Virus record (IMG/VR): IMGVR_UViG_3300050343_000185
Strand: one strand, 5' to 3'
DNA from: a virus
Length of the DNA stretch: 64,000 bases
How positions within the stretch are numbered: the first letter of the stretch is position 1; every line of letters begins with the position of its first letter. Shown here piece after piece: positions 1-64,000 of this stretch. Position numbers and translations under genes: made by a program. A model generated the notes under the pieces. The model searched no databases and was not told where the DNA came from. It worked only from the letters and a program-made list of their open reading frames with translations.

Positions 1-100
1 GTGTTAGAGTCTCTCGCACTTTAAGAAAATCATCTGGTTCTCCAAGAACCACTTCCACCATATCAGTTTGTTTCCACTGGATTATAGTTTCATCATTCAT
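1..100 (-). CDS. regA: RegA translational repressor, 5' part (runs off the left edge)
   Basis: Manual translation from ATG at 100: MNDETIIQWKQTDMVEVVLGEPDDFLKVRETLT, the typical RegA N-terminus. ATGA overlap with gp62 and T4 synteny 45-44-62-regA. Confidence 0.9.
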   Translation of the reverse strand, partial: MNDETIIQWKQTDMVEVVLGEPDDFLKVRETLT

Positions 101-480
101 GTTCTTCCACCTTTATTCAATACCTTGGTAATATGATCTAACTGATCCTTGGTAAGAATCCTGAGAGCTTGGAGTGCTTTATCGTCATTATAACCATAAT
201 ACTCTTTAACTACTTCAAGATAATCAATAGAATCTTTTCGTGCCCAAGGAGAGAAACGCTTCCTCGGTTTGACACTATTTAGTAAAAAGTCATATTGCAT
301 CTTCTTGTCAAGATGAGAATTTTTATTCATCTCATTGACATATAGAATAGTATCAGTGAAAGAAGACAAGCACCTATTAACAATATAAGGAGGATACCCT
401 CGCTCACCATCAACGTCATCATGTAAAATACTTTTCTTTGATTGATTAATTGAGTACAAGTAATCTTTCAGTTGATACAT
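97..480 (-). CDS. gp62: Clamp loader small subunit
   Basis: LKDYLYSIN...YPPYIVNRCLS...QYDFLLNSVKPRKRFSPW...VKEYYGYN motifs; synteny. Confidence 0.93.
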   Translation of the reverse strand: MYQLKDYLYSINQSKKSILHDDVDGERGYPPYIVNRCLSSFTDTILYVNEMNKNSHLDKKMQYDFLLNSVKPRKRFSPWARKDSIDYLEVVKEYYGYNDDKALQALRILTKDQLDHITKVLNKGGRT

Positions 481-482
481 TA

Positions 483-1000
483 TTAAATCCAGTCAGGTTT
501 GCGGTGTGGTAATCGTAGGTAGTTATCAGATACCCATGGTTTGGAAGCGATGTACATTTTGTATGCTTCAATAGTAGTAATACTATCATCAAACTTAAAC
601 TCATCGGGCATAGCACGAACAAAAGGAGTGTGATCATCCCAATGATACATCAGGGAATAATTTTGTCAGCAGCAAGAGAGTGCACTAAAACATGTATGGA
701 CTTTATCATATCGAGCAGTATACTCTTCACATAAAGCAAACCCATGAGCAAGTAACCACCTAGTATTTGCTACAGTTTTGTTTGCCCACTTAGTGCAGGG
801 ATGATTACGAAATGCTCCCTTTCTTCGTAGCATAGGGCATACCATCTGCTTTAGGAAGTGTGCCATAATTGTGTCCCCATTTTTTGAGAAGAGACTATAG
901 AGAGCATCTGGCATGTCTCTAGGGGCATCTTAACGATGTGCTTGTCAGGTAAGACAGCAGCAGACCGCCATGGAGATTCATCTGTGACAAAGATATTCAT
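483..1000 (-). CDS. Pyrimidine-dimer DNA glycosylase (DenV/Pyr_excise)-like protein, interrupted by apparent indels
   Basis: Reconstructed across frames: MNIFVTDESPWRSAAVLPDKHIVKMPLETCQMLS...GAFRNHPCTKWA...PFVRAMPDEFK...YIASKPWVSDNYLRLPHRKPDWI. Extra bases near 880-885 and 817-819; in-frame TGA at 666-668. Confidence 0.65.
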
Positions 1001-1141
1001 TTAAATACAGCGGTTACACTAACAATTTTAGCAGTAGGGTTTCTAGCGAGTAGCAGTTTGTCTCGCTTCTTCATAATTACGAGCAATGACCTGCTCCTTG
1101 AACACGGTGCCTGCTACGTATAGAGTGACTTCACATTTCAT
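997..1141 (-). CDS. Small conserved cyanophage hypothetical protein (47 aa after removing one extra base)
   Basis: MKCEVTLYVAGTVFKEQVIARNYEEARQTA / LARNPTAKIVSVTAVFK; both ends overlap neighbouring start/stop codons. Not in the ORF track. Confidence 0.6.
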
Positions 1142-1974
1142 AGTTTGCTAGGACGAGTTCCTTGCGAGACTGCTTGATCTGTATTATAACTCCCCACGCT
1201 CCTCATGGTGTAAGTGTGTGCAAATTCAGCAGCTGTCCACCCCTGCTTGAAGCGGTCTCGGATCAGTTGCGATGAGTTGTATGACACAAGTTGATGTGAG
1301 ATAAAGCGATCACAATCACTAGCAAACAAATCGTGATCGAATCCTTTATGCATGTTGCCTCGTTTACCATAAAGATTTGATCCGATCTCATAGGGAGGAT
1401 CAAGATAAACAAAGGTTGACTTGCTGTCGCTGAATAGTTCTTCGTAGGATAGATTAGTAATCTTCCACTTAGAAATCATTCTTGAATATTCAGGGAGTTT
1501 ATCAATGCCTCGCATCGAGAAGTTGCTAACTGACGCTTGCTTGGAGAATGAGCTGGACTCAGTGAGACCAGAGAAAGAGCACTTATTAACAATATAAAAA
1601 CACACAGCAGCAAATAAGTCGGATGTTGAATCATCGTTTAGTCTCTCCTTAGCGTCTAGAAATAAAGTTTTTGCGGATACTGGTTCTGGATGGGCGTTCT
1701 TAGAATCTCTCAACAGATCAGAAAGTTCTTCGCCTTGATCTTGAAGCACTCGCCAGAAATTGTAGAGTGGTCCATAAAGATCATTCACCCAGATATCTAG
1801 GTGTGGATATCGTTTACCAATTTCCAATGCCACAGAACCACCACCAACAAATGGTTCACGATACTCAGTGTAATCTTTCAGGTTAGGAATATACTGAAAG
1901 AGTTTACTCAGGGCACGACTCTTCCCGCCTGGATACCTGAGGGGTGTCTTCAATGACTTCAATGTCTGGGGCAT
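1131..1974 (-). CDS. dam: Dam-like N6-adenine DNA methyltransferase (D12 class)
   Basis: PLRYPGGKSR, EPFVGGGSV, WVNDL and DPPY motifs. One extra base near 1170 shifts the C-terminus (true end probably DQASRKELVLANYEM*). Confidence 0.9.
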
Positions 1975-2219
1975 GGTATTTAAGGTATTCACGAAAGATC
2001 ATTTTCATTTCACGCTCTGTCATTCCACAATGAGCAGCAGCATGGGGTAGGTTCATTGTAGCATGAAACAATGCTTCATTTGCTTCCTGAACATTCTCGG
2101 GTGTAGTTTTGACTTTTGATGTACTCCCATTGTCTCTCTGGTTCTTTTTCAAGTCGCTCATACATTTCCTCCATCATAATAATTTTAGGTTCTTTCTCAA
2201 TGAATTTGAGTAGTGTCAT
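1904..2219 (-). CDS. Conserved cyanophage hypothetical protein, probable +1 homopolymer error
   Basis: MTLLKFIEKEPKII...WEYIK joins VKTTPENVQEANEALFHATMNLPHAAAHCGMT if one base of the T4 run near 2114-2117 is removed. ATGA overlap with the gp44 stop. Confidence 0.5.
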
Positions 2220-3161
2220 CGAAATTCACAACTCATCATGATCTCTGTTAGACATGCCAACAGGTTGATCTCTTGATCAGGAACAATAGTAATGTCTTTC
2301 ATATACTTCGCGATGATAAGAACAGCTTCAGGAATAGAAGCAGGTTTCAATACACCATACAAACTATCATAAACTCTTACGCATCACCATACTAGGATCG
2401 TTATCAAGATGCTGAACTACCCAGTTCTTTACATTAGTAAAGTCTTTCTTCTTCAGAGATGTAAGTAGAGTATCCAGATTAACATCTGCAACGTCAACCA
2501 AGATAGCAGAAGTAATACTCCCTGTGGCAGCATAACGCTGGCACTCGTTAATGAGACGACGCCAATCAGGATAATACCTCTTGACAAGTTTCGCGAGAAC
2601 TTTATCTTCATACTCAACATTCTCATTTGTTAGAATAGTTTTGAGACGAGTAAAGAATTCTCCCTGAAGTTGAGTAGACTGCTCAGGTTTGATTCTAAAA
2701 TCAACGACTGTACAACGTGAGTGTAACGGTTCAATAATTTTATTGATGAAGTTACAGGTAAAAATGAAACGGCAGTTGCCATGGAACTCCTCCACAGCAG
2801 TCCTTAGAGACAGTTGAACATCATTGGTGGTGTTGTCTGCCTCATCGATGATGACCACCTTGTGGGATGCTCCAGACGTGAGAGAGACAGTCGTAGCAAA
2901 CTGACGGACACGGTTCCTCACGGTGTCTAGGAAGCGTCCCTCATCAGATCCGTTGATCACGATGTAAGAGGCACCGATCTCCTCACACAGTGCCTTAGCA
3001 ACAGTGGTCTTGCCAACACCTGCTGTGCCGGTCAAGAGCAGGTTAGGTAGTTCGCCCTGGTTGACGAAACCCTGAAACACTTCTTTAGTGCTAGCAGGAA
3101 GGATACAATCTTCAACAATACTGGGGCGGTATTTCTCCACCCACAAAAATTCTTTGCTCAT
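2216..3161 (-). CDS. gp44: Clamp loader large subunit (AAA+)
   Basis: FLWVEKYRP, Walker A GTAGVGKT, Walker B IIDEAD, SRC motif. One extra base near 2375 truncates the ORF; the shifted frame gives IYDSLYGVLKPASIPEAVLIIAKY...EIMMSCEFR*. Confidence 0.93.
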
Positions 3162-3163
3162 AA

Positions 3164-3733
3164 TTAATTAGTGTAAACGGAATTCAAAAGAATACGACTC
3201 TTGTGTTTTGACGGAGAATGTCCTGTATGAACATAGTTCCCATCAAATACTAGCAGACGATTTGGCAAAGGGTCAATAGATTTCTTGATCTCATAATTTT
3301 TTGTGTAATCTATGTCATTGGCATTTACAACTTTCTTATCGTAAATTAAAGTATTGCCATCACTCTCATTCATATAAAGAATTGCCGAAACAAAACTATG
3401 ATGATTCATATCAATGTGATATGGGTGTCTATAATTTGATGGATTGTATGTAGTCAAATCATACCTGGCACGAACAATAGTTTTACATTTAACTTTTTCC
3501 TGAATAGAAAAAAGAGCAGGTAAAGTTATCCACGATTCTTTAGTTTCCCGAATACTATATTTTTGTATAGAATTAAAAATTGTGAAACTAAAACCATACG
3601 AATTATCATCTGAAAGTTCTTTCATCGCAGTAATGTTAGGAAAGAAATTCCAAGCAAAGTTAGGTGATGTAAGTAAATCTCTTAAAGAATCAAAGTATGG
3701 TTGTGGTAAAAAATTGTCATAGACTTTAATCAT
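3164..3733 (-). CDS. 2OG-Fe(II) oxygenase
   Basis: H-x-D (PYHIDM), ILYMNESDGNT, distal His (YVHTGH) and R (RILLN). Confidence 0.8.
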   Translation of the reverse strand: MIKVYDNFLPQPYFDSLRDLLTSPNFAWNFFPNITAMKELSDDNSYGFSFTIFNSIQKYSIRETKESWITLPALFSIQEKVKCKTIVRARYDLTTYNPSNYRHPYHIDMNHHSFVSAILYMNESDGNTLIYDKKVVNANDIDYTKNYEIKKSIDPLPNRLLVFDGNYVHTGHSPSKHKSRILLNSVYTN

Positions 3734-4322
3734 TATGTAATTGTAAATTAAAAGAAAAAGTCAATCTCATACTAGCACTGGTTTGTAAATCAACTGAGTG
3801 CTTTAAGTATGGTGGAAATAAAATTACATCACCATTTGATAAGTTTGGTTGTAAAGTGTCAGCAAAGTATTCTCTAAAGTCAGGTCCATTGTAAGGAAAT
3901 TGGTGAACCTTATTGTTTGAATCTGGTCTAAAGAATGTAGTTGGTGTAAACCCTTTGTTGTAATAGATTCCACACCAGTACGGAGTGACAGACATACAAC
4001 CAGTCAAATGTGTATGTTGTTCCTGTCCTTGGTTTTCATGGTATGAATTATACCAGAAATCAACAAAGTTAAACTTATCCGGTATGCCATGCATATAGAA
4101 AAGTTTTTTAATCTGTTCCTTTAAATCACTCATCATATTATCTCTAACATCTGGAGAGACAAGAGGATCGTTATCTTGTATAGCAGGAAACGTAGAGTTC
4201 AATGGAGTTGTCCATCCTCTAGGACGACTATCATTTTTTTCTAAATTAGAAAATTGATAGTCGCTATGTTTGTTAAACCTGAATGTAAAGATAGGAACAT
4301 AAAAAACTTTGTGTAACCTCAA
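3726..4322 (-). CDS. Putative 2OG-Fe(II) oxygenase (HxH type, TIGR02466-like)
   Basis: WYNSY...QEQHTH...GDVILFPPYLKHSV...RLTFSFN. Confidence 0.8.
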   Translation of the reverse strand: MRLHKVFYVPIFTFRFNKHSDYQFSNLEKNDSRPRGWTTPLNSTFPAIQDNDPLVSPDVRDNMMSDLKEQIKKLFYMHGIPDKFNFVDFWYNSYHENQGQEQHTHLTGCMSVTPYWCGIYYNKGFTPTTFFRPDSNNKVHQFPYNGPDFREYFADTLQPNLSNGDVILFPPYLKHSVDLQTSASMRLTFSFNLQLHND

Positions 4323-4990
4323 GGTTCCAATGCGATGTAGTAAGTCAGGTCAGTGTTTACGTTAGTCCACTCAGAAATGAGGTGTTGAGAGACTTTGACA
4401 GTGTAGTCACCAGGGAGAAGACGAATGTTTTCAATCTTAAGATCAAGAGTATAGGTGCCAGTAGTAGAACCTGCCACGGTGATATCGTAAGTATTACTGG
4501 TATCATTCTCTTTGTCCCTGAGGATAAGTTTAATCTCATCATGACCTTCGATTGATTGGAAGGTAAGATCAGGAAGACTGTAGACAGCAGATGCTTTCTG
4601 TAGAGCAATCAAATCTTCACCAGTCAGATTGAACTGAAGATCAGAACCAGGAAACTTTACATTTTTTTCTGGAGCAGACTTGAGCGTAATCTCTGGGTCA
4701 GAAAAGAAATAGCGAGCAGACTGACGACCGCCACGGATGCTGACAAAATTTTCGTTGTCAAACTCAAGCTGAGGGTCGCTAAACAAAGAGATCCCAGAAA
4801 GGAACTGACTAAGATCATAGATAGCGAAGTCAACAGGAAAGACTTCCTCACCAGTAAACTTTGCGAGGATGTTCTCTGCATTAGAGATAGTTCTAACCGT
4901 GGATCCTTTACGGAAGACAATCGAGGAATTGATAGTACTGAAGTTTTTAAGAACATCTAGGGTTTTTCTAGAAAGAATAACTTTACTCAT
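4319..4990 (-). CDS. gp45: Sliding clamp
   Basis: LKNFSTINSSI, FAIYDLSQFL and YYIALE motifs; 223 aa; synteny. Confidence 0.95.
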   Translation of the reverse strand: MSKVILSRKTLDVLKNFSTINSSIVFRKGSTVRTISNAENILAKFTGEEVFPVDFAIYDLSQFLSGISLFSDPQLEFDNENFVSIRGGRQSARYFFSDPEITLKSAPEKNVKFPGSDLQFNLTGEDLIALQKASAVYSLPDLTFQSIEGHDEIKLILRDKENDTSNTYDITVAGSTTGTYTLDLKIENIRLLPGDYTVKVSQHLISEWTNVNTDLTYYIALEP

Positions 4991-5274
4991 TGAGGATAGG
5001 TTTCGCGGTTGGAAGTTTTGTCAGAGAAGTGGAGCAGCAGCAATGCGTAGTGAAGGATCTTAATGATATCACGACGGGCAGTGCCTTTACGATCGTAGCG
5101 TGAAGCATACTTGAGGATGTTGCTACGGCAGAATGCCTCAGCGTCTCCACATGCTTCAATTAGATCTAACGTTTGAATGCTGTCGTTACCAGCAGAATAG
5201 TGTTGTCCATAAGTTCCAGAAATGTAATCACTCAACTCTTTCAACAGAGCATCTTCATTGTATTTTTTCGCCAT
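4987..5274 (-). CDS. DUF3310-like (T7 gp1.7-like) conserved hypothetical protein
   Basis: TYGQHY...IQTLDLI...FCRSNILKYASRYDRKG...DIIKILHY pattern. Confidence 0.6.
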   Translation of the reverse strand: MAKKYNEDALLKELSDYISGTYGQHYSAGNDSIQTLDLIEACGDAEAFCRSNILKYASRYDRKGTARRDIIKILHYALLLLHFSDKTSNRETYPQ

Positions 5275-5451
5275 TCAATTATCCCAAATTAAGCGTAGAC
5301 TACTATGGTAGCATTCTTCAACGTTGCCGTCAAGGTCTTTGACAAACAACTTCAAACCATCTCCACCCATAATTTTGACAGTCTTGCCAGTGTCAAGCAT
5401 GGCAAGACAATTCACGTATCCGTGAAATTTTTCAGAACGAAATATTGACAT
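5275..5451 (-). CDS. Hypothetical protein (58 aa)
   Basis: Likely start MSIFRSEKF at 5451, preceded by GGAGGA; packed between neighbours. Confidence 0.6.
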   Translation of the reverse strand: MSIFRSEKFHGYVNCLAMLDTGKTVKIMGGDGLKLFVKDLDGNVEECYHSSLRLIWDN

Positions 5452-6538
5452 TTTCCTCCTCCTCGGTTTGAACGTCAGCATCGATTTTATCATACAATTC
5501 AATGAAAGACTGCTTGGTCTCATCATCAAAACGATTTACACAGACCTTGATTGCCTTCATGCGATCACCCCAGATAGCATATGCTCGCATGATGTGGACC
5601 AGACGACGGGTAGAAATAACCTCATCGATACCACCATCAGCAAATGTCTTACGAATAATGTCAGCCCAGTTAGCAAGATTCTTACAGAAGTCTTCGTCAT
5701 GCTTACCTACAGATGCAGCAATACGAACAAGAATATTAGTTTCTACCGCAGGAGTAGGATACTCCTGCTCAAAGGTTAAAGCAAAACGCTCAAGAATGCT
5801 TCGTTGAGAACATTAGTGCCAATAAAACGACCATCATCAGAACCTTTACCTTTAGTGTTGGCAGTAGCAATGACATTGAAACCAGCAGCAGGTTTACATA
5901 ACGACCGGTCTTCTTCAAGAACACACCCTTACCTTCAAGGATGGACTGGAGACAAAGGATTTTATTAGAAGCAAGGTCAACTTCATCGAGTAGCAAGATT
6001 GCTCCACGTTCAAGTGCTTCAACGACAGGTCCGTTATGCCAAACAGTTGACCCATCGACAAGACGGAAACCACCAATAAGATCGTCTTCATCAGTTTCAA
6101 TAGTAATGTTTACACGAATAAGTTCACGTCCTAGAGCAGCACATGCTTGCTCCACAGAGAACGTTTTACCATTACCAGACAGACCAGTAATGAATGTAGG
6201 GTAGAAGATCTTAGACTTGAATGATTTTCTTTACGATCAGTGAAGTTACCGAACGGAACGAAGTTATCATCTTTATCGGGAACAAGGTTCTGTTCCTGGT
6301 TTTCAGAAACAGGAATACCAGCAGGTGCTTCGTAGGTTTGCTCTAGACGCTCTTGTACTGTCAAGTTCCAAGTGCCACGCTTGACATAGAAATCACGCAG
6401 ACGCTTGACCGCAGTAGGATAGGTGATACCAAAGTTATTACACGCAGCACGAACATGCTCGGCATTGATGTCATTGCCGTAGGTATCAGACAGATAAGAA
6501 GTAAGTTGTGTGGTGGTAAGGTCGGACTTGGCAGGCAT
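5432..6538 (-). CDS. cobS: CobS-like MoxR-family AAA+ ATPase (four compensating indels)
   Basis: Reconstructed: GLSGNGKT (Walker A), RVNITIETDEDDLIGG, LLLDEVD (Walker B), ATANTKG, NEAFLERF, ISTRRLVH. Two +1 bases near 6218-6236 and two -1 near 5895 and 5793 give net zero (1107 nt, 368 aa). Confidence 0.88.
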
Positions 6539-6542
6539 GGTG

Positions 6543-6616
6543 CGTTTCGTTGATGTAGTTATTATAGAACAGGGTGAGGTGGGATCAGAGGAGGAGTAGA
6601 CAGTACCTCAACTGAC
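6543..6616 (-). promoter_or_regulatory. Putative promoter: palindrome CAGTT-N4-TACTG, 34 bp spacer, TATAAT, leader CATCAACGAAACG
   Basis: Palindrome 6601-6614, -10 at 6561-6566, leader 6543-6555; same spacing as the element at 8761-8834. Confidence 0.65.
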
Positions 6617-8755
6617 ATACTCGATGAAGGAACTCAGGAGTTTTTTATTGGTGGATTTTGAACTAAGCATTTTCTTGAAGGCTTTACTGATTTCACTTTT
6701 CTTAGCACCAGAATCAACTTCTGTCATATCAGAATCATTCTCTCCACCAAGAGCAGTATTAGAAATAGCATACAATGCAGTGTATCCTTTAGGCATAGGA
6801 ATGATAGCAGACTTTTGTTTCCTCCATTGCTTCTGAACCTCACCGTAGTAAGCAAGGTCGCCATAGGAACCAACAAAATTAGAGAGTTGACTACCAGCCA
6901 TAATACGAAACCCAATAACGTTTACTCCAGAATTACGATCGCGAACTTGTTTGATGAAAGTGTTAGTAGATTCTTCCCATCCACTCATAGAAGAATACAT
7001 ACGACCCGTCTGGCGATCACGAAGTATGGTGGAATATTCTAAGCGATGTGGACGAACATAGTGCTCGTCTTTATGTTCGTTGTAATATCTACGACCGTAA
7101 GATGCCTGACAACTCTCACCATCAGTAAGAATACAAACATTTACTTTTTGTAAGTTGTTCTGTTTCTTAAACTCAGGAATGATGTAGTTCAACATAATGA
7201 CACTCTCATTCAAAGGAGTTCCAGAAAGACCAACACCAACAGTGCTACGATAAGAAACATAGTGCTTGAAGCAGTATGCTTCCCTAAACAAATTGAGACA
7301 CATACGTTCATAGTTCTTTGAATTAGATCGAGAAGATACAACATTCATCAAATGGAACATACCTTTGTGGAGGAAGATCTCTCCATCCACACAACCACGA
7401 CTCGCAAAGTATTCTTCATTGGATACGTATTCGGTATTACCTTCTTTGGCGCGACGGACAGCATACCACTCATTAGTGAAAGCATATACTTCAAATGGGA
7501 TCTGAACTTTCTTACAAAAGGCAGTCAAGTTAAGTAGTTGTTTTACCGTAGACAACAACTCATTTTGCATAGAACCAGACCAATCAAGAATAAAAATTAA
7601 ACCATGGTTCTTACCATCAGGCACAACTGTTACTTTCTTGAAGAGGTCTTCATTATACTTATAAGTATGAAGCTTTGAAGTATCAAGAACACCAGTTTTA
7701 GATTGGCTAGCACGAGCATAGGCATCAGCAGACTTACGACATTCAAATTCTTTTACTAGGTAGTTTACTTCTTTCTGAGATTGTTTACGAAATGTATCAA
7801 AAGCATTATCAACTTCTATATATCGGTCATAACGATTGTCAGTAGCATCAGGATCATTAACAAATGCTTCGCGCTGTTCATCAATCCAACCATGAACTTC
7901 AGTCCAGTCAGCAATATAATCTTCCAAGTTAACAGAAGAAGGGATCTCAACATACTTAGAATTATCACCAAAACGATCTGTTAATTTCTTAGCAGCATCG
8001 TTGAAAGAATCCTGTGTCTTAGAACCTTCTATCTCCTCTTCGTCATCATAGTCTTCTCCAACATGTGGTTGTGGTTGACTAGTAGAACTAGTGTTATTTT
8101 CTTCGCGACGTTGTGCTTCTTCTAGCATTTCCTCATGCGTCATCTCACCTTCTTTACCTTCAGAAGATTGATTGGCAGGCATTTCTGCTTCTGGTGTTTG
8201 CTCTTGCTCCTGTTCTTGCTTACTGAATTCATATACATCAACAGCAATCTGACAAACCTCATCAAAAGTTTCAGCAACATCTGTACGAGATACAAATACT
8301 TTTTCTTCAATAGAGAAAGGAACCATAGCACTTGCACCAATCTTAAAGTGGAGATTGATACGATCGATCAGACTGAATGTATTGAGATCTTCGTCAGCAA
8401 TACCAAAGAAGTCCTGATCGTTTAGTTCTTTATATCCACCAGCAAATGACTTGCGAAGACCAGGATACTTTTGCTTCATCAACTTCTCGATACGAGCATC
8501 CTCAATCACGTTAACGAAATCTTTAGGACAATCGAACATCCCAGTCCAGTCCTCATTAGGAGTGAAGAGAGCATGTCCTACCTCGTGTCCCACCAGAAGG
8601 TCGTAGACGGTGCTAGATGCCTTGTCCCAGTTAGGGAGAGTCAACACACGGCGATCCACATCAAAGGACGCTGTAGCGACTCTACGGTGCTCTACAATCA
8701 GGTTCTCTGTTGCGAGCAGTCGTGCTAAGTTTCCTTTGATCTCTTGGGATGACAT
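6608..8755 (-). CDS. Metallopeptidase (HEXXH) plus vWA-domain protein, CobT-like partner of the MoxR ATPase
   Basis: N-terminal GHEVGH and EDARIE; acidic linker; MIDAS ILDWSGSM, GTPLNE and LTDGE. Confidence 0.8.
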   Translation of the reverse strand: MSSQEIKGNLARLLATENLIVEHRRVATASFDVDRRVLTLPNWDKASSTVYDLLVGHEVGHALFTPNEDWTGMFDCPKDFVNVIEDARIEKLMKQKYPGLRKSFAGGYKELNDQDFFGIADEDLNTFSLIDRINLHFKIGASAMVPFSIEEKVFVSRTDVAETFDEVCQIAVDVYEFSKQEQEQEQTPEAEMPANQSSEGKEGEMTHEEMLEEAQRREENNTSSTSQPQPHVGEDYDDEEEIEGSKTQDSFNDAAKKLTDRFGDNSKYVEIPSSVNLEDYIADWTEVHGWIDEQREAFVNDPDATDNRYDRYIEVDNAFDTFRKQSQKEVNYLVKEFECRKSADAYARASQSKTGVLDTSKLHTYKYNEDLFKKVTVVPDGKNHGLIFILDWSGSMQNELLSTVKQLLNLTAFCKKVQIPFEVYAFTNEWYAVRRAKEGNTEYVSNEEYFASRGCVDGEIFLHKGMFHLMNVVSSRSNSKNYERMCLNLFREAYCFKHYVSYRSTVGVGLSGTPLNESVIMLNYIIPEFKKQNNLQKVNVCILTDGESCQASYGRRYYNEHKDEHYVRPHRLEYSTILRDRQTGRMYSSMSGWEESTNTFIKQVRDRNSGVNVIGFRIMAGSQLSNFVGSYGDLAYYGEVQKQWRKQKSAIIPMPKGYTALYAISNTALGGENDSDMTEVDSGAKKSEISKAFKKMLSSKSTNKKLLSSFIEYVS

Positions 8756-8760
8756 ACGTT

Positions 8761-8834
8761 CGTTTCGTTGATGCTACTAGTATATACAAAAAAAGGGTGC
8801 CCGAAGGCACCCCTAGTCCAGTTCAGAAACTGTC
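8761..8834 (-). promoter_or_regulatory. Putative promoter: palindrome CAGTT-N4-AACTG, 34 bp spacer, TATACT, leader CATCAACGAAACG
   Basis: Palindrome 8819-8832, -10 at 8779-8784, leader 8761-8773. Confidence 0.65.
8788..8812 (-). terminator. Rho-independent terminator after gp46
   Basis: Minus strand GGGTGCC-TTCG-GGCACCC-TTTTTTT. Confidence 0.9.
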
Positions 8835-10543
8835 TCTCGGATCACGGAGAAGTTCTTTTCTTTCTCTGCTGTGATAGTTCTCTCAAATTTACCGTCAAGG
8901 TTTTCTCTATGACTGATAACATAGATGTTTGAGTTGTCATCAAAGTTACGTAGGATCCAACTCAGATCCATACCACCTTGCTGGTCCAATGAACTGTCAA
9001 AGATCTCATCTAAGATAAGGAGATTAGTATCCACACTATTCTTAAGTTTAGCAATAGAACGCCAAGTAAGCAACAGAGCGATATCAATACGAGATTTCTC
9101 TCCTTCACTGAACGAATCATAAGAAAACACATCCCTATACCTAGACTTAATTATCTCCTCAAAGTTCTCGTTCAGTGTAAAGTTGACATAAAAGTCCATA
9201 CTTTGAAGATACTGATTGATGAGTTGGTTCATCGCTGGAAGATAGGTCTTGATGATCCTAGTCTTGATACCATTGTCTTTCAACAATTGCGATGCCACTA
9301 ATAGTGTATCACGGTCCTTACGGTTTTCTGCGAGGGTGCCACCCAATTGTTTCTTATTCCTAACAAGACCCTCAAGTTTTACAAACTCTGCTTTCTTGTC
9401 TGGGTTGCTACCTTCTAGTTCTTTAATCTCAGATTCGATATCAGAAATAGTTTTTCTGAATGACATGATCTGAAAGTTAGATTGACTGATAGAGTTGTTG
9501 ATAGACATGACCTGACTTGACAGCTCAGTAAATTTATTAAACTTAACTTCCTCTTCTCCTATAGCAGAAAGGATATCATTGTATCCTACAAGCATTTCTT
9601 CAACCTTAGTCTTTCCAGACTCCAACTTTTCATCACGAAATTCTTCTGATAAGTCCTGAGTACATGTAGGGCACACATGATTCTTCTCAAAGAACTCATG
9701 TTCTTTTTTACAAGTCTTTAATTTACCCTGAACTTTAATAAGAAAAGTGTTTAACTTCTTCAGTTTTGAAGTGCTGGTAGACACCGCTTCCATTTCTTTA
9801 GAATGTTTTTCAACTTCAGACGATAGTCGCGCAATCTCTTGGTGCTGAGTATTCTCATCTCCCAACAATTCAGCGATCTTATTCTCTTTACGAGTGATCT
9901 CTTCCTTAGTTTTCTTTTCCAGTTCAAGCATATACTTCTTCTGGAGATCAATCTTCTCTGACACAAGATGGATTTCATAATCAAGTGTCTTAATGTCTTC
10001 GTTATTTTCTCTAACTTTATCACGAAGAAGAACATTCATCGTAGAGAATACTTGGATGTCTAGAATGTCTTCGATAATCTCACGACGTTGTGCTAGAGGC
10101 AGACGCATGAATGGAACAAACGTAGAAGAACCAAGCACCACAATCTGTGTGAATGACTTGTAGTTCATCTTGAGAACATTATTCTCAAAGTTCTTCTGCT
10201 GTTCTACTAAAGAGCTCTCTTGGTTCCACAACTGATCGTTGCAGTAGATTTCAAATAGATTTGGTTTGACACCCCTAATTACTTTGTATTCTTTCTTACC
10301 AATACTGAATTCAATTTCCGTTACAAGATCTTTTTCGTTAATGCTATTAACTAGCATCGGTTTGTTAATCTTACGGAATGGTTTTCCAAACAAAGAAAAG
10401 GTAAGAGCATCTAGAATAGTACTCTTACCTGCACCGTTTGATCCTATGATCAGATTAGTTTTGGATGCTCGTAAATCAACTTCACTAAAAACATTACCCG
10501 TTGATAGAAAATTCTTCCAACGGATTTTTTTAAAAATAATCAT
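8813..10543 (-). CDS. gp46: Recombination endonuclease ATPase subunit (Rad50/SbcC-like)
   Basis: WKNFLSTGN, GSNGAGKST, zinc hook CPTC, FSEGEK, LILDEIFD. Confidence 0.95.
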   Translation of the reverse strand: MIIFKKIRWKNFLSTGNVFSEVDLRASKTNLIIGSNGAGKSTILDALTFSLFGKPFRKINKPMLVNSINEKDLVTEIEFSIGKKEYKVIRGVKPNLFEIYCNDQLWNQESSLVEQQKNFENNVLKMNYKSFTQIVVLGSSTFVPFMRLPLAQRREIIEDILDIQVFSTMNVLLRDKVRENNEDIKTLDYEIHLVSEKIDLQKKYMLELEKKTKEEITRKENKIAELLGDENTQHQEIARLSSEVEKHSKEMEAVSTSTSKLKKLNTFLIKVQGKLKTCKKEHEFFEKNHVCPTCTQDLSEEFRDEKLESGKTKVEEMLVGYNDILSAIGEEEVKFNKFTELSSQVMSINNSISQSNFQIMSFRKTISDIESEIKELEGSNPDKKAEFVKLEGLVRNKKQLGGTLAENRKDRDTLLVASQLLKDNGIKTRIIKTYLPAMNQLINQYLQSMDFYVNFTLNENFEEIIKSRYRDVFSYDSFSEGEKSRIDIALLLTWRSIAKLKNSVDTNLLILDEIFDSSLDQQGGMDLSWILRNFDDNSNIYVISHRENLDGKFERTITAEKEKNFSVIRETVSELD

Positions 10544-10806
10544 TCTTCAGGATCGTCAGGGGGAATCAAAAAATCGTCAGCAGTAATAATAGAAAATTTA
10601 TGACCGCGTTCTTGACATGCTGTAATTATAGCATGGTCGTCAATCTCTAGGATCTGCATGGGTGGATAATCTTCATCAATCTGTAGCATCATCAGATATC
10701 TGTCAGCATCTTCTTCTTCCTGAAATATAGGAATTACCCTATCCTCATCATCATCGAAGATAGAGTAAACACCATCAGGTTGATCTTCTAAAGTTACAAT
10801 AAACAT
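10540..10806 (-). CDS. Conserved cyanophage acidic hypothetical protein
   Basis: 88-aa ORF overlapping the gp47 stop and gp46 start. Confidence 0.7.
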   Translation of the reverse strand: MFIVTLEDQPDGVYSIFDDDEDRVIPIFQEEEDADRYLMMLQIDEDYPPMQILEIDDHAIITACQERGHKFSIITADDFLIPPDDPEE

Positions 10807-11846
10807 TAGACCACATTACAACTCTCAATATATAGAGATCTCATCAAACCCTTAAGATCAGATTTGTCTACGGTCATTTCTACTTCATCAATATACTCAT
10901 TAAGAAGAGTGAGTGTATCTTTAGTAGAAACTTCAAGATCTACCTGATCTTCAATATCAACTAAGGTCTCTACAATTTTTACATCGTGGACTCCTACGTT
11001 GTAAAGACGATCAACTAATGTTTCAAACATTTGGTAGTCTCGTTTCTCTTCAACGACAAGTTTAATGAACTGATTTTTATAACCAGACACATCCTGTTTG
11101 TTGTAGTCTACACGAGTATCATCATAGAAAATTTTGTCAAAGATCTCATAAGGATTTGCAACAAACTTAAGTCTATCACTTTCAGTATCGTAGATATGGA
11201 ATCCACGACGGTCTTTATAATCGTTCCAATACATCTGATAGGGATTACCTAAGTATTGAACATTACCCTTCTTCGACTTGTGATGATAGTGTCCAGACCA
11301 AACACGCTTAAAACGATGGAACAAACCAGCATCCATGCCATGGTCCATTCTCATACCTGGCGTCACATCAAACCCATTAAGTTCCAAATGTCCGCAACAA
11401 ATATCTGCTTCACTAGTCTCAAGTAAATTTGTTACTTCTTCCAAGTTCTCTTTATTAATCCAAGGCAACATCAAAAACTTTTTGTTTCCAAGTTTTAGAT
11501 GCTTGGGTTCAGAATAGATTGTGATGTTGTGATACTTTTCAAGTAAAAGTTCTGGTGAGTTGATGCGGTTGGTGTTCTTGTAATACGTACAATGATTACC
11601 AAGCAACATGTGAACGTTATACTTTGCTAGTTTCTCGAAATAGTTTTCACGAACACGATGATAGGTATTAAAGTCCATAGACTTTCGATTATCAAATGTG
11701 TCTCCAAGATCAATGACGGTATCGATACCTTCTTTTTCAAGAGTTGGAAAAAAGATATTGTCATAGAATTGTTGCCAGTAGTTCCAAAACGCTAGAGAAC
11801 CTTTGCGTCCATCAAGATGTTGATCTGTAATTAAAGCAATCTTCAT
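10806..11846 (-). CDS. gp47: Recombination endonuclease nuclease subunit (Mre11/SbcD-like)
   Basis: ITDQH, DLGDTFD, LGNH, SGHYH and YLGNPY phosphoesterase motifs. Confidence 0.95.
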   Translation of the reverse strand: MKIALITDQHLDGRKGSLAFWNYWQQFYDNIFFPTLEKEGIDTVIDLGDTFDNRKSMDFNTYHRVRENYFEKLAKYNVHMLLGNHCTYYKNTNRINSPELLLEKYHNITIYSEPKHLKLGNKKFLMLPWINKENLEEVTNLLETSEADICCGHLELNGFDVTPGMRMDHGMDAGLFHRFKRVWSGHYHHKSKKGNVQYLGNPYQMYWNDYKDRRGFHIYDTESDRLKFVANPYEIFDKIFYDDTRVDYNKQDVSGYKNQFIKLVVEEKRDYQMFETLVDRLYNVGVHDVKIVETLVDIEDQVDLEVSTKDTLTLLNEYIDEVEMTVDKSDLKGLMRSLYIESCNVV

Positions 11847-12067
11847 AATTTACCGCTCACTGTCCCATCATATCGTGCTGAGTATTTGCAGTTTGCCCAG
11901 TTAGTAGCGACACCTTCCAAGTGGAATGGCGTTCCTTCCATGACAGATTCCCTCGTACCGCCTGTGACGATTCCCTCGCCATCCTCACCAAAGCTAGTCC
12001 ACGTTCCAAACTGTTTCTTTTCAACACGGAATTTTCCATAGGGAGTTTCATACCATTCATAATTCAT
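11843..12067 (-). CDS. Hypothetical protein (74 aa)
   Basis: ATGA overlaps on both sides. Confidence 0.65.
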   Translation of the reverse strand: MNYEWYETPYGKFRVEKKQFGTWTSFGEDGEGIVTGGTRESVMEGTPFHLEGVATNWANCKYSARYDGTVSGKL

Positions 12068-12573
12068 CGGTTCATTCTTGTCTCAATGTTTTCTTTGATA
12101 CTACCCATGTCAGAATACGATGCGTTCATACCTGTCATTGTACCATCGTAAGAATCAGTGTGCATGACTTCATCATGTCCTGATCGTTCTAGAATTTTAC
12201 TTTTAATTTCTAGTTGCTTTTTCTCTTTCTGGATACGACGCAAGAAAGCGTAGTAGATAATCTGAGTGAAGTAAGCAAACGGGTTCTGGGATTTCTCTGG
12301 ATTGAAGTTGTCGATATACTGTAGGCAATTCTCAATGCCGTCACAGATCATATCCTCACGGAACATGTAATTGACAAAGTTTGGTTTGTATGATAGATGT
12401 GTAGCGATCTTAAGGAAACACTCGCCAATATAATTCGTGACACGCGGTCGAGGTTTTTCTTGTTCTTTTGCTTTAATAACTTTGTCTCGATACTCAGTAA
12501 TAGCAGCGAGAAACTCTTTGTTATTAACGTAGTATTCGGTTTGCTTTCGTTTTGCCATTACTGTGTATGCCAC
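12064..12573 (-). CDS. gp55: Late-transcription sigma factor
   Basis: YYVNNKEF, YIGECFLKIA, DMICDGIENC, NPFAYFTQII. Start placed at GTG 12573 (or ATG 12558) because the promoter -10 lies at 12600-12605. Confidence 0.95.
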   Translation of the reverse strand: MAYTVMAKRKQTEYYVNNKEFLAAITEYRDKVIKAKEQEKPRPRVTNYIGECFLKIATHLSYKPNFVNYMFREDMICDGIENCLQYIDNFNPEKSQNPFAYFTQIIYYAFLRRIQKEKKQLEIKSKILERSGHDEVMHTDSYDGTMTGMNASYSDMGSIKENIETRMNR

Positions 12574-12599
12574 GGTTTGTCTTACATAATCATATATCA

Positions 12600-12628
12600 A
12601 GTATACCACTTTGTTAGTGATCTGTCAA
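12600..12628 (-). promoter_or_regulatory. Sigma70-type early promoter for gp55-gp47-gp46
   Basis: TTGACA (12628-12623), 17 nt, TATACT (12605-12600). Confidence 0.85.
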
Positions 12629-12635
12629 AGGGGGG

Positions 12636-12664
12636 TTGACAAATCCTCAGAACCTGAGTAGGAT
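12636..12664 (+). promoter_or_regulatory. Sigma70-type promoter on the plus strand (antisense)
   Basis: TTGACA (12636-12641), 17 nt, TAGGAT (12659-12664); no plus-strand ORF downstream. Confidence 0.55.
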
Positions 12665-12697
12665 GACTCTGTTAGGGTTCAAGAGAAGTTGTAGCTC

Positions 12698-13096
12698 TTA
12701 GCTTTTATTAAATAGATCTTCTAAAGATTTTTTCATTTCCTTTACTGAACCTAGGTATCCAGATCCTCTGGGTATTTTATTTCCTCTACCTGCTAAAGAC
12801 TTTCCAGTCTCCATACGGAGAAGAGTTTTTTCATAGAAGTCAACAATTTCTCCTTCAATTTCAACCATAGTTAATACATGATCTCTGTTAATAACAAACA
12901 TATTATCAAATGTAGCAGAGATCCATTCTTTTAAAGCAAAGCCTGTTACTTCTAACTGACCTTTTCTTTGTTTAGAATTTTCAACTATAAGAGGTCTCTC
13001 TAACATAACCTTGTCTTCTTCAGTAAGATAACATACTTTAGATACTAATTCTTCACCTGATACTAATTTAATAGTTGCATAGAATTCTTCTTCCAT
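12698..13096 (-). CDS. Conserved cyanophage hypothetical protein (possible Sm-like fold)
   Basis: FYATIKLVSGEELVSKV pattern, immediately downstream of uvsW. Confidence 0.7.
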   Translation of the reverse strand: MEEEFYATIKLVSGEELVSKVCYLTEEDKVMLERPLIVENSKQRKGQLEVTGFALKEWISATFDNMFVINRDHVLTMVEIEGEIVDFYEKTLLRMETGKSLAGRGNKIPRGSGYLGSVKEMKKSLEDLFNKS

Positions 13097-13098
13097 AT

Positions 13099-14571
13099 TT
13101 AATTTGCTCTAAGGTTTACTTTTATAACCTCATACTTAAAGTTCTCTTCATTGTAAATGTTAACTCGTTCATTCAAATGTCTAAGGGTATAATTCTGACC
13201 GCCAATATCATCAGCGATATCGTATAAGGTTGCTATATCTTTACCTTCGCCTTTCCTGAGAACACGTCCGATAGATTGGAGGTTACGAATGCGAGACTTA
13301 CTAGGGGAAGCAAAAATAATATTGTGTAATCGTTTGATGTTGATACCTGTAGAGAACGTTCCGTAAGAAGCAATGATTACAGCATTGTTCTCAGTTTCAG
13401 TAAGTTGGCGTACTTGTTCTCTATCTTCTACATCAGTACCACCGTGAACAAAAAATACTTTTCGCTCGGGGTCTATGGTGCTATTTATCAATTCCAAAAG
13501 TGGTTCACCGTGCTTCTCGATATAGTTAAATAACACAAGAGTGTTTCCTTCAATATCTTTTACTAAATTTTTAATCAGATTATTTCTACCACGATGCTCT
13601 ACTAGGTAATCAATCTCCTCATGATATGATTCAAAGTGTTGCGGAGCATGTTTACAAAGTAGGATTTTGATCCTAAATTTAGAAAGATAACCTTCCTTAA
13701 TTAAACTGTCTGTTTTAGTAACTTGTTCGCAATCACCAAACAATCCTTCCAACACCCACTTGTGAGTTTTACTCCCGTCTAGGGTTCCAGTAAAACCAAA
13801 CCTATACTTGGCATTGTGTAGTTTAGTCATAATTCCCGTGAGGGATTTTGATTTAAACAGGTGTGCTTCATCACCGATAACACAATCAATATCATCAAAG
13901 TATCTTTTTGGGAACTTGTAGATGGATTGCCAGGTTGATATAATAATTGGTTTATCCGTATTTTTATCCTTGCCGGAATATATCTTATGCACATGATCGT
14001 CAGCATTCCACCCGTAGTCATTAAAGTCATTGACCATCTGTTCTACCAAGGACGTAGTAGGAACGATGATGAGCGTTTTCTTGTTGGTAGCAGTATAGTA
14101 TCTGACGAGGGAATAGATCATCAAACTCTTTCCGCTGCCCGTAGGAGAAAGAAGTAACTTTCTATTATTTTTTATAGCTTCGTAAACAGCACGATACTGA
14201 TACACTCTTGGTTTGATTTCAGATCGTGTAATTTTATTCATAAATGTTTCAATGCCTGCGTATGAAACAAAGTCGTTAGTTTCTCTGACTTCTCCATACC
14301 AGTCATTCATTTCATACTTGACTTTATATTGTCGCTCGTCAGCCCACACTTGTAGGTGCTTCATTAGACCACCATAAAGGTCGCCCGTACCAGGAGAGTA
14401 CAGACGAATAGTTCCATCCCAGTATTTGTATCTGGGGTTCTTCTTCAGGAACTTTGCTTCAGGAACTTCAAACGAAAAATAATCTGAGAGCTCCTGATGT
14501 ACATGTGGCTCAGCAGATTGAATGGTAACGTATACTTCGTTTTTCTTTTTAATACTGAGGGTGGTCATCAT
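13099..14571 (-). CDS. uvsW: UvsW SF2 RNA-DNA/DNA helicase
   Basis: WDGTIRL, SPTGSGKS, DEAH, TGT and QSIGRVLR motifs. Confidence 0.96.
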   Translation of the reverse strand: MMTTLSIKKKNEVYVTIQSAEPHVHQELSDYFSFEVPEAKFLKKNPRYKYWDGTIRLYSPGTGDLYGGLMKHLQVWADERQYKVKYEMNDWYGEVRETNDFVSYAGIETFMNKITRSEIKPRVYQYRAVYEAIKNNRKLLLSPTGSGKSLMIYSLVRYYTATNKKTLIIVPTTSLVEQMVNDFNDYGWNADDHVHKIYSGKDKNTDKPIIISTWQSIYKFPKRYFDDIDCVIGDEAHLFKSKSLTGIMTKLHNAKYRFGFTGTLDGSKTHKWVLEGLFGDCEQVTKTDSLIKEGYLSKFRIKILLCKHAPQHFESYHEEIDYLVEHRGRNNLIKNLVKDIEGNTLVLFNYIEKHGEPLLELINSTIDPERKVFFVHGGTDVEDREQVRQLTETENNAVIIASYGTFSTGINIKRLHNIIFASPSKSRIRNLQSIGRVLRKGEGKDIATLYDIADDIGGQNYTLRHLNERVNIYNEENFKYEVIKVNLRAN

Positions 14572-15041
14572 TGTCCATTAACGAATTTCTCCCACTCAAT
14601 GGCACTCTTGACCTGAAAACCTCTATTAGAAATTTGACGCATGACTTGATCCAACCAGTAAAGCATCTGGTCTAGATATTTGATCTTCGCCTCAAGGTTG
14701 ATGATCTCCTCATCTGCCTCAAGGTAAGTTCTCATTTTTTCCGAAGTCTTAATGCTTGATCCGAATGGTTTAGCAGCGTAGGTCTTAGCGTCTGCTTCGC
14801 CTGAGTAATACTCACGCTTATTCTTTACCAGTTTGCGGGTCTCAAATTCCAGCGAAGTCTTGATCTGCTGAATGTCAGTGTAATGGTTTAAGTATTTATT
14901 ATGTTGGAAAGGGATCGATAATGCGAGTTGCCCTAGATCCGTGGTATACTGTTTGTTCTTAAATTGAAAGTCAACTGCTGAGTCTTCTGTCCAGTCTTCT
15001 CTCAATTTGTCAAATTTATTACGAAGAGTTTCAAAATTCAT
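14568..15041 (-). CDS. uvsY: Recombination mediator UvsY
   Basis: IPFQHNKYL...EYYSG...YLEADEEI...ISNRGFQVKSAIEW; synteny. Confidence 0.9.
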   Translation of the reverse strand: MNFETLRNKFDKLREDWTEDSAVDFQFKNKQYTTDLGQLALSIPFQHNKYLNHYTDIQQIKTSLEFETRKLVKNKREYYSGEADAKTYAAKPFGSSIKTSEKMRTYLEADEEIINLEAKIKYLDQMLYWLDQVMRQISNRGFQVKSAIEWEKFVNGQ

Positions 15042-15559
15042 AGAGTTTTAAATTGTTTATCACGAATAAAAAATTGTTGATGTTTAAATGTAACTTCAGC
15101 AGTAATGTATTCTACATCTGTCATTGTAGCATCAAATTGTAACCCCGACAAACTGACAGGAAAGATATCTCTGTAGTCGATAATAAATGCTGGATTGTAT
15201 TGTGAGGTGACAATGTTAAGTTGTCCGTTGGTATAAATCTCTGACTCTTTTGTTGTGCGTTGCATTTGATCTGCGTTACCATTGTCTCTAATCCATTTGT
15301 AAATACTGTTGTAGTTTACAAGATCTTCGTCAACAATAAAACGCACAGAAAAATCCCCGAACGTTACACCACCGCTGGGAATGATAGGCAAGTTTCTAAA
15401 AGGACTTGCTACTTCCGTAACTGGCATTGAAACGTCGGGGATATTTGCTGTCTGACAGAAAAAGTCTACACCTTCAAATTTTTCTAATTTGAGTAGATAA
15501 CCAATAGGGTTCAGGAAATTCCTATTAGTAGGTTGTTCCTTATACCATTCAGCAGACAT
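15038..15559 (-). CDS. gp3: Tail completion / sheath stabiliser
   Basis: NRNFLNPIG, FFCQTANIP, RFIVDEDL, FPVSLS motifs. Confidence 0.88.
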   Translation of the reverse strand: MSAEWYKEQPTNRNFLNPIGYLLKLEKFEGVDFFCQTANIPDVSMPVTEVASPFRNLPIIPSGGVTFGDFSVRFIVDEDLVNYNSIYKWIRDNGNADQMQRTTKESEIYTNGQLNIVTSQYNPAFIIDYRDIFPVSLSGLQFDATMTDVEYITAEVTFKHQQFFIRDKQFKTL

Positions 15560-15579
15560 GTCAACTTCCCAAGCTGATA

Positions 15580-15717
15580 CTATTTATCCTCGTTATACCA
15601 GAAGTCTTCCCAGTCTTTTTCATCTGCTTCATAGATTGGACAAGGTTCTTCCATTAAAATATCAGTTTTTATTTTTAAATCCTTCATAGCAAGTTTTTTA
15701 AAATTTTTATCTTTCAT
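15580..15717 (-). CDS. Small hypothetical protein (45 aa)
   Basis: Manual translation MKDKNFKKLAMKDLKIKTDILMEEPCPIYEADEKDWEDFWYNEDK; TAATG overlap with the upstream gene. Confidence 0.5.
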   Translation of the reverse strand: MKDKNFKKLAMKDLKIKTDILMEEPCPIYEADEKDWEDFWYNEDK

Positions 15718-16427
15718 TAATCTAAGAAACAATTAAACGTTAAACGATCACTTTTCCATTTTGATGCAGTGTAATATGGGGAGTGCCATAAAGTACCTTC
15801 GTAAAAGATCATAGTATTATACGAATGTGGAATTACATGATACCTACTCCATCCATCGATAATAGCAATAGATGGATCACACTTAACATATTTAATTTTA
15901 TCTATAGGATCTGCATCACGAAAGTAGTTTGCTCTGTAGTTATAATCTCTTGACATATATTCTTCAGATGTACTATTTTTTCTCCATAGAGCAGTTCCAT
16001 TATCTTTTCCACAATATTCATTATCTTTATTGAGGGAACATACACCAGCATATCTAATGTTATCTGTATGAGGAAATAAACTTACCTCTCTAACATTTTG
16101 ATTTACTGCGTAATTTTGGAAAGTAAATTTATTTAAATAAGTAGAAGTTTCAAAACTTGCAAATTTACTTTTAATTATTTTTCTTATAGGTTTTGCAATC
16201 TCGGACAAATTTCCAATTGTGTAAACATAACCAGGAATATTACTTACTTGACCATCAATAGTATTTACATAAGCAACTGATTTAGCAAACTCTCTTACCT
16301 TATCTGGGTTTCTAAAAAATTTTTTAACTACTAAAATTCTATTATTTGAATTTCCAACATGATAAATGTTAACCCTCCAGTTAAGATCATCTAAAGCAAA
16401 AATTTCACATGGGTCAATAATTTTCAT
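15717..16427 (-). CDS. DUF6445-like 2OG-Fe(II) oxygenase
   Basis: KFFRNPDKVR, FPHTD, NGTALW, LWHSPY, RLTFNCF; AT-rich. Confidence 0.75.
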   Translation of the reverse strand: MKIIDPCEIFALDDLNWRVNIYHVGNSNNRILVVKKFFRNPDKVREFAKSVAYVNTIDGQVSNIPGYVYTIGNLSEIAKPIRKIIKSKFASFETSTYLNKFTFQNYAVNQNVREVSLFPHTDNIRYAGVCSLNKDNEYCGKDNGTALWRKNSTSEEYMSRDYNYRANYFRDADPIDKIKYVKCDPSIAIIDGWSRYHVIPHSYNTMIFYEGTLWHSPYYTASKWKSDRLTFNCFLD

Positions 16428-16435
16428 ATTATATT

Positions 16436-16603
16436 TTACTGCGCGTATTCATTAATTATATCTAATATCTTATCTAGAGAATCATGAGCTCCGTCATACC
16501 ACTGACCTGTCATGCCAGGATTTGTTTCTTTATCATACAATTCAGTTTTTAATCTATACACCTTTGCAAGCATATCTGTTTTGTGTAAGCGACCGCGAGG
16601 CAT
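16436..16603 (-). CDS. Small conserved cyanophage protein after gp23 (55 aa)
   Basis: Manual translation MPRGRLHKTDMLAKVYRLKTELYDKETNPGMTGQWYDGAHDSLDKILDIINEYAQ; TAAATA at 16626-16631 upstream. Confidence 0.65.
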   Translation of the reverse strand: MPRGRLHKTDMLAKVYRLKTELYDKETNPGMTGQWYDGAHDSLDKILDIINEYAQ

Positions 16604-16636
16604 AATGATAGGGTATTACTAGTTCTATTTAAGCAC

Positions 16637-16661
16637 AAAAAAAGGGACCCCGCAGGGTCCC
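16637..16661 (-). terminator. Rho-independent terminator after gp23
   Basis: Minus strand GGGACCC-TGCG-GGGTCCC-TTTTTTT. Confidence 0.9.
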
Positions 16662-16682
16662 TGTGTTGATATCGTAACTATA

Positions 16683-18098
16683 TCAGGCGAGGTTCGCAAC
16701 ACGAACACGTCTGTAGTACTGGTTCTTAGAAGCAGTAAGTGCTTCAGCATCAGGAGTTCCTGCAGAAGACTCAACGAAAGGATTGCTGACCATGCCGTAG
16801 CGGGTCTTGAAACCAATCTTAGGTTGGAAGGTCTGAGGATCGATGCTGCTGAGCATCTGGAGGGGAACGTAGGGGCAGTAGAATAGTCCTGCGTCATAAG
16901 GGGAAGAACCCTTATAACCAACTACGTAGTAGTGGGTGTTAGAAACGTTAGCAGAGTAAGGATCAACATAGACCTTAATGCGACCGTTCATGGTGCCGAC
17001 TAGAAGGTTTCCGGTGTCATCAACGTCACCGATGGAAGGACCACCAGCGCCAGTTAGACCTGAGGAATAGTCGAGTGTGCCAGACATGGCAAGAGCAGAA
17101 GCAACGTCAGCAGAAGTGACGATGAAGTTGCCCTTTCCTCTACGAGTCTCTTGTGCGATAGCGTTAGCATCGCGCTCGATTTGGAACATAAGTCCTTTGA
17201 ACTTCTCAACCGACCAACGACCGTTGCTGTCAACGTCGAGGTCAAATACACCAGCGTTAGCAACGTTGTTCTGAGCACCAGGCTTAGCAACGGTGTAAAC
17301 GGTACGAACAACCTCACGGTTGATCTCAGCAAGGATTTCGCTAGACAATAGGTTAGCGAGTTCCTGCTCTGCATCAAGACCGTGGATTGCCTTAAGGTCT
17401 TGTGCCAATTCTAGAGTGTACTCAGCGCGAAGAGCTCTGGTCTTAGCAGTGACCGCAGTCTTCTCGATGCTGAAGTCCATTTCGTTGAACAAGGTCGAAC
17501 CCGATCCAAGAACTTCTGCTGTTTCTCTAGCAATGTTGCCTGCTTGGCGCTCGTAGTTAGCAGCAGTTGTGCCGCCGCCAGTGGCGTCGTTAAGCAGACC
17601 AGGGTTAGCATCAGTCGTGCCGCCATCGCCAAGAGGAGATACGGGATCGTTGTATGCGCCAGGACCCTGTGTGTTTCCAGAGAAGTTGGTGTCGGGCTCG
17701 TTGTAGAGTGCCTCAGCGCCAGCTCTGGTGTTGTAGTGGCTCTTCATTGCGAAGATAAGTCCAGTAGGACCGCTCATGGGTTGAACGCCACAGATGTCGT
17801 ATGCAACCAAGTTAGGTGCTGCACGACGGATAAGGTTGATCATTACAGGATCGAAACCTGCAAGTCCACCAGTCTTGGTGGTTAGACCAGAACCACCTAG
17901 TGCTTGTCCACCAGCTGCGCTGATAGCTCCAACAGTACTAGCTTCGTTCATCATACCACGCTCTTCGCGTAGTTGATTTTCTGTGTTTTCTAACAGAACA
18001 GCGGTAACAGCCTTTCTATAGTTGTCTTTGATGGTGCCAGCACCTTCATGACTTAGAACAGGAGACCACTTTTCGGTTAGAGCTTTTGAATTAAACAT
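16683..18098 (-). CDS. gp23: Major capsid protein
   Basis: GVQPMSGPTGLIFAM, LAQDLKAIHGLDAE, FYCPYVPL, TFQPKIGFKTRYG. Confidence 0.98.
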   Translation of the reverse strand: MFNSKALTEKWSPVLSHEGAGTIKDNYRKAVTAVLLENTENQLREERGMMNEASTVGAISAAGGQALGGSGLTTKTGGLAGFDPVMINLIRRAAPNLVAYDICGVQPMSGPTGLIFAMKSHYNTRAGAEALYNEPDTNFSGNTQGPGAYNDPVSPLGDGGTTDANPGLLNDATGGGTTAANYERQAGNIARETAEVLGSGSTLFNEMDFSIEKTAVTAKTRALRAEYTLELAQDLKAIHGLDAEQELANLLSSEILAEINREVVRTVYTVAKPGAQNNVANAGVFDLDVDSNGRWSVEKFKGLMFQIERDANAIAQETRRGKGNFIVTSADVASALAMSGTLDYSSGLTGAGGPSIGDVDDTGNLLVGTMNGRIKVYVDPYSANVSNTHYYVVGYKGSSPYDAGLFYCPYVPLQMLSSIDPQTFQPKIGFKTRYGMVSNPFVESSAGTPDAEALTASKNQYYRRVRVANLA

Positions 18099-18134
18099 TT
18101 GTTTGCTCTTGTTTGAAAAATGTGGGGTTTATTA

Positions 18135-19277
18135 TTAGGACCAGCGATCAAGTGCTTTCAGATACTGCGCCATTACTGGGTTAGAATCATCTACACCTTC
18201 GACTGGGGATTCATCAACAACTTCCGTTGGGGTAGCGATTGACTCTTTGAAGTAAGACTCCTTGATGGTCGTAACCTTCTTGGAGAATGACTCTTCCGAG
18301 ACAAACTCTAGACCCTCAGCAAGTGCTGCGAGTTTTTCTTTCTGAGTATCTGCGAGTCCTTCTGACACGGTGGACAGAATATTGAGTTTGGCAGACTCAT
18401 TAAGACGATTTTGTAATTTCACGTTTGCTTTGACCTGTTCGTCAAGGCGTGTTTCCATCTCACGAATTGATTCAGCCATACCTTCTACAACATCGACTTT
18501 CTCGTCGGGAATAGAAATGTAGTGCTCTTCAAAGAGACCCTTCAAACCTGCGATGAAGTCTGTAGTGATCTCATTTCTGATTCCACGGTCAATAGCAACT
18601 TGGTTTTGCTCCATCCATTGACCGATGGCATAGGACACTGTGCCGTCTACTTCCTCGGAAAGTTCTGCCTTAGCAGATGATACGTGCTTATCGAGTTCAG
18701 CAGCAAAGTGCTCTACAAGTTTGTCATACTCCTCAGAGATTTTCGCTTTGACAGCAGCCTCAAAAATGACTTTTGCTTTCTCAGCGAACTCTTCAGAGAG
18801 TTCTGTGCCTTCTACTAGAGCGGCAACATCAGCGGAAACATCAAGTTCTTCAAAGGAAGGCTTGATGGGGTAAGTAACAGCAGGTCCAGTACTAGTTGCG
18901 TAGGCAACATCAGCACCAACGGTAGGCATAGCGTCAGGACTACCGGCACGCTGTTGGGGATCGCCAGATACTTGCGAAATAGGTGCTGCCGCTTTAGCGC
19001 CAGGATTCTCTTCGCCGTCGTCATCATCCTCATTAGGAGCAGTGGAAGTTCCACCTAAATCTGCAGCAGCAGATTGTCCAGGAGCAACACCTGGTTGAAC
19101 TGAAGGCATAGGATCCTTGCCGCCAGAACCAGTCTGCGCGTCAGAAACCTGAGAGGGTTCACTACCAGCACCGGGGATAATGTTAGCAGAAACTGTTGGC
19201 ATAGGATCACCAGCTTCTACAATCACCTTTTGCTCGGTAACGAACTCCTCAAATTTTTCATTTAACATATCTGACAT
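18135..19277 (-). CDS. gp22: Prohead core scaffold protein
   Basis: EFAEKAKVIFEAAV, LFEEHYISIP; acidic coiled coil between gp21 and gp23. Confidence 0.92.
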   Translation of the reverse strand: MSDMLNEKFEEFVTEQKVIVEAGDPMPTVSANIIPGAGSEPSQVSDAQTGSGGKDPMPSVQPGVAPGQSAAADLGGTSTAPNEDDDDGEENPGAKAAAPISQVSGDPQQRAGSPDAMPTVGADVAYATSTGPAVTYPIKPSFEELDVSADVAALVEGTELSEEFAEKAKVIFEAAVKAKISEEYDKLVEHFAAELDKHVSSAKAELSEEVDGTVSYAIGQWMEQNQVAIDRGIRNEITTDFIAGLKGLFEEHYISIPDEKVDVVEGMAESIREMETRLDEQVKANVKLQNRLNESAKLNILSTVSEGLADTQKEKLAALAEGLEFVSEESFSKKVTTIKESYFKESIATPTEVVDESPVEGVDDSNPVMAQYLKALDRWS

Positions 19278-19320
19278 TTGAGATTACCTCGTAATTTTCC
19301 GTAAATAATTAATCTAAGTT

Positions 19321-19328
19321 TATTTATA
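19321..19328 (-). promoter_or_regulatory. T4-type late promoter TATAAATA
   Basis: Perfect consensus between the gp21 stop and gp22 start. Confidence 0.85.
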
Positions 19329-19330
19329 AA

Positions 19331-19975
19331 TCAAAGTTTTCCGAGGAAATCCTCAAACACCTTGAGTGTTCTCTCTTCTAACTCACGACGCGGAGCGCCA
19401 TTGATATAACGTTGGTATTTATCAACTTTTGATTCCTTGAGAATACCGTTGTCCCATACCCATTCTTTACCTTCCATGATGCCATTAACAAAAGCATCAG
19501 GTGCTGAAGGATCTGCTACAATATCAGCAGCAGTTGTAAGCATGAAGTCATCGCGAACTACTGAAGTATCTTCGCGCTTTTCGATGCTTCCCATACCACG
19601 GGATGAAACACCTAACTGAACTCCTTCGCCAAGTAAAGACTTAGCAATCTGTCCCATGGGTGTATCAAGAATTTGTGCCTTACCAATGAAGTTATTTCCT
19701 TCAGCGCGAAGACTTGTGATTCTGTGAGATACTCTATCAAGATTGATAGTAGGACCATCGGGATGTCCGAGTTCACCTAGAGCACGCTTTGATTTCACAT
19801 ACTCTTCGTTGTATCTCTCAACTTCATTGTTGAGAACATCGAAAGGATACATGCGACCATTACGGTTCTTTAGTTCTGACTGTAAAAATACTCCTTCGAT
19901 ATAAAGAAGTTTCTTTCCGTCTCTTTCCTCAGTGAGGATTTTGACGTTTTCAATCGTTTCCGTTATCAGTTTCAT
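19331..19975 (-). CDS. gp21: Prohead protease
   Basis: True start MKLITE at 19975; NRNGRMYP, GELGHP, GVSSRGMGS, DIVADPSAPDA. Confidence 0.95.
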   Translation of the reverse strand: MKLITETIENVKILTEERDGKKLLYIEGVFLQSELKNRNGRMYPFDVLNNEVERYNEEYVKSKRALGELGHPDGPTINLDRVSHRITSLRAEGNNFIGKAQILDTPMGQIAKSLLGEGVQLGVSSRGMGSIEKREDTSVVRDDFMLTTAADIVADPSAPDAFVNGIMEGKEWVWDNGILKESKVDKYQRYINGAPRRELEERTLKVFEDFLGKL

Positions 19976-20162
19976 CGGGTTCTTCCGTTTCTGTGGGTTC
20001 ATCAAAGAATGTATTCGCGGCAACCTGCTTGTATGTTGCCATAGCATCAGATGCTTTAGCAAAAAGTAGATCATGAATAGCATCAATAGCAGATGCCCTG
20101 TCGTTGTCGCTGATCTTATCAACGATATTTACCACGCCAGGTTCAGGGTTATGTTGTTCCAT
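19950..20162 (-). CDS. Small acidic prohead core-like protein (positional equivalent of gp67/68)
   Basis: 70-aa ORF between gp20 and gp21. Confidence 0.6.
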   Translation of the reverse strand: MEQHNPEPGVVNIVDKISDNDRASAIDAIHDLLFAKASDAMATYKQVAANTFFDEPTETEEPDETDNGND

Positions 20163-20181
20163 AATAAGTATTCTGTATAAT

Positions 20182-21885
20182 TTATTTATTATTTGTAGAA
20201 GGTGAAGGCATTTTCTTTGCCTTATCTACTTCTCTTTCTGCCGCAGCGTCAGCAGAAATTGCCTCTCTTTCCGCTGCATCTTGTGCTTGCTGATCCTGAA
20301 TTTCAGGAGCAAGGGCAGTGTTTGCTGCTGTCATTTGATCCATAGCATTTGTTTCTGCTGGATCAACAGAGATACCAGAAGCAATCTCCTTACGAATTTG
20401 CTTATCGATATCCTTATATTCTGTATCTTTCTGACCCAGAACATGACGACGGATATATTCAACAGAGAAATACTTACCAACAAAAGGATCCATTTGACTT
20501 ACAGTCATCATCCTCTGGTTCATCATTTCAATTTCTTTTAGTTCATTGAAATGATTATCAAAGAGATAGTCATACTGGATATGCTCCTTCATATCATCCC
20601 AGTCTTCAGGAGAAATTACTCCTTTAAGAATGAGTTGAGTCTTGAGCATGTCGTGGAACATCTCAGAGAATCTCTTACGGAGACGACCAATGAACTTTGT
20701 AAACTTAAGTTCATCGCGAAGAACCTCAGTAGTTTTACCAAGATTAAATCCTTTGCTATCGTCAGTAAGACGTGAAGGTGGTAGGTTCAGTGAGTTGTAT
20801 AGTTTCTTTTTGAAATACTCAACATCCTTGAGCTCACCTAGGTTCTGTCCTCCAGGCAACGTAGTAATTTCAGTACCACGTCCACCCTCTCTACGAGGCA
20901 ACCAGAAATCTTCAAGCATACTCATGTGCTTTTTGTCATCACGCATCTCGCCAGTTTGTGCGTCATACACAAGCTTGTTGCGATAGCGAGACATAACATC
21001 ACGCAAGTATTGTTCTGCTTTTACCTTAGGTAGATTGCCTACATCGATGTAGAAAATTCTACGCTCAGGTGCGCGTGATAATCTGTAGATAACAATTGAA
21101 TCTTCAATCATTCTTAATTGATTGAGAGTCTTGATTGCCTTATGAAGGAAACCAAGAGTCATTCTTTTGTTTAAATCTTGTAGTCCAGAAGGACAGAATG
21201 TAATTGAATCAGTTGCCATCTTGACACCCTGAGACAAAGACATATCTCCAATCGGTCCTAGGACACCGCCTTTATAGAAACCTTTTGGATTGTAAAGATA
21301 GTAATCGACAAACGTTCCATATTCATACTCAAGCGCCGTGCCTTTGATTGCTGCTTTCGCTAGAGAATCTTTTGGAGTATTGTCAATTTTTTGACGAACT
21401 TTCTTGATCTTCATCGGATCAATATAACGAAGTTCTGTAATACCTTTTCTGGGATTATCTAAATCGATAACCTTATGATAAAATAAACGTCCATCAATAT
21501 ACCAAGTTCGGACAATCTCATGTGCTCGATTGTCGAAGTTTAAAAGTCTTTTGAGATACTCAAACTCATTACGAATTTTAGTTTTTACTCCAGCACCAAC
21601 ACCTAGATTATCTAAGTTAATTTCTACAGGAGAATCGTAAGCATCACTTACGATAAACTCGTTAACAACTTCATCTACAGCACTATCCACTTCTGGGTGG
21701 ATTGCCATATCACGATAACGACGGATCATCTCAAACTCATTACGAGCTTGATTATCCGTATCTACATACGTTCCATAATATCCACCTGCTGCTACTGCAA
21801 CTGGATCTTCAGCAGAAGGAGGGACAGGAGATTGACCTCGCTGCCCCTCTTTTCTGTTAATTTGGAAGCCAAATAACTGACTCAT
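20182..21885 (-). CDS. gp20: Portal vertex protein
   Basis: YRDMAIHPEVD, RAPERRIFYIDVG, EDFWLPRREGGRGTEI. Confidence 0.97.
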   Translation of the reverse strand: MSQLFGFQINRKEGQRGQSPVPPSAEDPVAVAAGGYYGTYVDTDNQARNEFEMIRRYRDMAIHPEVDSAVDEVVNEFIVSDAYDSPVEINLDNLGVGAGVKTKIRNEFEYLKRLLNFDNRAHEIVRTWYIDGRLFYHKVIDLDNPRKGITELRYIDPMKIKKVRQKIDNTPKDSLAKAAIKGTALEYEYGTFVDYYLYNPKGFYKGGVLGPIGDMSLSQGVKMATDSITFCPSGLQDLNKRMTLGFLHKAIKTLNQLRMIEDSIVIYRLSRAPERRIFYIDVGNLPKVKAEQYLRDVMSRYRNKLVYDAQTGEMRDDKKHMSMLEDFWLPRREGGRGTEITTLPGGQNLGELKDVEYFKKKLYNSLNLPPSRLTDDSKGFNLGKTTEVLRDELKFTKFIGRLRKRFSEMFHDMLKTQLILKGVISPEDWDDMKEHIQYDYLFDNHFNELKEIEMMNQRMMTVSQMDPFVGKYFSVEYIRRHVLGQKDTEYKDIDKQIRKEIASGISVDPAETNAMDQMTAANTALAPEIQDQQAQDAAEREAISADAAAEREVDKAKKMPSPSTNNK

Positions 21886-21921
21886 GATTATCTATTTAAC
21901 TTGTGCGCTTCCAACTATTTA

Positions 21922-22509
21922 TCAGACCACGCCAATGCCAGAAACTCCATCTCTGGATCCTGCTTCAGCGGTGAAGTAAGAATACTGCCACTCAACAGTG
22001 AATTCTTCAATCTGATCATTGCTATCATAAGCAAGATCGATAGGAGAAACATTAGTTGGGAAGCAATACTTCAGAGTATATGCTCTGAGAATTGATCCTT
22101 CTTCGCTCGCATCTTTTTCAAGTTGCTTGACAGAAAGATCTGCCATGTAACCAGAAGTTGTTGATGGAGTAAAGAGTGGGGATGTGTTTGCTTCGTGGGT
22201 GTTGATGTTGTTTGCCCACTCTTCAAAGAATGCGCGAAGTTTGAAGTCCTTATCATTGAAGAAAGTAGCAGACCATGTATCGAAGGTGCGATCACCTGCG
22301 ATTTTGACTGTTCTTCCTCTGAAAGGAACTTCGATCACACCTAGATTTGAACCTGGTAGAGCAGCAGACTTACAAAGAATATTTGTAAGTTTCAGATCCT
22401 CACCGCCCTTTGAAAGAGCGTCAGGAAACTTAACGTCCACCAGGAACATGTTGGGCTTAACGCCCTGACCGATAGTTTGTAAGAAACTAGAAACGTTTGA
22501 CAGTGCCAT
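21922..22509 (-). CDS. gp19: Tail tube protein
   Basis: VPFRGRTVKIAGDRTFDTW, IEEFTVEWQY. Confidence 0.96.
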   Translation of the reverse strand: MALSNVSSFLQTIGQGVKPNMFLVDVKFPDALSKGGEDLKLTNILCKSAALPGSNLGVIEVPFRGRTVKIAGDRTFDTWSATFFNDKDFKLRAFFEEWANNINTHEANTSPLFTPSTTSGYMADLSVKQLEKDASEEGSILRAYTLKYCFPTNVSPIDLAYDSNDQIEEFTVEWQYSYFTAEAGSRDGVSGIGVV

Positions 22510-22547
22510 TGTTGTTTATCTCGTAATTTTTTCTCTATAATTAATTA

Positions 22548-24452
22548 TCATCTACCGATGACTTCAGCAAACGAAACGCCCGTCTTAGTAGCAGTTACTG
22601 TAACTGTTACATAATTGATGGAGCGTGTAGGCTTGAGGTAGAGTTCAGCGACAAACTCATTTCTGTCGATGATTTCTGGAGTATTGTTTGTGTCGTCACA
22701 AACAACCAAGAAATCTGTAACACCTCTACGTGCTTGAACTTCAGCAAGATAAGAAGTCATTGAAGCAGCAAATGCTCCACGAGTTGTGCTGTCGTTTTGC
22801 TCAAAGAGTACGCTTTCTGCGAGTCCTCTTGCTCTCTTCTCAACGTTGAGGAATAAACGGCGAACGTTAATTCTGTCAAATGCGGAAGGAGAAGCAAGAG
22901 CAGTTTTATCTCCAAATAGAACAGGACCAGAACCGACCATTGAGACGATTGGGTTTACTCTATTTGTGTAAAGATCATCACGTTGTGCTTTGTTTGGATT
23001 GAAAGCAAGTTTTACAACATTCTGAATACCACCACGATTTAGACCAGCAGGTGAGAACCAGTCATCAAGGATAGAAGAAGTTGAAACACATACACCAGCA
23101 ACATCACCGTTACAACCTACGTAACGATACTTGTCATTGAAACGATCGTATGTATACTTAACACCACTGTCTAGAACAACATATGAAGAAGAACTGATGT
23201 TATCAAAGAATGCTATTGTGTTTGATAGTTGTAGTGCTGGAGTCAAAGCACTGCCACCAGAAGTAGCTACTTGAGTACCAGTCCAAGGAGAAAGGAATGC
23301 GACACAATCTTTTCTGCTGTTAGCAATAGCAGCAACTGCTTGTGCTTTAGCAACAGTATCGTTTTCGTTAGCAGCATTTCCACCCATCAAAACGAAGTCA
23401 ACAGTTGTTTGCTCTGTATCTAGGAACTCATCATATGCTGCTTGGATTTCACCAGCAGTATATGCGTAGTCATCAGTACCACCAGTTAAAGCACCACCTG
23501 CAGTAGGCAGAATTCTTGCTAGTTCTAGTGGGGAAGCAGCAGTAGCACCATAAGATGCAGCAGCAGCACCGGGATCTTCTCCAACAGTTGTTACTTCAGC
23601 AGAACTAAGACCAACACCAGCATAGACATATCTGGAATACTGATTTACGTAATCCTTCCAATAAGATGAAGCACCTTCTGGAGTTTTGCCGTCAGTTAAT
23701 TTTGTGAGATACGTTAGTCTCTCAACAATAGTATTGGTTGCTGTATCAACAACAGCAACATGTACTTCGTCATTTGAAAGGAAACGCTCTGCAGCATATG
23801 CAGATGTGCCAGGACGAGGACCAATTGCTTTATAAGTTAAACCAGTTGAAGCGATTGTTTGTGAATTGTAATCCCAAGCAGTTGCTGTATCACCAGCAGC
23901 AGGAGTTGGAACAGCAGAACCTTTTACAATGGAGAAACTATTAGCGTTAATAACTTCATACACTTCGTGTCCTACGGCAGCATCGTCTGTATATGTGCCA
24001 CCAACTGCTAAACCATGACCAGTTTTTGCGATGACATAATCAGCGCCACGGTCAACGACTACGATGCTAAGGTTGTTACCTTCAGCACCAGCATAGCGAG
24101 CAGCAAACTTCTCGGAAGTTACGCCAGCATCGAAAGCATCCTTATCACCGATAAGAACACCACTACCACTTTCGGTAGCATTTAAAACACTAGTTGTTGC
24201 TCTAACAACTGCGAGTTGTCCGCCGTAGCGGAGGAATTCTGAAGCAACCAACCAATCTCCAGCGTTAGCCTCGGATGGTGCGCCGAACACATCAATAAGT
24301 TCTCTTTCGGAACCAATGTTTACAATTTTGCCTACTGGACCAGTGCGGAATGAAGAAGCAATAGCACCGCGAATAGCGGTAGCTCCTACTACAACAGCAT
24401 TGGAAAAATCACGTTCTCTAATAACAACACCAGGCGAGACTTGACTTGCCAT
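22548..24452 (-). CDS. gp18: Tail sheath protein
   Basis: SPGVVIRERD, WFSPAG, FDRINVRRLF, LKPTRSINY. Confidence 0.96.
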   Translation of the reverse strand: MASQVSPGVVIRERDFSNAVVVGATAIRGAIASSFRTGPVGKIVNIGSERELIDVFGAPSEANAGDWLVASEFLRYGGQLAVVRATTSVLNATESGSGVLIGDKDAFDAGVTSEKFAARYAGAEGNNLSIVVVDRGADYVIAKTGHGLAVGGTYTDDAAVGHEVYEVINANSFSIVKGSAVPTPAAGDTATAWDYNSQTIASTGLTYKAIGPRPGTSAYAAERFLSNDEVHVAVVDTATNTIVERLTYLTKLTDGKTPEGASSYWKDYVNQYSRYVYAGVGLSSAEVTTVGEDPGAAAASYGATAASPLELARILPTAGGALTGGTDDYAYTAGEIQAAYDEFLDTEQTTVDFVLMGGNAANENDTVAKAQAVAAIANSRKDCVAFLSPWTGTQVATSGGSALTPALQLSNTIAFFDNISSSSYVVLDSGVKYTYDRFNDKYRYVGCNGDVAGVCVSTSSILDDWFSPAGLNRGGIQNVVKLAFNPNKAQRDDLYTNRVNPIVSMVGSGPVLFGDKTALASPSAFDRINVRRLFLNVEKRARGLAESVLFEQNDSTTRGAFAASMTSYLAEVQARRGVTDFLVVCDDTNNTPEIIDRNEFVAELYLKPTRSINYVTVTVTATKTGVSFAEVIGR

Positions 24453-24480
24453 GTTTTATACCTCTTTAGATATCAATTTT

Positions 24481-24498
24481 ATCTAAATCTATTTAGAT
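24481..24498 (-). promoter_or_regulatory. Late promoter (CTAAATA) inside an 8-bp inverted repeat
   Basis: ATCTAAAT-CT-ATTTAGAT upstream of gp18. Confidence 0.65.
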
Positions 24499-24534
24499 TT
24501 TTGAATGCTTCAGAGGTGGTGAACAATACATGAA

Positions 24535-24765
24535 CTACCAATCTGGATATCCCCAATCAGTAAATGGATCTCTCTTTTTTCTAGATTCCATAACCCTTTT
24601 GACAGTACACTCTTTACATTCGTAGGCGTATGCTGATGGATGTCCTTTCTTAGTTTTTCGCGTAAGATAAAAATCTTCTATAAGATCTTTTTTAATCCCA
24701 CATGATCTACATTTTCTTTCTTTGAATAGAATATGTTCTAATGAAAATTGGTCTTCAATGTTCAT
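24535..24765 (-). CDS. Small CxxC...CxxC zinc-finger protein (EndoVII N-terminal-like)
   Basis: Start MNIEDQF overlaps the gp17 stop; RKCRSCG...KDLIEDFY...YECKEC. Confidence 0.65.
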   Translation of the reverse strand: MNIEDQFSLEHILFKERKCRSCGIKKDLIEDFYLTRKTKKGHPSAYAYECKECTVKRVMESRKKRDPFTDWGYPDW

Positions 24766-26417
24766 TAGTAGTTCCACATGTATCCGACTTCTTCTTGCTT
24801 GTCTCCATATTCCCAAAGGTTTCCATCTCCATCAACAAAAGTATCATCACCCATACCATCATCAAGGAAACCAAATGGAGCCATGTCTTGTTCTATTTGA
24901 TTACGTTGTTCGTCATAGATTCTTCTTCGGATATCCTGATCTGTCATCTCTTTAAAATACTCTTGCATGACTAACCATGCGAAGAGAACCATACACATTA
25001 CAAGGTCATCATGGTATCCTTCATCTGCTTCCCATGCTTGTTTCTTTTGAACGAACGTGGTAAGTTCTTGGAAGATCTGGAAATCATTAAACAATAACTT
25101 GTCTTCTTCAATAATAGCTTTGAGATTAGAGCAACCGATCTTCTTCACGGTCACACTCATCTTGACACCTAGTTGTGTTTTTGATCCTGAGAATCCTTGA
25201 CCCACAACTTGACCCGCTCTACCACGCATTGCACACATAAGTACATTAGGATATTCAAGATCATAATTGAGAGTAGCAGCAATAGAATCTCCAATGTCAT
25301 TTACTTCTACCAGAACGTATGGGTTATTATATTCTTTGCAAACTTGAAAAATTACTGAGGGAAACAATACAGGTTTAATCTCATTATTTCTGTACTTCGC
25401 AACGATCTTATACGGCATCGTGGTGATATCAAACACGAGGAAAGCAGAATAGTCGCCACCAATTCCCCTGGCAACATCGACAGTAATAATATATTCGTGA
25501 TCCTTTTCGACTCTCTCATAGATATCAAGTCCAGCATTTGATTTAATCGGATCAGCGAATGGTATAGTTTGTAGTTTTGCTGGACTAATCAAAGTGTCAG
25601 CAGATCCAAGGAAGTCGCATTCAAACTCCTGCGCGAACTGTCTTGGGGATGTGTTCTTAATCGTCTCTTCTTTCCACTTAGCATCTCTGCCAGGAACTTG
25701 AGACCAGTGAACTTCGTTAGTAGTATAATCATTTTTACCACGCCTAGCATCCTCCCACATCTTGTAGAAGTGATTCATGCCATTGGGCGTAGAGATAATA
25801 ATTACTTTCGTTGATTTACCAGAAGTAATAGTAGGATAAACAGAGGCAAAGAATTGCTCCGCAACATGGTTTGGAACGAATGCGAACTCATCGAGGAAGA
25901 GAATGTTAAACGACATGCCTCGGACAGCACTTGCAGATGTAGAAGCTGCCAATATCTTACTGCCATTTTCTAACTCCACATTACCTTTGTTCCAGACTAA
26001 CACACCATGCTGCATCCACTTTGGTAGATTCTCGTAAGCAAGTTGTAATCTTCCTAGCAGTTCCCTAGCGGTAGATGCCTTGTTTGCAAGAATACCAATA
26101 TTAACACTATCGTAAAAAATTGCGTAATAAAGAAGATAAGCGACAACCGTAGTAGACTTCCCTGTTTGTCTTGGGAGCTTTGCGATGTTGAATCTTGTCT
26201 CATGAAAATCACTCAAAATCTTTTTTTGAAAATCATACATCTCAAAAGGCACCAAACCTTCGTCAAGAGAGATGATTTTTATATAGTTCATCGCAAAGTA
26301 AATAGGATCATTTTTACACTTGATCCACTCATCAATCTGCTTCTTTGTAAATTGTATTGGGGTCCCAGCCTTTTTCAGGTTGGGATTACCCAAATATACA
26401 TCAGTACCAGTCGCCAA
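24765..26417 (-). CDS. gp17: Terminase large subunit (TTG start)
   Basis: YLGNPNLK, PRQTGKST, LFLDEFAF, STPNG, HDDLVM; CTAAATA at 26442-26448. Confidence 0.97.
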   Translation of the reverse strand: MATGTDVYLGNPNLKKAGTPIQFTKKQIDEWIKCKNDPIYFAMNYIKIISLDEGLVPFEMYDFQKKILSDFHETRFNIAKLPRQTGKSTTVVAYLLYYAIFYDSVNIGILANKASTARELLGRLQLAYENLPKWMQHGVLVWNKGNVELENGSKILAASTSASAVRGMSFNILFLDEFAFVPNHVAEQFFASVYPTITSGKSTKVIIISTPNGMNHFYKMWEDARRGKNDYTTNEVHWSQVPGRDAKWKEETIKNTSPRQFAQEFECDFLGSADTLISPAKLQTIPFADPIKSNAGLDIYERVEKDHEYIITVDVARGIGGDYSAFLVFDITTMPYKIVAKYRNNEIKPVLFPSVIFQVCKEYNNPYVLVEVNDIGDSIAATLNYDLEYPNVLMCAMRGRAGQVVGQGFSGSKTQLGVKMSVTVKKIGCSNLKAIIEEDKLLFNDFQIFQELTTFVQKKQAWEADEGYHDDLVMCMVLFAWLVMQEYFKEMTDQDIRRRIYDEQRNQIEQDMAPFGFLDDGMGDDTFVDGDGNLWEYGDKQEEVGYMWNY

Positions 26418-26444
26418 AACAAAAACCTAGTTCACCACTAGTAT

Positions 26445-26744
26445 TTAGAGATCTCCAAATTTATCATTTAATTCATTGATAGAATCTCTTTTTCCTTTGA
26501 TCATACCATCAATATATCCTGCGCGATATTCCCAAGTAGTTCCACCCTCTTTTCCTTTTGATGGGTTGATACAAGTATTATCTCCTAAGTTATTACAAAC
26601 TAAACCAGCAAGGTCTAGTTCACTTCTATCATATGATGCGGCAGTGCCACTGAAGATGTGTTTGCCGTTAATCCAAATAGCACCACATTTAGGACATTCT
26701 TTTCTCTCTAGTTTGAGATCCGACAGTTCCTTATCGTTGGTCAT
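26445..26744 (-). CDS. Cys-rich conserved cyanophage/cyanobacterial hypothetical protein
   Basis: ECPKCGAIW...ELDLAGLVCN...CINP. Confidence 0.65.
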   Translation of the reverse strand: MTNDKELSDLKLERKECPKCGAIWINGKHIFSGTAASYDRSELDLAGLVCNNLGDNTCINPSKGKEGGTTWEYRAGYIDGMIKGKRDSINELNDKFGDL

Positions 26745-26952
26745 CTTTTAATTCCTTTATGAGTTTATTGTAATCAGGTAAATCCTTTATGAGTTGTTGT
26801 TCTAGTTTACGTCTCATCATAAACGTTCTAAATTTAATCCACTGATATCTAATCATAAGATCAATGTATGCGAAGAGACGCACTGTTTCTTCCATACCTG
26901 CATATGCTACAAGTAAAACGAAACCAGTAAGTAATACGTATATGCCAAGCAT
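26731..26952 (-). CDS. Hypothetical membrane protein (73 aa)
   Basis: Hydrophobic N-terminus; coupled to the downstream ORF. Confidence 0.6.
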   Translation of the reverse strand: MLGIYVLLTGFVLLVAYAGMEETVRLFAYIDLMIRYQWIKFRTFMMRRKLEQQLIKDLPDYNKLIKELKDDQR

Positions 26953-26959
26953 GATAATA

Positions 26960-26993
26960 TTCCACTACAAACATTATAGTGTATGTAGTGGAA
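26960..26993 (-). promoter_or_regulatory. 10-bp inverted repeat enclosing a TATAAT box
   Basis: TTCCACTACA-N14-TGTAGTGGAA; minus-strand TATAAT at 26974-26979. Confidence 0.45.
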
Positions 26994-27038
26994 AAGAATG
27001 TATCGTTTAGCTACTTTTTTATAAGTGTGGGTTTACAC

Positions 27039-27500
27039 TTATTCTATTAACGTGCCATGTTCTCTACGAATCTCTCTTAGTTTTTCTAAGTTCATATCTT
27101 TAGTGCCTCCATCATAGGCATGAGCATACCCTTCAGTAATCATCTGCTCGTTCAATGATATTTCTGCGTCTCCAATATATAACCAACCAAGAAGGCGACC
27201 GTACTTACCCATACCGCCAACCAATTCAGTTCGGACAGAGAGTTCATCATCACCAGCAATAGCACCTTCTAGTTTTTCTTTCATCCAGTTGGTAGCATCT
27301 AGTCCCAGAGCTTTCTCCTCAAGGTTTCTAGTTCTCTTCTCTGGCGTATCAACTCCAGCAACTCTAACTCTTTCTTTCTTGTATAAATCAAACCCGAGGT
27401 CGATAGTAACATCAATAGTATCACCATCAAGGACACGATTGATCTCCGTCACTCGGAAGTTGTAGCAGCTCTTCCTGCTCGGTGGCGTCATTGCTCCCAT
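27039..27500 (-). CDS. Thermonuclease (SNase-like) endonuclease
   Basis: RVLDGDTID...RVRVAGVDTPE...KYGRLLG...MITEGYA. Confidence 0.85.
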   Translation of the reverse strand: MGAMTPPSRKSCYNFRVTEINRVLDGDTIDVTIDLGFDLYKKERVRVAGVDTPEKRTRNLEEKALGLDATNWMKEKLEGAIAGDDELSVRTELVGGMGKYGRLLGWLYIGDAEISLNEQMITEGYAHAYDGGTKDMNLEKLREIRREHGTLIE

Positions 27501-27636
27501 CTTCTAACTCTGCAAATGCTTGTCGTAGTATGTATACGACTACGAACAATGCTCCGGCAACTGCTAGTATTACACATATAATTACCGACCATACAGGATC
27601 AGTAACATTATCAAGAGGGCGTAATAATAAATTCAT
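27427..27636 (-). CDS. Small membrane protein
   Basis: Single TM segment VWSVIICVILAVAGALFVVVYIL; ATGA overlap. Confidence 0.55.
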   Translation of the reverse strand: MNLLLRPLDNVTDPVWSVIICVILAVAGALFVVVYILRQAFAELEDGSNDATEQEELLQLPSDGDQSCP

Positions 27637-27710
27637 TTCTTAACAGGCCAAGTAAGTTCCATTCCTATAGTAAGTAGTATCACAAATCCAAATACAAATA
27701 TAGCACTCAT
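27633..27710 (-). CDS. 25-aa hydrophobic micro-ORF
   Basis: MSAIFVFGFVILLTIGMELTWPVKK; ATGA overlap downstream and 4-nt overlap upstream. Confidence 0.5.
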   Translation of the reverse strand: MSAIFVFGFVILLTIGMELTWPVKK

Positions 27711-27898
27711 AGTTCATTAAATTTATAATCTAACATCATTCGGAAAAGAGAATCTCTCATTACCCATAGGTGCTCTTGTTCTTCTGCTGGTCGAGCAGGA
27801 AATCCTTCCCACATTTCTAACCTCTTTATCACACAATGGTGTAAGAGACGTATATCTTCTATTGTTAAATTGACAGTGTAGTCCGGTTCCTTATTCAT
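27707..27898 (-). CDS. Hypothetical protein (63 aa)
   Basis: In a chain of overlapping ORFs. Confidence 0.6.
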   Translation of the reverse strand: MNKEPDYTVNLTIEDIRLLHHCVIKRLEMWEGFPARPAEEQEHLWVMRDSLFRMMLDYKFNEL

Positions 27899-28049
27899 GT
27901 TTGTGGAAAGGTTCCCAGTGCTGCCAATCGTATTTATGAACTGCCCACATTCCTATGATGGGGACAAAGACTAAAATGGTTGAGAGAAATCCTAATCCGT
28001 ATGGGTTGTTTAATACAACCCCACAGAATCTAGCGAATTGTAACATCAT
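27891..28049 (-). CDS. 52-aa membrane micro-protein
   Basis: MMLQFARFCGVVLNNPYGLGFLSTILVFVPIIGMWAVHKYDWQHWEPFHKHE. Confidence 0.55.
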   Translation of the reverse strand: MMLQFARFCGVVLNNPYGLGFLSTILVFVPIIGMWAVHKYDWQHWEPFHKHE

Positions 28050-28129
28050 ACTGGATAAGCGTTGTTGATTCCCCAGATAACAAAAAAAGCAATGCTACCT
28101 AAAATTACTAACGATGGTATTACTTTCAT
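28046..28129 (-). CDS. 27-aa hydrophobic micro-ORF
   Basis: MKVIPSLVILGSIAFFVIWGINNAYPV; ATGA overlaps at both ends. Confidence 0.5.
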   Translation of the reverse strand: MKVIPSLVILGSIAFFVIWGINNAYPV

Positions 28130-28329
28130 ATCGTTTTTGCGTTTGTCCATAAGTCTCGGAAATAAAAATCGATACTAGTTAATGTTCCTTCTGGATGATT
28201 GTTATCAGAATCCGCCCATTGATAACTGAAGTGCATCATCTCCATTGTGATATGACTTGTACCATACATTCTTGAAAATGCTGATAAAGCAAAGTTATAT
28301 CGTTTTTTTAATTCGGGAGACCAATTCAT
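28126..28329 (-). CDS. Hypothetical protein (67 aa)
   Basis: ORF directly after petE. Confidence 0.6.
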   Translation of the reverse strand: MNWSPELKKRYNFALSAFSRMYGTSHITMEMMHFSYQWADSDNNHPEGTLTSIDFYFRDLWTNAKTI

Positions 28330-28338
28330 TATAGTCTC

Positions 28339-28662
28339 TCAATTTACGTGAACAACACCAGTCATACCTGCGCCCTGATGGGGACCACAGAAGAAGTTAT
28401 AGTCTCCTGCGTCAGCAAATACAACGTCCTGTGTTTCTCCTGGAGCAAACAGTAATGATTCTCTAGAGAGATCAGGACGTGCTTCTACAATAATATTGTG
28501 TGGTGGTAGTGCTTCGTTGATAAAGTGAACTGTGTCACCTGCCGAGATTGTGATCTCATTAGGTTCAAATACTAGGTTCCCACCAGAACCCATTACTACA
28601 TCTACTGCCCATACTGGGGCAGCAAAAAATAACACAACCAGAATCGTAATTAAAGATTTCAT
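28339..28662 (-). CDS. petE: Plastocyanin (auxiliary metabolic gene)
   Basis: Signal peptide ending PVWA; LVFEP, PHNI (His), and CGPHQGAGM (Cys, His, Met) type-1 Cu ligands. Confidence 0.95.
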   Translation of the reverse strand: MKSLITILVVLFFAAPVWAVDVVMGSGGNLVFEPNEITISAGDTVHFINEALPPHNIIVEARPDLSRESLLFAPGETQDVVFADAGDYNFFCGPHQGAGMTGVVHVN

Positions 28663-28826
28663 TTCGCTACAGAATGTTGTTCTTTGTAAGTGTTGAGTTT
28701 TTGAATTAAATCATTATACTCGTCCCACATGTATTCAGAACCCGTCTTCTCTTGGTAGAGTTGGCAAGCTTTGACTAAACGTGTGATGTCGCTGTCATTT
28801 AAACGCATTGTCATATCAGAACTCAT
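28659..28826 (-). CDS. Small conserved hypothetical protein (about 55 aa)
   Basis: MSSDMTMRLNDSDITRLVKACQLYQEKTGSEYMWDEYNDLIQKLNTYKEQHSVAK; ATGA overlap with petE. Confidence 0.6.
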   Translation of the reverse strand: MSSDMTMRLNDSDITRLVKACQLYQEKTGSEYMWDEYNDLIQKLNTYKEQHSVAK

Positions 28827-28887
28827 AATATAATTATAGATTGTGTGAGTAAAATTGCTCTATTTTAACATACTTTTAACAAGTATG

Positions 28888-29313
28888 TCAGCAATTCCAC
28901 TTACGTAGTGATTTGTTGATTCTGCTGTCCTTATCGCTAGCAGTTTTTTTGCTGGTTAGTTTCTTTTTCATGCCCTTCATTCGAGCGCAGAACGATGCCC
29001 TGCGGGGGTTTCCAACCTTTTTGCTTGGTGCCTTAAGGTCAGATCCTGGATTTTCCTTCTCATAAGATCTTCGTCCCTTTTCATTGAGACCTCCTTCTTT
29101 GTTTTTGCCTGCTTTTTTTGTCCAGGCTGCTTCTGTGGTGAGTTCAAAACTTTCTTTGGCAGTCCTCGCCGCCTTTTGAAAAGCATCCTTAGCGGGGTAG
29201 TCCTTACTACCTGACTTCGCTGGTGCTTCTCCTCGTTTTCGCTTTGCGTGGATATTTGCGTAGAGACCGCGCTTTGCTTCACAGAGTTCTTTTAGTTCTT
29301 TATAATCTCTCAT
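28888..29313 (-). CDS. Highly basic late protein (DUF6321-like), possible internal head protein
   Basis: Lys/Arg-rich; GGLNEKGR...RRASFCARM...SLRKWNC; CTAAATA at 29339-29345. Confidence 0.7.
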   Translation of the reverse strand: MRDYKELKELCEAKRGLYANIHAKRKRGEAPAKSGSKDYPAKDAFQKAARTAKESFELTTEAAWTKKAGKNKEGGLNEKGRRSYEKENPGSDLKAPSKKVGNPRRASFCARMKGMKKKLTSKKTASDKDSRINKSLRKWNC

Positions 29314-29341
29314 GACAACCGACGAGGGTGTACGAGATTAT

Positions 29342-29755
29342 TTAGCGTTTACCCCCACTCATATCTTTAAGCATCTTCTGAAGCTCTGCTGTAGATCCTA
29401 CAAACATAGCATTGTTGGTAATTTTAGATGGTCCTTTCTTATCCTCGTCAAGATCTTTCATCTTCTTATGAAGATCAGCAAGTTTGTCTGTCATGTCTGC
29501 GACGTGCTTCATTGCCGCTACAGCGACTTCATACGCTCTTGGGTGCCCTGACTCCTGAGCGACCTCTAACGCCCCGTTGACCGCCTCCTGACCCTTGTCT
29601 ATGAGGGAGTATAATTCAGTACGTGTATATCTGTAATCTTTTTCACGATCTTCAGCATCAACCTTAGGTGGTTGTGGTTTAGATGGTTTGGATTCCTCAA
29701 CAGGTTCAGCACTAATGTTGAGGATTTCCTCCATGTTATCTTCTAGGTTACTCAT
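29342..29755 (-). CDS. gp16: Terminase small subunit
   Basis: SGHPRAYEVA, ITNNAMFVGSTAEL. Confidence 0.92.
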   Translation of the reverse strand: MSNLEDNMEEILNISAEPVEESKPSKPQPPKVDAEDREKDYRYTRTELYSLIDKGQEAVNGALEVAQESGHPRAYEVAVAAMKHVADMTDKLADLHKKMKDLDEDKKGPSKITNNAMFVGSTAELQKMLKDMSGGKR

Positions 29756-30552
29756 AAGAATTGAATCCCTTCATTAAATCCAAAGTCATCACCAGCATCA
29801 ACTAAGGCATCATCGTTTACATCGATAACTCCATCAGTATTGATATCTGTAATTGCTTTTGGTGTATATGTTCTTGTAATTGTTCTACGACCGACATCAA
29901 GATCGCCCAAAGTTTCATGGATAATTGCTTTCTTGATGACATCCGCAGTGTTGTATGGACCATACAGATACGATTTCATTGTAAACTGTAGTGTATAAGC
30001 AATATATCTACGCTCTAGAAAACTATCATCCCACTCATCTTCTCCACTGATACCATTTAATACAATAGCAATATCACGTTTCTCATTCATGTCTGGTATC
30101 ATGTTAAGAGTGATACTAAAAGATGGTTGAAAATATGGCAGAATTTGCTCTACAATCTGTAAAGCATCATCTTGAGATTTGGCAATAACTCCTAGTTCAA
30201 AATTTATATTATAAGGAACAGGAACATATTGAACTCTAACTTCACCACCATTACCATCAATGATAGTTTTGTATTTTTGAATTGGTGATGTCTTACGGGA
30301 AGAATCGTAATCAATTCCTGTCATCTCAAAGTAAATACGTGGCAAAGTAATTGCCACTTTACTGCTGCTAGCATTCTCTCCAATACGAACCAAGAACTTT
30401 TGTTTTGGTCCATAGGCAAGAGGAACTTTAATTTCCTCTAAAACTTCTCCTGTCTCAGGATCAGAACTCTTCATTGTGATATTATTGAAGAGTGTACCAA
30501 ATGCAATAATGTTCTTGCGAACTATTTGGTTATAAAAATGTGATCCTAACAT
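29752..30552 (-). CDS. gp15: Tail sheath terminator / proximal stabiliser
   Basis: FGTLFNNI, KVPLAYGPKQKFL, QILPYFQP. Confidence 0.94.
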   Translation of the reverse strand: MLGSHFYNQIVRKNIIAFGTLFNNITMKSSDPETGEVLEEIKVPLAYGPKQKFLVRIGENASSSKVAITLPRIYFEMTGIDYDSSRKTSPIQKYKTIIDGNGGEVRVQYVPVPYNINFELGVIAKSQDDALQIVEQILPYFQPSFSITLNMIPDMNEKRDIAIVLNGISGEDEWDDSFLERRYIAYTLQFTMKSYLYGPYNTADVIKKAIIHETLGDLDVGRRTITRTYTPKAITDINTDGVIDVNDDALVDAGDDFGFNEGIQFL

Positions 30553-31676
30553 TAGATGCTATCCGTAAAGTTGCCAAATTCACCGAATGGATTACCTTCA
30601 GTCCAGTCGATAATCTCATCACCAGAATCTTCGATCTGTCTATTCTGATCGTAGTTGCTGTTGGTATTATTTAGAGTGTCGAATGTCTCAGGACTCCACT
30701 TGGCACCTGAAGTTATACCAGTAATTACTTCAGCAGTAGTAAAGGTTCCTGTTCTATTGTAGACTTGGAGAGCTCTGGTTGCGCTATCCCAGGACTTAAC
30801 TTCTGCTCTGTTATCTTTGGGTGAGTAATCAATTGTGATAGTAGGCGCAGAACTATAACCGCTCCCGCCACTGGTGATAGCAATGCCGTTAACAATGCCA
30901 GTAGAGCTAACCGTTGTAGTAGCAGTTGCACCTGTTCCACCTCCTCCAGAAATAGTTACGGATGGTGGTGTAGCAACTTTATAATGTGCTCCACCATCTG
31001 AAATTGTAATACTTGAAACAGCATCGCCTGTAATAGCAGATGTTGCTTTTGCTAAGAACTCATCACCAACAATCTCTTCTCCAACTATAAAGTCTCCAGA
31101 ACCACCAGGGTCCATGAATAGTTTAATTGCTGGATCAAATAGTTCTTCCACATCATCAATCTCTTCAACGCCTGTCTCGAACGAATCACTACCAACCTCA
31201 TAGATCTCAGCAGTGATAGCATAGAATTGGATCTTACCAAACTGGAAGAATGGTTCTTCCTTACCAACAAATTTAATCTCGTAGATATCTTTTGTTAGTG
31301 GGAAGTAGAGTAGATCTCCCTCGTTAGGTCTACTCTCAACAGTAATAGTAGGATTATGATCTGCTACTTCTTCGTCCCATCTTCTAGTAGATACTCGGAA
31401 GATAATCTCATCAGTAATCCTTAAACCAAACTTGGAGATAAACTCAGCGTTGTCTCCAAATCCCATGACGTTTTGAAGCAACATCTCAATTTGAAAATGT
31501 TCTTGATACTTAGAGTATCTAACCTCATTAAGAGTGTTATCTTTTAGAGCTACTCTAGGAATATAGTATATGTCTGTTCCGAACAGTTTGATTTGTTCGT
31601 CCACAAGATCCTGTGCGAGACCTTGCTCGCCGCTATGACCTGCGTAGTAAGTTGGAAAATAGGGACTAGTAGGCAT
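30552..31676 (-). CDS. gp14: Neck protein
   Basis: DEQIKLFG, SKFGLRITDE, RPNEGDLLYFP; carries a GSGY-type insertion domain. Confidence 0.93.
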   Translation of the reverse strand: MPTSPYFPTYYAGHSGEQGLAQDLVDEQIKLFGTDIYYIPRVALKDNTLNEVRYSKYQEHFQIEMLLQNVMGFGDNAEFISKFGLRITDEIIFRVSTRRWDEEVADHNPTITVESRPNEGDLLYFPLTKDIYEIKFVGKEEPFFQFGKIQFYAITAEIYEVGSDSFETGVEEIDDVEELFDPAIKLFMDPGGSGDFIVGEEIVGDEFLAKATSAITGDAVSSITISDGGAHYKVATPPSVTISGGGGTGATATTTVSSTGIVNGIAITSGGSGYSSAPTITIDYSPKDNRAEVKSWDSATRALQVYNRTGTFTTAEVITGITSGAKWSPETFDTLNNTNSNYDQNRQIEDSGDEIIDWTEGNPFGEFGNFTDSI

Positions 31677-31677
31677 C

Positions 31678-32479
31678 TTATCCGATCATATCCATAGGTG
31701 GAATGGCGTACTTACTGAGAACTTCGCTTTCGATTTTCTCAATCTCGCCTAATGCGTCTGTATATAATTCTCTACCATTAAGCGTGATACCGCCAGGTAG
31801 TTGAACGTTGTTATATTTAATCAAGTTTTGACCCCACTGTCTCTTCATAAGAGCAGTAGCATATTTCTTGACAAACATATCATTATTCATCTCTGTAGCA
31901 TCTGTAGGATCAATCATCCTATGTGCCTCAATTACAAGATAAGTATCTTCTTTGAGGAATGCTTTATTGATGTCAAGATATAAACGATCACGACGCTGTG
32001 TATATCTGAACTGTTGGAACGAACCATTATTCAGAATCATATCTAGAGTTTCTAGATACTGCTTATTCATAAAGTAGTTGACAATATCAAGAGATCCGAA
32101 TGCATATAGATCATTCAGGAACATCTGATACTCAACACCAAAGAGATTAGATCTAATTGAGTTGCTGACTAAACCAAAAACTTTACTGACACCAACTACA
32201 TGATCTGGAACAGGAATATAGTTAGTAGACTCTTCCCAGTTTGTTGTTCCAGATGATGTTGTTGACTTACCTATTGAAACGAGTTATGTCATCGGCAGTG
32301 ATTTCATGCCTCATGAAACATCTTTCCATGCCGTTGTAGCAGTTCTCTTGGAAGAACTGATACGTGTCATCAATAACATTATTTACTTGTTCGTCATCAA
32401 TGTTAACTTGTAATACAGGCTCACCAAGTTGCCTCTTACAATATGTGATAAGATCAGCTCTTGAATTTGGAGACGCCAT
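31678..32479 (-). CDS. gp13: Neck protein (one apparent +1 indel near 32272)
   Basis: LITYCKRQLGEPVLQVN in one frame; KKYATALMKRQWGQNL and LPGGITLNG in the next. Removing one base gives a 266-aa ORF. Confidence 0.9.
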
Positions 32480-32486
32480 TACACAC

Positions 32487-32520
32487 AAAAATCCCTTCTT
32501 ACCTATTTAGGAAGAAGGGA
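32487..32520 (-). terminator. Terminator hairpin with a late promoter (CTAAATA) in its loop
   Basis: Minus strand TCCCTTCTT-CCT-AAAT-AGG-T-AAGAAGGGA-TTTTT. Confidence 0.75.
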
Positions 32521-32528
32521 TCTGAGAG

Positions 32529-32726
32529 TTATTCTACTACTTCTGTGGGCGCTGCTTCTGCTGCTTCCTCAGGTTTCTCTTCTAGAAGACCTAGAGTTTC
32601 TAGACCGCCTTCCAGTTTAATTTTATATTCTTTTGCTTTGACTAGATTTGTTTCGAGTTCAGCAATTTGCTTTTCGGTTGTAGCAATTTGCTCTTCAAAA
32701 TTTGTTTTAAGTTGTGCGGGATCCAT
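32529..32726 (-). CDS. Small acidic coiled-coil protein (65 aa)
   Basis: Heptad-like EEQIATTEKQIAELETNL. Confidence 0.7.
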   Translation of the reverse strand: MDPAQLKTNFEEQIATTEKQIAELETNLVKAKEYKIKLEGGLETLGLLEEKPEEAAEAAPTEVVE

Positions 32727-32731
32727 AGTTA

Positions 32732-33274
32732 TCAGGGGATGAAATTGAAGTTAATTACAAATCGGGAATTGTGTGTGGGTTTACTGCTTGAGTGAAAACG
32801 TAAACCATCAAAGAAAACACACCGTCCCTTCTTTGGTGTGACATTGCTATTTATATCATATTCAGCAATCGGATCTCCGTACATTCTTTCACTAAAATAC
32901 GTATCACCATCACTATCATTTACATAATATAGACAGACCATATGTGGATCTGCTAAGTCAACATGCATAGAATCATATTCTTTATGTCTCACTCCAGGCG
33001 TCTGTAAAAAACATCTACCACGAATGACATTAGAAACACTGATTCCTGTATTATAACATGCCTCAAATAAGAGAGGCATAAACATTCCAGTATAACTGCT
33101 AGTAGATTTTCCGTCAAGTAAGAACATATGAGAAAATCCTGGTAGTTGACTCTCTCCATCTTCTGATAGATTGTCGTGGTAGACCCACCTAAAATCTGTA
33201 TCAACTCTCAATGTTTCGTGAATAAAATTTTGATAGTTTGGATTGATACAGTTGTCTTTAATAATGTTCTTCAT
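32732..33274 (-). CDS. 2OG-Fe(II) oxygenase
   Basis: MHVD, LYYVNDSDGDT, RFHSSS, RFVINFN. Confidence 0.82.
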   Translation of the reverse strand: MKNIIKDNCINPNYQNFIHETLRVDTDFRWVYHDNLSEDGESQLPGFSHMFLLDGKSTSSYTGMFMPLLFEACYNTGISVSNVIRGRCFLQTPGVRHKEYDSMHVDLADPHMVCLYYVNDSDGDTYFSERMYGDPIAEYDINSNVTPKKGRCVFFDGLRFHSSSKPTHNSRFVINFNFIP

Positions 33275-33863
33275 CAGGACCCTCCACGTTCCAAGTTAAG
33301 TTTCCAGATACTGTCACTCTCTCAAGTATGGTAGATTTGAAAGGATAGACAGCATGTTTAGTTGTAGATGGAAACATTAGTATAACACCGTTCCAGGACT
33401 TATCCACAGGTAACACTTCTGCTTCTAGTTGGAACGCACCATTGCTTCTATGTGTGTTTCTCTCTTCTTCACCATATGGTATATCGACAAAGATAACAAA
33501 ACTCACAATACCAGAATGTGTATGGATAGGATTGTATTCATTTTGTCTCTGATAATTTACCCATAGGTTTCTTAGTTTGATATATGGTGTAACATTATTT
33601 GTCTGTTGAAAATCCCACGGACAGGTTTCATATACCTCAGACCACAGTTGTGTCGAAAGATTAATAACATATTCTTCAAATTCAGGACACTCATACTTCC
33701 ATTCAGATAAACTTGACTGCTGTGCCAAGGCACCAGCTAGTCGCCCATTGTAATTCCAGGTTCTTTCTTGTCTACGTTTCTTTGTATAAGCATATAGATC
33801 TTTGTATACATTGTCTGGTATTTTCTCTGATATAAATGAGAGATTGCTTTGTTGATAAATCAT
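33258..33863 (-). CDS. Putative 2OG-Fe(II) oxygenase (HxH type)
   Basis: WVNYQRQNEYNPIHTH, MFPSTTKHAVYPF, RVTVSGN. Confidence 0.82.
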   Translation of the reverse strand: MIYQQSNLSFISEKIPDNVYKDLYAYTKKRRQERTWNYNGRLAGALAQQSSLSEWKYECPEFEEYVINLSTQLWSEVYETCPWDFQQTNNVTPYIKLRNLWVNYQRQNEYNPIHTHSGIVSFVIFVDIPYGEEERNTHRSNGAFQLEAEVLPVDKSWNGVILMFPSTTKHAVYPFKSTILERVTVSGNLTWNVEGPDEEHY

Positions 33864-34375
33864 GGATATAAATCAGCACTTATACTGTATCGTTTTTGAT
33901 CTTCCACTCCTTTACCTGGTGTATGTGGTAGATTGGATGGAAATATAAACCACGTCAGTAATTTATTGGGCAAGTAATATGGTTCTCTTTTCGGTATAGG
34001 AAACATTGTAGTTCCAGATGTACCTAATTTTACATACATTATACCAGACAATGTAAAAGGATTCTCTGGATTATGTGAATGCATGTATGGTTCTATTGGA
34101 TTGTTATTCCAATCTACATACACCCACGAACTTATATTGTAATCAAATATATCCATACCCCAAAACCTGGAACATGCATCATAGAAAGACCATTTTAAAT
34201 GTTTGATCATAGGTTCATCATGTTCTAAAAAATCATCCTTACCATCAGTAAAGGTAAGTTTAGATACATGATCCATATTTTTAGTAAGGGTATTATCTAC
34301 AATAGAAGTATCAATAAATTTTATAAGTTTATCTGCATCAATATCTACTGGATATCCCCTAATTGCTAATACCAT
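33860..34375 (-). CDS. Putative 2OG-Fe(II) oxygenase (HxH type)
   Basis: YMHSH, LSGIMYV, IFPSNLPHTP, RYSISAD. Confidence 0.75.
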   Translation of the reverse strand: MVLAIRGYPVDIDADKLIKFIDTSIVDNTLTKNMDHVSKLTFTDGKDDFLEHDEPMIKHLKWSFYDACSRFWGMDIFDYNISSWVYVDWNNNPIEPYMHSHNPENPFTLSGIMYVKLGTSGTTMFPIPKREPYYLPNKLLTWFIFPSNLPHTPGKGVEDQKRYSISADLYP

Positions 34376-34946
34376 TTTCTTGTAGTTTGTGAAATAATAT
34401 GTTCATGTATATCAGGATCACAGAAAGAAAAAGCAATCGTTGTCCTGATTTCATTTCCAATTAAACTATTGGGAGGTTGACCTTTGTGTAACCAGTTTGA
34501 CGGGATGAATACTCCTGTGTTAGGAACATAAGGTGTGAAATGATATTCATCATCAGGTGTCTGACATACAAATTCACCACCCCACTCTACATCCCAGTGT
34601 GGTTGATTAAAATAAATGAACGTCCACACACCATGCTCTTCCCAATCTTTATGGAAGATGGTATTCTGTCCTGCAGTTTGACCATTGACATGTATCTTAC
34701 ATAGTTTTATATCTCTACGTAGATACTTCATCATTTTTAATCTTACGTAGTAGCACACTTAGTAAAGATAAGATCAGTTCTTAGTGGATGCTGCCAAGAC
34801 ACAGGATCACCTTGACCATATGAAGCATTGTTGAATGTCCACGTAGCTAAACTATTCATGGATGGAGATCTGCGATTAAAATAATCCCAGAGAGTAATAC
34901 ACTCTGATTCTGGTAATACATTTTTAATAACAATAGGTTTATTCAT
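34366..34946 (-). CDS. 2OG-Fe(II) oxygenase (one apparent -1 indel near 34748)
   Basis: MNKPIVIKN... joins ...IFHKDW, WGGEF, WLHKG, RTTIAF. ATGA overlap at 34943-34946. Confidence 0.78.
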
Positions 34947-35506
34947 GTCCACCAAATCCAACCAGTAATAATATATTTTTCTTGTGTCTCTGATATCTGT
35001 CCTCTATGCTTGTGAGTAAGACCTGCTGGAAAGATAACAGTTTTACCTTTCTCTGCTTTGACAGTATAATCTTGGTAGTAAAATTCTGTACCACCATCAG
35101 GAACATCATTAAGATACGTGATATAGACAAACGCTCTATCACAACCTTCAAGACCAGATGCATCTACATGCCATGTATAGAATCCATCCCCAGGTTTGTA
35201 GTATTGAATCTGAGGCAATTGTTTCGCAACAAAAGATAAATTATCAATCTTTAGTGACTGCAAATATTCTTTTATAAAACTATCAACCTGGTTTTTATAC
35301 AAATCAAATTTATAGTCCTTTGCAGATCCACATGGAGCAGCCTCTTCAATAAAAAAATCTTTACTCTTTTTTATTTCAGGGACAATACTTCCCCCACCTA
35401 CACGACCAGCATAGGTTAACTCTTTCTCGTCAGCAACATGGAACAGGTCTATTAACTTATCACAAATAGATAAATCGTTTAATTTATACTCTTTAATAAA
35501 TTTCAT
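34943..35506 (-). CDS. 2OG-Fe(II) oxygenase (prolyl-4-hydroxylase-like)
   Basis: IQYYKPGDGFYTWHVD, YLNDVPDGGTEF, THKHRG, KYIITGW; true start MKFIKE. Confidence 0.88.
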   Translation of the reverse strand: MKFIKEYKLNDLSICDKLIDLFHVADEKELTYAGRVGGGSIVPEIKKSKDFFIEEAAPCGSAKDYKFDLYKNQVDSFIKEYLQSLKIDNLSFVAKQLPQIQYYKPGDGFYTWHVDASGLEGCDRAFVYITYLNDVPDGGTEFYYQDYTVKAEKGKTVIFPAGLTHKHRGQISETQEKYIITGWIWWT

Positions 35507-36072
35507 TTGTATGCTGGTCCTTGTATCCAACCCACCAAAGAATGTCTAACACCTGATGTAATTGGTTTTACTCTATGTGGAGTGTCTGCTTGAAATAATA
35601 TAATATCTCTCTTTTTCAATTCTATCACATTTTTTTCTGATGTACGAATTTCAAATTCACCACCCTCAAACTCATCGTTTAATAAAACAGTAAAACTTAT
35701 TTTACGAACTCTATTCTCTGGTCTTTTACCAGGACTCCAGTTTGATTCGTCAATGTGCCAATCATAAAAATCATCAACATCATACTTTGTTAGTTGAAAT
35801 GGTTCCATAAAATTTACATCTAGATTCCACTCACATTTTGAATTTGCAAATGCAACCAATCCATCCATTAATTCGTATACATTACTATCATCTACCCAAC
35901 AAACTTTAGAGCTTCTATCTGGATGATCTTCACTACTACTATACGTCTCACCATCCCATAGATCAGTTTTACCTTGATTGTATTTGTTATATGGTTTTAG
36001 TGCTTTTTCTAATAAAGGAAAAAAATCATCGTCAAGATGAACGATCATATATTGATGTTTAAATGAGTTCAT
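35503..36072 (-). CDS. 2OG-Fe(II) oxygenase (PKHD/P4H-like)
   Basis: QLTKY...YDWHID...RKISFTVLLN.EFEGGEF...PHRVKPITSGVRHSLVGW; true start MNSFKH. Confidence 0.9.
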   Translation of the reverse strand: MNSFKHQYMIVHLDDDFFPLLEKALKPYNKYNQGKTDLWDGETYSSSEDHPDRSSKVCWVDDSNVYELMDGLVAFANSKCEWNLDVNFMEPFQLTKYDVDDFYDWHIDESNWSPGKRPENRVRKISFTVLLNDEFEGGEFEIRTSEKNVIELKKRDIILFQADTPHRVKPITSGVRHSLVGWIQGPAYK

Positions 36073-37750
36073 TTTTTGTAAGTACCATAACATGAATACC
36101 GTTCCACCATCCATTAGGATCTTCTGGAATTTTGGTTAGAATCTTTCTCTCAAACAAAAGATTTAAGTTGTTCTCTTTTACAAAGAACTCTGCTGCCTGC
36201 ACAACACCCATAAAATTTGCATCGTCAATAACAAGAATAAACTTGTCCGCAAATGCGGGAATCAAAAATGTTAGATTATCATACTGAGATTGTGGATCAT
36301 GATCAGCATCATAAAAAATAACATTAGGTTGTTTGTGTATATTTTTTGGTGTCAAATCTTGAATTGATTTGGGACAGAAGTATTGTTTCTCTCTCAACCC
36401 ATTAAAGAATATTTTCTTTGGGTTATCAATCTCTACATTTACTTCATCTCTAAACGGAGAAATATCTTCTTCTGAATAATCATCAACAGCAAATGCTTCC
36501 ACATCTCTATTCATGGTAGCAGCAAAGAATGTACTACCAGCATGAACACCAAGTTCCATGTAGATAGCATCAGGTTTAGACAAAAGGTTGTTTAAGAAAT
36601 GCCTTACGATATTGGAAGACAATCCTGGATACTTATATCCTTCTTCTACAAACTCACTATCACATCTTGCTGCTTTTTCAATCGATGTTAGAACTAGTTC
36701 TATATCATCATCAAAATGTCTATCACTACGTTTCATTCTGGACTGGACAACTGAATCACAATAATTACATTTCCAACAATCAAAACCACATGTCTTGATC
36801 TTCTCTCTCCAGATGTCAATTGGTTTCTCTTCTAGAGCTACATCTTCAATGTAGTCATTAAACTGTGGGTGTAGTATCTCCTCGTCTGCCGCCCATCGTT
36901 TGATAATATCCATGCTTTCCATGAGACGCATTGCATTCTCTCTGCCATGCATCTTGAATACATCAATACCTAGATCAAGAAACTCTTCCCAATCTTTTTT
37001 CCAGGGTGGGATAGTTGCTGCTTTCAGTGATGCTGCAGGATCTCTTTCATCCCATGAAGAACAAGACACCCTACTTAAACTAGTATTAAAATACTGAGGG
37101 TCATCTTTTTCTCTCACCATATTGTAATGGTAATGTTCGGGCATGATAGGACAACCACCCCAACACCATTCATTGGCAAGTAAAGAAATTTTTACTGGTT
37201 TACCAATGTCAGCACAGTATTCTTTTGCTTCTTTAATCTTAAGTAGAGTATCTCTGTCACGCATAAGATCTCTGTCTAGATTGACATAGTGAAACCCTGC
37301 TTTTGCTAGGTTCACAATCTCATTAGGTCTGGTGACTTCTCTTAGTATAGTATTTTTAATAAACAGTTCAGGAAACTCTTTCTGCAACTGTCCTGTCAAG
37401 ACCCATGATGTATGAGGTAGAGTTACAATACGAACTCCTGCATCATATAGAAATCTAAAATTTTCAATAAAAATATCTAAGTTTTCTTGAGTAGGAGGAA
37501 CTTGAATATTATTAAATGTAGCAGACAAGGGAATGCCTGTCTCTTGGGAAACAAATAAAGCATTGAGAGAGGTATCTCTCATATCCCCATCAACAACATC
37601 ACCCATCGCATCTTGCACGAAAGGTGGCATACGACAGGTGAAATAGATATCATAAATGTAATCTTTGTATTCCTTAAGAAAAGGAATCAAAGTATTAACT
37701 ACAAAATCTTCTGGTAATTTGGTGTTAAGAGGGAGAGAAAATTTTGCCAT
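36059..37750 (-). CDS. U32-family Fe-S protein fused to a C-terminal class I SAM methyltransferase (Methyltransf_24-like)
   Basis: U32-like GFHYVNLDRDL, LLANEWCWGGCP, RVSC, GIDVFKMHGRE and CGFDCWKCNYC; MTase YMELGVHAGST, AVDD, IFYDADH, LVIDD. Confidence 0.72.
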   Translation of the reverse strand: MAKFSLPLNTKLPEDFVVNTLIPFLKEYKDYIYDIYFTCRMPPFVQDAMGDVVDGDMRDTSLNALFVSQETGIPLSATFNNIQVPPTQENLDIFIENFRFLYDAGVRIVTLPHTSWVLTGQLQKEFPELFIKNTILREVTRPNEIVNLAKAGFHYVNLDRDLMRDRDTLLKIKEAKEYCADIGKPVKISLLANEWCWGGCPIMPEHYHYNMVREKDDPQYFNTSLSRVSCSSWDERDPAASLKAATIPPWKKDWEEFLDLGIDVFKMHGRENAMRLMESMDIIKRWAADEEILHPQFNDYIEDVALEEKPIDIWREKIKTCGFDCWKCNYCDSVVQSRMKRSDRHFDDDIELVLTSIEKAARCDSEFVEEGYKYPGLSSNIVRHFLNNLLSKPDAIYMELGVHAGSTFFAATMNRDVEAFAVDDYSEEDISPFRDEVNVEIDNPKKIFFNGLREKQYFCPKSIQDLTPKNIHKQPNVIFYDADHDPQSQYDNLTFLIPAFADKFILVIDDANFMGVVQAAEFFVKENNLNLLFERKILTKIPEDPNGWWNGIHVMVLTKNELI

Positions 37751-37940
37751 AATCTACAATCACTTTTTCCATATACATGTGTTCTGCTTCTGGGTTTGTG
37801 TCCAGAATATACTTATTACTTTCCGCTAACTCCAAGAGTTTTTCGCGGTTAAGATCTTTTGTTTGGTCTACCCATTCATATCTACGAAGAATAGAGTGAT
37901 GGATTACAGGAACCAATTCAAGGTGTCTTTGACTCGACAT
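37725..37940 (-). CDS. Hypothetical protein (71 aa)
   Basis: Overlaps both neighbours in the operon. Confidence 0.6.
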   Translation of the reverse strand: MSSQRHLELVPVIHHSILRRYEWVDQTKDLNREKLLELAESNKYILDTNPEAEHMYMEKVIVDYGKIFSPS

Positions 37941-38760
37941 TGTTAGTTTGCTCTATTTGTAGTTGTCCTGAGTATTTATGTTGCTGTAGTTTAGGAAGCG
38001 CAATACCATCTTCCTGTAACTGTGCTTGGATCTGTGGTGCGATCATTTTATTAAGTTTATCAATACCACCACCAATCATACCAGAATATTTAACAGCAAC
38101 ACCAAGTGCTTCCACTTGATCTTCTTCTGGCATGTCCATGATTGTTGTCATGTTACCAGCACCAATTCTACCATACGATACAATATCCATTGCTGCTTGC
38201 TTACCCATACGAGCAACCCAATAAGTTCTTACTTCATGTGGTTGTTCTTCACAGTAATATTCAATGGGATTGTCCTCGTCAACATACTTGTCAATAATAT
38301 TTAAAAAATATTTTAACTCTAGTTCAGATTGTCTGAGTTTTCTTTTCCAAATACCAACATCATAATCATTTTTCTCCATGTCAATTTGCATCAACTCTTT
38401 ATCGAGTTCATCAGGAACTAACTCCATGTCCCTAATTAATCTCTTTCTTAAAATTTCTGCTTTTCTTAAACTGTTTCTATTTTCCATGTAGGCATGATAC
38501 CTAGTTTCAAGTTCCATCAGTGCTTGACGGACTTTTCTCCATGGAGTCAATTGAGGGTCAGCAACAAAGTGCTCACACTCATACTCTGTCATGCCACTAT
38601 TAAAGCGCATACTAGCAGACAGGATATCAAAATCTTTATTGGTTAGACCAAATTCATTTACGAAAGATTTTGATAAATGGATTTCGTTAGTATCAGAACT
38701 AACAATGTTTCTTACATCTGAAACAATATCAGATAAATTAGCGTCAGAATTTAAAGACAT
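37918..38760 (-). CDS. Conserved coiled-coil hypothetical protein (280 aa)
   Basis: True start MSLNSDAN; GMTEYECEHFV...TPWRKVRQALMEL, WVARMGKQAAMDI. Confidence 0.7.
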   Translation of the reverse strand: MSLNSDANLSDIVSDVRNIVSSDTNEIHLSKSFVNEFGLTNKDFDILSASMRFNSGMTEYECEHFVADPQLTPWRKVRQALMELETRYHAYMENRNSLRKAEILRKRLIRDMELVPDELDKELMQIDMEKNDYDVGIWKRKLRQSELELKYFLNIIDKYVDEDNPIEYYCEEQPHEVRTYWVARMGKQAAMDIVSYGRIGAGNMTTIMDMPEEDQVEALGVAVKYSGMIGGGIDKLNKMIAPQIQAQLQEDGIALPKLQQHKYSGQLQIEQTNNVESKTP

Positions 38761-39553
38761 ATGCGTCACACTCATATTCAGGTTTACGATCCCAATCAGT
38801 TTCAGAGACCGTTCTGCCCATTTCAATTGCTTGTTTTTGGGGCAAGAGGATACCGATGTAATCCTCGTATAATATATTTAGGTCCCATACAGAAGTGCAA
38901 TCTTCAAATTTTTTCACTAATGATTGATATGATACGAGCATAGTGGAAAGTTTATCTTCCCATTCTTCTGCTTTTACTAAAATTTTATTTGCTAATTCAT
39001 CTTTATTAATGTGTCTTTCCATAGAAAGATAATCTAGGAAAGGAGTTTTGTGTCCTTGTCCTCCTTTATATGTCAACCATTCTCTTGCTTCATGTTTTTG
39101 AATCTCCCAAGATGCAGATTCTAAATCTGTTGTGTTCTTGAGATTTCTAAATCTTGTATTGTACTCGTCTTCAATAATTTCTTTTGCAAAATCAACCATA
39201 AAATCCATAACATCTTTTAAAATGTTATCCGTCAATTCAATGGGCACTTTAAGAATTTCATTAGCAGGTGTCCAAGCAAATCCTGCTTCTCCTGTATTTA
39301 CAGCAACCTTACCAAAAGGTCTGATCTCAGAGAAAAAGTTAGATCCGTTATAAGCTTGTTGTTTAGTAACTTCCTTATACTTGTGTTCCCACTCTTTGTA
39401 GATGACTTGATAAATTGTTTCGCTAACTTCTACACACGAGAAGTGCATCAACGAAAACATTTCGTTGTAATGTAAGCGAAGATCTCCAGTTGCCGATGAA
39501 CTGACAAACTGCTCTTGCTTGATTTCCTTTTCGTTTATGATTAGATATCTCAT
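38744..39553 (-). CDS. Tail-fibre assembly chaperone-like protein (DUF4376-like C-terminus)
   Basis: ESASWEIQKHEAREWL...TPFLDYLSMERHINKDELANKILVKA resembles phage fibre chaperones; TAATG coupling to the upstream fibre gene. Confidence 0.55.
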   Translation of the reverse strand: MRYLIINEKEIKQEQFVSSSATGDLRLHYNEMFSLMHFSCVEVSETIYQVIYKEWEHKYKEVTKQQAYNGSNFFSEIRPFGKVAVNTGEAGFAWTPANEILKVPIELTDNILKDVMDFMVDFAKEIIEDEYNTRFRNLKNTTDLESASWEIQKHEAREWLTYKGGQGHKTPFLDYLSMERHINKDELANKILVKAEEWEDKLSTMLVSYQSLVKKFEDCTSVWDLNILYEDYIGILLPQKQAIEMGRTVSETDWDRKPEYECDAYVFKF

Positions 39554-40839
39554 TATTGTGCCTGAAGTGCGGTTACAGAAGCGGCACCAGAACAGCAACC
39601 GCCAGAAGATTGACCATAATGACCTTTGGGTCTTGTCGCAGCACCCATGTTGGTCTCAACGTCAGTAGTATAATCCCACTTGGTTGTGTGGTTGTTTTGT
39701 TGACCATCATATTGTCCCATCATATAACCCCAGTCCTGTCCCATCATGAAGTTTTCTTCACCGTAAGCACGGACTTTCGTTCCGTTTGCTAGACCAGCTC
39801 CACTTGAACCACTATACTTTGACCATGGTGATGTGACATTGTTTCCAGTACCAGCATAGAAATGACCGTACTTGGAAGGTAGGAACTTACAAACTCCATC
39901 AGGAGCAGCATTGGATGACCAACCAGACCAGGAATCATTTGAGTGATCTACAGAATATCTACTACCAGAGAAAGACGCCCAAGATTTTTCTTCATCTCCA
40001 CATGCAGCAGTATGATCACTACCAGAAGGTGAACTACCTACCTGATACATAATCTCGGAAGGATAATGTAGTTTACCTACAGCAGCGTTACCGCCACCTA
40101 AGTTATAACCAAACTGTTGTTTTTGTGCGGTAGCACATGCATTCCTGTCTCTACTGACAGGCATGTTCCAACCACCAACAACAGTGTATCCCATGACGCC
40201 TCTAGGGTCGTCACCTTCCCAACCATATGGGGAAGTTGGAGAGTAAGTACCACCACCAGGATTACTTCCTGTAGTACCAAACATTCTCCTCATACCTGTG
40301 TGTAGGTTGATGGAATCAGTATGACTGGATGCTCCCGTGAATGCATTAATGCAACCGTGAGCATAACCAAAGTAATCACTCCAGGTACAGTCAGCATAAG
40401 TTAGTGCTCTAGTTAACTGCTCACCACAATAGAATGTAATATCATTTGCGTGCCATGTTTTATTAACAGTTCTCCAAGGATTAGATCCTTTATACCCCGC
40501 CACCAGAAAACCATGTGTTATCAAACTCCTATATCTGAATCCTGTAAGAGGAGCAGATGCAACAGTTTGACCAGGATACGCCCAGAAAACACCGTTTTCA
40601 CCATCGGATACTAGATAAGATCCTCTAGTGATATTTGCAGGTTCGGGGATACCCCCACCAACCTCATCCCAGTCAGATCCATTCCAGATCTGTGCTTTGT
40701 TTTCATCGGTATTATAAATGATTTGACCGACGTTTGGGGATGCTGGTCTTCCCGCGTTGTTAAAAGATGGTAGTTTTAAACCTTGAGTGGTTAAACTAGC
40801 ATTTCCTGTAACAACTGTTCCAACAGTTAACTGAGACAT
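39553..40839 (-). CDS. Virion fibre-tip / receptor-binding protein with Kelch-like beta repeats
   Basis: N-terminal MSQLTVGTV and GQIIYNTDENKAQIWNG adaptor; aromatic-GG repeats; G/S/W/Y-rich. Confidence 0.65.
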   Translation of the reverse strand: MSQLTVGTVVTGNASLTTQGLKLPSFNNAGRPASPNVGQIIYNTDENKAQIWNGSDWDEVGGGIPEPANITRGSYLVSDGENGVFWAYPGQTVASAPLTGFRYRSLITHGFLVAGYKGSNPWRTVNKTWHANDITFYCGEQLTRALTYADCTWSDYFGYAHGCINAFTGASSHTDSINLHTGMRRMFGTTGSNPGGGTYSPTSPYGWEGDDPRGVMGYTVVGGWNMPVSRDRNACATAQKQQFGYNLGGGNAAVGKLHYPSEIMYQVGSSPSGSDHTAACGDEEKSWASFSGSRYSVDHSNDSWSGWSSNAAPDGVCKFLPSKYGHFYAGTGNNVTSPWSKYSGSSGAGLANGTKVRAYGEENFMMGQDWGYMMGQYDGQQNNHTTKWDYTTDVETNMGAATRPKGHYGQSSGGCCSGAASVTALQAQ

Positions 40840-40863
40840 GGTTACGCTTCTGTCCTATAAAAG

Positions 40864-40870
40864 TATTTAG
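40864..40870 (-). promoter_or_regulatory. Late promoter CTAAATA heading the 40839-32529 operon
   Basis: Same heptamer precedes gp13, gp17, gp18, the 29313 gene and the 51067 fibre gene. Confidence 0.7.
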
Positions 40871-41220
40871 GGTTTTGGATAGTTTTCTTTAACAAGTTTC
40901 ACAGCAGCATACCAAGAGGAAGTATCTTTTCCTGGAACCAGACCACTTTCCATGTCATGAAATAACATATCTAATTGATCTGCAATTCCAGGATAGTCCA
41001 TTCTTCTTGAAAGATCATATGAAGGGGGTTTCAAAACTACTCTCTGAATCTCCCTATCTTGGAAATTGTAGAAGTAATCAGCTTCAGTATCTTTTGGTTC
41101 TAATTCATATGGACCTTCGATCCACATAAAATCTTCATGAACTTCAAATCTTCCTTCAGTTCCAGTTTTTAAGAACTGACAAATATTTCCTGTTTCCTTA
41201 TGAACTAATGATTGGTACAT
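40867..41220 (-). CDS. Fibre assembly chaperone-like protein (117 aa)
   Basis: True start MYQSLVHK; RRMDYPGIADQLDMLFHDM...VKENYPKP motif typical of small fibre chaperones. Confidence 0.6.
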   Translation of the reverse strand: MYQSLVHKETGNICQFLKTGTEGRFEVHEDFMWIEGPYELEPKDTEADYFYNFQDREIQRVVLKPPSYDLSRRMDYPGIADQLDMLFHDMESGLVPGKDTSSWYAAVKLVKENYPKP

Positions 41221-41221
41221 A

Positions 41222-41977
41222 TCAAGTATACTCCCATACGATAACGCAACCAGCACCGCCGTTGCTATTGTTATAAGCAAAATCATTCTGTGAATAATAA
41301 CCATAACCACCGCCAGAACCCCACTGTCCGTGAGTAATTTCTTCTTGGTTGTTATAGTAATGGTGAGACGATCCTGCTTTGTGCCAATAACTAGATCCGC
41401 CTGCACCTTCTCTGTTGGCATCGTGTGCCATTTCTCCACCACCACCAGGGACGTTAATGTCTCCACCACTGGCATTTCCACCAGGACCACCTTGGTGAGG
41501 GTTGTCTGATTGTCCGCCTTGTCCACCAGTAGCAGTACAATAAGAACCAAAAGATGAAGTTCCTCCCGTTCCTGCTCTTCCGCCATTTCTTACATATGCA
41601 CCACCGCCACCATACTGGTAAGTAACGCTAGCAACACCAGAGAGATCAATATATTTGATTGAAGTAGCGCCGCCACCTCCACCTGCACCACGGTAGCTGT
41701 TATCATTAATGCGTGCTCCACCTCCACCGCCAGTAACATATACTAAAACATGGTTGCAACCCGCAGGTTTTGTCCAAGTTCCAGATCCACCAGAAGTAGA
41801 TTTAGCATTCCACGTACCATTTTGCGATGTATACACTTGAATGCCAAGTAAAGCACCAGGAGTGGTCATGTCAGAATAACCACTGCCATCCCAAATTTGT
41901 AATTTATCATTCTGCAGATCCATAATATTAACACCAGCGGTGTTTTGGATCTGGTCAACTTTTAAAATGCCTGCCAT
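41222..41977 (-). CDS. Glycine-rich fibre-tip / adhesin-like protein
   Basis: MAGILKVDQIQ start; GTWTKPAG...VTGGGGG...GGTSSFGSY...GGAGCVIVWEY. Confidence 0.7.
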   Translation of the reverse strand: MAGILKVDQIQNTAGVNIMDLQNDKLQIWDGSGYSDMTTPGALLGIQVYTSQNGTWNAKSTSGGSGTWTKPAGCNHVLVYVTGGGGGARINDNSYRGAGGGGGATSIKYIDLSGVASVTYQYGGGGAYVRNGGRAGTGGTSSFGSYCTATGGQGGQSDNPHQGGPGGNASGGDINVPGGGGEMAHDANREGAGGSSYWHKAGSSHHYYNNQEEITHGQWGSGGGYGYYSQNDFAYNNSNGGAGCVIVWEYT

Positions 41978-41983
41978 AATTTT

Positions 41984-44900
41984 TTATACGATAGCCCAGT
42001 TACCACCACTATTTATAGTTACAGTGTAACCAGTAGCAATAGTAATAGGTCCAGCACTTACACAGTTAATATTTGCTGGAATAATTACGTCCTCAGCAAC
42101 TGTGTTACTATTAGATTTAAAGATACCATATGAGTCTATCCATTGCTTGACACCATTAGAATAAAGGGTTCCATTCGCAACTTGAATATCACCAGAAACA
42201 TCTAGTTCATATACTGGATCTGCTTTATTGACACCAACTTTAGAAATTCTATAGATGTCTAAATTGTTAGTTGCTTCTGTCCATCTTGAAGTTACAAACT
42301 CCGCATTGTTCTGGAAGAACTGACCATTAATGTTCATATCTCCCTGAACATTCAACTTATAATTTCTGGTTGTGTTAGATTCTGGATCTACACCAGATGT
42401 AGAAGTTGTGTTAATAGAGACAGCGTTAACATCACCCTTAATGCTGATAGCAGGAGTTCCATTCCAAGTTGTTCCACCATTATCAGTGGATGCTTGGATT
42501 GTGAATAGATGGTTGCCAACTAACTGGTTACCAACTCTAAAGTTTCTATAGGAAGAAGCACCACGGAAACTAATTGGAGCACCACTATTATCATTTGCTT
42601 GGTCGATGGTTAGTCCATCATTAAAGCATCCATTACCAGCAACTTCAAAGGTGAAGTTTGGTTCACGGGTGAGTCCAACACCCATTCTTCTTGTAGCAAG
42701 AATATCACCAGTAACTTGTAGTGCTAGTTTAGTTTCTGTTCCTTCAATAAAGAATGCTTCATTATATTGGGAGTTTGGTGTGTTACTATCAGAGTGATAA
42801 TATTCAATTTTACCATTTTGAGCTGCTGATCCTAGATCAGAGAATCTAATTTGAGCTCCAACACTATCAGTTGATGTGCGAACAAAAATACCAAGATCAC
42901 CAACAACATCTAGATTAGCTACTGGATTTGTAGTATTAACACCAACTTCATTTGCCGATACATCTACAAATAGTACACCACTATCTACGTTAAAATCATC
43001 TGCGACATTAACAAAACTATTTAAGTTTGTGGTTCCGGATACTGTTAAGTTAGAACCAGATCCAGTAAGGACCAAAGGTCCGGTCATGGTATCGCCTGTC
43101 TTCAATACGTTAAGTGAAGAAGCACCAGTTACATCTGCAGTAATTGTTCCCGCAGAGAAATTGCCAGAAGCATCACGCTGTACCGCATAATTTGGAACGT
43201 TAGAACTACTAAACAGGATATTGCCAGCATTCCAAATAACTTGATTGTTTATTGTAAAAGCATTAGCGTTTACAACAGAAACATTAAGAGCGCCAGAACC
43301 ATCAGTTGCATTACCACCAGATGCTTCAATTTTTGCATTAAAGTTTGCGGACAGTTGCGAAGAGTTGAATATAATTGAGGGTGAAGATGTAATGCCATCT
43401 TTTCTACCTAACTGTAGTTCTGCGACACCACCATTACTTTGGAAGTTAGCAACTTCTACAGTATTACCATCTTCAATAGTAAAGTCGTCAAACTCTACTC
43501 TATTAGATGCAGTACCAATTGTTAAGGCACCAACAAAATTACCGGAAGTTAATCTACCAATCAGAATTGTATAATCATTAAAGTTGTCAGTAAGGTCATC
43601 ATTGGTTATAACATTGTCGAGGACAAAACTACCAACACCTTGTGCGTTCGCATTATAAAGATTGATTGAAGGGTTAGTAGGATCGCCAGGAATAAATGGC
43701 GCAGTGTTTAAGATCTGACCGGAAACATAAATTCTATACTTAGGATCTCCACTGAATGACTTAATGGTAATTTTATCTCTAAATTTAGTTTCACTAATAA
43801 ATCTAGGAAGGCGATTTTCAGATAGTGTGCCGTAGTTAATGTTTAGAGCATCCTGATACCAAGTTCCTTGTCTATTATCTAATCTGTCAGCATCTAGTCC
43901 AGAGTCAACACCATCATTTAGTGAACTCCATACTCTAGCCCAAGAGTTCCAGGTTGTGACTCCGTTACCAGAACCACGAAGATACATGTTATCATCATTA
44001 GCAAACGCAAGTTGTCTTACGCCACCAAATGATGCGTCGAAACCAGACGCACCGTTTCTTAGAGTTAGAACTAAGTGCTTAGTTGATGTGCCAGATCCAA
44101 TACCAGTATTAACAGAAGGATAAGCAGATCCCAATCCGTTGGAGCTATTAAATACTGTGTTTGAAATAGCACCTTCAACAAAACTGTTTGGATCTGGATT
44201 TGATGTTGGGTTGTTAGTACCAGTTTGTAATCTGATAGTGTTGTTTGAAGATCCACTAACGTCAATATTGTAAGTACCATTTAATCTATCGGATGGAATT
44301 GTTCCAGAAAATAGATTGGATGCATTTGTATAGTAATTACCTTGCTGACCATCTAGTAAGTCAGCGTCTAGACCACTATCTGGACCTGTCTTAAGTTCAA
44401 CCGAACCATTACCAGCCTGACCGATATTGAACTGTGCTTTCTTATATCTAGAAACACCAATTGTTCCGTAAAGATCAGCGGAAATAGTTAGATCCGAAAC
44501 TCTGGTGATATCAATAGCAACGTTTGCATACTGTCTATTAACAGTAGAAACTTTAGCATTCAATACAAGATTAGAACCAGCACCAATTTCTGTTGGAGAA
44601 ACTGTGATAGCATAGTCAGCGTTGTATCCACTACCACCATCGGTAACTGTCAGATCTGTAACTGCGTTGCCAGAAACAACAATATTTGCTTTAAGACCTG
44701 TGCCTGTGCCACCTTGTAGTTCAACATCAAAATACTGACCATTAGTATATCCACTACCACCATTGGCAACGATAACAGCATCAACAAATCCACCTAAAGT
44801 ATAGGTAGATTCAAACGTCATTGGAGATTCGCCACGCTCAAATTCGATGATCGTGTTGATTGGAATATTTTGTGTTACTGGATTGTTTAGTGCTACAGTG

Positions 44901-47900
44901 GTTAAACCAGCAGCTGTGATAACACCAGTGATGTTTGTATTATTTTGAACACCGGCAACGTTGTTCTTAACTTCGTGTCCGATTAGAACATCAGAGTTGG
45001 TAGTAAACAACATCTGACTAGAACCAGAATTACACTGTGCTGCTAGTAGAGCAAAGTATCTTCTCTCAGCACCCTTAATGGATTGCATGGCAAGAGCAAA
45101 GTTTTGGTCGCCACGTAAGAAAGTGAATGAGTTTGCAGCACCGCCAGATGCTAGTCTATCTGTTTCAATAACACCGGATGTAATATCGGATGCAGCAATC
45201 TGGTTGGAAGATAGAGATACCCAGTTATTAATATCGAATGAAGATGTATTAACACCTCTGTTAATGTTAATTGTATTTGGAGTAGGTGATGTACTATCGT
45301 TAATAGTATCGGTGTCTTCAATTTTAATATTATTAACAATATTGCCATACAATCTGCTTTCAAGTAAAGCATTACCTTGTGCTTGTACACCAGCTCCAGG
45401 AGGAGCAGCGAATGTTATAGTAGGAGCAGTGGTATATCCAAAACCACCTTTATAACCATTGAAGTCGATGATTGTTACAGTAACTACTGTACCATTGGCA
45501 ATAGTACAAGTTGCGGCAGCTGCGACTGCACCTGCTTCTGGATTGCCACCAGCAAATGTAATTACCGGTGGGGTTACATATCCAGAACCACCGTTGTTGA
45601 CATTAATTTGATATACAACACCCTTTCTGTATTCAGTTGATTGGATACGTCCAGTAGAAATGCTACCGGTAAATACATCACCAATAGTAAATGATAATGC
45701 TGGATCTACAGCAAACCCTAGGAACAAACTAGAATTATCATTGTTTAGAATGAATGATGTGGATGTATCCTGTTGGATCGCAATATCACCAGCAAGTGCT
45801 CCTTCTAGTGAAGTTCTTTCTGCTTGGTTGGCAACAGTGAAGACACTAAATGGTCTAAGTGCTGGGATCTGGTCGATAGAAATTTTACCAGAATCAGTAA
45901 GTTCAACCAGTGCTCTAGGAACAGCATTCGTAGAGTATGGTTTGTTGATGTAAGGTCCAAGGTTGTTAGTGATATAATCTCTAACTGCCTTTTGTGTGGG
46001 TAGTTTAGAGTCGGTCGCAGTTGCGCCACCAAGTGTGTTGGATGCGTCGAAACCAGTAACAACAACGTCGCCACCTTTCAGTTTCAAGAATTCAACTTCA
46101 GAAATTGTAACCGTACCAGTGAAAGTAATATTACCAGTTCTGTTTTCAATTCTAGCAAACGTACCAACTTTAAAGTCGCCAAGTTCGTCAGTACCAGAGA
46201 CATATACACGTCCATACTGTTCGGAAACTTGTTCAAATGCTTCAATCTTAGTACCACCGTTCTCAGGTAGTGCTAAGTAATTAGTTCCCGAACCAGCAAA
46301 TTCCCAAGTGTGGGAAGAAGAGTTAACAATAGATGGTCTGTGTAGATTGATTGTCTTACCTAACAATGAACCAGTAGATACTGCCTGATTAGTTGCATTA
46401 TCGGTTAGATCCATGGCACCACCTGTGCCATCGTCAAATGTTAACTGAGCAGAGAAAGGAGGACCAACTGTAACTGCAGCAACAACATCAACAAAGTATT
46501 CGATGTCTGTATTAGTATTTCTATAACCATCAATTTTAGCAACATAATGCTCTAGTGGTTCTCTTCCTAAACCAGTTACTGTTAGAATAGTTCTACCAGT
46601 AGGAGTAGAAGAAACGTTAGAGATTGTTGCAATATCAAATGTATATGGATCTTCTCTAAATCCAATACCTCTTAGAGCATACTGTCCGAAGTTAGTAGCG
46701 GAGTTGGTGATAGATGCATAACCACCAGATTCACAAAGAACGCCATCAGCACAGAAGATAACAAAGACAGAAACTAACTGAGTATAACCATCGTTTATAA
46801 CTTTATAACCTGTGCCACCAAAAGATACAATCGTGAATGCCGCAGCAACCATCGACTTACCCTGATTAGGGAAGGATGCGGATCCATCTAGTTCAAGACC
46901 AGGGAAAGGACAGTTAGGTTGTTTGACCTTACTACCATCAATTAGAGCACCACCACCACCTAGGAAGGAGATAACAGATGCATTTTGAGTGTATGGTGAT
47001 GCTTCGATGATAGGATTATCATCAAAGTCACCCCGAATTGCCATTCTTACATTATTGGAATCATAGATAAAATTATCAGGATATGTTATTAGCAATGCTG
47101 GATCAAATAATGTTCCAAAAGTTTTAACTGTTGTTCCAGCAGAAATTGTCTCATCTAAAATATCTTCAAACAGATCCATTATTGTATTAATGGAAGTTGC
47201 GACATTCGCACATAGTGGTGTGGAATCCAATAAGATATTCCAATCATCAAACCTAGGAATGGTGGAAGTTACTGTAGTCGGATTGAATATAATGATCGTT
47301 CCGTTTGTTTTTGCACTAACAAATGTATGAGCAATTCCTGCTGCAGTTCCTGCGTCTCCAACGTTCAATCCAATGGCAATCATTGTCGTTCCAGTTACAG
47401 AATTGATTTCGTAACTCTTTCCGTAGTTGGAATCAAATCTGTTTGGACTTGCGTGGTTAGCAGCGCCACCACCCATATCACAGGAGAAAGTGATAGCATC
47501 TTCTGTAAACGCAATTCTGTCTCCTACCTGTGGAATACCACCACCAGAAACAGGGTAAGTGATATTTAAATCACCTGTAGTAGAATTGTAAATGGCACCA
47601 ACTGGTGTTACAGAATCGACTACACCATCAGACCAGTTACGCATTGTTTCCAATGCATATATTTTAACTCTCTGGAAAGCATATATCGTAGAAGGACGCT
47701 GCGCTTCGGCAATACCAGTTAACTGAACACCAGTGAAGTATGATTCAGCAACAGTAACAATTCCATTATTGCCACCAAGTACCAAGTCTTTGATAAGACC
47801 ATCAAGTACAATTCTAATATCTCTACGACATTTTCTTTGGTTGGTATCGCTAAGATTTAATGAAGGAAATTGTGCTTCCGTATCAATAAGTGCTTGATCA

Positions 47901-50900
47901 GCAATAAGATCTTTATTTCTAGAAATTAAATACGCAGCATCTAGATATGTGCCGGACGCATTATTGGTAATGACATCAGACCAAAGGAATGATAAAGTAT
48001 CAATAGCAGATGCTACGTTAGCACAAGCAGGTGTTCCTGCAGTTAATGTAATAATAGTATCATCAAAATATCTTGGTAAAGATGAATGTAGTGGTGTGTA
48101 GATGGGATCCGATGGAGCACCATTTTCGGTTCTCCAGTTCCTCATACAATAAATTGCTAGTTCTCTAGCATATTCAATAGCACGAGCATTTTGAATAATT
48201 TCATCTTCAATGTAAGTAATCTTACCATCTACAATATATTTTTGAGCTGCTTCAATTACATTATGATTAGATCCAAATTCTAAATCTCTAATGATTGCGT
48301 TAATAAAGTGAACAATATCTTCTTTACACTGACTATCACCATCACTGCCAGTAGCACTTGGTGAACTATAAGATGGATAAACTTTTTGACCAGCATCACA
48401 TTCTAGAGTCATTCCCTCTAGTTTGATGTGATCATCTTCATTCAAACCCGCAACAAGACTATCTGTTGTTACAGTTGCAACACCAGTTACAGCGTTACTG
48501 TAAACAAAGTTTAAAACGTTATAAGTAGTACCACCAAACTTTACAGTACCACCAGAAACATATGTGTGAGATTGTTCTGCAAGACCTACAAAAATATCAA
48601 ATGAGTTTCCGCTGATATTATATGCAGAGTAGAAGTATCTTGCAAATTGATCGTTAATTTTACCTACGACTTCATCAGCAATAAAATCTCTATTGTTACG
48701 CAGTAACGTACAGGCGTCTTGGAACCTCCTATCTACAGGAGAACTAATTGGGAATGTGTTTGGGGAGTTAAGTAGCGATAAGGTAATAGATTTTGTTGCT
48801 GTCTTAACAGTTGCAAATTGACCTGGATCAAATTCCGCATCAGTAAGAGCTGGCATTTTTTTAGGAATGACAAATCGTCTGCAACGACCATCAGCATCTT
48901 CTAATACTTTATAAATTCTCTGTCTGCCATTTAACGCAGATAGATCAGGTGAAGAAGTTGGGAGACCTTCAATTAAGATCTCTTGACCTTCTTTAAACTC
49001 ATGTGTATTATTTCTGCCAACCAGAGCATTTGTATAAAATACAATACCACCAAGATCTTCTGCATTCCCAAATTGGGTGCCTTGGAATCCACCAGTTGCA
49101 ATACTGGTATCTCCTTGTAATGAGAAATCTAATCTGGAGATAGGCAAAAGTGATGTGTAATCTTCATCTACAGAAACAACTTCTCCCTCAGCACGAATTG
49201 ATTTGAGAGCTGTAGTATTTAATGTTTCTACCTGAGCATTTCCGGTAAATACTTCAATAGACGCAGTTTGAATTGCGGTCCATCCAGTAGATCCAAGAAC
49301 AGGTAAGTAACTAACTTCCCATGAAGTTGGATTGTTGATATCATTTGGTTCAATTTGAGTTACTTCGTAGTAACCAGCAGAAGGAGTAAATATTGCATTA
49401 CCATCATCACTTAAATATACGTATGTTCCAGCTGGGGTTATAGAAGTTGGATCAGTGCTAAATGTAATTTTGTTTGCAGAAGTTGTTCCGGTAGACGTTA
49501 ATGCTAAGGGACTTCCTACGCTATAACTAATAGAAGTTACAAAATTAAATTGTTCTCCCTCAACAAAAGAACCACTATCTAGTGTAATATCAAGAGTACC
49601 ACTAATGTATGCACTAGGACCAGTAATATCATCAAATACAACTTTTTGTATATTTGCTCTGGAACCAGTGTTAACACCAATTACGCTCAATCCAGTAATT
49701 AAAGTAGATAGACCAGTGTTATTTTGGAATGTAACTCTGAACTGTTGTGGTCCAAAAATTTGATGACCGATTGGGAAACTAGTACCAAAATCTCCATTGA
49801 CATCAGCATCAATTAAGATACGCTGTTTATCGTCAAAGACCATTGCGAAATCCCAAGTCGCAACTGCATCGCCATTGGAATCAATCTTATCTCTGTAAGT
49901 GACACCAGTAACGTAGTTTTTATCACCAAACTTGAAGATATGCTTGCCGGGGTTGGCAGGTCTGATAATTACGAGACGAAGGTTATCGCCAACAACTGAT
50001 GCGTCAGGTGGCAGTGAAATTGGGTTATCTTCTACGTAGTCACCACCAGAAACAATAAGGGTCTCCTTAACACCAGGAGTCGCCCATGCAAGTTGTGCTG
50101 CTTTCTTGATAGAACGAACTGGGTTTACGGCAGAACGACCATCGTTTAAGTCAGAACCAATAGTTTGTGAAACGTAAATACGACCACCAACGTCATTCGT
50201 TGCTAGGTTGAGGACGTATTCTGTAGTAGCAATCTTGTCTGATCTATCTCCTAGTAAAGGAGTAATAGAACGAGGGAATACCCCAGATGCACCAGTTTCT
50301 GAATATCCAAAATCATTTTCGTCAACTACACGAAAACCAATATGTTTGAAATTAACTTCACCATTTAGTGCTTCGCCATCCGTATGAACAGGTGCGCTAG
50401 ATCCAGTTTGTCCTGAGTTTAATGCTTGATATACGTTCTGTCCAAAGTACCTGTACGCATTTTCCTGTAGAATAATATTCGAGGACCATAAAGTACCCGA
50501 ATTATTAATATAAGTTTTTAGAGAGGGTGCTCTAAATGCTGCGTTTGGAGTAACGAAGTTGTCGATATCCAAGTTGAGGATTCTCGCCGTATCGGAAATG
50601 ATAGACGTAGAGGTTCTAATAGCACCGTTGATGTCAAGTTCAAAATCAACAGTATCAAGTAATGCCTCAGCAGAAGCACCAACACCGCCACCAGCTTGAA
50701 TGGTAACTGTAGGAGCTTGAGTATATCCACTGCCGGGATCATTGACAGCAATAGATACAACCTGACCATTAAAGATAAATGCAGAACCCTGTGCTTGGAC
50801 TCCACCCCCACCAATAGGTGCCGATATTGTTATAATTGGTGGCGAAATATATCCAGAACCACCAGTTAAAATTTTAACATCATTAACTCTCTGCCCCGTT

Positions 50901-51067
50901 CTATTAATACCAACACGGGGTAAACCCGTATTAGCATCTAACTGCGTCCTTAGAATTTCTTTTTCTAATGAACCTGTACCGCCTCTAACAGTAAGTTCAT
51001 TATCACCGACCAGCTTAGGTTTGGAACCCTGAAACTTTTCCTTATCGGAATTAATATGAATTGACAT
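41984..51067 (-). CDS. Giant tail fibre protein (3027 aa)
   Basis: GSGY beta repeats, GNDLNDG-like RIYVS...DLNDG...SIKKA, helical N.dFIAdE repeats, SGLDAD(L/R)LD motifs, and a C-terminal SAGPITI...WAIV docking motif. Confidence 0.85.
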   Translation of the reverse strand: MSIHINSDKEKFQGSKPKLVGDNELTVRGGTGSLEKEILRTQLDANTGLPRVGINRTGQRVNDVKILTGGSGYISPPIITISAPIGGGGVQAQGSAFIFNGQVVSIAVNDPGSGYTQAPTVTIQAGGGVGASAEALLDTVDFELDINGAIRTSTSIISDTARILNLDIDNFVTPNAAFRAPSLKTYINNSGTLWSSNIILQENAYRYFGQNVYQALNSGQTGSSAPVHTDGEALNGEVNFKHIGFRVVDENDFGYSETGASGVFPRSITPLLGDRSDKIATTEYVLNLATNDVGGRIYVSQTIGSDLNDGRSAVNPVRSIKKAAQLAWATPGVKETLIVSGGDYVEDNPISLPPDASVVGDNLRLVIIRPANPGKHIFKFGDKNYVTGVTYRDKIDSNGDAVATWDFAMVFDDKQRILIDADVNGDFGTSFPIGHQIFGPQQFRVTFQNNTGLSTLITGLSVIGVNTGSRANIQKVVFDDITGPSAYISGTLDITLDSGSFVEGEQFNFVTSISYSVGSPLALTSTGTTSANKITFSTDPTSITPAGTYVYLSDDGNAIFTPSAGYYEVTQIEPNDINNPTSWEVSYLPVLGSTGWTAIQTASIEVFTGNAQVETLNTTALKSIRAEGEVVSVDEDYTSLLPISRLDFSLQGDTSIATGGFQGTQFGNAEDLGGIVFYTNALVGRNNTHEFKEGQEILIEGLPTSSPDLSALNGRQRIYKVLEDADGRCRRFVIPKKMPALTDAEFDPGQFATVKTATKSITLSLLNSPNTFPISSPVDRRFQDACTLLRNNRDFIADEVVGKINDQFARYFYSAYNISGNSFDIFVGLAEQSHTYVSGGTVKFGGTTYNVLNFVYSNAVTGVATVTTDSLVAGLNEDDHIKLEGMTLECDAGQKVYPSYSSPSATGSDGDSQCKEDIVHFINAIIRDLEFGSNHNVIEAAQKYIVDGKITYIEDEIIQNARAIEYARELAIYCMRNWRTENGAPSDPIYTPLHSSLPRYFDDTIITLTAGTPACANVASAIDTLSFLWSDVITNNASGTYLDAAYLISRNKDLIADQALIDTEAQFPSLNLSDTNQRKCRRDIRIVLDGLIKDLVLGGNNGIVTVAESYFTGVQLTGIAEAQRPSTIYAFQRVKIYALETMRNWSDGVVDSVTPVGAIYNSTTGDLNITYPVSGGGIPQVGDRIAFTEDAITFSCDMGGGAANHASPNRFDSNYGKSYEINSVTGTTMIAIGLNVGDAGTAAGIAHTFVSAKTNGTIIIFNPTTVTSTIPRFDDWNILLDSTPLCANVATSINTIMDLFEDILDETISAGTTVKTFGTLFDPALLITYPDNFIYDSNNVRMAIRGDFDDNPIIEASPYTQNASVISFLGGGGALIDGSKVKQPNCPFPGLELDGSASFPNQGKSMVAAAFTIVSFGGTGYKVINDGYTQLVSVFVIFCADGVLCESGGYASITNSATNFGQYALRGIGFREDPYTFDIATISNVSSTPTGRTILTVTGLGREPLEHYVAKIDGYRNTNTDIEYFVDVVAAVTVGPPFSAQLTFDDGTGGAMDLTDNATNQAVSTGSLLGKTINLHRPSIVNSSSHTWEFAGSGTNYLALPENGGTKIEAFEQVSEQYGRVYVSGTDELGDFKVGTFARIENRTGNITFTGTVTISEVEFLKLKGGDVVVTGFDASNTLGGATATDSKLPTQKAVRDYITNNLGPYINKPYSTNAVPRALVELTDSGKISIDQIPALRPFSVFTVANQAERTSLEGALAGDIAIQQDTSTSFILNNDNSSLFLGFAVDPALSFTIGDVFTGSISTGRIQSTEYRKGVVYQINVNNGGSGYVTPPVITFAGGNPEAGAVAAAATCTIANGTVVTVTIIDFNGYKGGFGYTTAPTITFAAPPGAGVQAQGNALLESRLYGNIVNNIKIEDTDTINDSTSPTPNTININRGVNTSSFDINNWVSLSSNQIAASDITSGVIETDRLASGGAANSFTFLRGDQNFALAMQSIKGAERRYFALLAAQCNSGSSQMLFTTNSDVLIGHEVKNNVAGVQNNTNITGVITAAGLTTVALNNPVTQNIPINTIIEFERGESPMTFESTYTLGGFVDAVIVANGGSGYTNGQYFDVELQGGTGTGLKANIVVSGNAVTDLTVTDGGSGYNADYAITVSPTEIGAGSNLVLNAKVSTVNRQYANVAIDITRVSDLTISADLYGTIGVSRYKKAQFNIGQAGNGSVELKTGPDSGLDADLLDGQQGNYYTNASNLFSGTIPSDRLNGTYNIDVSGSSNNTIRLQTGTNNPTSNPDPNSFVEGAISNTVFNSSNGLGSAYPSVNTGIGSGTSTKHLVLTLRNGASGFDASFGGVRQLAFANDDNMYLRGSGNGVTTWNSWARVWSSLNDGVDSGLDADRLDNRQGTWYQDALNINYGTLSENRLPRFISETKFRDKITIKSFSGDPKYRIYVSGQILNTAPFIPGDPTNPSINLYNANAQGVGSFVLDNVITNDDLTDNFNDYTILIGRLTSGNFVGALTIGTASNRVEFDDFTIEDGNTVEVANFQSNGGVAELQLGRKDGITSSPSIIFNSSQLSANFNAKIEASGGNATDGSGALNVSVVNANAFTINNQVIWNAGNILFSSSNVPNYAVQRDASGNFSAGTITADVTGASSLNVLKTGDTMTGPLVLTGSGSNLTVSGTTNLNSFVNVADDFNVDSGVLFVDVSANEVGVNTTNPVANLDVVGDLGIFVRTSTDSVGAQIRFSDLGSAAQNGKIEYYHSDSNTPNSQYNEAFFIEGTETKLALQVTGDILATRRMGVGLTREPNFTFEVAGNGCFNDGLTIDQANDNSGAPISFRGASSYRNFRVGNQLVGNHLFTIQASTDNGGTTWNGTPAISIKGDVNAVSINTTSTSGVDPESNTTRNYKLNVQGDMNINGQFFQNNAEFVTSRWTEATNNLDIYRISKVGVNKADPVYELDVSGDIQVANGTLYSNGVKQWIDSYGIFKSNSNTVAEDVIIPANINCVSAGPITIATGYTVTINSGGNWAIV

Positions 51068-51107
51068 GTCGCAGTCTAACTCCCAGAACCTGTATTATCC
51101 TCAGTTG

Positions 51108-51114
51108 TATTTAG
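51108..51114 (-). promoter_or_regulatory. Late promoter CTAAATA
   Basis: 40 nt upstream of the 3027-aa fibre start. Confidence 0.65.
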
Positions 51115-51119
51115 CATTC

Positions 51120-51620
51120 TCATGCCCACTCAAGTGTTGTAACTTGAGTTGATACTGCCCATTTAATAGTAGATGTTGTGCCTGCTCTAATAGTAGTATA
51201 AGAAAATCTATTAGTTGCTCCCACTGGAGTAATTGACCAAGTTTGACCCGCAGGAATATCATCTTTGATGATTGTTTCCATAGTTGACATTACAGTAACT
51301 GAACCTACTCCGTCGCAATACACCGCAGATTCTAATTTACTTGTGAAGATAACACCAGAAGCATTTACTGCAATAATATGTCCAGTAATAAAATTCATGG
51401 TGCTATTAGCAATAGGAATTTGTGCTCCTACGCCATCTAATTCTAGAGATGCTGTGTTGATACCTCTTAAAATATATGTGGTAGTATTACTATCTGCATA
51501 GTTAGAGTTTTTAATTTCTAAAGTATTCAGATCTTTACCATTTCGACTTTCATCGACAATCACAGTTTTTCCGATAGAAAAACCACCTGCGGAATCAAAT
51601 TTTTCGATTGTAGTTGCCAT
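51120..51620 (-). CDS. Virion structural protein (166 aa)
   Basis: EKFDSAGGFSI N-terminus; between large tail genes. Confidence 0.65.
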   Translation of the reverse strand: MATTIEKFDSAGGFSIGKTVIVDESRNGKDLNTLEIKNSNYADSNTTTYILRGINTASLELDGVGAQIPIANSTMNFITGHIIAVNASGVIFTSKLESAVYCDGVGSVTVMSTMETIIKDDIPAGQTWSITPVGATNRFSYTTIRAGTTSTIKWAVSTQVTTLEWA

Positions 51621-51621
51621 T

Positions 51622-54600
51622 TTAGTTCTTGGTAATTGTGGATGAGAAAGTAATAACTACGGTATTTGTAGTAGGAACATCAGCTCCTAATGTAATATTT
51701 AACCTTGCTTCATTTCCAGAAGTAAATTCAAACTCTGGAACAATCAATTGGTATCCAGTTCTTAAGTTTCCATACTCTGTATGGAATATATCTGTACCAT
51801 CATCTGTTACACCAAATTCAATAAATTCTTTAGAACCATCTGCTTGATTTTCTGCCACTACAACTACCTTTGCTCCTTTAGCAACAGTTGTATCATATAT
51901 GTTGGAACCACCATTATTCGCAGAACCTTTAATCAAAGTTACTTTCTCAGATGAAATTTTAATATCTGCAAGTTCAAATTCTTTAAGATCTCCATCAAAG
52001 ACCTTAACTCCATTATAGTTACCAGTGCCAAAACCAGTGTTTAGATATACATCACCTTGATCATCCAATCTAAGAATAGGATCTACATAGATGCCTGTGG
52101 AAACACCAAGATCAAAATATGGTTTTGAAGTATGTAGGAATGTCCTAGTTGTATCAGTATTATCAAATGTAGTTTCTGCATTATTAAATGTCATTAAGTT
52201 TGCAGTAATCTCAAACTGATTGCTTGATTGCGATCTGATTGTATCTACGGTATAGAAATCAAGTGCTGACGTGGTGAGTTGTAATGAGTTGTTTCCATCA
52301 TTGTAGAAGTATAAAATATTTTCATTAGCACCAGGAACGGTTTCCGGAATAATATAAGTGTTTTGATCAACGTCTTTGACACCACCAAGAGAACCCCAGT
52401 TGGTTCCATCATAACCTTCATATGTTAGATTGGTTGTATTGTATCTAATAGAACCTTGCTCTGCTGTTCCTCTTTCGCCAGTAGATCCATTTGGAATTAC
52501 AAGAGATGTTGCTGCATCAATAATAACTTTTTTGCCAGAGTTAGGTCTTAGAAGTAGATCACTAACATCAGTTGATACTACATTATCTGCTAATCTTAAA
52601 TCGCCATTAATACTTAATGGCAAATCACCTAGAGGTCCAATTCTCAGTTCTTCAATATCCTCAAATGTTAGAGGAGCAACTGCGATTTGAGAGTATTCTA
52701 GTTGTGCAGAACCATTAGGTAGAGTGCCACTTGTATGTGTTGGTTCACTACCACTTGTAGCAGTAGTACCAGCTCCACCACTAGGAACAAGATAAAGGTT
52801 ATTCTTATACTTGAGATATTGCCCTTCCGTTACAGGAACGTTTGCTGCCCACTCTGTATATGCAGGAGCAGTCACGTTCACAGAACGCATCTTCTTCATG
52901 TTGACAAATTCAAGATGATTTGGAGTGAACCTAACCGTATTAATATTGTCGTTAATAAACCATAAAGTATTGTCGTTATTACCTACACTCTCTTCCGCTA
53001 AGATAAATGTATTTCCATCTAGATCTCTAACACCACCTAATGACGCCCATGAAGAAGTTTGTGAACTATAACCTTCGTATTGATTTGTGTCTGTGTTAAA
53101 TCTAATACAACCATCTTTTACGATACCAGCAACAGGTCTTTCTGATGTATTACCAGATGGAACAGCAATAGCAGTATTAGTTAAAACATCCGCAATTCTA
53201 CCTGTATCAGGAACAAACTTAACATCAAATCCACCAAGTGATCTGAACGAATTATCAACATTTTCAATTTTTAAGTAATCACCAATTCTTACTTCACTAC
53301 CCTTGAGGATATTAGTAACAGTAAGATCACCTGTTGTTGCCGCAAACTGAACCTTAGAACCTACGTTTAATGTAGCAGCAGTAACATTAACAATTCCAGT
53401 TAGAGGATCATCTACAGCAATGTCGATATTTCCTGCTGCAGGACCAGAGAAATTACCACATGTAATTGCTGTAGATGTTAGTAATGTACTAATAGTCGCA
53501 TTAGCAATCACAGCTTCAGTCGCTTCTGCTAATGGTGTTGTAAGTTTTTGAACTTCAAAGAAACCATCTTGTACAGTTCCTTTTACAACTTCCTCTACAA
53601 TAACATCAGTTACAGATAATGAGAATCCACTACCAAATGTCTTAGGATTATTTGTGCTAACTGTAATTTGTGCTTCATCGTTATCATCGCCACCTTCGTT
53701 TTGGTGATCAATATTTTCTGTAGAACAGAAATAATAAAGAGTAGGTGTTGTATCTGAAACTTTAATTGTTACATTTGTACCATCAACAGTAACACCATCC
53801 GTATATTGTGCACCAAAGATATTGATAACAACTTCACCTGGTGTAGTTGGATTTGAACTCAGTGTCAATTGAGTCGCACTATCTACAGATACAACAGTTG
53901 TATTATCTCCAAGAATACCATCTCCAGATACTTTTTGTACAACCATACCAGCAGTAATTCCACTGGTTGAAGTGATGGTAATAATTTTACTAGTAGTTTC
54001 TAAAGTAGTACTAAGGTTTTCTCTCCTACTAGGTGCCCAAATACCATCCCTAAATGTAGACAGAGCAAAATCATGACCGCCATTTGTTCCATCGCTAAGA
54101 TCAAATACGTAACTGTTACCAGAATATACAGTCCAAGATGGAGTCATTGTTGCTCCATTACCATCATTTAAATCAACAAAGTAACGATACTCTGTTTCGG
54201 CAGTATCAGTCTCATATCCTACTGTTGGAGCACTTGCATTTACAAGAATGTCTCCTGCAGAAAAACCAAATCTATCTACTACAATGTAATCAATGTTACC
54301 AGCAGCAGTTGCCACTTTACGAACAACTACAGGATCACCAGCAGCATTGACAGAGTTAACTGTGATTGTCAGGTTATCGGCAGGTGTATTACCACCAATA
54401 GATGCGCCAGGAATTGTGATAGTATCATTATCTGCGTAGAAAGATCCTTCAGATCCTGTAGTAATTACGGCGGACAGAATAGCACCAGTGTTGTCTCTTT
54501 GTATATCAAAGGTAGCACCAACGCCATTTCCAGATGTTGCACTCTGTACTACCCCACTGTATACACCATCATTAGCAGCTGCTACAACCGTAGAAACTGT

Positions 54601-57126
54601 TACTGTAGATGCTAGAATTGATCCACCAGCATCTCCTACTGTATCTCCTACGCTAAATGTGGCAGCAGGAATTACATTACTTACAAAACTAATCTTATCA
54701 ACTTCTAAGTTAGTAACTGCATATACTTCTGGTTGGACAAGATCAAACGGACTAACTTCTAAAGTATCTCCAATGGTATATCCATTACCACCTTCTACAA
54801 TACTTACCTCACTAACAAAACCTAATGTGCCAACTGTATATTGGAATCCAGTACCACCACCATATTCTGGTTCAAAGTTGACAACCATTGTGCCAGCAAC
54901 TGATGGATTAATAGAAATTTTTAACGTAGTTGCATTAATGATTTCATTAACTGTTGTGCCAGAAACAAGTTCACCGTTACCACTTACTTTGGTAATTTCC
55001 ATTCCAACAACAATACCTGTCGTGGAAGCAACTGTTAAATTATCTAAATTTGAGTTGACAATTTTAAGATCTGCACTACCAGGGATAGTTGGTCCCTCTG
55101 ACATAGTGAACTGTGTTCCACTATCAACACTAAGAACAGTTACACCACCAGGAATTTGTCCTGGGTTATTAATGTTTTGAACAATTTCAACACCATCACC
55201 AACTTCAATACCAGTAGTATCGGAAACTGTAATCTGAGGACTACCAGCATCAATTGTAGAAACACTAATAGCAAGATCATTACCACCAGATCCAGGTTGA
55301 ACACCAGAAGTACCACCTAAGGTGTTACCCGCAATGTATAATGAATCTCCTGGTAAGTAACCAGTACCAGCTGTTACAATGGTTACAGATTCATAGAAAG
55401 AATTACCACCACCTTCCGAGATAACAACATCAACAATTAATCCACTACCACCACTAGTGATATTTTGTACGGCAATACTATTATATGTTCTAGCACTACC
55501 AAAAGCATTACCTGTAAACTGAATTGCGGTAACACCTGCTGTAGATGTGAAGGTAATACCACTAAAGGTCAATTCTCCTCTAGCATAAGTGTTGACATTA
55601 CTAACTGCACTTGCTAATGTAAGAATATCTCCAGTTTGATATCCATTACCAAAATCAGCGATCTGATCTAATGCTGAAATAGCACCAAAATTACCACCAA
55701 GAGTAATCTGCATACCAGAACCTAATGTTCCTGCATTGGCAGTGTCTACATCATATAAATCTGCTGCAGCAACAGAGATGACATCTCCTGCTTGGTAAAG
55801 ACCATTTCCTGGAGCATTGACTATAAATTCTGTGACACTACCACCAACAGTTTCGATTTCCATTTGGAATCCACTTTGTTGTGGATTTGGATCTGAGTGA
55901 GTAATAGCACCACCCATTAATGGGTGAACAGCACATCCATAATAAACAACAGCATTTGCTGGGTTTGCTGGTACTGCATATGTAATACTTCTAGTAGTAG
56001 CACCAAAATAACCTGAAACAAATCCTGATCCAGTTACTGTAACTCCATCTAGAACATATGTAAAACCATCAGCAGCATCTAAAATAGTGTTCGCATCATC
56101 TTGTGTAGATGAAAAGAACATTGGGTGTGAACCATTTGTTGGATCAACAACTTCAAAAATATAAGTTTTACCTTTTAATAGATTAAAATCTCCTCCTTCA
56201 AATCCATCAAGGAAATATTTGTTACCTAAAGAAGATTTAACTACAAATGTTTGTGTTCCTGCAAGAGGAATAGTTCCTGTTACAACATCCCCTGCAGTGT
56301 ACTGAGATGTAACAGATACGAATTCGCTGCTATCAACTCCACCAACAGGTTGTACACCACCATTTTGAACACTGAGATTCATCAGCATTCCTGTTCCATT
56401 ACCACCCGTCATTGGGATGCTCTTAAACACCCCGTTTGGATAGTTAGTTCCGCCAGTTACTGTGGCAGCAAACGCACTAATTGTGACATCAGCAGTCATC
56501 TGCTGACCACTACCACCAATTACTGCTAAGTTTGTATATGAACCAGTGGCATAGTTAATACCACCATTAGTAATAGCACCAGCAATTTCATCAACTGTGA
56601 AGTCGATAAGAGCACCAGTACCAGATCCGTTACTAAGAACTGGAATATTTAAATAAACTCCTGGTACATATGCGGAACCAGTAGATGTAACAGATCCACC
56701 AAATCCATCCACTTCGATACCAACAGTAGCAGAATCACCAGTACCACCAATTACTGCAATTCCCGAATAAGATCCAGCGTCATAATTACTACCAGTATTT
56801 AAAACAGCGATGCCGGTAGTATCGAGACTATTTTTCTCAATTACAAAATCTCTGTAATACTTAACGTTTGCCGCTGACAGATCTGATAATTTTTTACTGT
56901 TACTGGCAAATCCTAATACACCTGCCCCATTTCTATAGATGCCTAACGCAGCATCATTTACAAATGCCAAACTCGGAATAGATACTGAACCATCACCTAA
57001 TTTTAAATTTCCTGTAGATAGATCAGATCCACCTGCAGTAACGTTAAAAATTTGAGCAGCGACTTCATTAATTTTTACCCTTTGTTTTTCAAAGGTATCA
57101 GTTCTAGCGACATTAATTGCTGGCAT
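51622..57126 (-). CDS. Large baseplate/tail structural protein (1834 aa)
   Basis: TDTFEKQRVKIN N-terminus; many G.gY repeats; two repeats of IRxNT...YEGY...WxSLGGVxDxDxNTxI. Confidence 0.8.
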   Translation of the reverse strand: MPAINVARTDTFEKQRVKINEVAAQIFNVTAGGSDLSTGNLKLGDGSVSIPSLAFVNDAALGIYRNGAGVLGFASNSKKLSDLSAANVKYYRDFVIEKNSLDTTGIAVLNTGSNYDAGSYSGIAVIGGTGDSATVGIEVDGFGGSVTSTGSAYVPGVYLNIPVLSNGSGTGALIDFTVDEIAGAITNGGINYATGSYTNLAVIGGSGQQMTADVTISAFAATVTGGTNYPNGVFKSIPMTGGNGTGMLMNLSVQNGGVQPVGGVDSSEFVSVTSQYTAGDVVTGTIPLAGTQTFVVKSSLGNKYFLDGFEGGDFNLLKGKTYIFEVVDPTNGSHPMFFSSTQDDANTILDAADGFTYVLDGVTVTGSGFVSGYFGATTRSITYAVPANPANAVVYYGCAVHPLMGGAITHSDPNPQQSGFQMEIETVGGSVTEFIVNAPGNGLYQAGDVISVAAADLYDVDTANAGTLGSGMQITLGGNFGAISALDQIADFGNGYQTGDILTLASAVSNVNTYARGELTFSGITFTSTAGVTAIQFTGNAFGSARTYNSIAVQNITSGGSGLIVDVVISEGGGNSFYESVTIVTAGTGYLPGDSLYIAGNTLGGTSGVQPGSGGNDLAISVSTIDAGSPQITVSDTTGIEVGDGVEIVQNINNPGQIPGGVTVLSVDSGTQFTMSEGPTIPGSADLKIVNSNLDNLTVASTTGIVVGMEITKVSGNGELVSGTTVNEIINATTLKISINPSVAGTMVVNFEPEYGGGTGFQYTVGTLGFVSEVSIVEGGNGYTIGDTLEVSPFDLVQPEVYAVTNLEVDKISFVSNVIPAATFSVGDTVGDAGGSILASTVTVSTVVAAANDGVYSGVVQSATSGNGVGATFDIQRDNTGAILSAVITTGSEGSFYADNDTITIPGASIGGNTPADNLTITVNSVNAAGDPVVVRKVATAAGNIDYIVVDRFGFSAGDILVNASAPTVGYETDTAETEYRYFVDLNDGNGATMTPSWTVYSGNSYVFDLSDGTNGGHDFALSTFRDGIWAPSRRENLSTTLETTSKIITITSTSGITAGMVVQKVSGDGILGDNTTVVSVDSATQLTLSSNPTTPGEVVINIFGAQYTDGVTVDGTNVTIKVSDTTPTLYYFCSTENIDHQNEGGDDNDEAQITVSTNNPKTFGSGFSLSVTDVIVEEVVKGTVQDGFFEVQKLTTPLAEATEAVIANATISTLLTSTAITCGNFSGPAAGNIDIAVDDPLTGIVNVTAATLNVGSKVQFAATTGDLTVTNILKGSEVRIGDYLKIENVDNSFRSLGGFDVKFVPDTGRIADVLTNTAIAVPSGNTSERPVAGIVKDGCIRFNTDTNQYEGYSSQTSSWASLGGVRDLDGNTFILAEESVGNNDNTLWFINDNINTVRFTPNHLEFVNMKKMRSVNVTAPAYTEWAANVPVTEGQYLKYKNNLYLVPSGGAGTTATSGSEPTHTSGTLPNGSAQLEYSQIAVAPLTFEDIEELRIGPLGDLPLSINGDLRLADNVVSTDVSDLLLRPNSGKKVIIDAATSLVIPNGSTGERGTAEQGSIRYNTTNLTYEGYDGTNWGSLGGVKDVDQNTYIIPETVPGANENILYFYNDGNNSLQLTTSALDFYTVDTIRSQSSNQFEITANLMTFNNAETTFDNTDTTRTFLHTSKPYFDLGVSTGIYVDPILRLDDQGDVYLNTGFGTGNYNGVKVFDGDLKEFELADIKISSEKVTLIKGSANNGGSNIYDTTVAKGAKVVVVAENQADGSKEFIEFGVTDDGTDIFHTEYGNLRTGYQLIVPEFEFTSGNEARLNITLGADVPTTNTVVITFSSTITKN

Positions 57127-57319
57127 TTCTTACTAACTCTCTAAGTAGGGATTTGATTTCAGAGATTTCATCCTTCAACATATTTATGTCTTCTAACGCG
57201 GAACCAAGGTGTTTTGATTTGCGTCTAGATTCTATAGCAGAATTGTCGAAATTGATGATAGCACCTGTGGTCTCGTCTCTAACGAGACCATCATGACCCT
57301 CTACTTTAATGTAACTCAT
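57113..57319 (-). CDS. Conserved cyanophage hypothetical protein (68 aa)
   Basis: KVEGHDGLVRD...GAIIN...EISEIKSLL. Confidence 0.75.
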   Translation of the reverse strand: MSYIKVEGHDGLVRDETTGAIINFDNSAIESRRKSKHLGSALEDINMLKDEISEIKSLLRELVRNASN

Positions 57320-57328
57320 ATGCGGAAA

Positions 57329-60300
57329 TTAGAATGCTGCTACTGCTCTGATGTCTTGAATTTTGGGAACAAATGCTGGATCAACTCCCTTCATAACAAT
57401 CTTAACAGCAAATGATGAGAACTCTGGGAGATCAGACACACTATAAGTAATGTCTTGATACGAAGATTGTTTCTCTATAACAGAAGAAATTGTATTTTCT
57501 GCTGTAGCAATCTCTAGTGAATTTGGAGATCCATCTTCATTAAAGTATATCCAGTTAATGTCTTCAAAGTTTTCTTGACTCGAAGATTTTTTAAATTTAT
57601 AAAGAACTTGAACATCATTAATGTCTTTAGAATTTAATGTTATATGAACATCAACAGCAGTTGCCGGATTATTAATTACAACTTCTTTTGTAACATATTT
57701 TGCCACAGCAGAACTGTTTTTGGAAGTGTTGTCCGAAACATATGTTATTCCATTAGCATAAGTAATTTCTTTAATTTCTAAGAATCTTGCTTCCTCATCT
57801 ACTTGATTTGGATACTTAAGAAAGTCTCCTACTCTAAAGATATCAGAAAGTTGATCATTTACAACAGAATTTCTATTGTATATTACATTGTCAATAATTC
57901 TTCCTGTGAAGTCATCTGCTAATGGTTGTGTATCATTCCTTACTTCCAATTCTTGGGTTTTATTGTTCCAAATAACCGCAGTTCCGGTAATGATGTTATC
58001 ATATGATTCTAAAATATTAGATGGATTTCTGGCAACCATAGTTGCCGCATCAGGAATATCAAGGAATACTTCAATTGGGTTGGTATCAATAGTAGCAGCT
58101 GGTACAATTACACCATTAAGAGTCTCAACTAACGTTGGCTGATTTCCTAATGTAACTCTTTCTCCTCTCTTAAAGAATTGACTTGTTTTAAGTCTCACAT
58201 AAACTGTGGAACCATCAACTCTAGCAATAGTACCAACTGCTTTTGAAGTATATCCTTCGATAGCTTGGTTGTTTTGAATTTGACTACCGCTGGTATTTCC
58301 TATATTAAACTTATAGATTGGGTAGAACTTAATAACTTGATCTCTTCTTCCGTATCTGTCTTCTTGCCCAGTAGCAGATTCAATTCTATTAGATATAGTT
58401 TTGACACTTGCTGTGGAAAGATCAACTACAGGGGAAAGATATGAAACAGTAGATGAAAGAGACAACTTATACATTAATGAAGTAACATTGTTTAATGTCT
58501 CATTAATATCAGAAGCAATGAATTTTTGATTCGTGAAATAATGTGGTTCATTTAAAAATGTCTTTTCATAATCTGTCTGTGAGTATGATGTGTAATTATT
58601 AGTTGTTGAATCTACGGGAACAACATTTGTTGTTTTGATAGAAGAACTTAGTTTAGTTCCGGTAAATGATAAGTATTGAATTTGTGGATATAAAATTTCA
58701 TATTTTCTGTTGTAAGTAGCATATACTACTTCACCACCACCTTCAATGTTTCCGGAAGCAGCAACATCTGATACAATATTGTAGGTATCAATTCCACTAT
58801 TTGTAATCTGGAATAATTTGCTGTTTAAAACATCAGAAGTCACACCACCAGTCTCAACCGCTCCTTTGAAGAAAACATAAGAGGATCCAGAAGTTTCAAA
58901 TCCATTATCTCTATGTGATACTTGAATGATGTTGTTGTTGTTTCGGAAGAGTCTTGAAGTCGCGTTTGTATTAGCTGTAGCATTAGTATTGAATGGATTC
59001 TTAGATAATAACTCATAACCTAAAGATTCATTTGTTAATACTAACTCTGCAGTTTTGGTGATATTAAATTCTGCTCTGTATAGAGTAAACTTGACATCCT
59101 CAAAATTATCTTCTGTCCAGTTGTCTACATTTTGTGATCTGTATACTGAACCAAGAGAAGGTTGTGTCGTAATAACAGTACTTGTAGAAACATCAACTTC
59201 CCCAAGTCTAGATACCCAAATTTCATAGTCAGTTGAGTCTGTTTCAATTGCCATGGCATACTCTGTGTCATTCTGTAGATATACAGGATGTTCAAATTCA
59301 AAATGTGTTGGGACAGTGGAATCTGTGAGACCACTCTGATCCACTGCTACACCCATTCTGACAGCCGGACTATCAATCTCTATCTCAGTCTCAATTATCG
59401 CTCCTCCAGCGCCGTTACCGATGCCTTTGATGACGACCGATGGTGGTTCTGTATATCCAAATCCGTTCAAACTAATTTCTGTATTATAAAGTTTGCCGTC
59501 AGATACTTCCACACTAGCAGTAGCAACAGATCCACCAGGAAGTTGTGGACTTTCAATAGTTAAAATTGCGTTAGTATAATTTTGACCTGTAGATGTAATT
59601 CTGATATTTGAAACTTTGCCACTATCTTTAGCAACAGTTAGAACTCCAAATTCTCCTTGTGTATTGTTTCTGAGAGTTACTGATGGAACTGAAAGTTGTT
59701 CGTTTTGATTAAACGAACGACCATTGTGGTTACTCAGAACAAGTGTATATACTTGCTCATTTGTTAGCAAGAACCTACCAGAAGAAGATGGAATTAAATC
59801 AACACCATTTTTATCAATAACCTTTTCAATTGGACCACTTGCGGCAGAAGTAGTTCCCGTTACGTTTTCGCCTTTGGTAATATAAACATTTCCATTTGCC
59901 GAGAATTTAATATACGTAAATGGAGATAGGATTTTTTCTGTTCCAGGAATAATATTTTTGCCTGGTTTGTCCGACTCTACATTGGTTAAGTATACTTTGA
60001 CGGGAACCTTATTACTCTTTTTGTTGAAGTAAAGATCAATACCAGTAGTAAATACTCCACCATCATAGTTTTCAACTTTAAATGTTTGAGCAAGTGGATT
60101 TGGTCTTACAGGATTATCTGTATTACTATCGACAAATTGAACACCCTCGTTTGCTTTAAAGAAAGATGGTTTGGTTGAGATAATACTAACAGGATTTTCT
60201 GGTAAAATGCCTGTAGCATAATACTTAACTTCAGCATATGTAGACACTGTTAGTTTATCAGCATCGCTATCGCTTGAAGTAAACCTGAAAGTCTTAACTC

Positions 60301-63300
60301 CAGATGTAATTCTTACTTCTTCGGAATCTGTATCATAATCAACAGTATCAACATCGCCACCCCATGTAGCATTTTGTCTAGGAGCAAAACCTGCAGGTAA
60401 TAAGATCAATCCACTAGCGTTGCCATCATTGTCTGTAGTTATAGTGCCGTTAAAAGCTGATAGTGAATTACCAGCAACACCAGTAAATCTGAGATCTGGA
60501 TTTACCCAACGACTAATATCTCGACCTTCTAAGAAGACTGAGATATTAGTATTTGGTTTTAGTCTACTAATTACAAACTTAACTGGTTGACTTCTAGCAA
60601 AGAATTGTAGTGAAGTAGATACAGAATTGCCTCTAACGATAGAAGATTGTACTCCTTTAGCAATATCATTATTTTGTGGACTGATGTTTGAGGAACTTGA
60701 AACAGAAGCTTTACTTACAGAAGACTGGGATTCTAAGGAATTGATTTGTCCTAGAGAATTGATAGATGTAAATGATGGAGAAGATCCAACCCAGTTTATG
60801 ATAAAGGAATTATGTAAACTTGAAAAACTTTCTCTTACATCTTGCTTAGCAAGAAAAATCTTATATAGATCAGTATTTGTATCTACTACAAGAGGTTCTG
60901 TGGATTGATCATACCATTGATCGATACTTGGTGATATAGAAGCATCGCCAACATATTGTAAAACAACAAATGGATTTGGGTTTAATGTTTTTGAAGCAAA
61001 ACTATTACCTAATAGATTTAAACTAGTGTAAGGTAGAGTGATAATGTTGCCAGATTTTTTATATCCAGAAACAAATCTTTGATCTTCCCTAGTATTGAGT
61101 TCTTCTAAGAATAGAGAATCTTCTTTAGATTGGGGACGTAAAACTGATTGCTGAGAATCAACTGCACATTGGTAATCAAGAGATACTAGATTTCCAGATC
61201 TATGGGATTCAAAATTATCAACTAAGAAACCTGATTTGAATCTATCCAAACCAATTTCGTCTTTGATCTGCATGTTTAAAGCTTGTTGCTCTAGGATGCT
61301 GAGTGTAGTGTAATACTCTAAACGTTCGATACGCTTCTCTAGTTTGCCGATATCACGCATCGTGTAACGGCGATTATCGACTGATGTAATTCTTACATCT
61401 TTGCTGGTTTGAGTAAACGCAGGAATATAAGCATAGAATAAAGCAATCGCATCATCAATAGGATCTGGTTTAGTTGGATTTAATGAAGAGTTTCCTTCCT
61501 TAACAATAAAGTTTCCATTTTTATTCAAGAAAACTCCATCAATTCTATCAAGATATTGTACTTGACTAAAAGAGATTGTGTACTCTAGTCCAAGATCTGG
61601 TGCTGGTGTAGCAGCAATTACAGATCCTACTCCGGCAAATTTACCTACACTATCTGCCAAAGAAGATTGATCTTGGAAACCAGCGATAGTTGATGCAGAA
61701 TCAACCTTAGGTCTAAAGTCTAACAAATTTTTTAAATTTACAATTCCATAGACAGAAGAATTGAATGAGGGAATGAGGTCTTCGGTTACACCCGCTTCAT
61801 GAATATAACTATCAATTGTACAGAAGTCTCCCTGAGACTGTTCAAAGTAATCAAAAGCAATTACAAGTTGACCTGTAGTTTGTTCTTTTCCAGGTTTTAA
61901 TACAATACGAGAAACATCATATATGGTATCTCTTTGTCCATTATCAAACGTAAATCTATCTGTTACATCTATTCCAGAAATTAACTGTCCTGAAGTATCA
62001 ACAGTTGGTGGTTGTGTTGCGCTACCTTCATAGACATATTTCAGTTTATAAGCATCTGAATATGAAATAGTTTCAACAACATCACTATCGTAATTAGTTC
62101 CTCTAAATGGGATTACACGATCTCCAGAAGAAGTAACAACAATCCTTCTGTTTTCAATAGAAGTTTTTAATCTAGGTTTGGCATTTGAAACTTCTAATGT
62201 TGCAGATAGTTTTAACTTGGGGAATGTGCCATTTACTGGAATAGTTCCAAAGTATGATGTTGGTAGATTGAGACTAATACTACCAGATGTTAGTCCACTT
62301 GCTGTATCAGTAGCAGAACTAATTTCTACAGAGTCTACATCAACGTAAATGATATCACCCTTACTGATATTTGGAGCATCACCTGGATCTAATACAGTAA
62401 TAACATAATTTTCTTCAGTAAAAGTAGCAAACCTTTGTGTACCAAATGGTAGTTGAGCAGCAAAAGTAATTGTACCACCAGACGTAGATGCTGTAGTTAC
62501 AAAATCTCTACGGAAAAAATATTTGATATTTGTTTCTTCGGGTGTATTAGAAACTTTTTTAATCTGATTGCTTCCTGTTGGGAATAATAAAGTTCCTAAG
62601 TTAGCATTATCTACTCTAGGACGTAATCTAACAATACTAGTATTGGTTACATTACCAGGAAGGACAGTATCCATGTATACTCTAGACTTAGAAGATCCTT
62701 GTCTTTGAGTAGCATATTGTACAACAGCACGAACTAGTGTGTTGCTTTCATCTGAAAACTGAACAACATCTCCTTGCTGTAGCAAAATACTAGCATCAGC
62801 ACTAAAACTAGTAGATTCTATAAAATTATAACCTTTAGAACCAAAGAAAGTAAAATCAGTGACTGATTTAATTTCTGCATATGATTGATCATCTGTAACT
62901 AAATCTGCAGTAAAGATATTGGCATTGCCAGATCCATATTGTGCTGTTACAGATTTTACATTTTGTGGTGTGTAAGTTGTTACAGAATTTCTAGTTAGTA
63001 CAGGTAAAATAACAGCACTAATGCTAGGATTAGCAGCTCCATCTGGTTGTTTAATTGATACTGCTGGTGGTTGGGAATACTCAGTAGATAAAGCAGACTT
63101 GTTATTAATTTCAACTGTATAGAACGAACCGTTTGTCAAGCGCATCAATTCTGCTGCTGCAGCATCGTATTCTACGCCATTGATAACAAGAGTAGAACCA
63201 TCAGCATATCCAAGTCCACGATTAACTACAATAAATTTAGAAATTGTATTGTCTTTAGCAATTTTATTTGTAACCCCATCTTCATCTCTAATGGATTCTC

Positions 63301-64000
63301 CAGAAGCAAATTTACCAGAAAGAGTTTTTACAAATAGAATACTACCAATGGAATATGTTCCGGAAGGTGCTCCTTCAACAACTCCATAAGCACCACTAGT
63401 CAATCCAACAACATACTTACCAATTCCAAAACTATTATTTTGTGGGACAGTTTGTAGTAGTAATTTTGTGTAAAATTCAGGATCAAAATAAGAAAGACCA
63501 AAAATGGCATTGTATGTGTCGCCACCTGCTGCCAATCTTCCTTTAGATAAGATAATGTCAGAGTCCGAATTAAATCCAAGACCTCTATTCTTTAAGAAAT
63601 AGTTGCTTGGTTTTGCTCTACCAACTAAAGGTGTGATAGTTTCACTATAATCAATGATATATCCTAATTCGTTGCTATCAGTAGAAGCATCTGCTTCTGA
63701 TAAAAATATATTTCTTTGATAATTAGTATCACCTGGATCGTATTCCAGCATCAATAATTCAATATCTTCTTTCTCTCCAACTACTGTTAATTCTAGGAAT
63801 AGAACAGAGTCATTAGCATTGAGTAATGGTTTGTTTACTTTAGCAAAAGATAATGACTTTAATGTTCCTGTTGTAAGTGCATTACCAGCATCGTCTCTTG
63901 TTTTGATGAAATACAAATCTGCCAAATTAGCAAACGTACCATCTGTAATCGATGCCAATGTAGTGGTTGTGTTTGTTACATTAATAGTAACTGTTTTGAT
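57329..64000 (-). CDS. Very large baseplate structural protein (DUF4815/VrlC-like), 5' end outside the window
   Basis: RYTMRDIGKLEKRIERLEYYTTLSILE, DRFKSGFLVDNF, NPNPFVV, PKIQDIRAVA. The frame is open to 64000, so the tracked start at 63958 is an internal TTG. Confidence 0.85.
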   Translation of the reverse strand: MKTVTINVTNTTTTLASITDGTFANLADLYFIKTRDDAGNALTTGTLKSLSFAKVNKPLLNANDSVLFLELTVVGEKEDIELLMLEYDPGDTNYQRNIFLSEADASTDSNELGYIIDYSETITPLVGRAKPSNYFLKNRGLGFNSDSDIILSKGRLAAGGDTYNAIFGLSYFDPEFYTKLLLQTVPQNNSFGIGKYVVGLTSGAYGVVEGAPSGTYSIGSILFVKTLSGKFASGESIRDEDGVTNKIAKDNTISKFIVVNRGLGYADGSTLVINGVEYDAAAAELMRLTNGSFYTVEINNKSALSTEYSQPPAVSIKQPDGAANPSISAVILPVLTRNSVTTYTPQNVKSVTAQYGSGNANIFTADLVTDDQSYAEIKSVTDFTFFGSKGYNFIESTSFSADASILLQQGDVVQFSDESNTLVRAVVQYATQRQGSSKSRVYMDTVLPGNVTNTSIVRLRPRVDNANLGTLLFPTGSNQIKKVSNTPEETNIKYFFRRDFVTTASTSGGTITFAAQLPFGTQRFATFTEENYVITVLDPGDAPNISKGDIIYVDVDSVEISSATDTASGLTSGSISLNLPTSYFGTIPVNGTFPKLKLSATLEVSNAKPRLKTSIENRRIVVTSSGDRVIPFRGTNYDSDVVETISYSDAYKLKYVYEGSATQPPTVDTSGQLISGIDVTDRFTFDNGQRDTIYDVSRIVLKPGKEQTTGQLVIAFDYFEQSQGDFCTIDSYIHEAGVTEDLIPSFNSSVYGIVNLKNLLDFRPKVDSASTIAGFQDQSSLADSVGKFAGVGSVIAATPAPDLGLEYTISFSQVQYLDRIDGVFLNKNGNFIVKEGNSSLNPTKPDPIDDAIALFYAYIPAFTQTSKDVRITSVDNRRYTMRDIGKLEKRIERLEYYTTLSILEQQALNMQIKDEIGLDRFKSGFLVDNFESHRSGNLVSLDYQCAVDSQQSVLRPQSKEDSLFLEELNTREDQRFVSGYKKSGNIITLPYTSLNLLGNSFASKTLNPNPFVVLQYVGDASISPSIDQWYDQSTEPLVVDTNTDLYKIFLAKQDVRESFSSLHNSFIINWVGSSPSFTSINSLGQINSLESQSSVSKASVSSSSNISPQNNDIAKGVQSSIVRGNSVSTSLQFFARSQPVKFVISRLKPNTNISVFLEGRDISRWVNPDLRFTGVAGNSLSAFNGTITTDNDGNASGLILLPAGFAPRQNATWGGDVDTVDYDTDSEEVRITSGVKTFRFTSSDSDADKLTVSTYAEVKYYATGILPENPVSIISTKPSFFKANEGVQFVDSNTDNPVRPNPLAQTFKVENYDGGVFTTGIDLYFNKKSNKVPVKVYLTNVESDKPGKNIIPGTEKILSPFTYIKFSANGNVYITKGENVTGTTSAASGPIEKVIDKNGVDLIPSSSGRFLLTNEQVYTLVLSNHNGRSFNQNEQLSVPSVTLRNNTQGEFGVLTVAKDSGKVSNIRITSTGQNYTNAILTIESPQLPGGSVATASVEVSDGKLYNTEISLNGFGYTEPPSVVIKGIGNGAGGAIIETEIEIDSPAVRMGVAVDQSGLTDSTVPTHFEFEHPVYLQNDTEYAMAIETDSTDYEIWVSRLGEVDVSTSTVITTQPSLGSVYRSQNVDNWTEDNFEDVKFTLYRAEFNITKTAELVLTNESLGYELLSKNPFNTNATANTNATSRLFRNNNNIIQVSHRDNGFETSGSSYVFFKGAVETGGVTSDVLNSKLFQITNSGIDTYNIVSDVAASGNIEGGGEVVYATYNRKYEILYPQIQYLSFTGTKLSSSIKTTNVVPVDSTTNNYTSYSQTDYEKTFLNEPHYFTNQKFIASDINETLNNVTSLMYKLSLSSTVSYLSPVVDLSTASVKTISNRIESATGQEDRYGRRDQVIKFYPIYKFNIGNTSGSQIQNNQAIEGYTSKAVGTIARVDGSTVYVRLKTSQFFKRGERVTLGNQPTLVETLNGVIVPAATIDTNPIEVFLDIPDAATMVARNPSNILESYDNIITGTAVIWNNKTQELEVRNDTQPLADDFTGRIIDNVIYNRNSVVNDQLSDIFRVGDFLKYPNQVDEEARFLEIKEITYANGITYVSDNTSKNSSAVAKYVTKEVVINNPATAVDVHITLNSKDINDVQVLYKFKKSSSQENFEDINWIYFNEDGSPNSLEIATAENTISSVIEKQSSYQDITYSVSDLPEFSSFAVKIVMKGVDPAFVPKIQDIRAVAAF

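Follow-up and report, generated by a model that had tools for sequence, protein, structure and literature searches.

Layout of the run between the fibre and neck genes

The window (the whole stretch of viral DNA that was analyzed, 64,000 nt) comes from a T4-like marine cyanomyovirus and carries, between the giant fibre gene and the neck genes, 12 tightly packed open reading frames, all on the minus strand. Neighboring genes overlap by 1-56 nt at 10 of the 11 junctions, in line with the gene coupling described in an earlier note on this DNA. The features are, from upstream to downstream:

40864..40870, minus strand: CTAAATA motif resembling a late promoter, 25 nt upstream of the 428-aa gene and enclosing the stop codon of the preceding 117-aa gene
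39553..40839, minus strand: 428-aa protein (T4-GC351, phrog_1417); fibre-anchor N-terminus (about aa 13-64) and predicted six-bladed Kelch-type beta-propeller (about aa 103-420)
38744..39553, minus strand: 269-aa protein (T4-GC352, phrog_1604); no family assigned, weak tail-protein-like leads only
38875..38881, minus strand: internal CTAAATA motif resembling a late promoter, within the 3' portion of the 269-aa gene and 100 nt upstream of the 285-aa ATG
37918..38775, minus strand: 285-aa protein (T4-GC353, phrog_1409); no family assigned; alternative TTG start at 38826
37973..37979, minus strand: internal ATAAATA motif resembling a late promoter, 33 nt upstream of the 71-aa gene
37725..37940, minus strand: 71-aa protein, conserved over its whole length in the clade; putative helper
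36059..37750, minus strand: 563-aa fusion (T4-GC354, phrog_1458); U32-like TIM barrel (aa 1-345) and class I O-methyltransferase (about aa 365-563)
35503..36114, minus strand: 203-aa 2OG-Fe(II) oxygenase (PF13640, phrog_61), weakly similar to PKHD/PiuC-type hydroxylases
34943..35506, minus strand: 187-aa 2OG-Fe(II) oxygenase (PF13640, phrog_61), homologue of Syn9 gp50
34366..34946, minus strand: 193-aa 2OG-type oxygenase (phrog_274), which a 1-nt deletion near 34745-34747 divides into 67 + 130 aa
33860..34375, minus strand: 171-aa DSBH oxygenase-like protein (phrog_81; weak PF13759) with an HxH...H...R pattern
33258..33863, minus strand: 201-aa 2OG-Fe(II) oxygenase (PF13759, phrog_81)
32732..33274, minus strand: 180-aa 2OG-type oxygenase (phrog_274), homologue of Syn9 gp51 and gp53
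32848..32855, minus strand: TATAAATA late-promoter-like motif, inside the 180-aa gene and 122 nt upstream of the 65-aa gene
32529..32726, minus strand: 65-aa protein (phrog_580); coiled coil predicted in the earlier note
about 32483..32523, minus strand: intrinsic-terminator-like hairpin and U-tract (-21.8 kcal/mol, z -3.84)

The run consists of three layers: a conserved cassette (the Kelch-type propeller, the 269-aa, 285-aa and 71-aa proteins and the U32-methyltransferase fusion), a variable oxygenase array and a conserved 65-aa neck gene. This last gene keeps its place directly before gp13 also in phages that do not have the cassette and is therefore a member of the neck module, not of a 12-gene pathway as had been proposed. 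The 251-aa protein that was named alongside the 428-aa protein for a virion test falls outside the region, at 41222-41977.

The locus had been described as a self-contained late operon. The 12-gene run, the CTAAATA at its 5' end and the hairpin terminator at its 3' end are real, but they do not delimit one self-contained unit: no terminator was found between the upstream giant-fibre genes and the motif at 40864-40870, and the three internal motifs are positionally conserved in related contigs. When distinct related upstream regions were compared, a TAAATA core was present within 150 nt of the 428-aa gene in 26 of 33 (mostly at 20-40 nt), 100-130 nt upstream of the 285-aa gene in 44 of 46, within 150 nt of the 71-aa gene in 36 of 39 (mostly at 30-50 nt) and upstream of the 65-aa gene in 27 of 28. 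Such a motif preceded the 563-aa gene in only 1 of 57 regions and the first oxygenase in 0 of 32. The loop of the terminator-like hairpin (32504-32510) contains the CTAAATA motif that precedes gp13. Over the whole window, the CTAAATA word is not enriched (9 observed versus 14.5 expected), and all 9 copies lie on the coding strand. The ATAAATA at 37973-37979 is likely the start of an enzyme sub-operon. The six oxygenase genes lack a promoter motif and are therefore probably read together with the 71-aa and fusion genes from this site. The 65-aa gene and the terminator end the run.

The conserved cassette

The N-terminus of the 428-aa protein matches several fibre-like PHROGs as well as the N-termini of other fibre-cluster proteins. 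Its AF2 model had 3ii7 as best structural match (Z 20.7), and all of the top 8 structural matches (VIA) were Kelch domains (Z 20.7-17.5). Although the pLDDT was only 55, the model suggests that the protein folds as a Kelch-type six-bladed propeller, which agrees with its previous description as a Kelch-like fibre tip. The 269-aa protein, found in 112 cyanophage records, had been taken for a DUF4376-like chaperone; domain searches detected DUF4376 neither in this protein nor in the rest of the region. The 71-aa protein was considered as a precursor peptide and rejected, because its full-length conservation is unlike a leader-core pattern.

The 563-aa protein is, as had been anticipated, a U32-methyltransferase fusion. 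It joins a very divergent U32-like Fe-S barrel, whose link to U32 is remote, to an O-methyltransferase. The U32-like domain gave no direct match to PF01136, and hhalign against Escherichia coli UbiU and UbiV returned nothing; it does show full-length homology to P0259, itself above the PF01136 cut-off. Its barrel matched Mk0906 (5d88) with a Z score of 15.0 over 219 aligned residues, only about 1.3 above other TIM barrels. The domain contains invariant C196, C200 and C230 and a CX3CX2CX2C motif (C321-C331), and the spacing C179-x16-C196-x3-C200 (CX16CX3C), together with a distal Cys, resembles the 4Fe-4S-binding motifs of U32 proteins, CX15CX3/4C and CX12CX3C (PMC6747719). The fusion shares a TIM barrel and a comparable cysteine pattern with the O2-independent Fe-S hydroxylases of the U32 family (UbiU/UbiV, RlhA; Mk0906), but differs from them in carrying a methyltransferase and in belonging to a branch of its own, which is largely viral, comprises about 290 clusters at 50% identity and is distant from canonical TrhP, RlhA and UbiU/V. 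The methyltransferase domain is of the cation-dependent, TrmR/CCoAOMT-like type. It matched TrmR structures 5zw3 (Z 15.5, rmsd 2.5 over 162 residues) and 8k1f (Z 13.9), although many other O-methyltransferases score equally well (Z 16.0-13).

Single copies of the propeller, 285-aa and fusion genes were found in 117 cyanophage records, which amounts to roughly one in four cyanomyovirus records; the split by organism name is identical for all three (71/38/8). Cassette order was identical in P-SSM4, Syn19, S-RIM12 and P-HM2 and in every IMG/VR locus reaching far enough (80 loci examined), so that conservation of gene order, which had been suggested as a check, holds for the fibre tip, the helpers and the fusion. 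The cassette is placed at either of two sites in the genome, each of them following fibre genes. In S-ShM2, about 6 kb separate the fusion gene from the propeller genes, and in Ralstonia jumbo phages the U32-like domain occurs alone, with a transporter-like gene next to it and no fibre gene. Some relatives have a Rieske or ferredoxin-like protein encoded beside them. The late expression postulated for the cassette is borne out in P-HM2, whose orthologues PHM2_098-101 are all classed "Late" (PMC5082946).

The oxygenase array

The six consecutive oxygenases had been assigned to at least three subtypes, and they indeed fall into three PHROG families with two members each (phrog_61, phrog_274 and phrog_81), one of the six being frameshifted here. 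The frameshift in the 193-aa gene is probably a sequencing error; the additional base is present in library contigs, and a contig of 94% identity is likewise free of the deletion. The 180-aa oxygenase shares its family with the so-called "denV" (T4-GC100), the gene next after the fusion gene in P-SSM4, Syn19 and S-RIM12.

Among relatives, the number of oxygenase copies ranges from 0 to 6 by tblastn, and their composition changes as well. The nearest isolate, ACG-2014e, is without the whole 9.2-kb block. For the 193-aa protein, the only oxygenase so searched, the closest isolate homologues lie beside nrdAB or tRNA genes, away from fibres, and the GC100 oxygenase ("denV") of P-HM2 is a middle gene unlinked from the cassette. 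With the 65-aa gene belonging to the neck module, these observations do not fit the proposal that the 12 genes form one dedicated, self-contained pathway. At the same time, varied oxygenase families occur behind the fusion gene in divergent phages, and at two loci (L083 and L085) the 285-aa and fusion genes are separated by several oxygenases together with one or two tryptophan halogenases. A distant stand-alone U32-like gene is flanked by a Gly_rich_2 protein and a tryptophan halogenase. The claimed linkage of the enzymes to a fibre module holds for the fusion, which co-occurs with the propeller, and in part for the oxygenases, which recur beside or inside the cassette, sometimes with halogenases, but vary in number and have a 193-aa homologue near nrdAB.

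Tandem cyanophage dioxygenase arrays have already been published, namely Syn9 gp41-gp54 (Iyer, Abhiman, de Souza and Aravind 2010, PMC2938197). As in Syn9, the array consists of tandem small, mutually distant 2OG-Fe(II)/DSBH genes directly behind tail-fibre genes; three families are common to both (the 187-aa protein corresponding to gp50, the 180-aa to gp51 and gp53 and the 201-aa to gp48 and gp60), and contigs related to the window also have added tryptophan halogenases. Unlike Syn9, with its ten oxygenases, the window has six, halogenases and JmjC members were not found in it, and its array lies before gp13, whereas that of Syn9 lies in the early/fibre junction region. The window array is also joined to the U32-methyltransferase cassette, which was not found in Syn9, a phage absent from the 120 records retrieved. 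We conclude that the six-oxygenase battery is a variable lineage add-on related to the published Syn9 array.

Possible roles of the enzymes

From the gene linkage, we tentatively favor the idea that the cassette enzymes and the oxygenases chemically tailor a virion-associated component. In this reading, the region belongs to an exchangeable island of fibre-accessory genes that is transcribed late. The U32-like domain would, like characterized U32 enzymes, use an O2-independent reaction to hydroxylate an aromatic or heteroaromatic C-H, the fused methyltransferase would turn the resulting OH into OCH3, and the oxygenases, plus the halogenases of relatives, would place further marks. The target would be a component produced simultaneously, most likely the propeller or a neighboring glycine-rich fibre protein. 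This idea is supported because the propeller, 285-aa and fusion genes co-occur in the 117 records, because cassette order is the same in the four isolates and in the IMG/VR loci that extend far enough, because the P-HM2 orthologues are late and the late-promoter-like motifs are positionally conserved, and because oxygenases and halogenases recur at the cassette in divergent phages. It is weakened by the S-ShM2 and Ralstonia arrangements and by the variable oxygenase content, which is sometimes nil by tblastn, with homologues near nrdAB and the middle gene of P-HM2. It is also weakened because the U32 link is remote and characterized U32 enzymes, to our knowledge, all act on RNA bases or quinones, never on proteins. 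A virion proteome covering the cassette proteins was not found.

A less probable, rather doubtful alternative is that the oxygenases are functionally uncoupled from the cassette: the gap between fibre and neck genes would be a hot spot for accessory genes, in which independent genes for DNA/RNA repair or 2-oxoglutarate turnover share a late read-through transcript and only four or five cassette genes cooperate. The fluctuating copy number, the ACG-2014e genome, the nrdAB or tRNA neighbors of the 193-aa homologues and the unlinked GC100 of P-HM2 all speak for it, as does the presence of many oxygenases per cyanophage genome, for which nitrogen/2OG or repair roles have been proposed (Sullivan et al. 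2010). Yet in divergent phages, different families and halogenases recur next to the cassette or even within it, the genes of the array overlap throughout at their start and stop codons, and no promoter motif separates the array from the fusion gene. It is unlikely that the cassette enzymes instead make or tailor a small molecule or short peptide, secondary-metabolite-like and either released or bound by the propeller, as Iyer et al. proposed for the related Syn9 dioxygenase-halogenase array (PMC2938197). Oxygenases of the window are homologous to Syn9 gp48, gp50, gp51 and gp53, and the tryptophan halogenases of related loci, the Rieske or ferredoxin-like neighbors and the transporter-like gene beside the Ralstonia copy would suit such chemistry. 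However, no scaffold-building enzyme of the NRPS, PKS, ATP-grasp or cyclase kind turned up in the 12-gene run or in those related stretches that were scanned, the conservation of the 71-aa protein does not follow a precursor pattern, and the fusion strictly co-occurs with a fibre-anchored propeller.

Quite unlikely, in our estimate, is that the fusion modifies RNA in the manner of TrhP and TrmR, performing C5 pyrimidine hydroxylation in host or phage tRNA or in rRNA followed by O-methylation, so as to tune late translation, its proximity to fibre genes being incidental. In Bacillus, these two steps are encoded by neighboring genes, and this adjacency lends the idea some support. In the pathway of TrhP (YegQ; B. 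subtilis TrhP1/TrhP2) and TrmR (YrrM), from U34 to ho5U to mo5U, a U32-type enzyme is likewise followed by a cation-dependent-type O-methyltransferase, here in one chain, and TrmR structures rank high among the matches to the methyltransferase domain. TrhP hydroxylates U34 of tRNA, and RlhA C2501 of 23S rRNA (PMC6599085, PMC5727448). Nevertheless, TrmR is not separated by score from other O-methyltransferases, and the U32-like domain, besides being far from the canonical enzymes and without a direct PF01136 match, has an extra CX3CX2CX2C. No RNA-binding domain was detected in the fusion, whose genomic partners are fibre-type and not translation genes, and nothing points to an RNA substrate. 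Strict, fixed-order co-occurrence with a propeller and helpers would be needless for an RNA enzyme, and the fusion, unlike most auxiliary metabolic genes, is not host-like.

For the tailoring of a virion component, a parallel exists in bacterial operons, where tail-collar and collagen-like proteins have been proposed as substrates of neighboring dioxygenases (Iyer et al. 2010, PMC2938197), although substrate roles there are likewise predictions. Those operons couple hydroxylation to sulfation, not methylation, and are without a U32-like enzyme or Kelch propeller. Common to both, and to viral and bacterial prolyl 4-hydroxylases, is the placing of hydroxylases beside fibre-like or glycine-rich structural proteins, and the 203-aa and 187-aa oxygenases are themselves P4H/PKHD-like (PF13640; PiuC E 4e-5).

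Layout and setting of the gene run

All 12 genes of the run (32487–40870) are encoded on the minus strand with hardly any space between them: 10 of the 11 junctions overlap by 1–56 nt and the other has a 5-nt gap, in agreement with the coupling of almost all genes described in the earlier note. The source of the window is a T4-like cyanomyovirus whose closest isolates by gp15 and gp13 are Synechococcus phages ACG-2014e and S-RSM4; gp13, gp14 and gp15 (neck, sheath-stabiliser) stand directly downstream of the run, and a gene for a 3027-aa fibre protein upstream. The two expected boundary signals were both present: a CTAAATA late-promoter motif at the start (40864–40870, 25 nt before the 428-aa gene) and a hairpin at the end, past the 65-aa gene (a stem of ~14 bp, then UUUUU; −21.8 kcal/mol, z −3.84). 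The proposal of a self-contained operon had to be dropped: the 5′ end is open, the 117-aa gene upstream has its stop codon within the CTAAATA motif, and the three upstream fibre-type genes are packed as tightly as the run and carry their own late motifs (51108 and 42010). These upstream genes are:

41984–51067: giant fibre-like protein, 3027 aa, with CTAAATA at 51108–51114 in front; the ACG-2014e counterpart has 3114 aa
within 40867–41977: 251-aa Gly_rich_2 (PF21722) protein, with its own late motif TATAAATA at 42010–42017
within 40867–41977, just upstream of the run: 117-aa protein (phrog_1787)

The 251-aa and 117-aa proteins may form another pair of fibre protein and helper. Between the giant fibre gene and the 65-aa gene, ACG-2014e (L098 21383–22477) carries just a 61-aa and a 301-aa gene, compared to 9.2 kb in the window; missing from it are the 251-aa and 117-aa genes, the cassette and the oxygenases. 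Since the 61-aa and 301-aa genes stand there instead, the whole block 32735–41980 is an exchangeable segment.

Two uncompensated 1-nt indels distinguish the window from a 94% identical ENA contig of the same gene order: a deletion near 34745–34747, which splits the third oxygenase, and an insertion near 32272, which breaks gp13 (31678–32473, minus strand), an intact 266-aa gene in the 94% identical contig. Public-library contigs of at least 99% identity have the added base at 34745, and another run does not have the insertion at 32272. Since gp13 is an essential neck protein, both indels are most likely sequencing or assembly errors. Six-frame searches were performed on an IMG/VR fragment of 15.6 kb (G001) that is 100% identical to the window across the region.

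The predicted propeller, its neighbours and the U32-like methyltransferase fusion

The first gene of the run had been proposed to encode a Kelch-like fibre tip, and the predicted fold agrees: on a model of mean pLDDT 55, the 428-aa protein is predicted to form, beyond its N-terminal part, a six-bladed propeller whose best eight structure matches are all Kelch domains (Z 20.7–17.5, 254–283 residues aligned). Pfam Kelch repeats were not detected in this protein. Its residues 13–64 match the N-termini of several fibre-like PHROGs, and the N-terminus also matches other cyanophage fibre-cluster proteins, including the 301-aa protein at the same position in ACG-2014e, where the similarity is confined to the N-terminal ~75 residues. 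Receptor-binding proteins usually consist of a common N-terminal anchor with exchangeable distal domains, and by sequence comparison the pair looks like one in which the distal fibre domains have been swapped.

The 269-aa and 285-aa proteins that follow belong to PHROGs without assigned function. A DUF4376-like chaperone had been named at the position of the former, but no match to DUF4376 (PF14301) was found in the 269-aa protein at E <= 0.1, nor at E <= 10 in any of the six frames of the identical IMG/VR record, and we withdraw that assignment; weak Atlas leads (0.87–0.91) pointed to tail-protein, HI1402_helical and XkdW. The conservation of the 71-aa protein spans its full length within the clade, which ruled out the gene as one for a precursor peptide. 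Complex prediction for the 563-aa enzyme with the 285-aa protein scored 0.00 and was uninformative for or against an interaction.

The 563-aa enzyme had been described as a U32-methyltransferase fusion. Its methyltransferase half was confirmed, and its U32 half is remote. Homologues number more than 2000 in metagenomes, and relatives are encoded on 526 IMG/VR contigs. The C-terminal domain is a class I O-methyltransferase of the cation-dependent type. It scored 22.2 bits (E 2.8e-4) on PF13578 (Methyltransf_24), under the cut-off of 26.3, this family being present in many homologues of the fusion in a precomputed table, and its fold matches bacterial O-methyltransferases, with Z 16.0 for 8c9v, 15.5 for the tRNA O-methyltransferase TrmR (5zw3) and 15.2 for 5x7f. 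Residues E399, G401, G405, D423, D481, D509, D510 and N512 are invariant in this domain and, by their location, are candidates for the SAM-binding glycine motif and the acidic/Asn metal-binding positions.

The N-terminal 345 residues form a TIM barrel, for which the best match was the U32 protein Mk0906 (5d88; Z 15.0, rmsd 3.6, 219 residues aligned over 1–276), at a Z just ~1.3 above that of unrelated barrels. The U32 profile PF01136 gave no match to the 563-aa protein at E <= 0.1, and translating the identical IMG/VR record in all six frames yielded none at E <= 10 either. A 336-aa distant relative of this domain, P0259, aligned with it over the full length (phmmer E 6e-15 against 1.8 billion proteins; BLASTP 1e-24) and reached 39.3 bits on PF01136 (cut-off 22.4); among 30 distant relatives of the N-domain examined with Pfam, P0259 alone was positive for PF01136. 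In an Atlas feature (language-model) search, PF01136-bearing clusters ranked first (0.98). Alignment of the N-domain family profile with E. coli UbiV and UbiU by hhalign gave no match (probability <1%), and phmmer had no hit when UbiU and UbiV were compared with 150 representatives of the family. PDB sequence searches yielded nothing useful, whether the query was the 563-aa protein, its alignment or the family profile of the N-domain. Whole-protein Foldseek output consisted mostly of PRMT5 and pyruvate kinase, which were set aside as two-domain look-alikes. Since a direct PF01136 match is absent, yet the domain has full-length homology to the PF01136-positive P0259, we treat it as a divergent branch of the U32 superfamily, found mostly in viruses and lying outside the curated family.

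Seven cysteines of the fusion are invariant in 59 diverse relatives, namely C196, C200, C230 and a CX3CX2CX2C group at 321–331; in the cyanophage forms C179 is invariant as well, and C39 is >90% conserved. The spacing C179-x16-C196-x3-C200 resembles the 4Fe-4S motifs of UbiU/UbiV and other U32 proteins (PMC6747719), and the fusion may bind such a cluster.

A conserved cassette with variable oxygenases

We analyzed the distribution of the cassette genes in the phage collection. The fusion enzyme was found in 117 cyanophage records, along with three Ralstonia jumbo phages in which the N-domain stands alone; the 285-aa protein and the propeller domain were each found in 117 records and the 269-aa protein in 112, one copy each. 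The three sets of 117 records agree in their split by organism name (71/38/8), an agreement at the level of counts. Taking gp15 as the marker of ~451 cyanomyovirus records, about a quarter have the cassette, many records being near-duplicates. Culturable phages that carry it include P-HM2, Syn19, S-RIM2 and P-SSM4. P-SSM4, Syn19, S-RIM12, P-HM2 and all IMG/VR loci reaching that far keep the order propeller–269–285–fusion; in S-ShM2 the fusion gene lies ~6 kb from the other three. The cassette occupies two different genome positions, each behind fibre genes. The oxygenases vary: tblastn counts of them between the fusion and 65-aa genes drop from six to zero with rising divergence of the relatives.

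Cyanomyoviruses rank among the most abundant viruses of the ocean. Since sequencing of their genomes began, no function is known to have been assigned to their many 2OG-Fe(II) oxygenases. The six consecutive oxygenases of the window, named here by length in amino acids, belong to three PHROG families with two members each, in line with the at least three subtypes noted earlier:

phrog_61: o203 and o187, P4H/PKHD-like
phrog_274: o193 and o180
phrog_81: o171 and o201

Three exceeded the Pfam cut-off (o203, 58 bits; o187, 47.5; o201, 42.8), and the other three fell under it and were placed by strong PHROG matches (o180, phrog_274, 4e-35; o193, phrog_274, 3e-18; o171, phrog_81, 7e-7). In a MAFFT alignment of these very distant sequences, HxD...H...R/K was seen in o203, o187, o193 and o180 and in proteins of cluster T4-GC100 annotated 'denV', and HxH...H...R in o171 and o201. 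A plausible metal triad and a basic 2OG-binding residue are kept in all six.

The family phrog_274 carries the label 'DNA endonuclease V' and includes the T4-GC100 'denV' genes directly behind the fusion in three isolates. These genes, annotated 'denV' or 'tail fiber protein', are:

L001 9686–10195: P-SSM4
L002 9695–10192: Syn19
L004 9698–10198: S-RIM12

Since these proteins show HxD...H...R and Pfam returned no match of any sort for the three, the 'denV / DNA endonuclease V' label, common among cyanophages, is probably wrong for the GC100/phrog_274 members tested and seems to be a propagated misnomer for 2OG-type oxygenases.

By Pfam, several of the seemingly empty loci proved to encode DUF6445 proteins or oxygenases of other families (PF13759), and one (L089) encodes an oxygenase with a ferredoxin-like protein. 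In another relative (L085, 4151–9998), three Pfam-confirmed oxygenases and two tryptophan halogenases lie between the 285-aa and fusion genes, that is, inside the cassette; a further locus (L083, 2806–7122) has a similar layout with one halogenase-sized ORF, as judged from ORF layout alone. A distant stand-alone U32-like gene (L093) is flanked by a Gly_rich_2 protein and a tryptophan halogenase. The view of the oxygenases as a mere lineage-specific insertion was softened, since Pfam found other oxygenases and halogenases in seemingly empty relatives.

Probable late expression and the possible target of the cassette

The earlier note had envisaged a single late transcript. Late expression is supported by the motifs and by published data: the P-HM2 time course classes PHM2_098–101, which correspond as orthologues to the propeller, 269-aa, 285-aa and fusion genes, as 'Late' without exception, and the GC100 oxygenase PHM2_041, which is unlinked from the cassette, as 'Mid' (PMC5082946, supplementary file 3). 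Three conserved late-promoter-like motifs stand inside the run:

38875–38881, minus strand: CTAAATA
37973–37979, minus strand: ATAAATA
32848–32855, minus strand: TATAAATA

When distinct upstream regions were compared across related IMG/VR contigs, the TAAATA core stood at a matching distance before the 428-aa gene in 26 of 33, the 285-aa gene in 44 of 46, the 71-aa gene in 36 of 39, the 65-aa gene in 27 of 28 and gp13 in 33 of 37, although these loci are mutually related and the counts do not represent independent events. Within 150 nt before the 563-aa gene, the core was found in 1 of 57 such regions, and before the first oxygenase in 0 of 32. Since the motifs are conserved before some genes and almost absent before these two, the layout is likely one of nested late units sharing one terminator, with an enzyme sub-operon that would start before the 71-aa gene. 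In the window as a whole, CTAAATA is not enriched (9 occurrences versus 14.5 expected), and all nine lie on the coding strand. Sigma-70-like promoters and further terminator-like sites inside the region were no more frequent than chance.

The loop (32504–32510) of the terminator hairpin (32483–32523) carries CTAAATA, 31 nt before gp13, so that the terminator and the next late promoter overlap in one element. Contigs from metatranscriptomic libraries, at identities of at least 99%, cover parts of the cassette and three oxygenase genes; such contigs show neither starts, strand nor level, DNA carry-over is possible, and uncovered stretches carry no meaning. Contigs (X1, X2) of RNA-type libraries end at 38882 and 40882, 1–12 nt from two CTAAATA motifs, contig ends not being transcript ends.

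Since the cassette genes co-occur strictly and in a fixed order, we argue that the propeller, helper proteins and fusion enzyme would act together late in infection. For the two domains of the fusion, the best-fitting chemistry would be C-hydroxylation and then O-methylation. Oxygenases and halogenases have come to this place again and again and lack their own promoters, which suggests that they share the target of the cassette. A plain insertion hot spot is a serious rival explanation for their accumulation here, and the closest isolate homologues of o193, which adjoin nrdAB and tRNA genes, count against a fixed linkage.

Several roles have been proposed in earlier work. For cyanophages, distinct dioxygenases arrayed in tandem together with halogenases (Syn9 gp41–54) were proposed to make secondary metabolites; for bacteria, tail-collar and collagen-like proteins encoded alongside dioxygenases were proposed to be hydroxylated by these enzymes (Iyer et al. 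2010, PMC2938197); cyanophage oxygenases have also been catalogued, with nitrogen/2OG and repair roles proposed (Sullivan et al. 2010). In Syn9 the array follows the fibre genes directly, and homologues of three oxygenase families of the window occur in it. We prefer a virion protein as the putative target, over an RNA base or a small molecule. In this virion-protein scheme, the U32-like Fe-S domain would hydroxylate aromatic side chains, independently of O2, in the Kelch propeller or a neighbouring fibre protein, the fused methyltransferase would turn the hydroxyls into methoxy groups, and the accreted 2OG oxygenases and halogenases would put on extra marks, the combination diversifying the chemistry of the receptor-binding surface. 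We consider this scheme rather unlikely. If true, it would amount to enzymatic tailoring of phage receptor-binding proteins; it would give U32 enzymes a new substrate class and their first substrate that is a protein, and phages a new way to vary their host range. The analysis links a set of cyanophage 2OG oxygenases to a conserved, late, fibre-linked cassette whose core enzyme pairs a predicted O2-independent hydroxylase-type domain with an O-methyltransferase; our literature search found no mention of a U32-like enzyme in cyanophages.

Outside the cyanophages, the U32-like domain occurs by itself in the Ralstonia jumbo phages RP12 and RP31, at 41% identity and without a methyltransferase. 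In RP12 (L007 5986–8059, ORF139–ORF138), the U32-like gene is followed by one for a membrane protein resembling DUF401/CitMHS transporters.

What the first reader, a model, noticed from the sequence alone, without database searches (positions are those of the whole stretch)
36059..37750. U32-type Fe-S hydroxylase fused to a SAM methyltransferase
Seen: the N-terminal ~335 aa carry U32-like motifs (NLDRDL, ANEWCWGGCP, RVSC, GIDVFKMHGRE) plus a Cx3Cx2Cx2C cluster. The C-terminal ~200 aa carry class I MTase motifs (ELGVHAGS, YDADH, VIDD). Established: characterised U32 proteins (RlhA, TrhP, UbiU/V) are 4Fe-4S, O2-independent hydroxylases rather than proteases, and TrhP products are further methylated to mo5U/cmo5U by separate enzymes. 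Inference: a one-polypeptide hydroxylate-then-methylate (methoxylating) enzyme. An O2-independent hydroxylase placed next to six O2-dependent ones in a phage of an oxygenic host is unexpected.
Basis: partly seen in the sequence, partly recalled or inferred. Interest (0 to 1): 0.8.

Follow-up and report, generated by a model that had tools for sequence, protein, structure and literature searches.

The report
Phage U32-like Fe-S domain fused to O-methyltransferase
A marine cyanophage gene joins a very divergent relative of the oxygen-independent "U32" iron-sulfur hydroxylases to an O-methyltransferase, and it belongs to a conserved, unstudied enzyme cassette next to tail-fibre genes that probably adds methoxy groups to an unknown target.

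Summary
A 563-aa ORF lies at 36059-37750 on the minus strand, and every quoted motif is present. The fusion is not an assembly error: 117 isolate cyanomyovirus genomes (T4-GC 354) and 130+ metagenomic viral loci carry it.

The N-terminal domain (aa 1-345) gets no Pfam U32 hit. It is nevertheless a remote U32 homologue:
- hhalign against U32 gives 97% probability, E 3e-11. An MTHFR control and shuffled controls score about 10-21, against 92 for U32.
- The best solved fold is the U32 protein Mk0906 (Z 16.7; next family 12.7).
- C196, C200 and C230 align with TrhP C170, C177 and C197.
- All seven conserved Cys are invariant in 96 distinct homologues.

The C-terminal domain (aa 367-563) matches COMT/TylF-type O-methyltransferases, including tRNA ho5U methylase TrmR (Z 13-15).

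New here: other viral contigs encode the two halves as adjacent separate genes. They sit in a conserved cassette of fibre-type GC351 genes, GC353, GC352, optional 2OG oxygenase, rSAM-SPASM-like enzyme, U32-like, methyltransferase, an unknown gene and DUF401.

Hydroxylate-then-O-methylate is therefore plausible (about 0.6). The substrate is unknown; I favour a cassette protein. The six 2OG neighbours are facultative. The scan noted the same fusion in other genomes.

The parts
36059..37750 (-). Whole ORF, 563 aa plus stop (cyanophage gene cluster T4-GC 354; phrog_1458)
36716..37750 (-). N-terminal domain aa 1-345: divergent U32-family TIM barrel plus C-terminal helical Cys-rich extension
   Evidence: AF2 pLDDT 93.7. 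VIA Z 16.7 to 5d88. hhalign 97.2%, E 2.9e-11 against U32.
37061..37165 (-). Cys triad C196-x3-C200-x29-C230. It aligns with TrhP C170, C177 and C197 and is the presumed Fe-S ligand set.
36758..36790 (-). Second invariant cluster C321-x3-C325-x2-C328-x2-C331, in helices after the barrel. It could be a second metal site or supply the fourth ligand.
36653..36715 (-). Interdomain linker, aa 346-366
   Evidence: Lower pLDDT blocks. This is the boundary between the separate genes in unfused loci.
36062..36652 (-). C-terminal class I SAM-dependent methyltransferase, COMT/TylF (Methyltransf_24-like) O-methyltransferase type, aa 367-563
   Evidence: Pfam PF13578 at 22.2 bits, below the cut-off. Fold Z 13-15 to O-methyltransferases including TrmR. 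Invariant G401, G405, D423, D481, D509, D510, N512.
37918..38826 (-). GC353-like helical protein of unknown family, a conserved partner gene. Its real start is probably the ATG at 38775.
38744..39598 (-). GC352-like protein of unknown family, a conserved partner gene
39553..40839 (-). GC351-like fibre-type protein ('sericin-like' in P-SSM4 and P-HM2). Its N-terminus is shared with other fibre-region proteins. It heads the cassette and is a candidate substrate.
32732..36114 (-). Six tandem 2OG-Fe(II) oxygenase genes directly downstream, a facultative part of the cassette

Best explanation
The ORF is a genuine, widely conserved cyanomyovirus gene (T4-GC 354). It fuses two enzymes that other viruses encode as adjacent genes.

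Domain 1 (aa 1-345) is a very divergent member of the U32 superfamily, to which the O2-independent, prephenate-dependent hydroxylases TrhP, RlhA and UbiU/V belong. I infer that it carries at least one Fe-S cluster on C196, C200 and C230. The fourth ligand, or a second metal site, would come from the invariant C321/C325/C328/C331 cluster.

Domain 2 (aa 367-563) is a SAM-dependent O-methyltransferase of the COMT/TylF type, probably metal-assisted.

The most likely mechanism is two consecutive steps on one substrate. Domain 1 hydroxylates an sp2 carbon of an aromatic or heteroaromatic ring (C-H to C-OH). Domain 2 then methylates the new hydroxyl (C-OH to C-OCH3), giving a net methoxylation.

The gene belongs to a conserved cassette headed by fibre-type GC351 genes and two helical proteins (GC352, GC353). 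In fuller versions the cassette also holds an rSAM-SPASM-like enzyme, 2OG oxygenases and a DUF401 membrane protein. I therefore favour a post-translational modification of a cassette protein, the fibre-type GC351 protein, as its role.

Shown here: the fusion, the remote homology, the folds, the residue conservation and the cassette. Inferred: metal binding, hydroxylase chemistry, the order of the steps and, least certain, the substrate.

My odds: U32 homology 0.9; Fe-S binding 0.75; O-methyltransferase 0.7; coupled hydroxylation-methylation 0.6; protein substrate about 0.3 overall.
For: Homology of the N domain:
- hhalign of the family profile (57 sequences) against 16 diverse U32 proteins gives probability 97.2%, E 2.9e-11 over 225 columns.
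- The same result holds with only the 12 non-E. coli U32s (score 90.9).
- Reversed and column-shuffled controls score 9-16. MTHFR, the second-best fold, scores 21.4.
- In the fold search, U32 protein Mk0906 (5d88) is best at Z 16.7, rmsd 3.1 A, 225 of 247 residues. The next family is at Z 12.7. A bona fide U32 Atlas cluster gives TM 0.75 over 306 residues.
- The nearest Atlas clusters carry PF01136 on 20% of members or are auto-named 'Peptidase U32 (Fragment)'.
- Aligned residues: C196=TrhP C170 and C200=C177, both essential in TrhP (PMC6599085). Also C230=C197, R160=R142, K266/G269/R270 = the K-x-x-G-R motif at 287/290/291, G105=G89 and P127=P109.
- U32 Cys motifs bind 4Fe-4S clusters (PMC6747719). 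Prephenate is the O donor (PMC10990095).
- The seven Cys are invariant in 96 homologues.

C domain: the best solved folds are all O-methyltransferases, namely 8c9v (Z 15.0), TrmR 5zw3 (14.7), TomG, SpnH, MeT1, COMT and NovP.

Coupling of the two halves:
- In 9 of 11 unfused viral loci a separate homologue of the C domain lies next to the U32-like gene. That homologue passes Pfam Methyltransf_24 (35.9 bits).
- In bacterial MAG locus L010 the U32-like gene sits in a tight operon with an unrelated Methyltransf_2 O-methyltransferase.
- In locus L028 it lies among sulfotransferase and PAPS-synthesis genes, another way of decorating a hydroxyl.
- Precedent: the B. subtilis trmR-trhP2-trhP1 operon pairs a COMT-like methyltransferase with U32 proteins to make mo5U34 (PMC6599085).

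Cassette:
- GC351-GC352-GC353-GC354 synteny holds in the window, P-SSM4 and P-HM2.
- GC353 lies upstream in 50 of 60 and 39 of 39 loci.
- The fusion and GC353 each occur in 117 cyanophage records with the same organism breakdown.
- GC353- and GC352-like genes flank the U32-like gene in Ralstonia phage RP12 (GC353-like only), a 6.4-Mb bacterial chromosome and a Bacteroidota MAG.
- GC351-like genes in 1-3 tandem copies precede the unfused cassette as well.
- The accessory rSAM has a C-terminal Cys pattern that I read as SPASM-like, and P4H-type 2OG oxygenases are typical protein modifiers.
Against: - No Pfam, NCBIfam or PDB sequence hit links the N domain to U32. Ten distant relatives also have no Pfam hit.
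- The canonical CX6CX15CX3/4C spacing is replaced by CX3CX29C. The third canonical Cys is Ser226, and TrhP's essential E162 aligns with Ser189.
- No direct hydroxylase activity has been shown in vitro, even for TrhP and RlhA (PMC10990095).
- The O-methyltransferase fold matches are tied within about 2 Z units, so they say nothing on substrate.
- The protein is acidic (pI 4.85), and there is no biochemical evidence for any substrate.
- The protein-substrate idea rests on gene neighbourhood only. GC352 and GC353 have no recognisable family.
- No U32 enzyme is known to act on a protein.
Confidence: 0.45

Rival explanations
1. Same two-step chemistry, but on RNA or DNA. The enzyme would be a single-chain analogue of TrhP plus TrmR that makes 5-methoxy-pyrimidine. 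The target could be mo5U34 in host or phage tRNA, an rRNA base, or a pyrimidine in phage DNA.
For: The only characterised pairing of a U32 protein with a COMT-like O-methyltransferase is the B. subtilis trmR-trhP2-trhP1 operon for mo5U34 (PMC6599085). TrmR is among the top fold matches of the C domain (Z 14.7). Two of the three characterised U32 functions are C5 hydroxylation of pyrimidines in RNA. A weak U32 hit lies near nucleotide-sugar genes in phage RB69 (PMC1524935).
Against: The TrhP C-terminal domain (PF16325) is absent. The protein is strongly acidic (pI 4.85; C domain 4.56). The window holds no tRNA gene. The gene always sits in a fibre-gene cassette with GC351/352/353, not with nucleotide-metabolism or tRNA genes. 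The TrmR match is tied with many small-molecule and sugar O-methyltransferases.
Confidence: 0.12
2. Same two-step chemistry on a small molecule. The target would be a phenolic, quinone-type or sugar-linked metabolite, as with UbiU/V plus UbiG in anaerobic ubiquinone synthesis. The DUF401 permease-like protein would move a substrate or product.
For: UbiU/V hydroxylate a quinol ring that is then O-methylated (PMC6747719 and PMC10990095). The top fold hits of the C domain are small-molecule and sugar O-methyltransferases. Unfused cassettes and RP12 carry a DUF401/CitMHS-like membrane protein. L010 pairs the U32-like gene with a solute-binding protein and a Methyltransf_2 O-methyltransferase. L028 places it among sulfation genes.
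Against: The window and most fused cyanophage loci lack DUF401. No lipid-carrier (UbiT/SCP2-like) or other biosynthetic gene is present. The cassette consistently follows fibre-type structural genes.
Confidence: 0.18
3. The N domain is not a hydroxylase. It would be a metal-binding (Fe-S or Zn) scaffold, an electron-transfer module, a peptidase or an assembly factor for fibre proteins. The methyltransferase would then act on its own on a pre-existing hydroxyl, carboxyl or amine.
For: The domain is too divergent for Pfam. It lacks the canonical fourth Cys position and TrhP's essential Glu at the aligned site. U32 proteins were first described as peptidases, and in-vitro hydroxylation has not been shown for any of them (PMC10990095). 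2OG oxygenases in the cassette could supply the hydroxyl groups instead.
Against: The residues shared with U32 include those essential for TrhP function (C170, C177) and the K-x-x-G-R and R142 positions. The 2OG oxygenases are absent from about half of the loci that keep the fusion. Repeated pairing with hydroxyl-decorating enzymes fits the making of a hydroxyl group.
Confidence: 0.24
4. The fusion is an artefact: two genes joined by an assembly or sequencing error.
For: Separate-gene versions exist in other viral contigs.
Against: The same 550-580-aa reading frame is found in 117 independently sequenced isolate genomes and in 130+ metagenomic loci. 96 distinct full-length sequences keep the catalytic residues of both halves.
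Confidence: 0.01

Closest known systems
Peptidase U32 family (PF01136): TrhP/YegQ, RlhA, UbiU/UbiV; solved fold Mk0906 (PDB 5d88)
   Same: TIM-barrel fold (Z 16.7). Profile-profile homology over about 225 residues. Shared R142, K-x-x-G-R, G89 and P109 positions. Three of the four Fe-S Cys positions align, including the two shown to be essential in TrhP.
   Different: It is not detected by the Pfam model. The Cys spacing is CX3CX29C instead of CX6CX15CX3/4C, and the third Cys is Ser. TrhP E162 aligns with Ser. It has an extra invariant CX3CX2CX2C cluster after the barrel. It lacks the U32 C-terminal domains. It is mainly viral and is fused or adjacent to a methyltransferase.
B. subtilis trmR(yrrM)-trhP2(yrrN)-trhP1(yrrO) operon (tRNA mo5U34 synthesis)
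   Same: It pairs a U32 protein with a COMT-like SAM O-methyltransferase to turn C-H into C-OCH3. TrmR is a top fold match of the C domain (Z 14.7).
   Different: The phage genes are fused or adjacent in a cassette with fibre-type genes. There is no TrhP C-terminal domain, the protein is acidic, there is no link to tRNA genes, and no sequence-level match to TrmR.
UbiU/UbiV plus UbiG (O2-independent ubiquinone biosynthesis)
   Same: Fe-S U32 hydroxylation of an aromatic ring is followed by SAM-dependent O-methylation, with helper proteins of non-enzymatic type (UbiT there, GC352/GC353 here by analogy only).
   Different: There is no SCP2 protein and no heterodimer of two U32 paralogues. The methyltransferase subfamily is different, and the context is viral structural genes.
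Methyltransf_24 / TylF / COMT-CCoAOMT class I O-methyltransferases (e.g. SpnH, NovP, TomG, MeT1, 8c9v)
   Same: Fold (Z 13-15). Motif I G-x-G-x-G region, an acidic residue after strand 2 (D423), and D481/D509/D510/N512 at the positions of the metal and catalytic residues.
   Different: Below the Pfam gathering score (22.2 against 26.3 bits). No PDB hit by sequence profile. Fused to a U32-like domain.

Membership tests
Peptidase U32 (PF01136) superfamily | Match to the Pfam PF01136 model above its gathering score | tested here: not met
   No PF01136 hit even at E<=1 for this protein, and none for 10 distant relatives. Only 20% of members of the nearest Atlas clusters carry it.
Peptidase U32 (PF01136) superfamily | Significant and specific profile-profile homology to bona fide U32 proteins | tested here: met
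   hhalign probability 97.2%, E 2.9e-11, 225 columns. An independent 12-sequence U32 profile scores 90.9. The MTHFR control scores 21.4, and reversed or shuffled controls score 9-16.
Peptidase U32 (PF01136) superfamily | TIM-barrel fold of the solved U32 protein Mk0906 | tested here: met
   VIA-align Z 16.7, rmsd 3.1 A, 225 of 247 residues. The next family is at Z 12.7. Foldseek TM 0.64. An Atlas U32 cluster gives TM 0.75.
Peptidase U32 (PF01136) superfamily | Four conserved Cys in a CX6CX15CX3/4C pattern that bind a 4Fe-4S cluster (PMC6747719) | tested here: inconclusive
   C196, C200 and C230 align with TrhP C170, C177 and C197, but the spacing is CX3CX29C and the third position is Ser226. 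Four more invariant Cys at 321-331 could supply a ligand. UbiU and UbiV also depart from the consensus. Metal binding was not testable.
Peptidase U32 (PF01136) superfamily | The Glu essential in TrhP (E162), and the R142 and K-x-x-G-R motif positions | tested here: inconclusive
   R160=R142 and K266/G269/R270=K287/G290/R291 are conserved. E162 aligns with Ser189, while an invariant Glu (E194) sits two residues before C196.
Peptidase U32 (PF01136) superfamily | O2-independent, prephenate-dependent hydroxylase activity | not testable with these tools
   Needs biochemistry or genetics.
Class I SAM-dependent O-methyltransferases (Methyltransf_24 / COMT-TylF type) | Pfam PF13578 above its gathering score | tested here: not met
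   22.2 bits against a cut-off of 26.3, E 2.8e-4, aa 399-510. The separate-gene homologue in L126 passes (35.9 bits).
Class I SAM-dependent O-methyltransferases (Methyltransf_24 / COMT-TylF type) | Rossmann-like methyltransferase fold closest to O-methyltransferases | tested here: met
   The top 50 second-look matches for aa 367-563 are almost all O-methyltransferases, at Z 13.1-15.0 and rmsd about 3 A.
Class I SAM-dependent O-methyltransferases (Methyltransf_24 / COMT-TylF type) | SAM-binding motif I, the acidic residue after strand 2, and acidic/Asn metal-catalytic residues | tested here: inconclusive
   G401, G405, D423, D481, D509, D510 and N512 are invariant in 96 homologues. I assigned their roles from motif position, not from a residue-level structural superposition.
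TrhP/TrmR tRNA mo5U34 pathway | TrhP-type C-terminal domain (PF16325) and specific similarity to TrmR | tested here: not met
   No PF16325 hit. The TrmR fold match (Z 14.7) is tied with many other O-methyltransferases. There is no sequence-level hit to any PDB chain.
Radical SAM superfamily (as a reading of the N domain) | CX3CX2C motif in the loop after the first strand; PF04055 match | tested here: not met
   No PF04055 hit. The only CX3CX2C lies at 321-328, after the barrel. One Atlas rSAM cluster matched at TM 0.75. I suspect an rSAM/U32-like fusion there, since rSAM genes abut U32-like genes, but I did not check this.

The most novel reading that the evidence does not exclude
The cassette is a phage-encoded protein-maturation system. 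Its parts would be an rSAM-SPASM-like enzyme, P4H-type 2OG oxygenases, a U32-like O2-independent hydroxylase and an O-methyltransferase, together with the helper proteins GC352 and GC353. It would install methoxy groups (and other modifications) on aromatic residues of the receptor-binding fibre-type protein GC351. That would be the first protein substrate for a U32 enzyme, the first viral U32 hydroxylase, and a new way for phages to chemically tune host recognition.
Probability: 0.2. Interest if true: 0.85.

Novelty: new variant of a known kind. Interest (0 to 1): 0.66.

Why it matters
U32 proteins are a recently recognised class of oxygen-independent hydroxylases that take their oxygen atom from prephenate. 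Most of the twelve described subfamilies have no known function, and the family is described as almost exclusively bacterial and archaeal (PMC10990095).

This finding adds a mainly viral, highly divergent branch that standard domain models miss. It is abundant in marine cyanomyoviruses: 117 isolate genomes and about 500 relatives confirmed in each of two capped scans of viral contigs. The gene fusion, together with the split-gene versions, gives a built-in clue to the chemistry, namely that an O-methyltransferase acts next.

The conserved cassette offers a concrete system to test, and its core can be expressed as a few genes. It consists of fibre-type genes, two unknown helper proteins, and optional rSAM, 2OG oxygenases and a DUF401 membrane protein.

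If the target is a fibre protein, this would be a new kind of virion modification bearing on host range in globally important phage-host pairs. If the target is a nucleic acid or a quinone, the enzyme would be a new auxiliary metabolic function.

Tried and rejected
Sequence searches that found nothing for the N domain:
- Pfam, NCBIfam and PDB (single sequence and profile) gave no hit.
- hhalign of the family profile against single UbiU or UbiV sequences was insignificant. With an 8-sequence U32 alignment it was only suggestive (81%).
- A word-index homologue search seeded with TrhP returned only >83% identical orthologues and was useless for profile building. I built the U32 set from four genomes instead.
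- The search for related loci with the full 57-sequence alignment failed for lack of a conserved stretch.
- PF01136 found nothing in the nearest held viral record, G001, which is only 15.6 kb. The window's own assembly is not held.

Searches on the other cassette genes:
- The C-domain profile against PDB gave only chance hits.
- GC351, GC352 and GC353 profiles show no similarity to U32, the N domain or the methyltransferase. They have no Pfam family even at E<=1.
- The Atlas feature search for GC353 found nothing usable.
- The rSAM profile against PDB gave only a generic rSAM core hit.

Readings I rejected:
- Radical-SAM reading of the N domain: see the membership test.
- tRNA link: no tRNA gene in the window.
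- T4-type late promoter TATAAATA: 3 matches against 5 expected, and none directly upstream of the ORF.

Things that could not be done:
- Cys-Cys distances in the model could not be measured, because coordinates are not exposed to the script box.
Full report
**1. The observation**

The window encodes a 563-aa ATG-to-stop ORF at 36059-37750 on the minus strand. The plus strand of the interval is closed. The region is the structural module of a T4-like cyanomyovirus. The gp13-, gp14- and gp15-like genes lie downstream. Giant fibre genes lie upstream. Six 2OG-Fe(II) oxygenase genes sit directly 3' of the ORF. Nearest DNA relatives are Synechococcus phages.

**2. The fusion is real and common**

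- tblastn finds the full-length protein (50-55% identity) in 117 isolate cyanophage genomes, always annotated 'hypothetical protein'. In P-SSM4 and P-HM2 it is gene cluster T4-GC 354.
- PHROGs holds it as phrog_1458, function unknown.
77 of the best 80 loci, and 55 of 67 in a more diverse set, carry the fused frame.
- In 96 distinct full-length sequences (43-100% identity), seven Cys (196, 200, 230, 321, 325, 328, 331) are invariant, while the other four Cys vary. Key residues of both halves are also invariant.

**3. The N-terminal domain (aa 1-345)**

Pfam, NCBIfam and PDB sequence searches see nothing. An exhaustive search of 1.8 billion representatives finds 287 relatives. Many are stand-alone proteins of 330-380 aa, and the ten relatives I scanned with Pfam had no family.

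AlphaFold2 gives a confident alpha/beta barrel followed by helices (pLDDT 93.7, pTM 0.92).

- Fold search: an all-against-representatives search puts the U32 protein Mk0906 (5d88) first at Z 16.7 (rmsd 3.1 A, 225 of 247 residues). That is four units above generic TIM barrels (Z <= 12.7). Foldseek agrees on TM-score.
- Profile comparison: I built a U32 profile from E. coli TrhP, UbiU, UbiV and RlhA plus 12 U32 genes from three bacterial genomes. hhalign against the family profile gives 97.2% probability, E 2.9e-11 over 225 columns. Using only the 12 non-E. coli sequences gives the same (score 90.9).
- Controls: reversed and shuffled alignments score 9-16. MTHFR, the second-best fold, scores 21.4.
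- Aligned residues: C196=TrhP C170 and C200=C177, both essential in TrhP (PMC6599085). Also C230=C197, R160=R142, K266/G269/R270 = the K-x-x-G-R motif, G105=G89 and P127=P109.
- Independent leads: the ESM Atlas places the domain beside clusters that carry PF01136 on 20% of members, or that are auto-named 'Peptidase U32 (Fragment)'. A bona fide U32 cluster matches at TM 0.75.

The differences are real. The Cys spacing is CX3CX29C, against CX6CX15CX3/4C in most U32 proteins (PMC6747719). The third canonical Cys is Ser226. TrhP E162 aligns with Ser189, although an invariant Glu (E194) lies next to C196. A second invariant CX3CX2CX2C cluster follows the barrel.

I could not measure Cys geometry, because model coordinates are not exposed. 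I conclude that this is a divergent branch of the U32 superfamily and not a Pfam-defined member.

**4. The C-terminal domain (aa 367-563)**

Pfam gives only a sub-threshold Methyltransf_24 hit. A second-look structural alignment lists almost only O-methyltransferases at Z 13-15. They include a Desulfuromonas O-methyltransferase, B. subtilis TrmR (the tRNA ho5U-to-mo5U enzyme), TomG, SpnH, MeT1, COMT and NovP. Motif I glycines, the acidic residue after strand 2, and D481/D509/D510/N512 are invariant.

**5. Coupling of the two halves**

The decisive new result is a Rosetta-stone relation. In 11 unfused viral loci, 9 have a separate 221-251-aa gene homologous to the C domain (E 1e-22 to 1e-50). 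It lies immediately after the U32-like gene, usually overlapping it. That gene passes Pfam Methyltransf_24.

Two further contexts point the same way:
- In bacterial MAG locus L010, a stand-alone homologue sits in a tight operon with a solute-binding protein and an unrelated Methyltransf_2 O-methyltransferase.
- In L028 it lies among sulfotransferase and PAPS-synthesis genes.

Three different hydroxyl-decorating partners fit an enzyme that makes a hydroxyl group. The only characterised pairing of these two enzyme classes is the B. subtilis trmR-trhP2-trhP1 operon (PMC6599085).

**6. The cassette**

Upstream of the ORF lie GC353-like (37918-38826), GC352-like (38744-39598) and GC351-like (39553-40839) genes. 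The same order holds in P-SSM4 and P-HM2, whose downstream genes differ.

- GC353 is upstream in 50 of 60 and 39 of 39 loci with enough flank. GC352 is upstream in 46 of 53 and 24 of 39.
- In the isolate database, the fusion and GC353 each occur in 117 cyanophage records with the same breakdown by organism name. GC352 occurs in 112.
- Homologues of GC353 and GC352 also flank the U32-like gene in a 6.4-Mb bacterial chromosome, a Bacteroidota MAG and a metagenomic contig. Ralstonia jumbo phage RP12 has a GC353 homologue (ORF140).

The fuller viral version reads: GC351-like (1-3 tandem copies), GC353, GC352, an optional 2OG-FeII_Oxy_5 oxygenase, a 335-aa radical SAM enzyme, U32-like, methyltransferase, an unknown protein of about 300 aa, and DUF401. 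The radical SAM enzyme has a C-terminal CX2CX6CX3CX2C pattern that I read as SPASM-like.

The window has no rSAM or DUF401 gene. The six 2OG genes are facultative (29 of 63 loci), but they are not foreign to the cassette.

**7. Mechanism and substrate**

The best-supported reading is consecutive hydroxylation and O-methylation of an aromatic or heteroaromatic carbon.

For the substrate I favour a cassette protein, the fibre-type GC351. The cassette always follows such genes, and its optional enzymes are typical protein modifiers (rSAM with a SPASM-like tail, P4H-type 2OG oxygenases). This is neighbourhood evidence only.

- A nucleic-acid target (mo5U-like) is weakened by several points. The TrhP C-terminal domain is absent. 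The pI is acidic (4.85). The window has no tRNA gene. The cassette lies among structural genes.
- A small-molecule target remains open, and the DUF401 permease-like partner speaks for it.

**8. Novelty**

Full-text searches found no paper describing a cyanophage U32-like protein. A 2006 genome paper lists a weak U32 hit in coliphage RB69 (PMC1524935). Automatic names such as 'Peptidase U32 (Fragment)' and 'Methyltransferase family protein' exist in the Atlas.

The scan's first readers flagged the same fusion in at least six windows of other genomes; none was marked as followed up. I rate it a new variant of a known kind: a viral U32-like branch, its fused and split methyltransferase partner, and a conserved uncharacterised cassette.

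**9. Not obtained**

- Metal-site geometry.

Noticed in passing
window 37918-40839 (minus); also L126, L152, L158, L165, L030, L011, L032, L001: GC352-like and GC353-like proteins are two conserved families with no Pfam or PHROG function. They travel with the U32-like gene in cyanophages, other viral contigs and two bacterial genomes; Ralstonia phage RP12 has a GC353 homologue. GC353 has invariant motifs such as F-V, Y-W, G-R and G-N spread along a helical protein.
   Followed up: partly
L126:4989-5993, L152:2506-3516, L165:4982-5986, L143:667-1671, L011:4990-5997: A 335-aa radical SAM enzyme directly precedes, and overlaps, the unfused U32-like gene. It has an N-terminal CX3CX2C and a C-terminal CX2CX6CX3CX2C pattern that I read as SPASM-like. 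It is absent from the window.
   Followed up: partly
L001:7019-8059 (RP12 ORF138), L030:6071-7180, L126:8676-9719: A DUF401/CitMHS-like membrane protein follows the U32-like gene in RP12, in a bacterial chromosome and in 7 of 8 unfused viral loci. It also follows in 13 of 50 fused loci. Its role is unknown; it may transport a substrate.
   Followed up: partly
L010:5995-11516: A bacterial MAG operon reads: U32-like, SBP_bac_5 solute-binding protein, Methyltransf_2 O-methyltransferase, histidine kinase. The gaps are 7-41 nt.
   Followed up: partly
L028:743-8953: A stand-alone U32-like gene is embedded among Sulfotransfer_3, TauE, PAPS_reduct and CysN/APS-kinase genes. This suggests hydroxylation followed by O-sulfation.
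   Followed up: no
L026:6001-7689 (P-SSM4 PSSM4_035): The deposited P-SSM4 CDS starts at locus position 6124 (521 aa), but homology to the window protein begins at 6001. The annotated start is probably about 40 codons too late. phrog_1458 likewise aligns only from residue 49.
   Followed up: partly
window 37725-37940 (minus): A 71-aa ORF with no family hit fills the gap between GC353 and the fusion and overlaps the fusion's start by 26 nt. It may or may not be a gene.
   Followed up: no
window 35503-36114 (minus): The first 2OG oxygenase ORF, as listed, overlaps the 3' end of the fusion by 56 nt. Its true start may be further in.
   Followed up: no
window 39553-40839 (minus) and L026/L027: The first ~65 residues of GC351 are shared with several other fibre-region proteins (T4-GC 349, 350, 356, 514, 585). 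They look like a common attachment module for exchangeable fibre-type proteins.
   Followed up: partly
BFVD A0A3G3MCS7 (Escherichia phage OLB35 'Peptidase'); RB69ORF050c (PMC1524935): T-even coliphages carry a 269-aa U32-like protein (TM 0.78 to the model, 20% identity). In RB69 the weak U32 hit lies near weak Pfam hits for thymidylate synthase, nucleotidyl transferase and a SIS domain. This could be another phage use of the U32 fold.
   Followed up: no
Atlas cluster 'Radical SAM domain protein', 622 aa, Acidobacteriota (row 7): This cluster matched the N-domain model at TM 0.75 over 301 residues. It may be an rSAM/U32-like fusion, which would be a second Rosetta-stone link, but I did not check it.
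   Followed up: no
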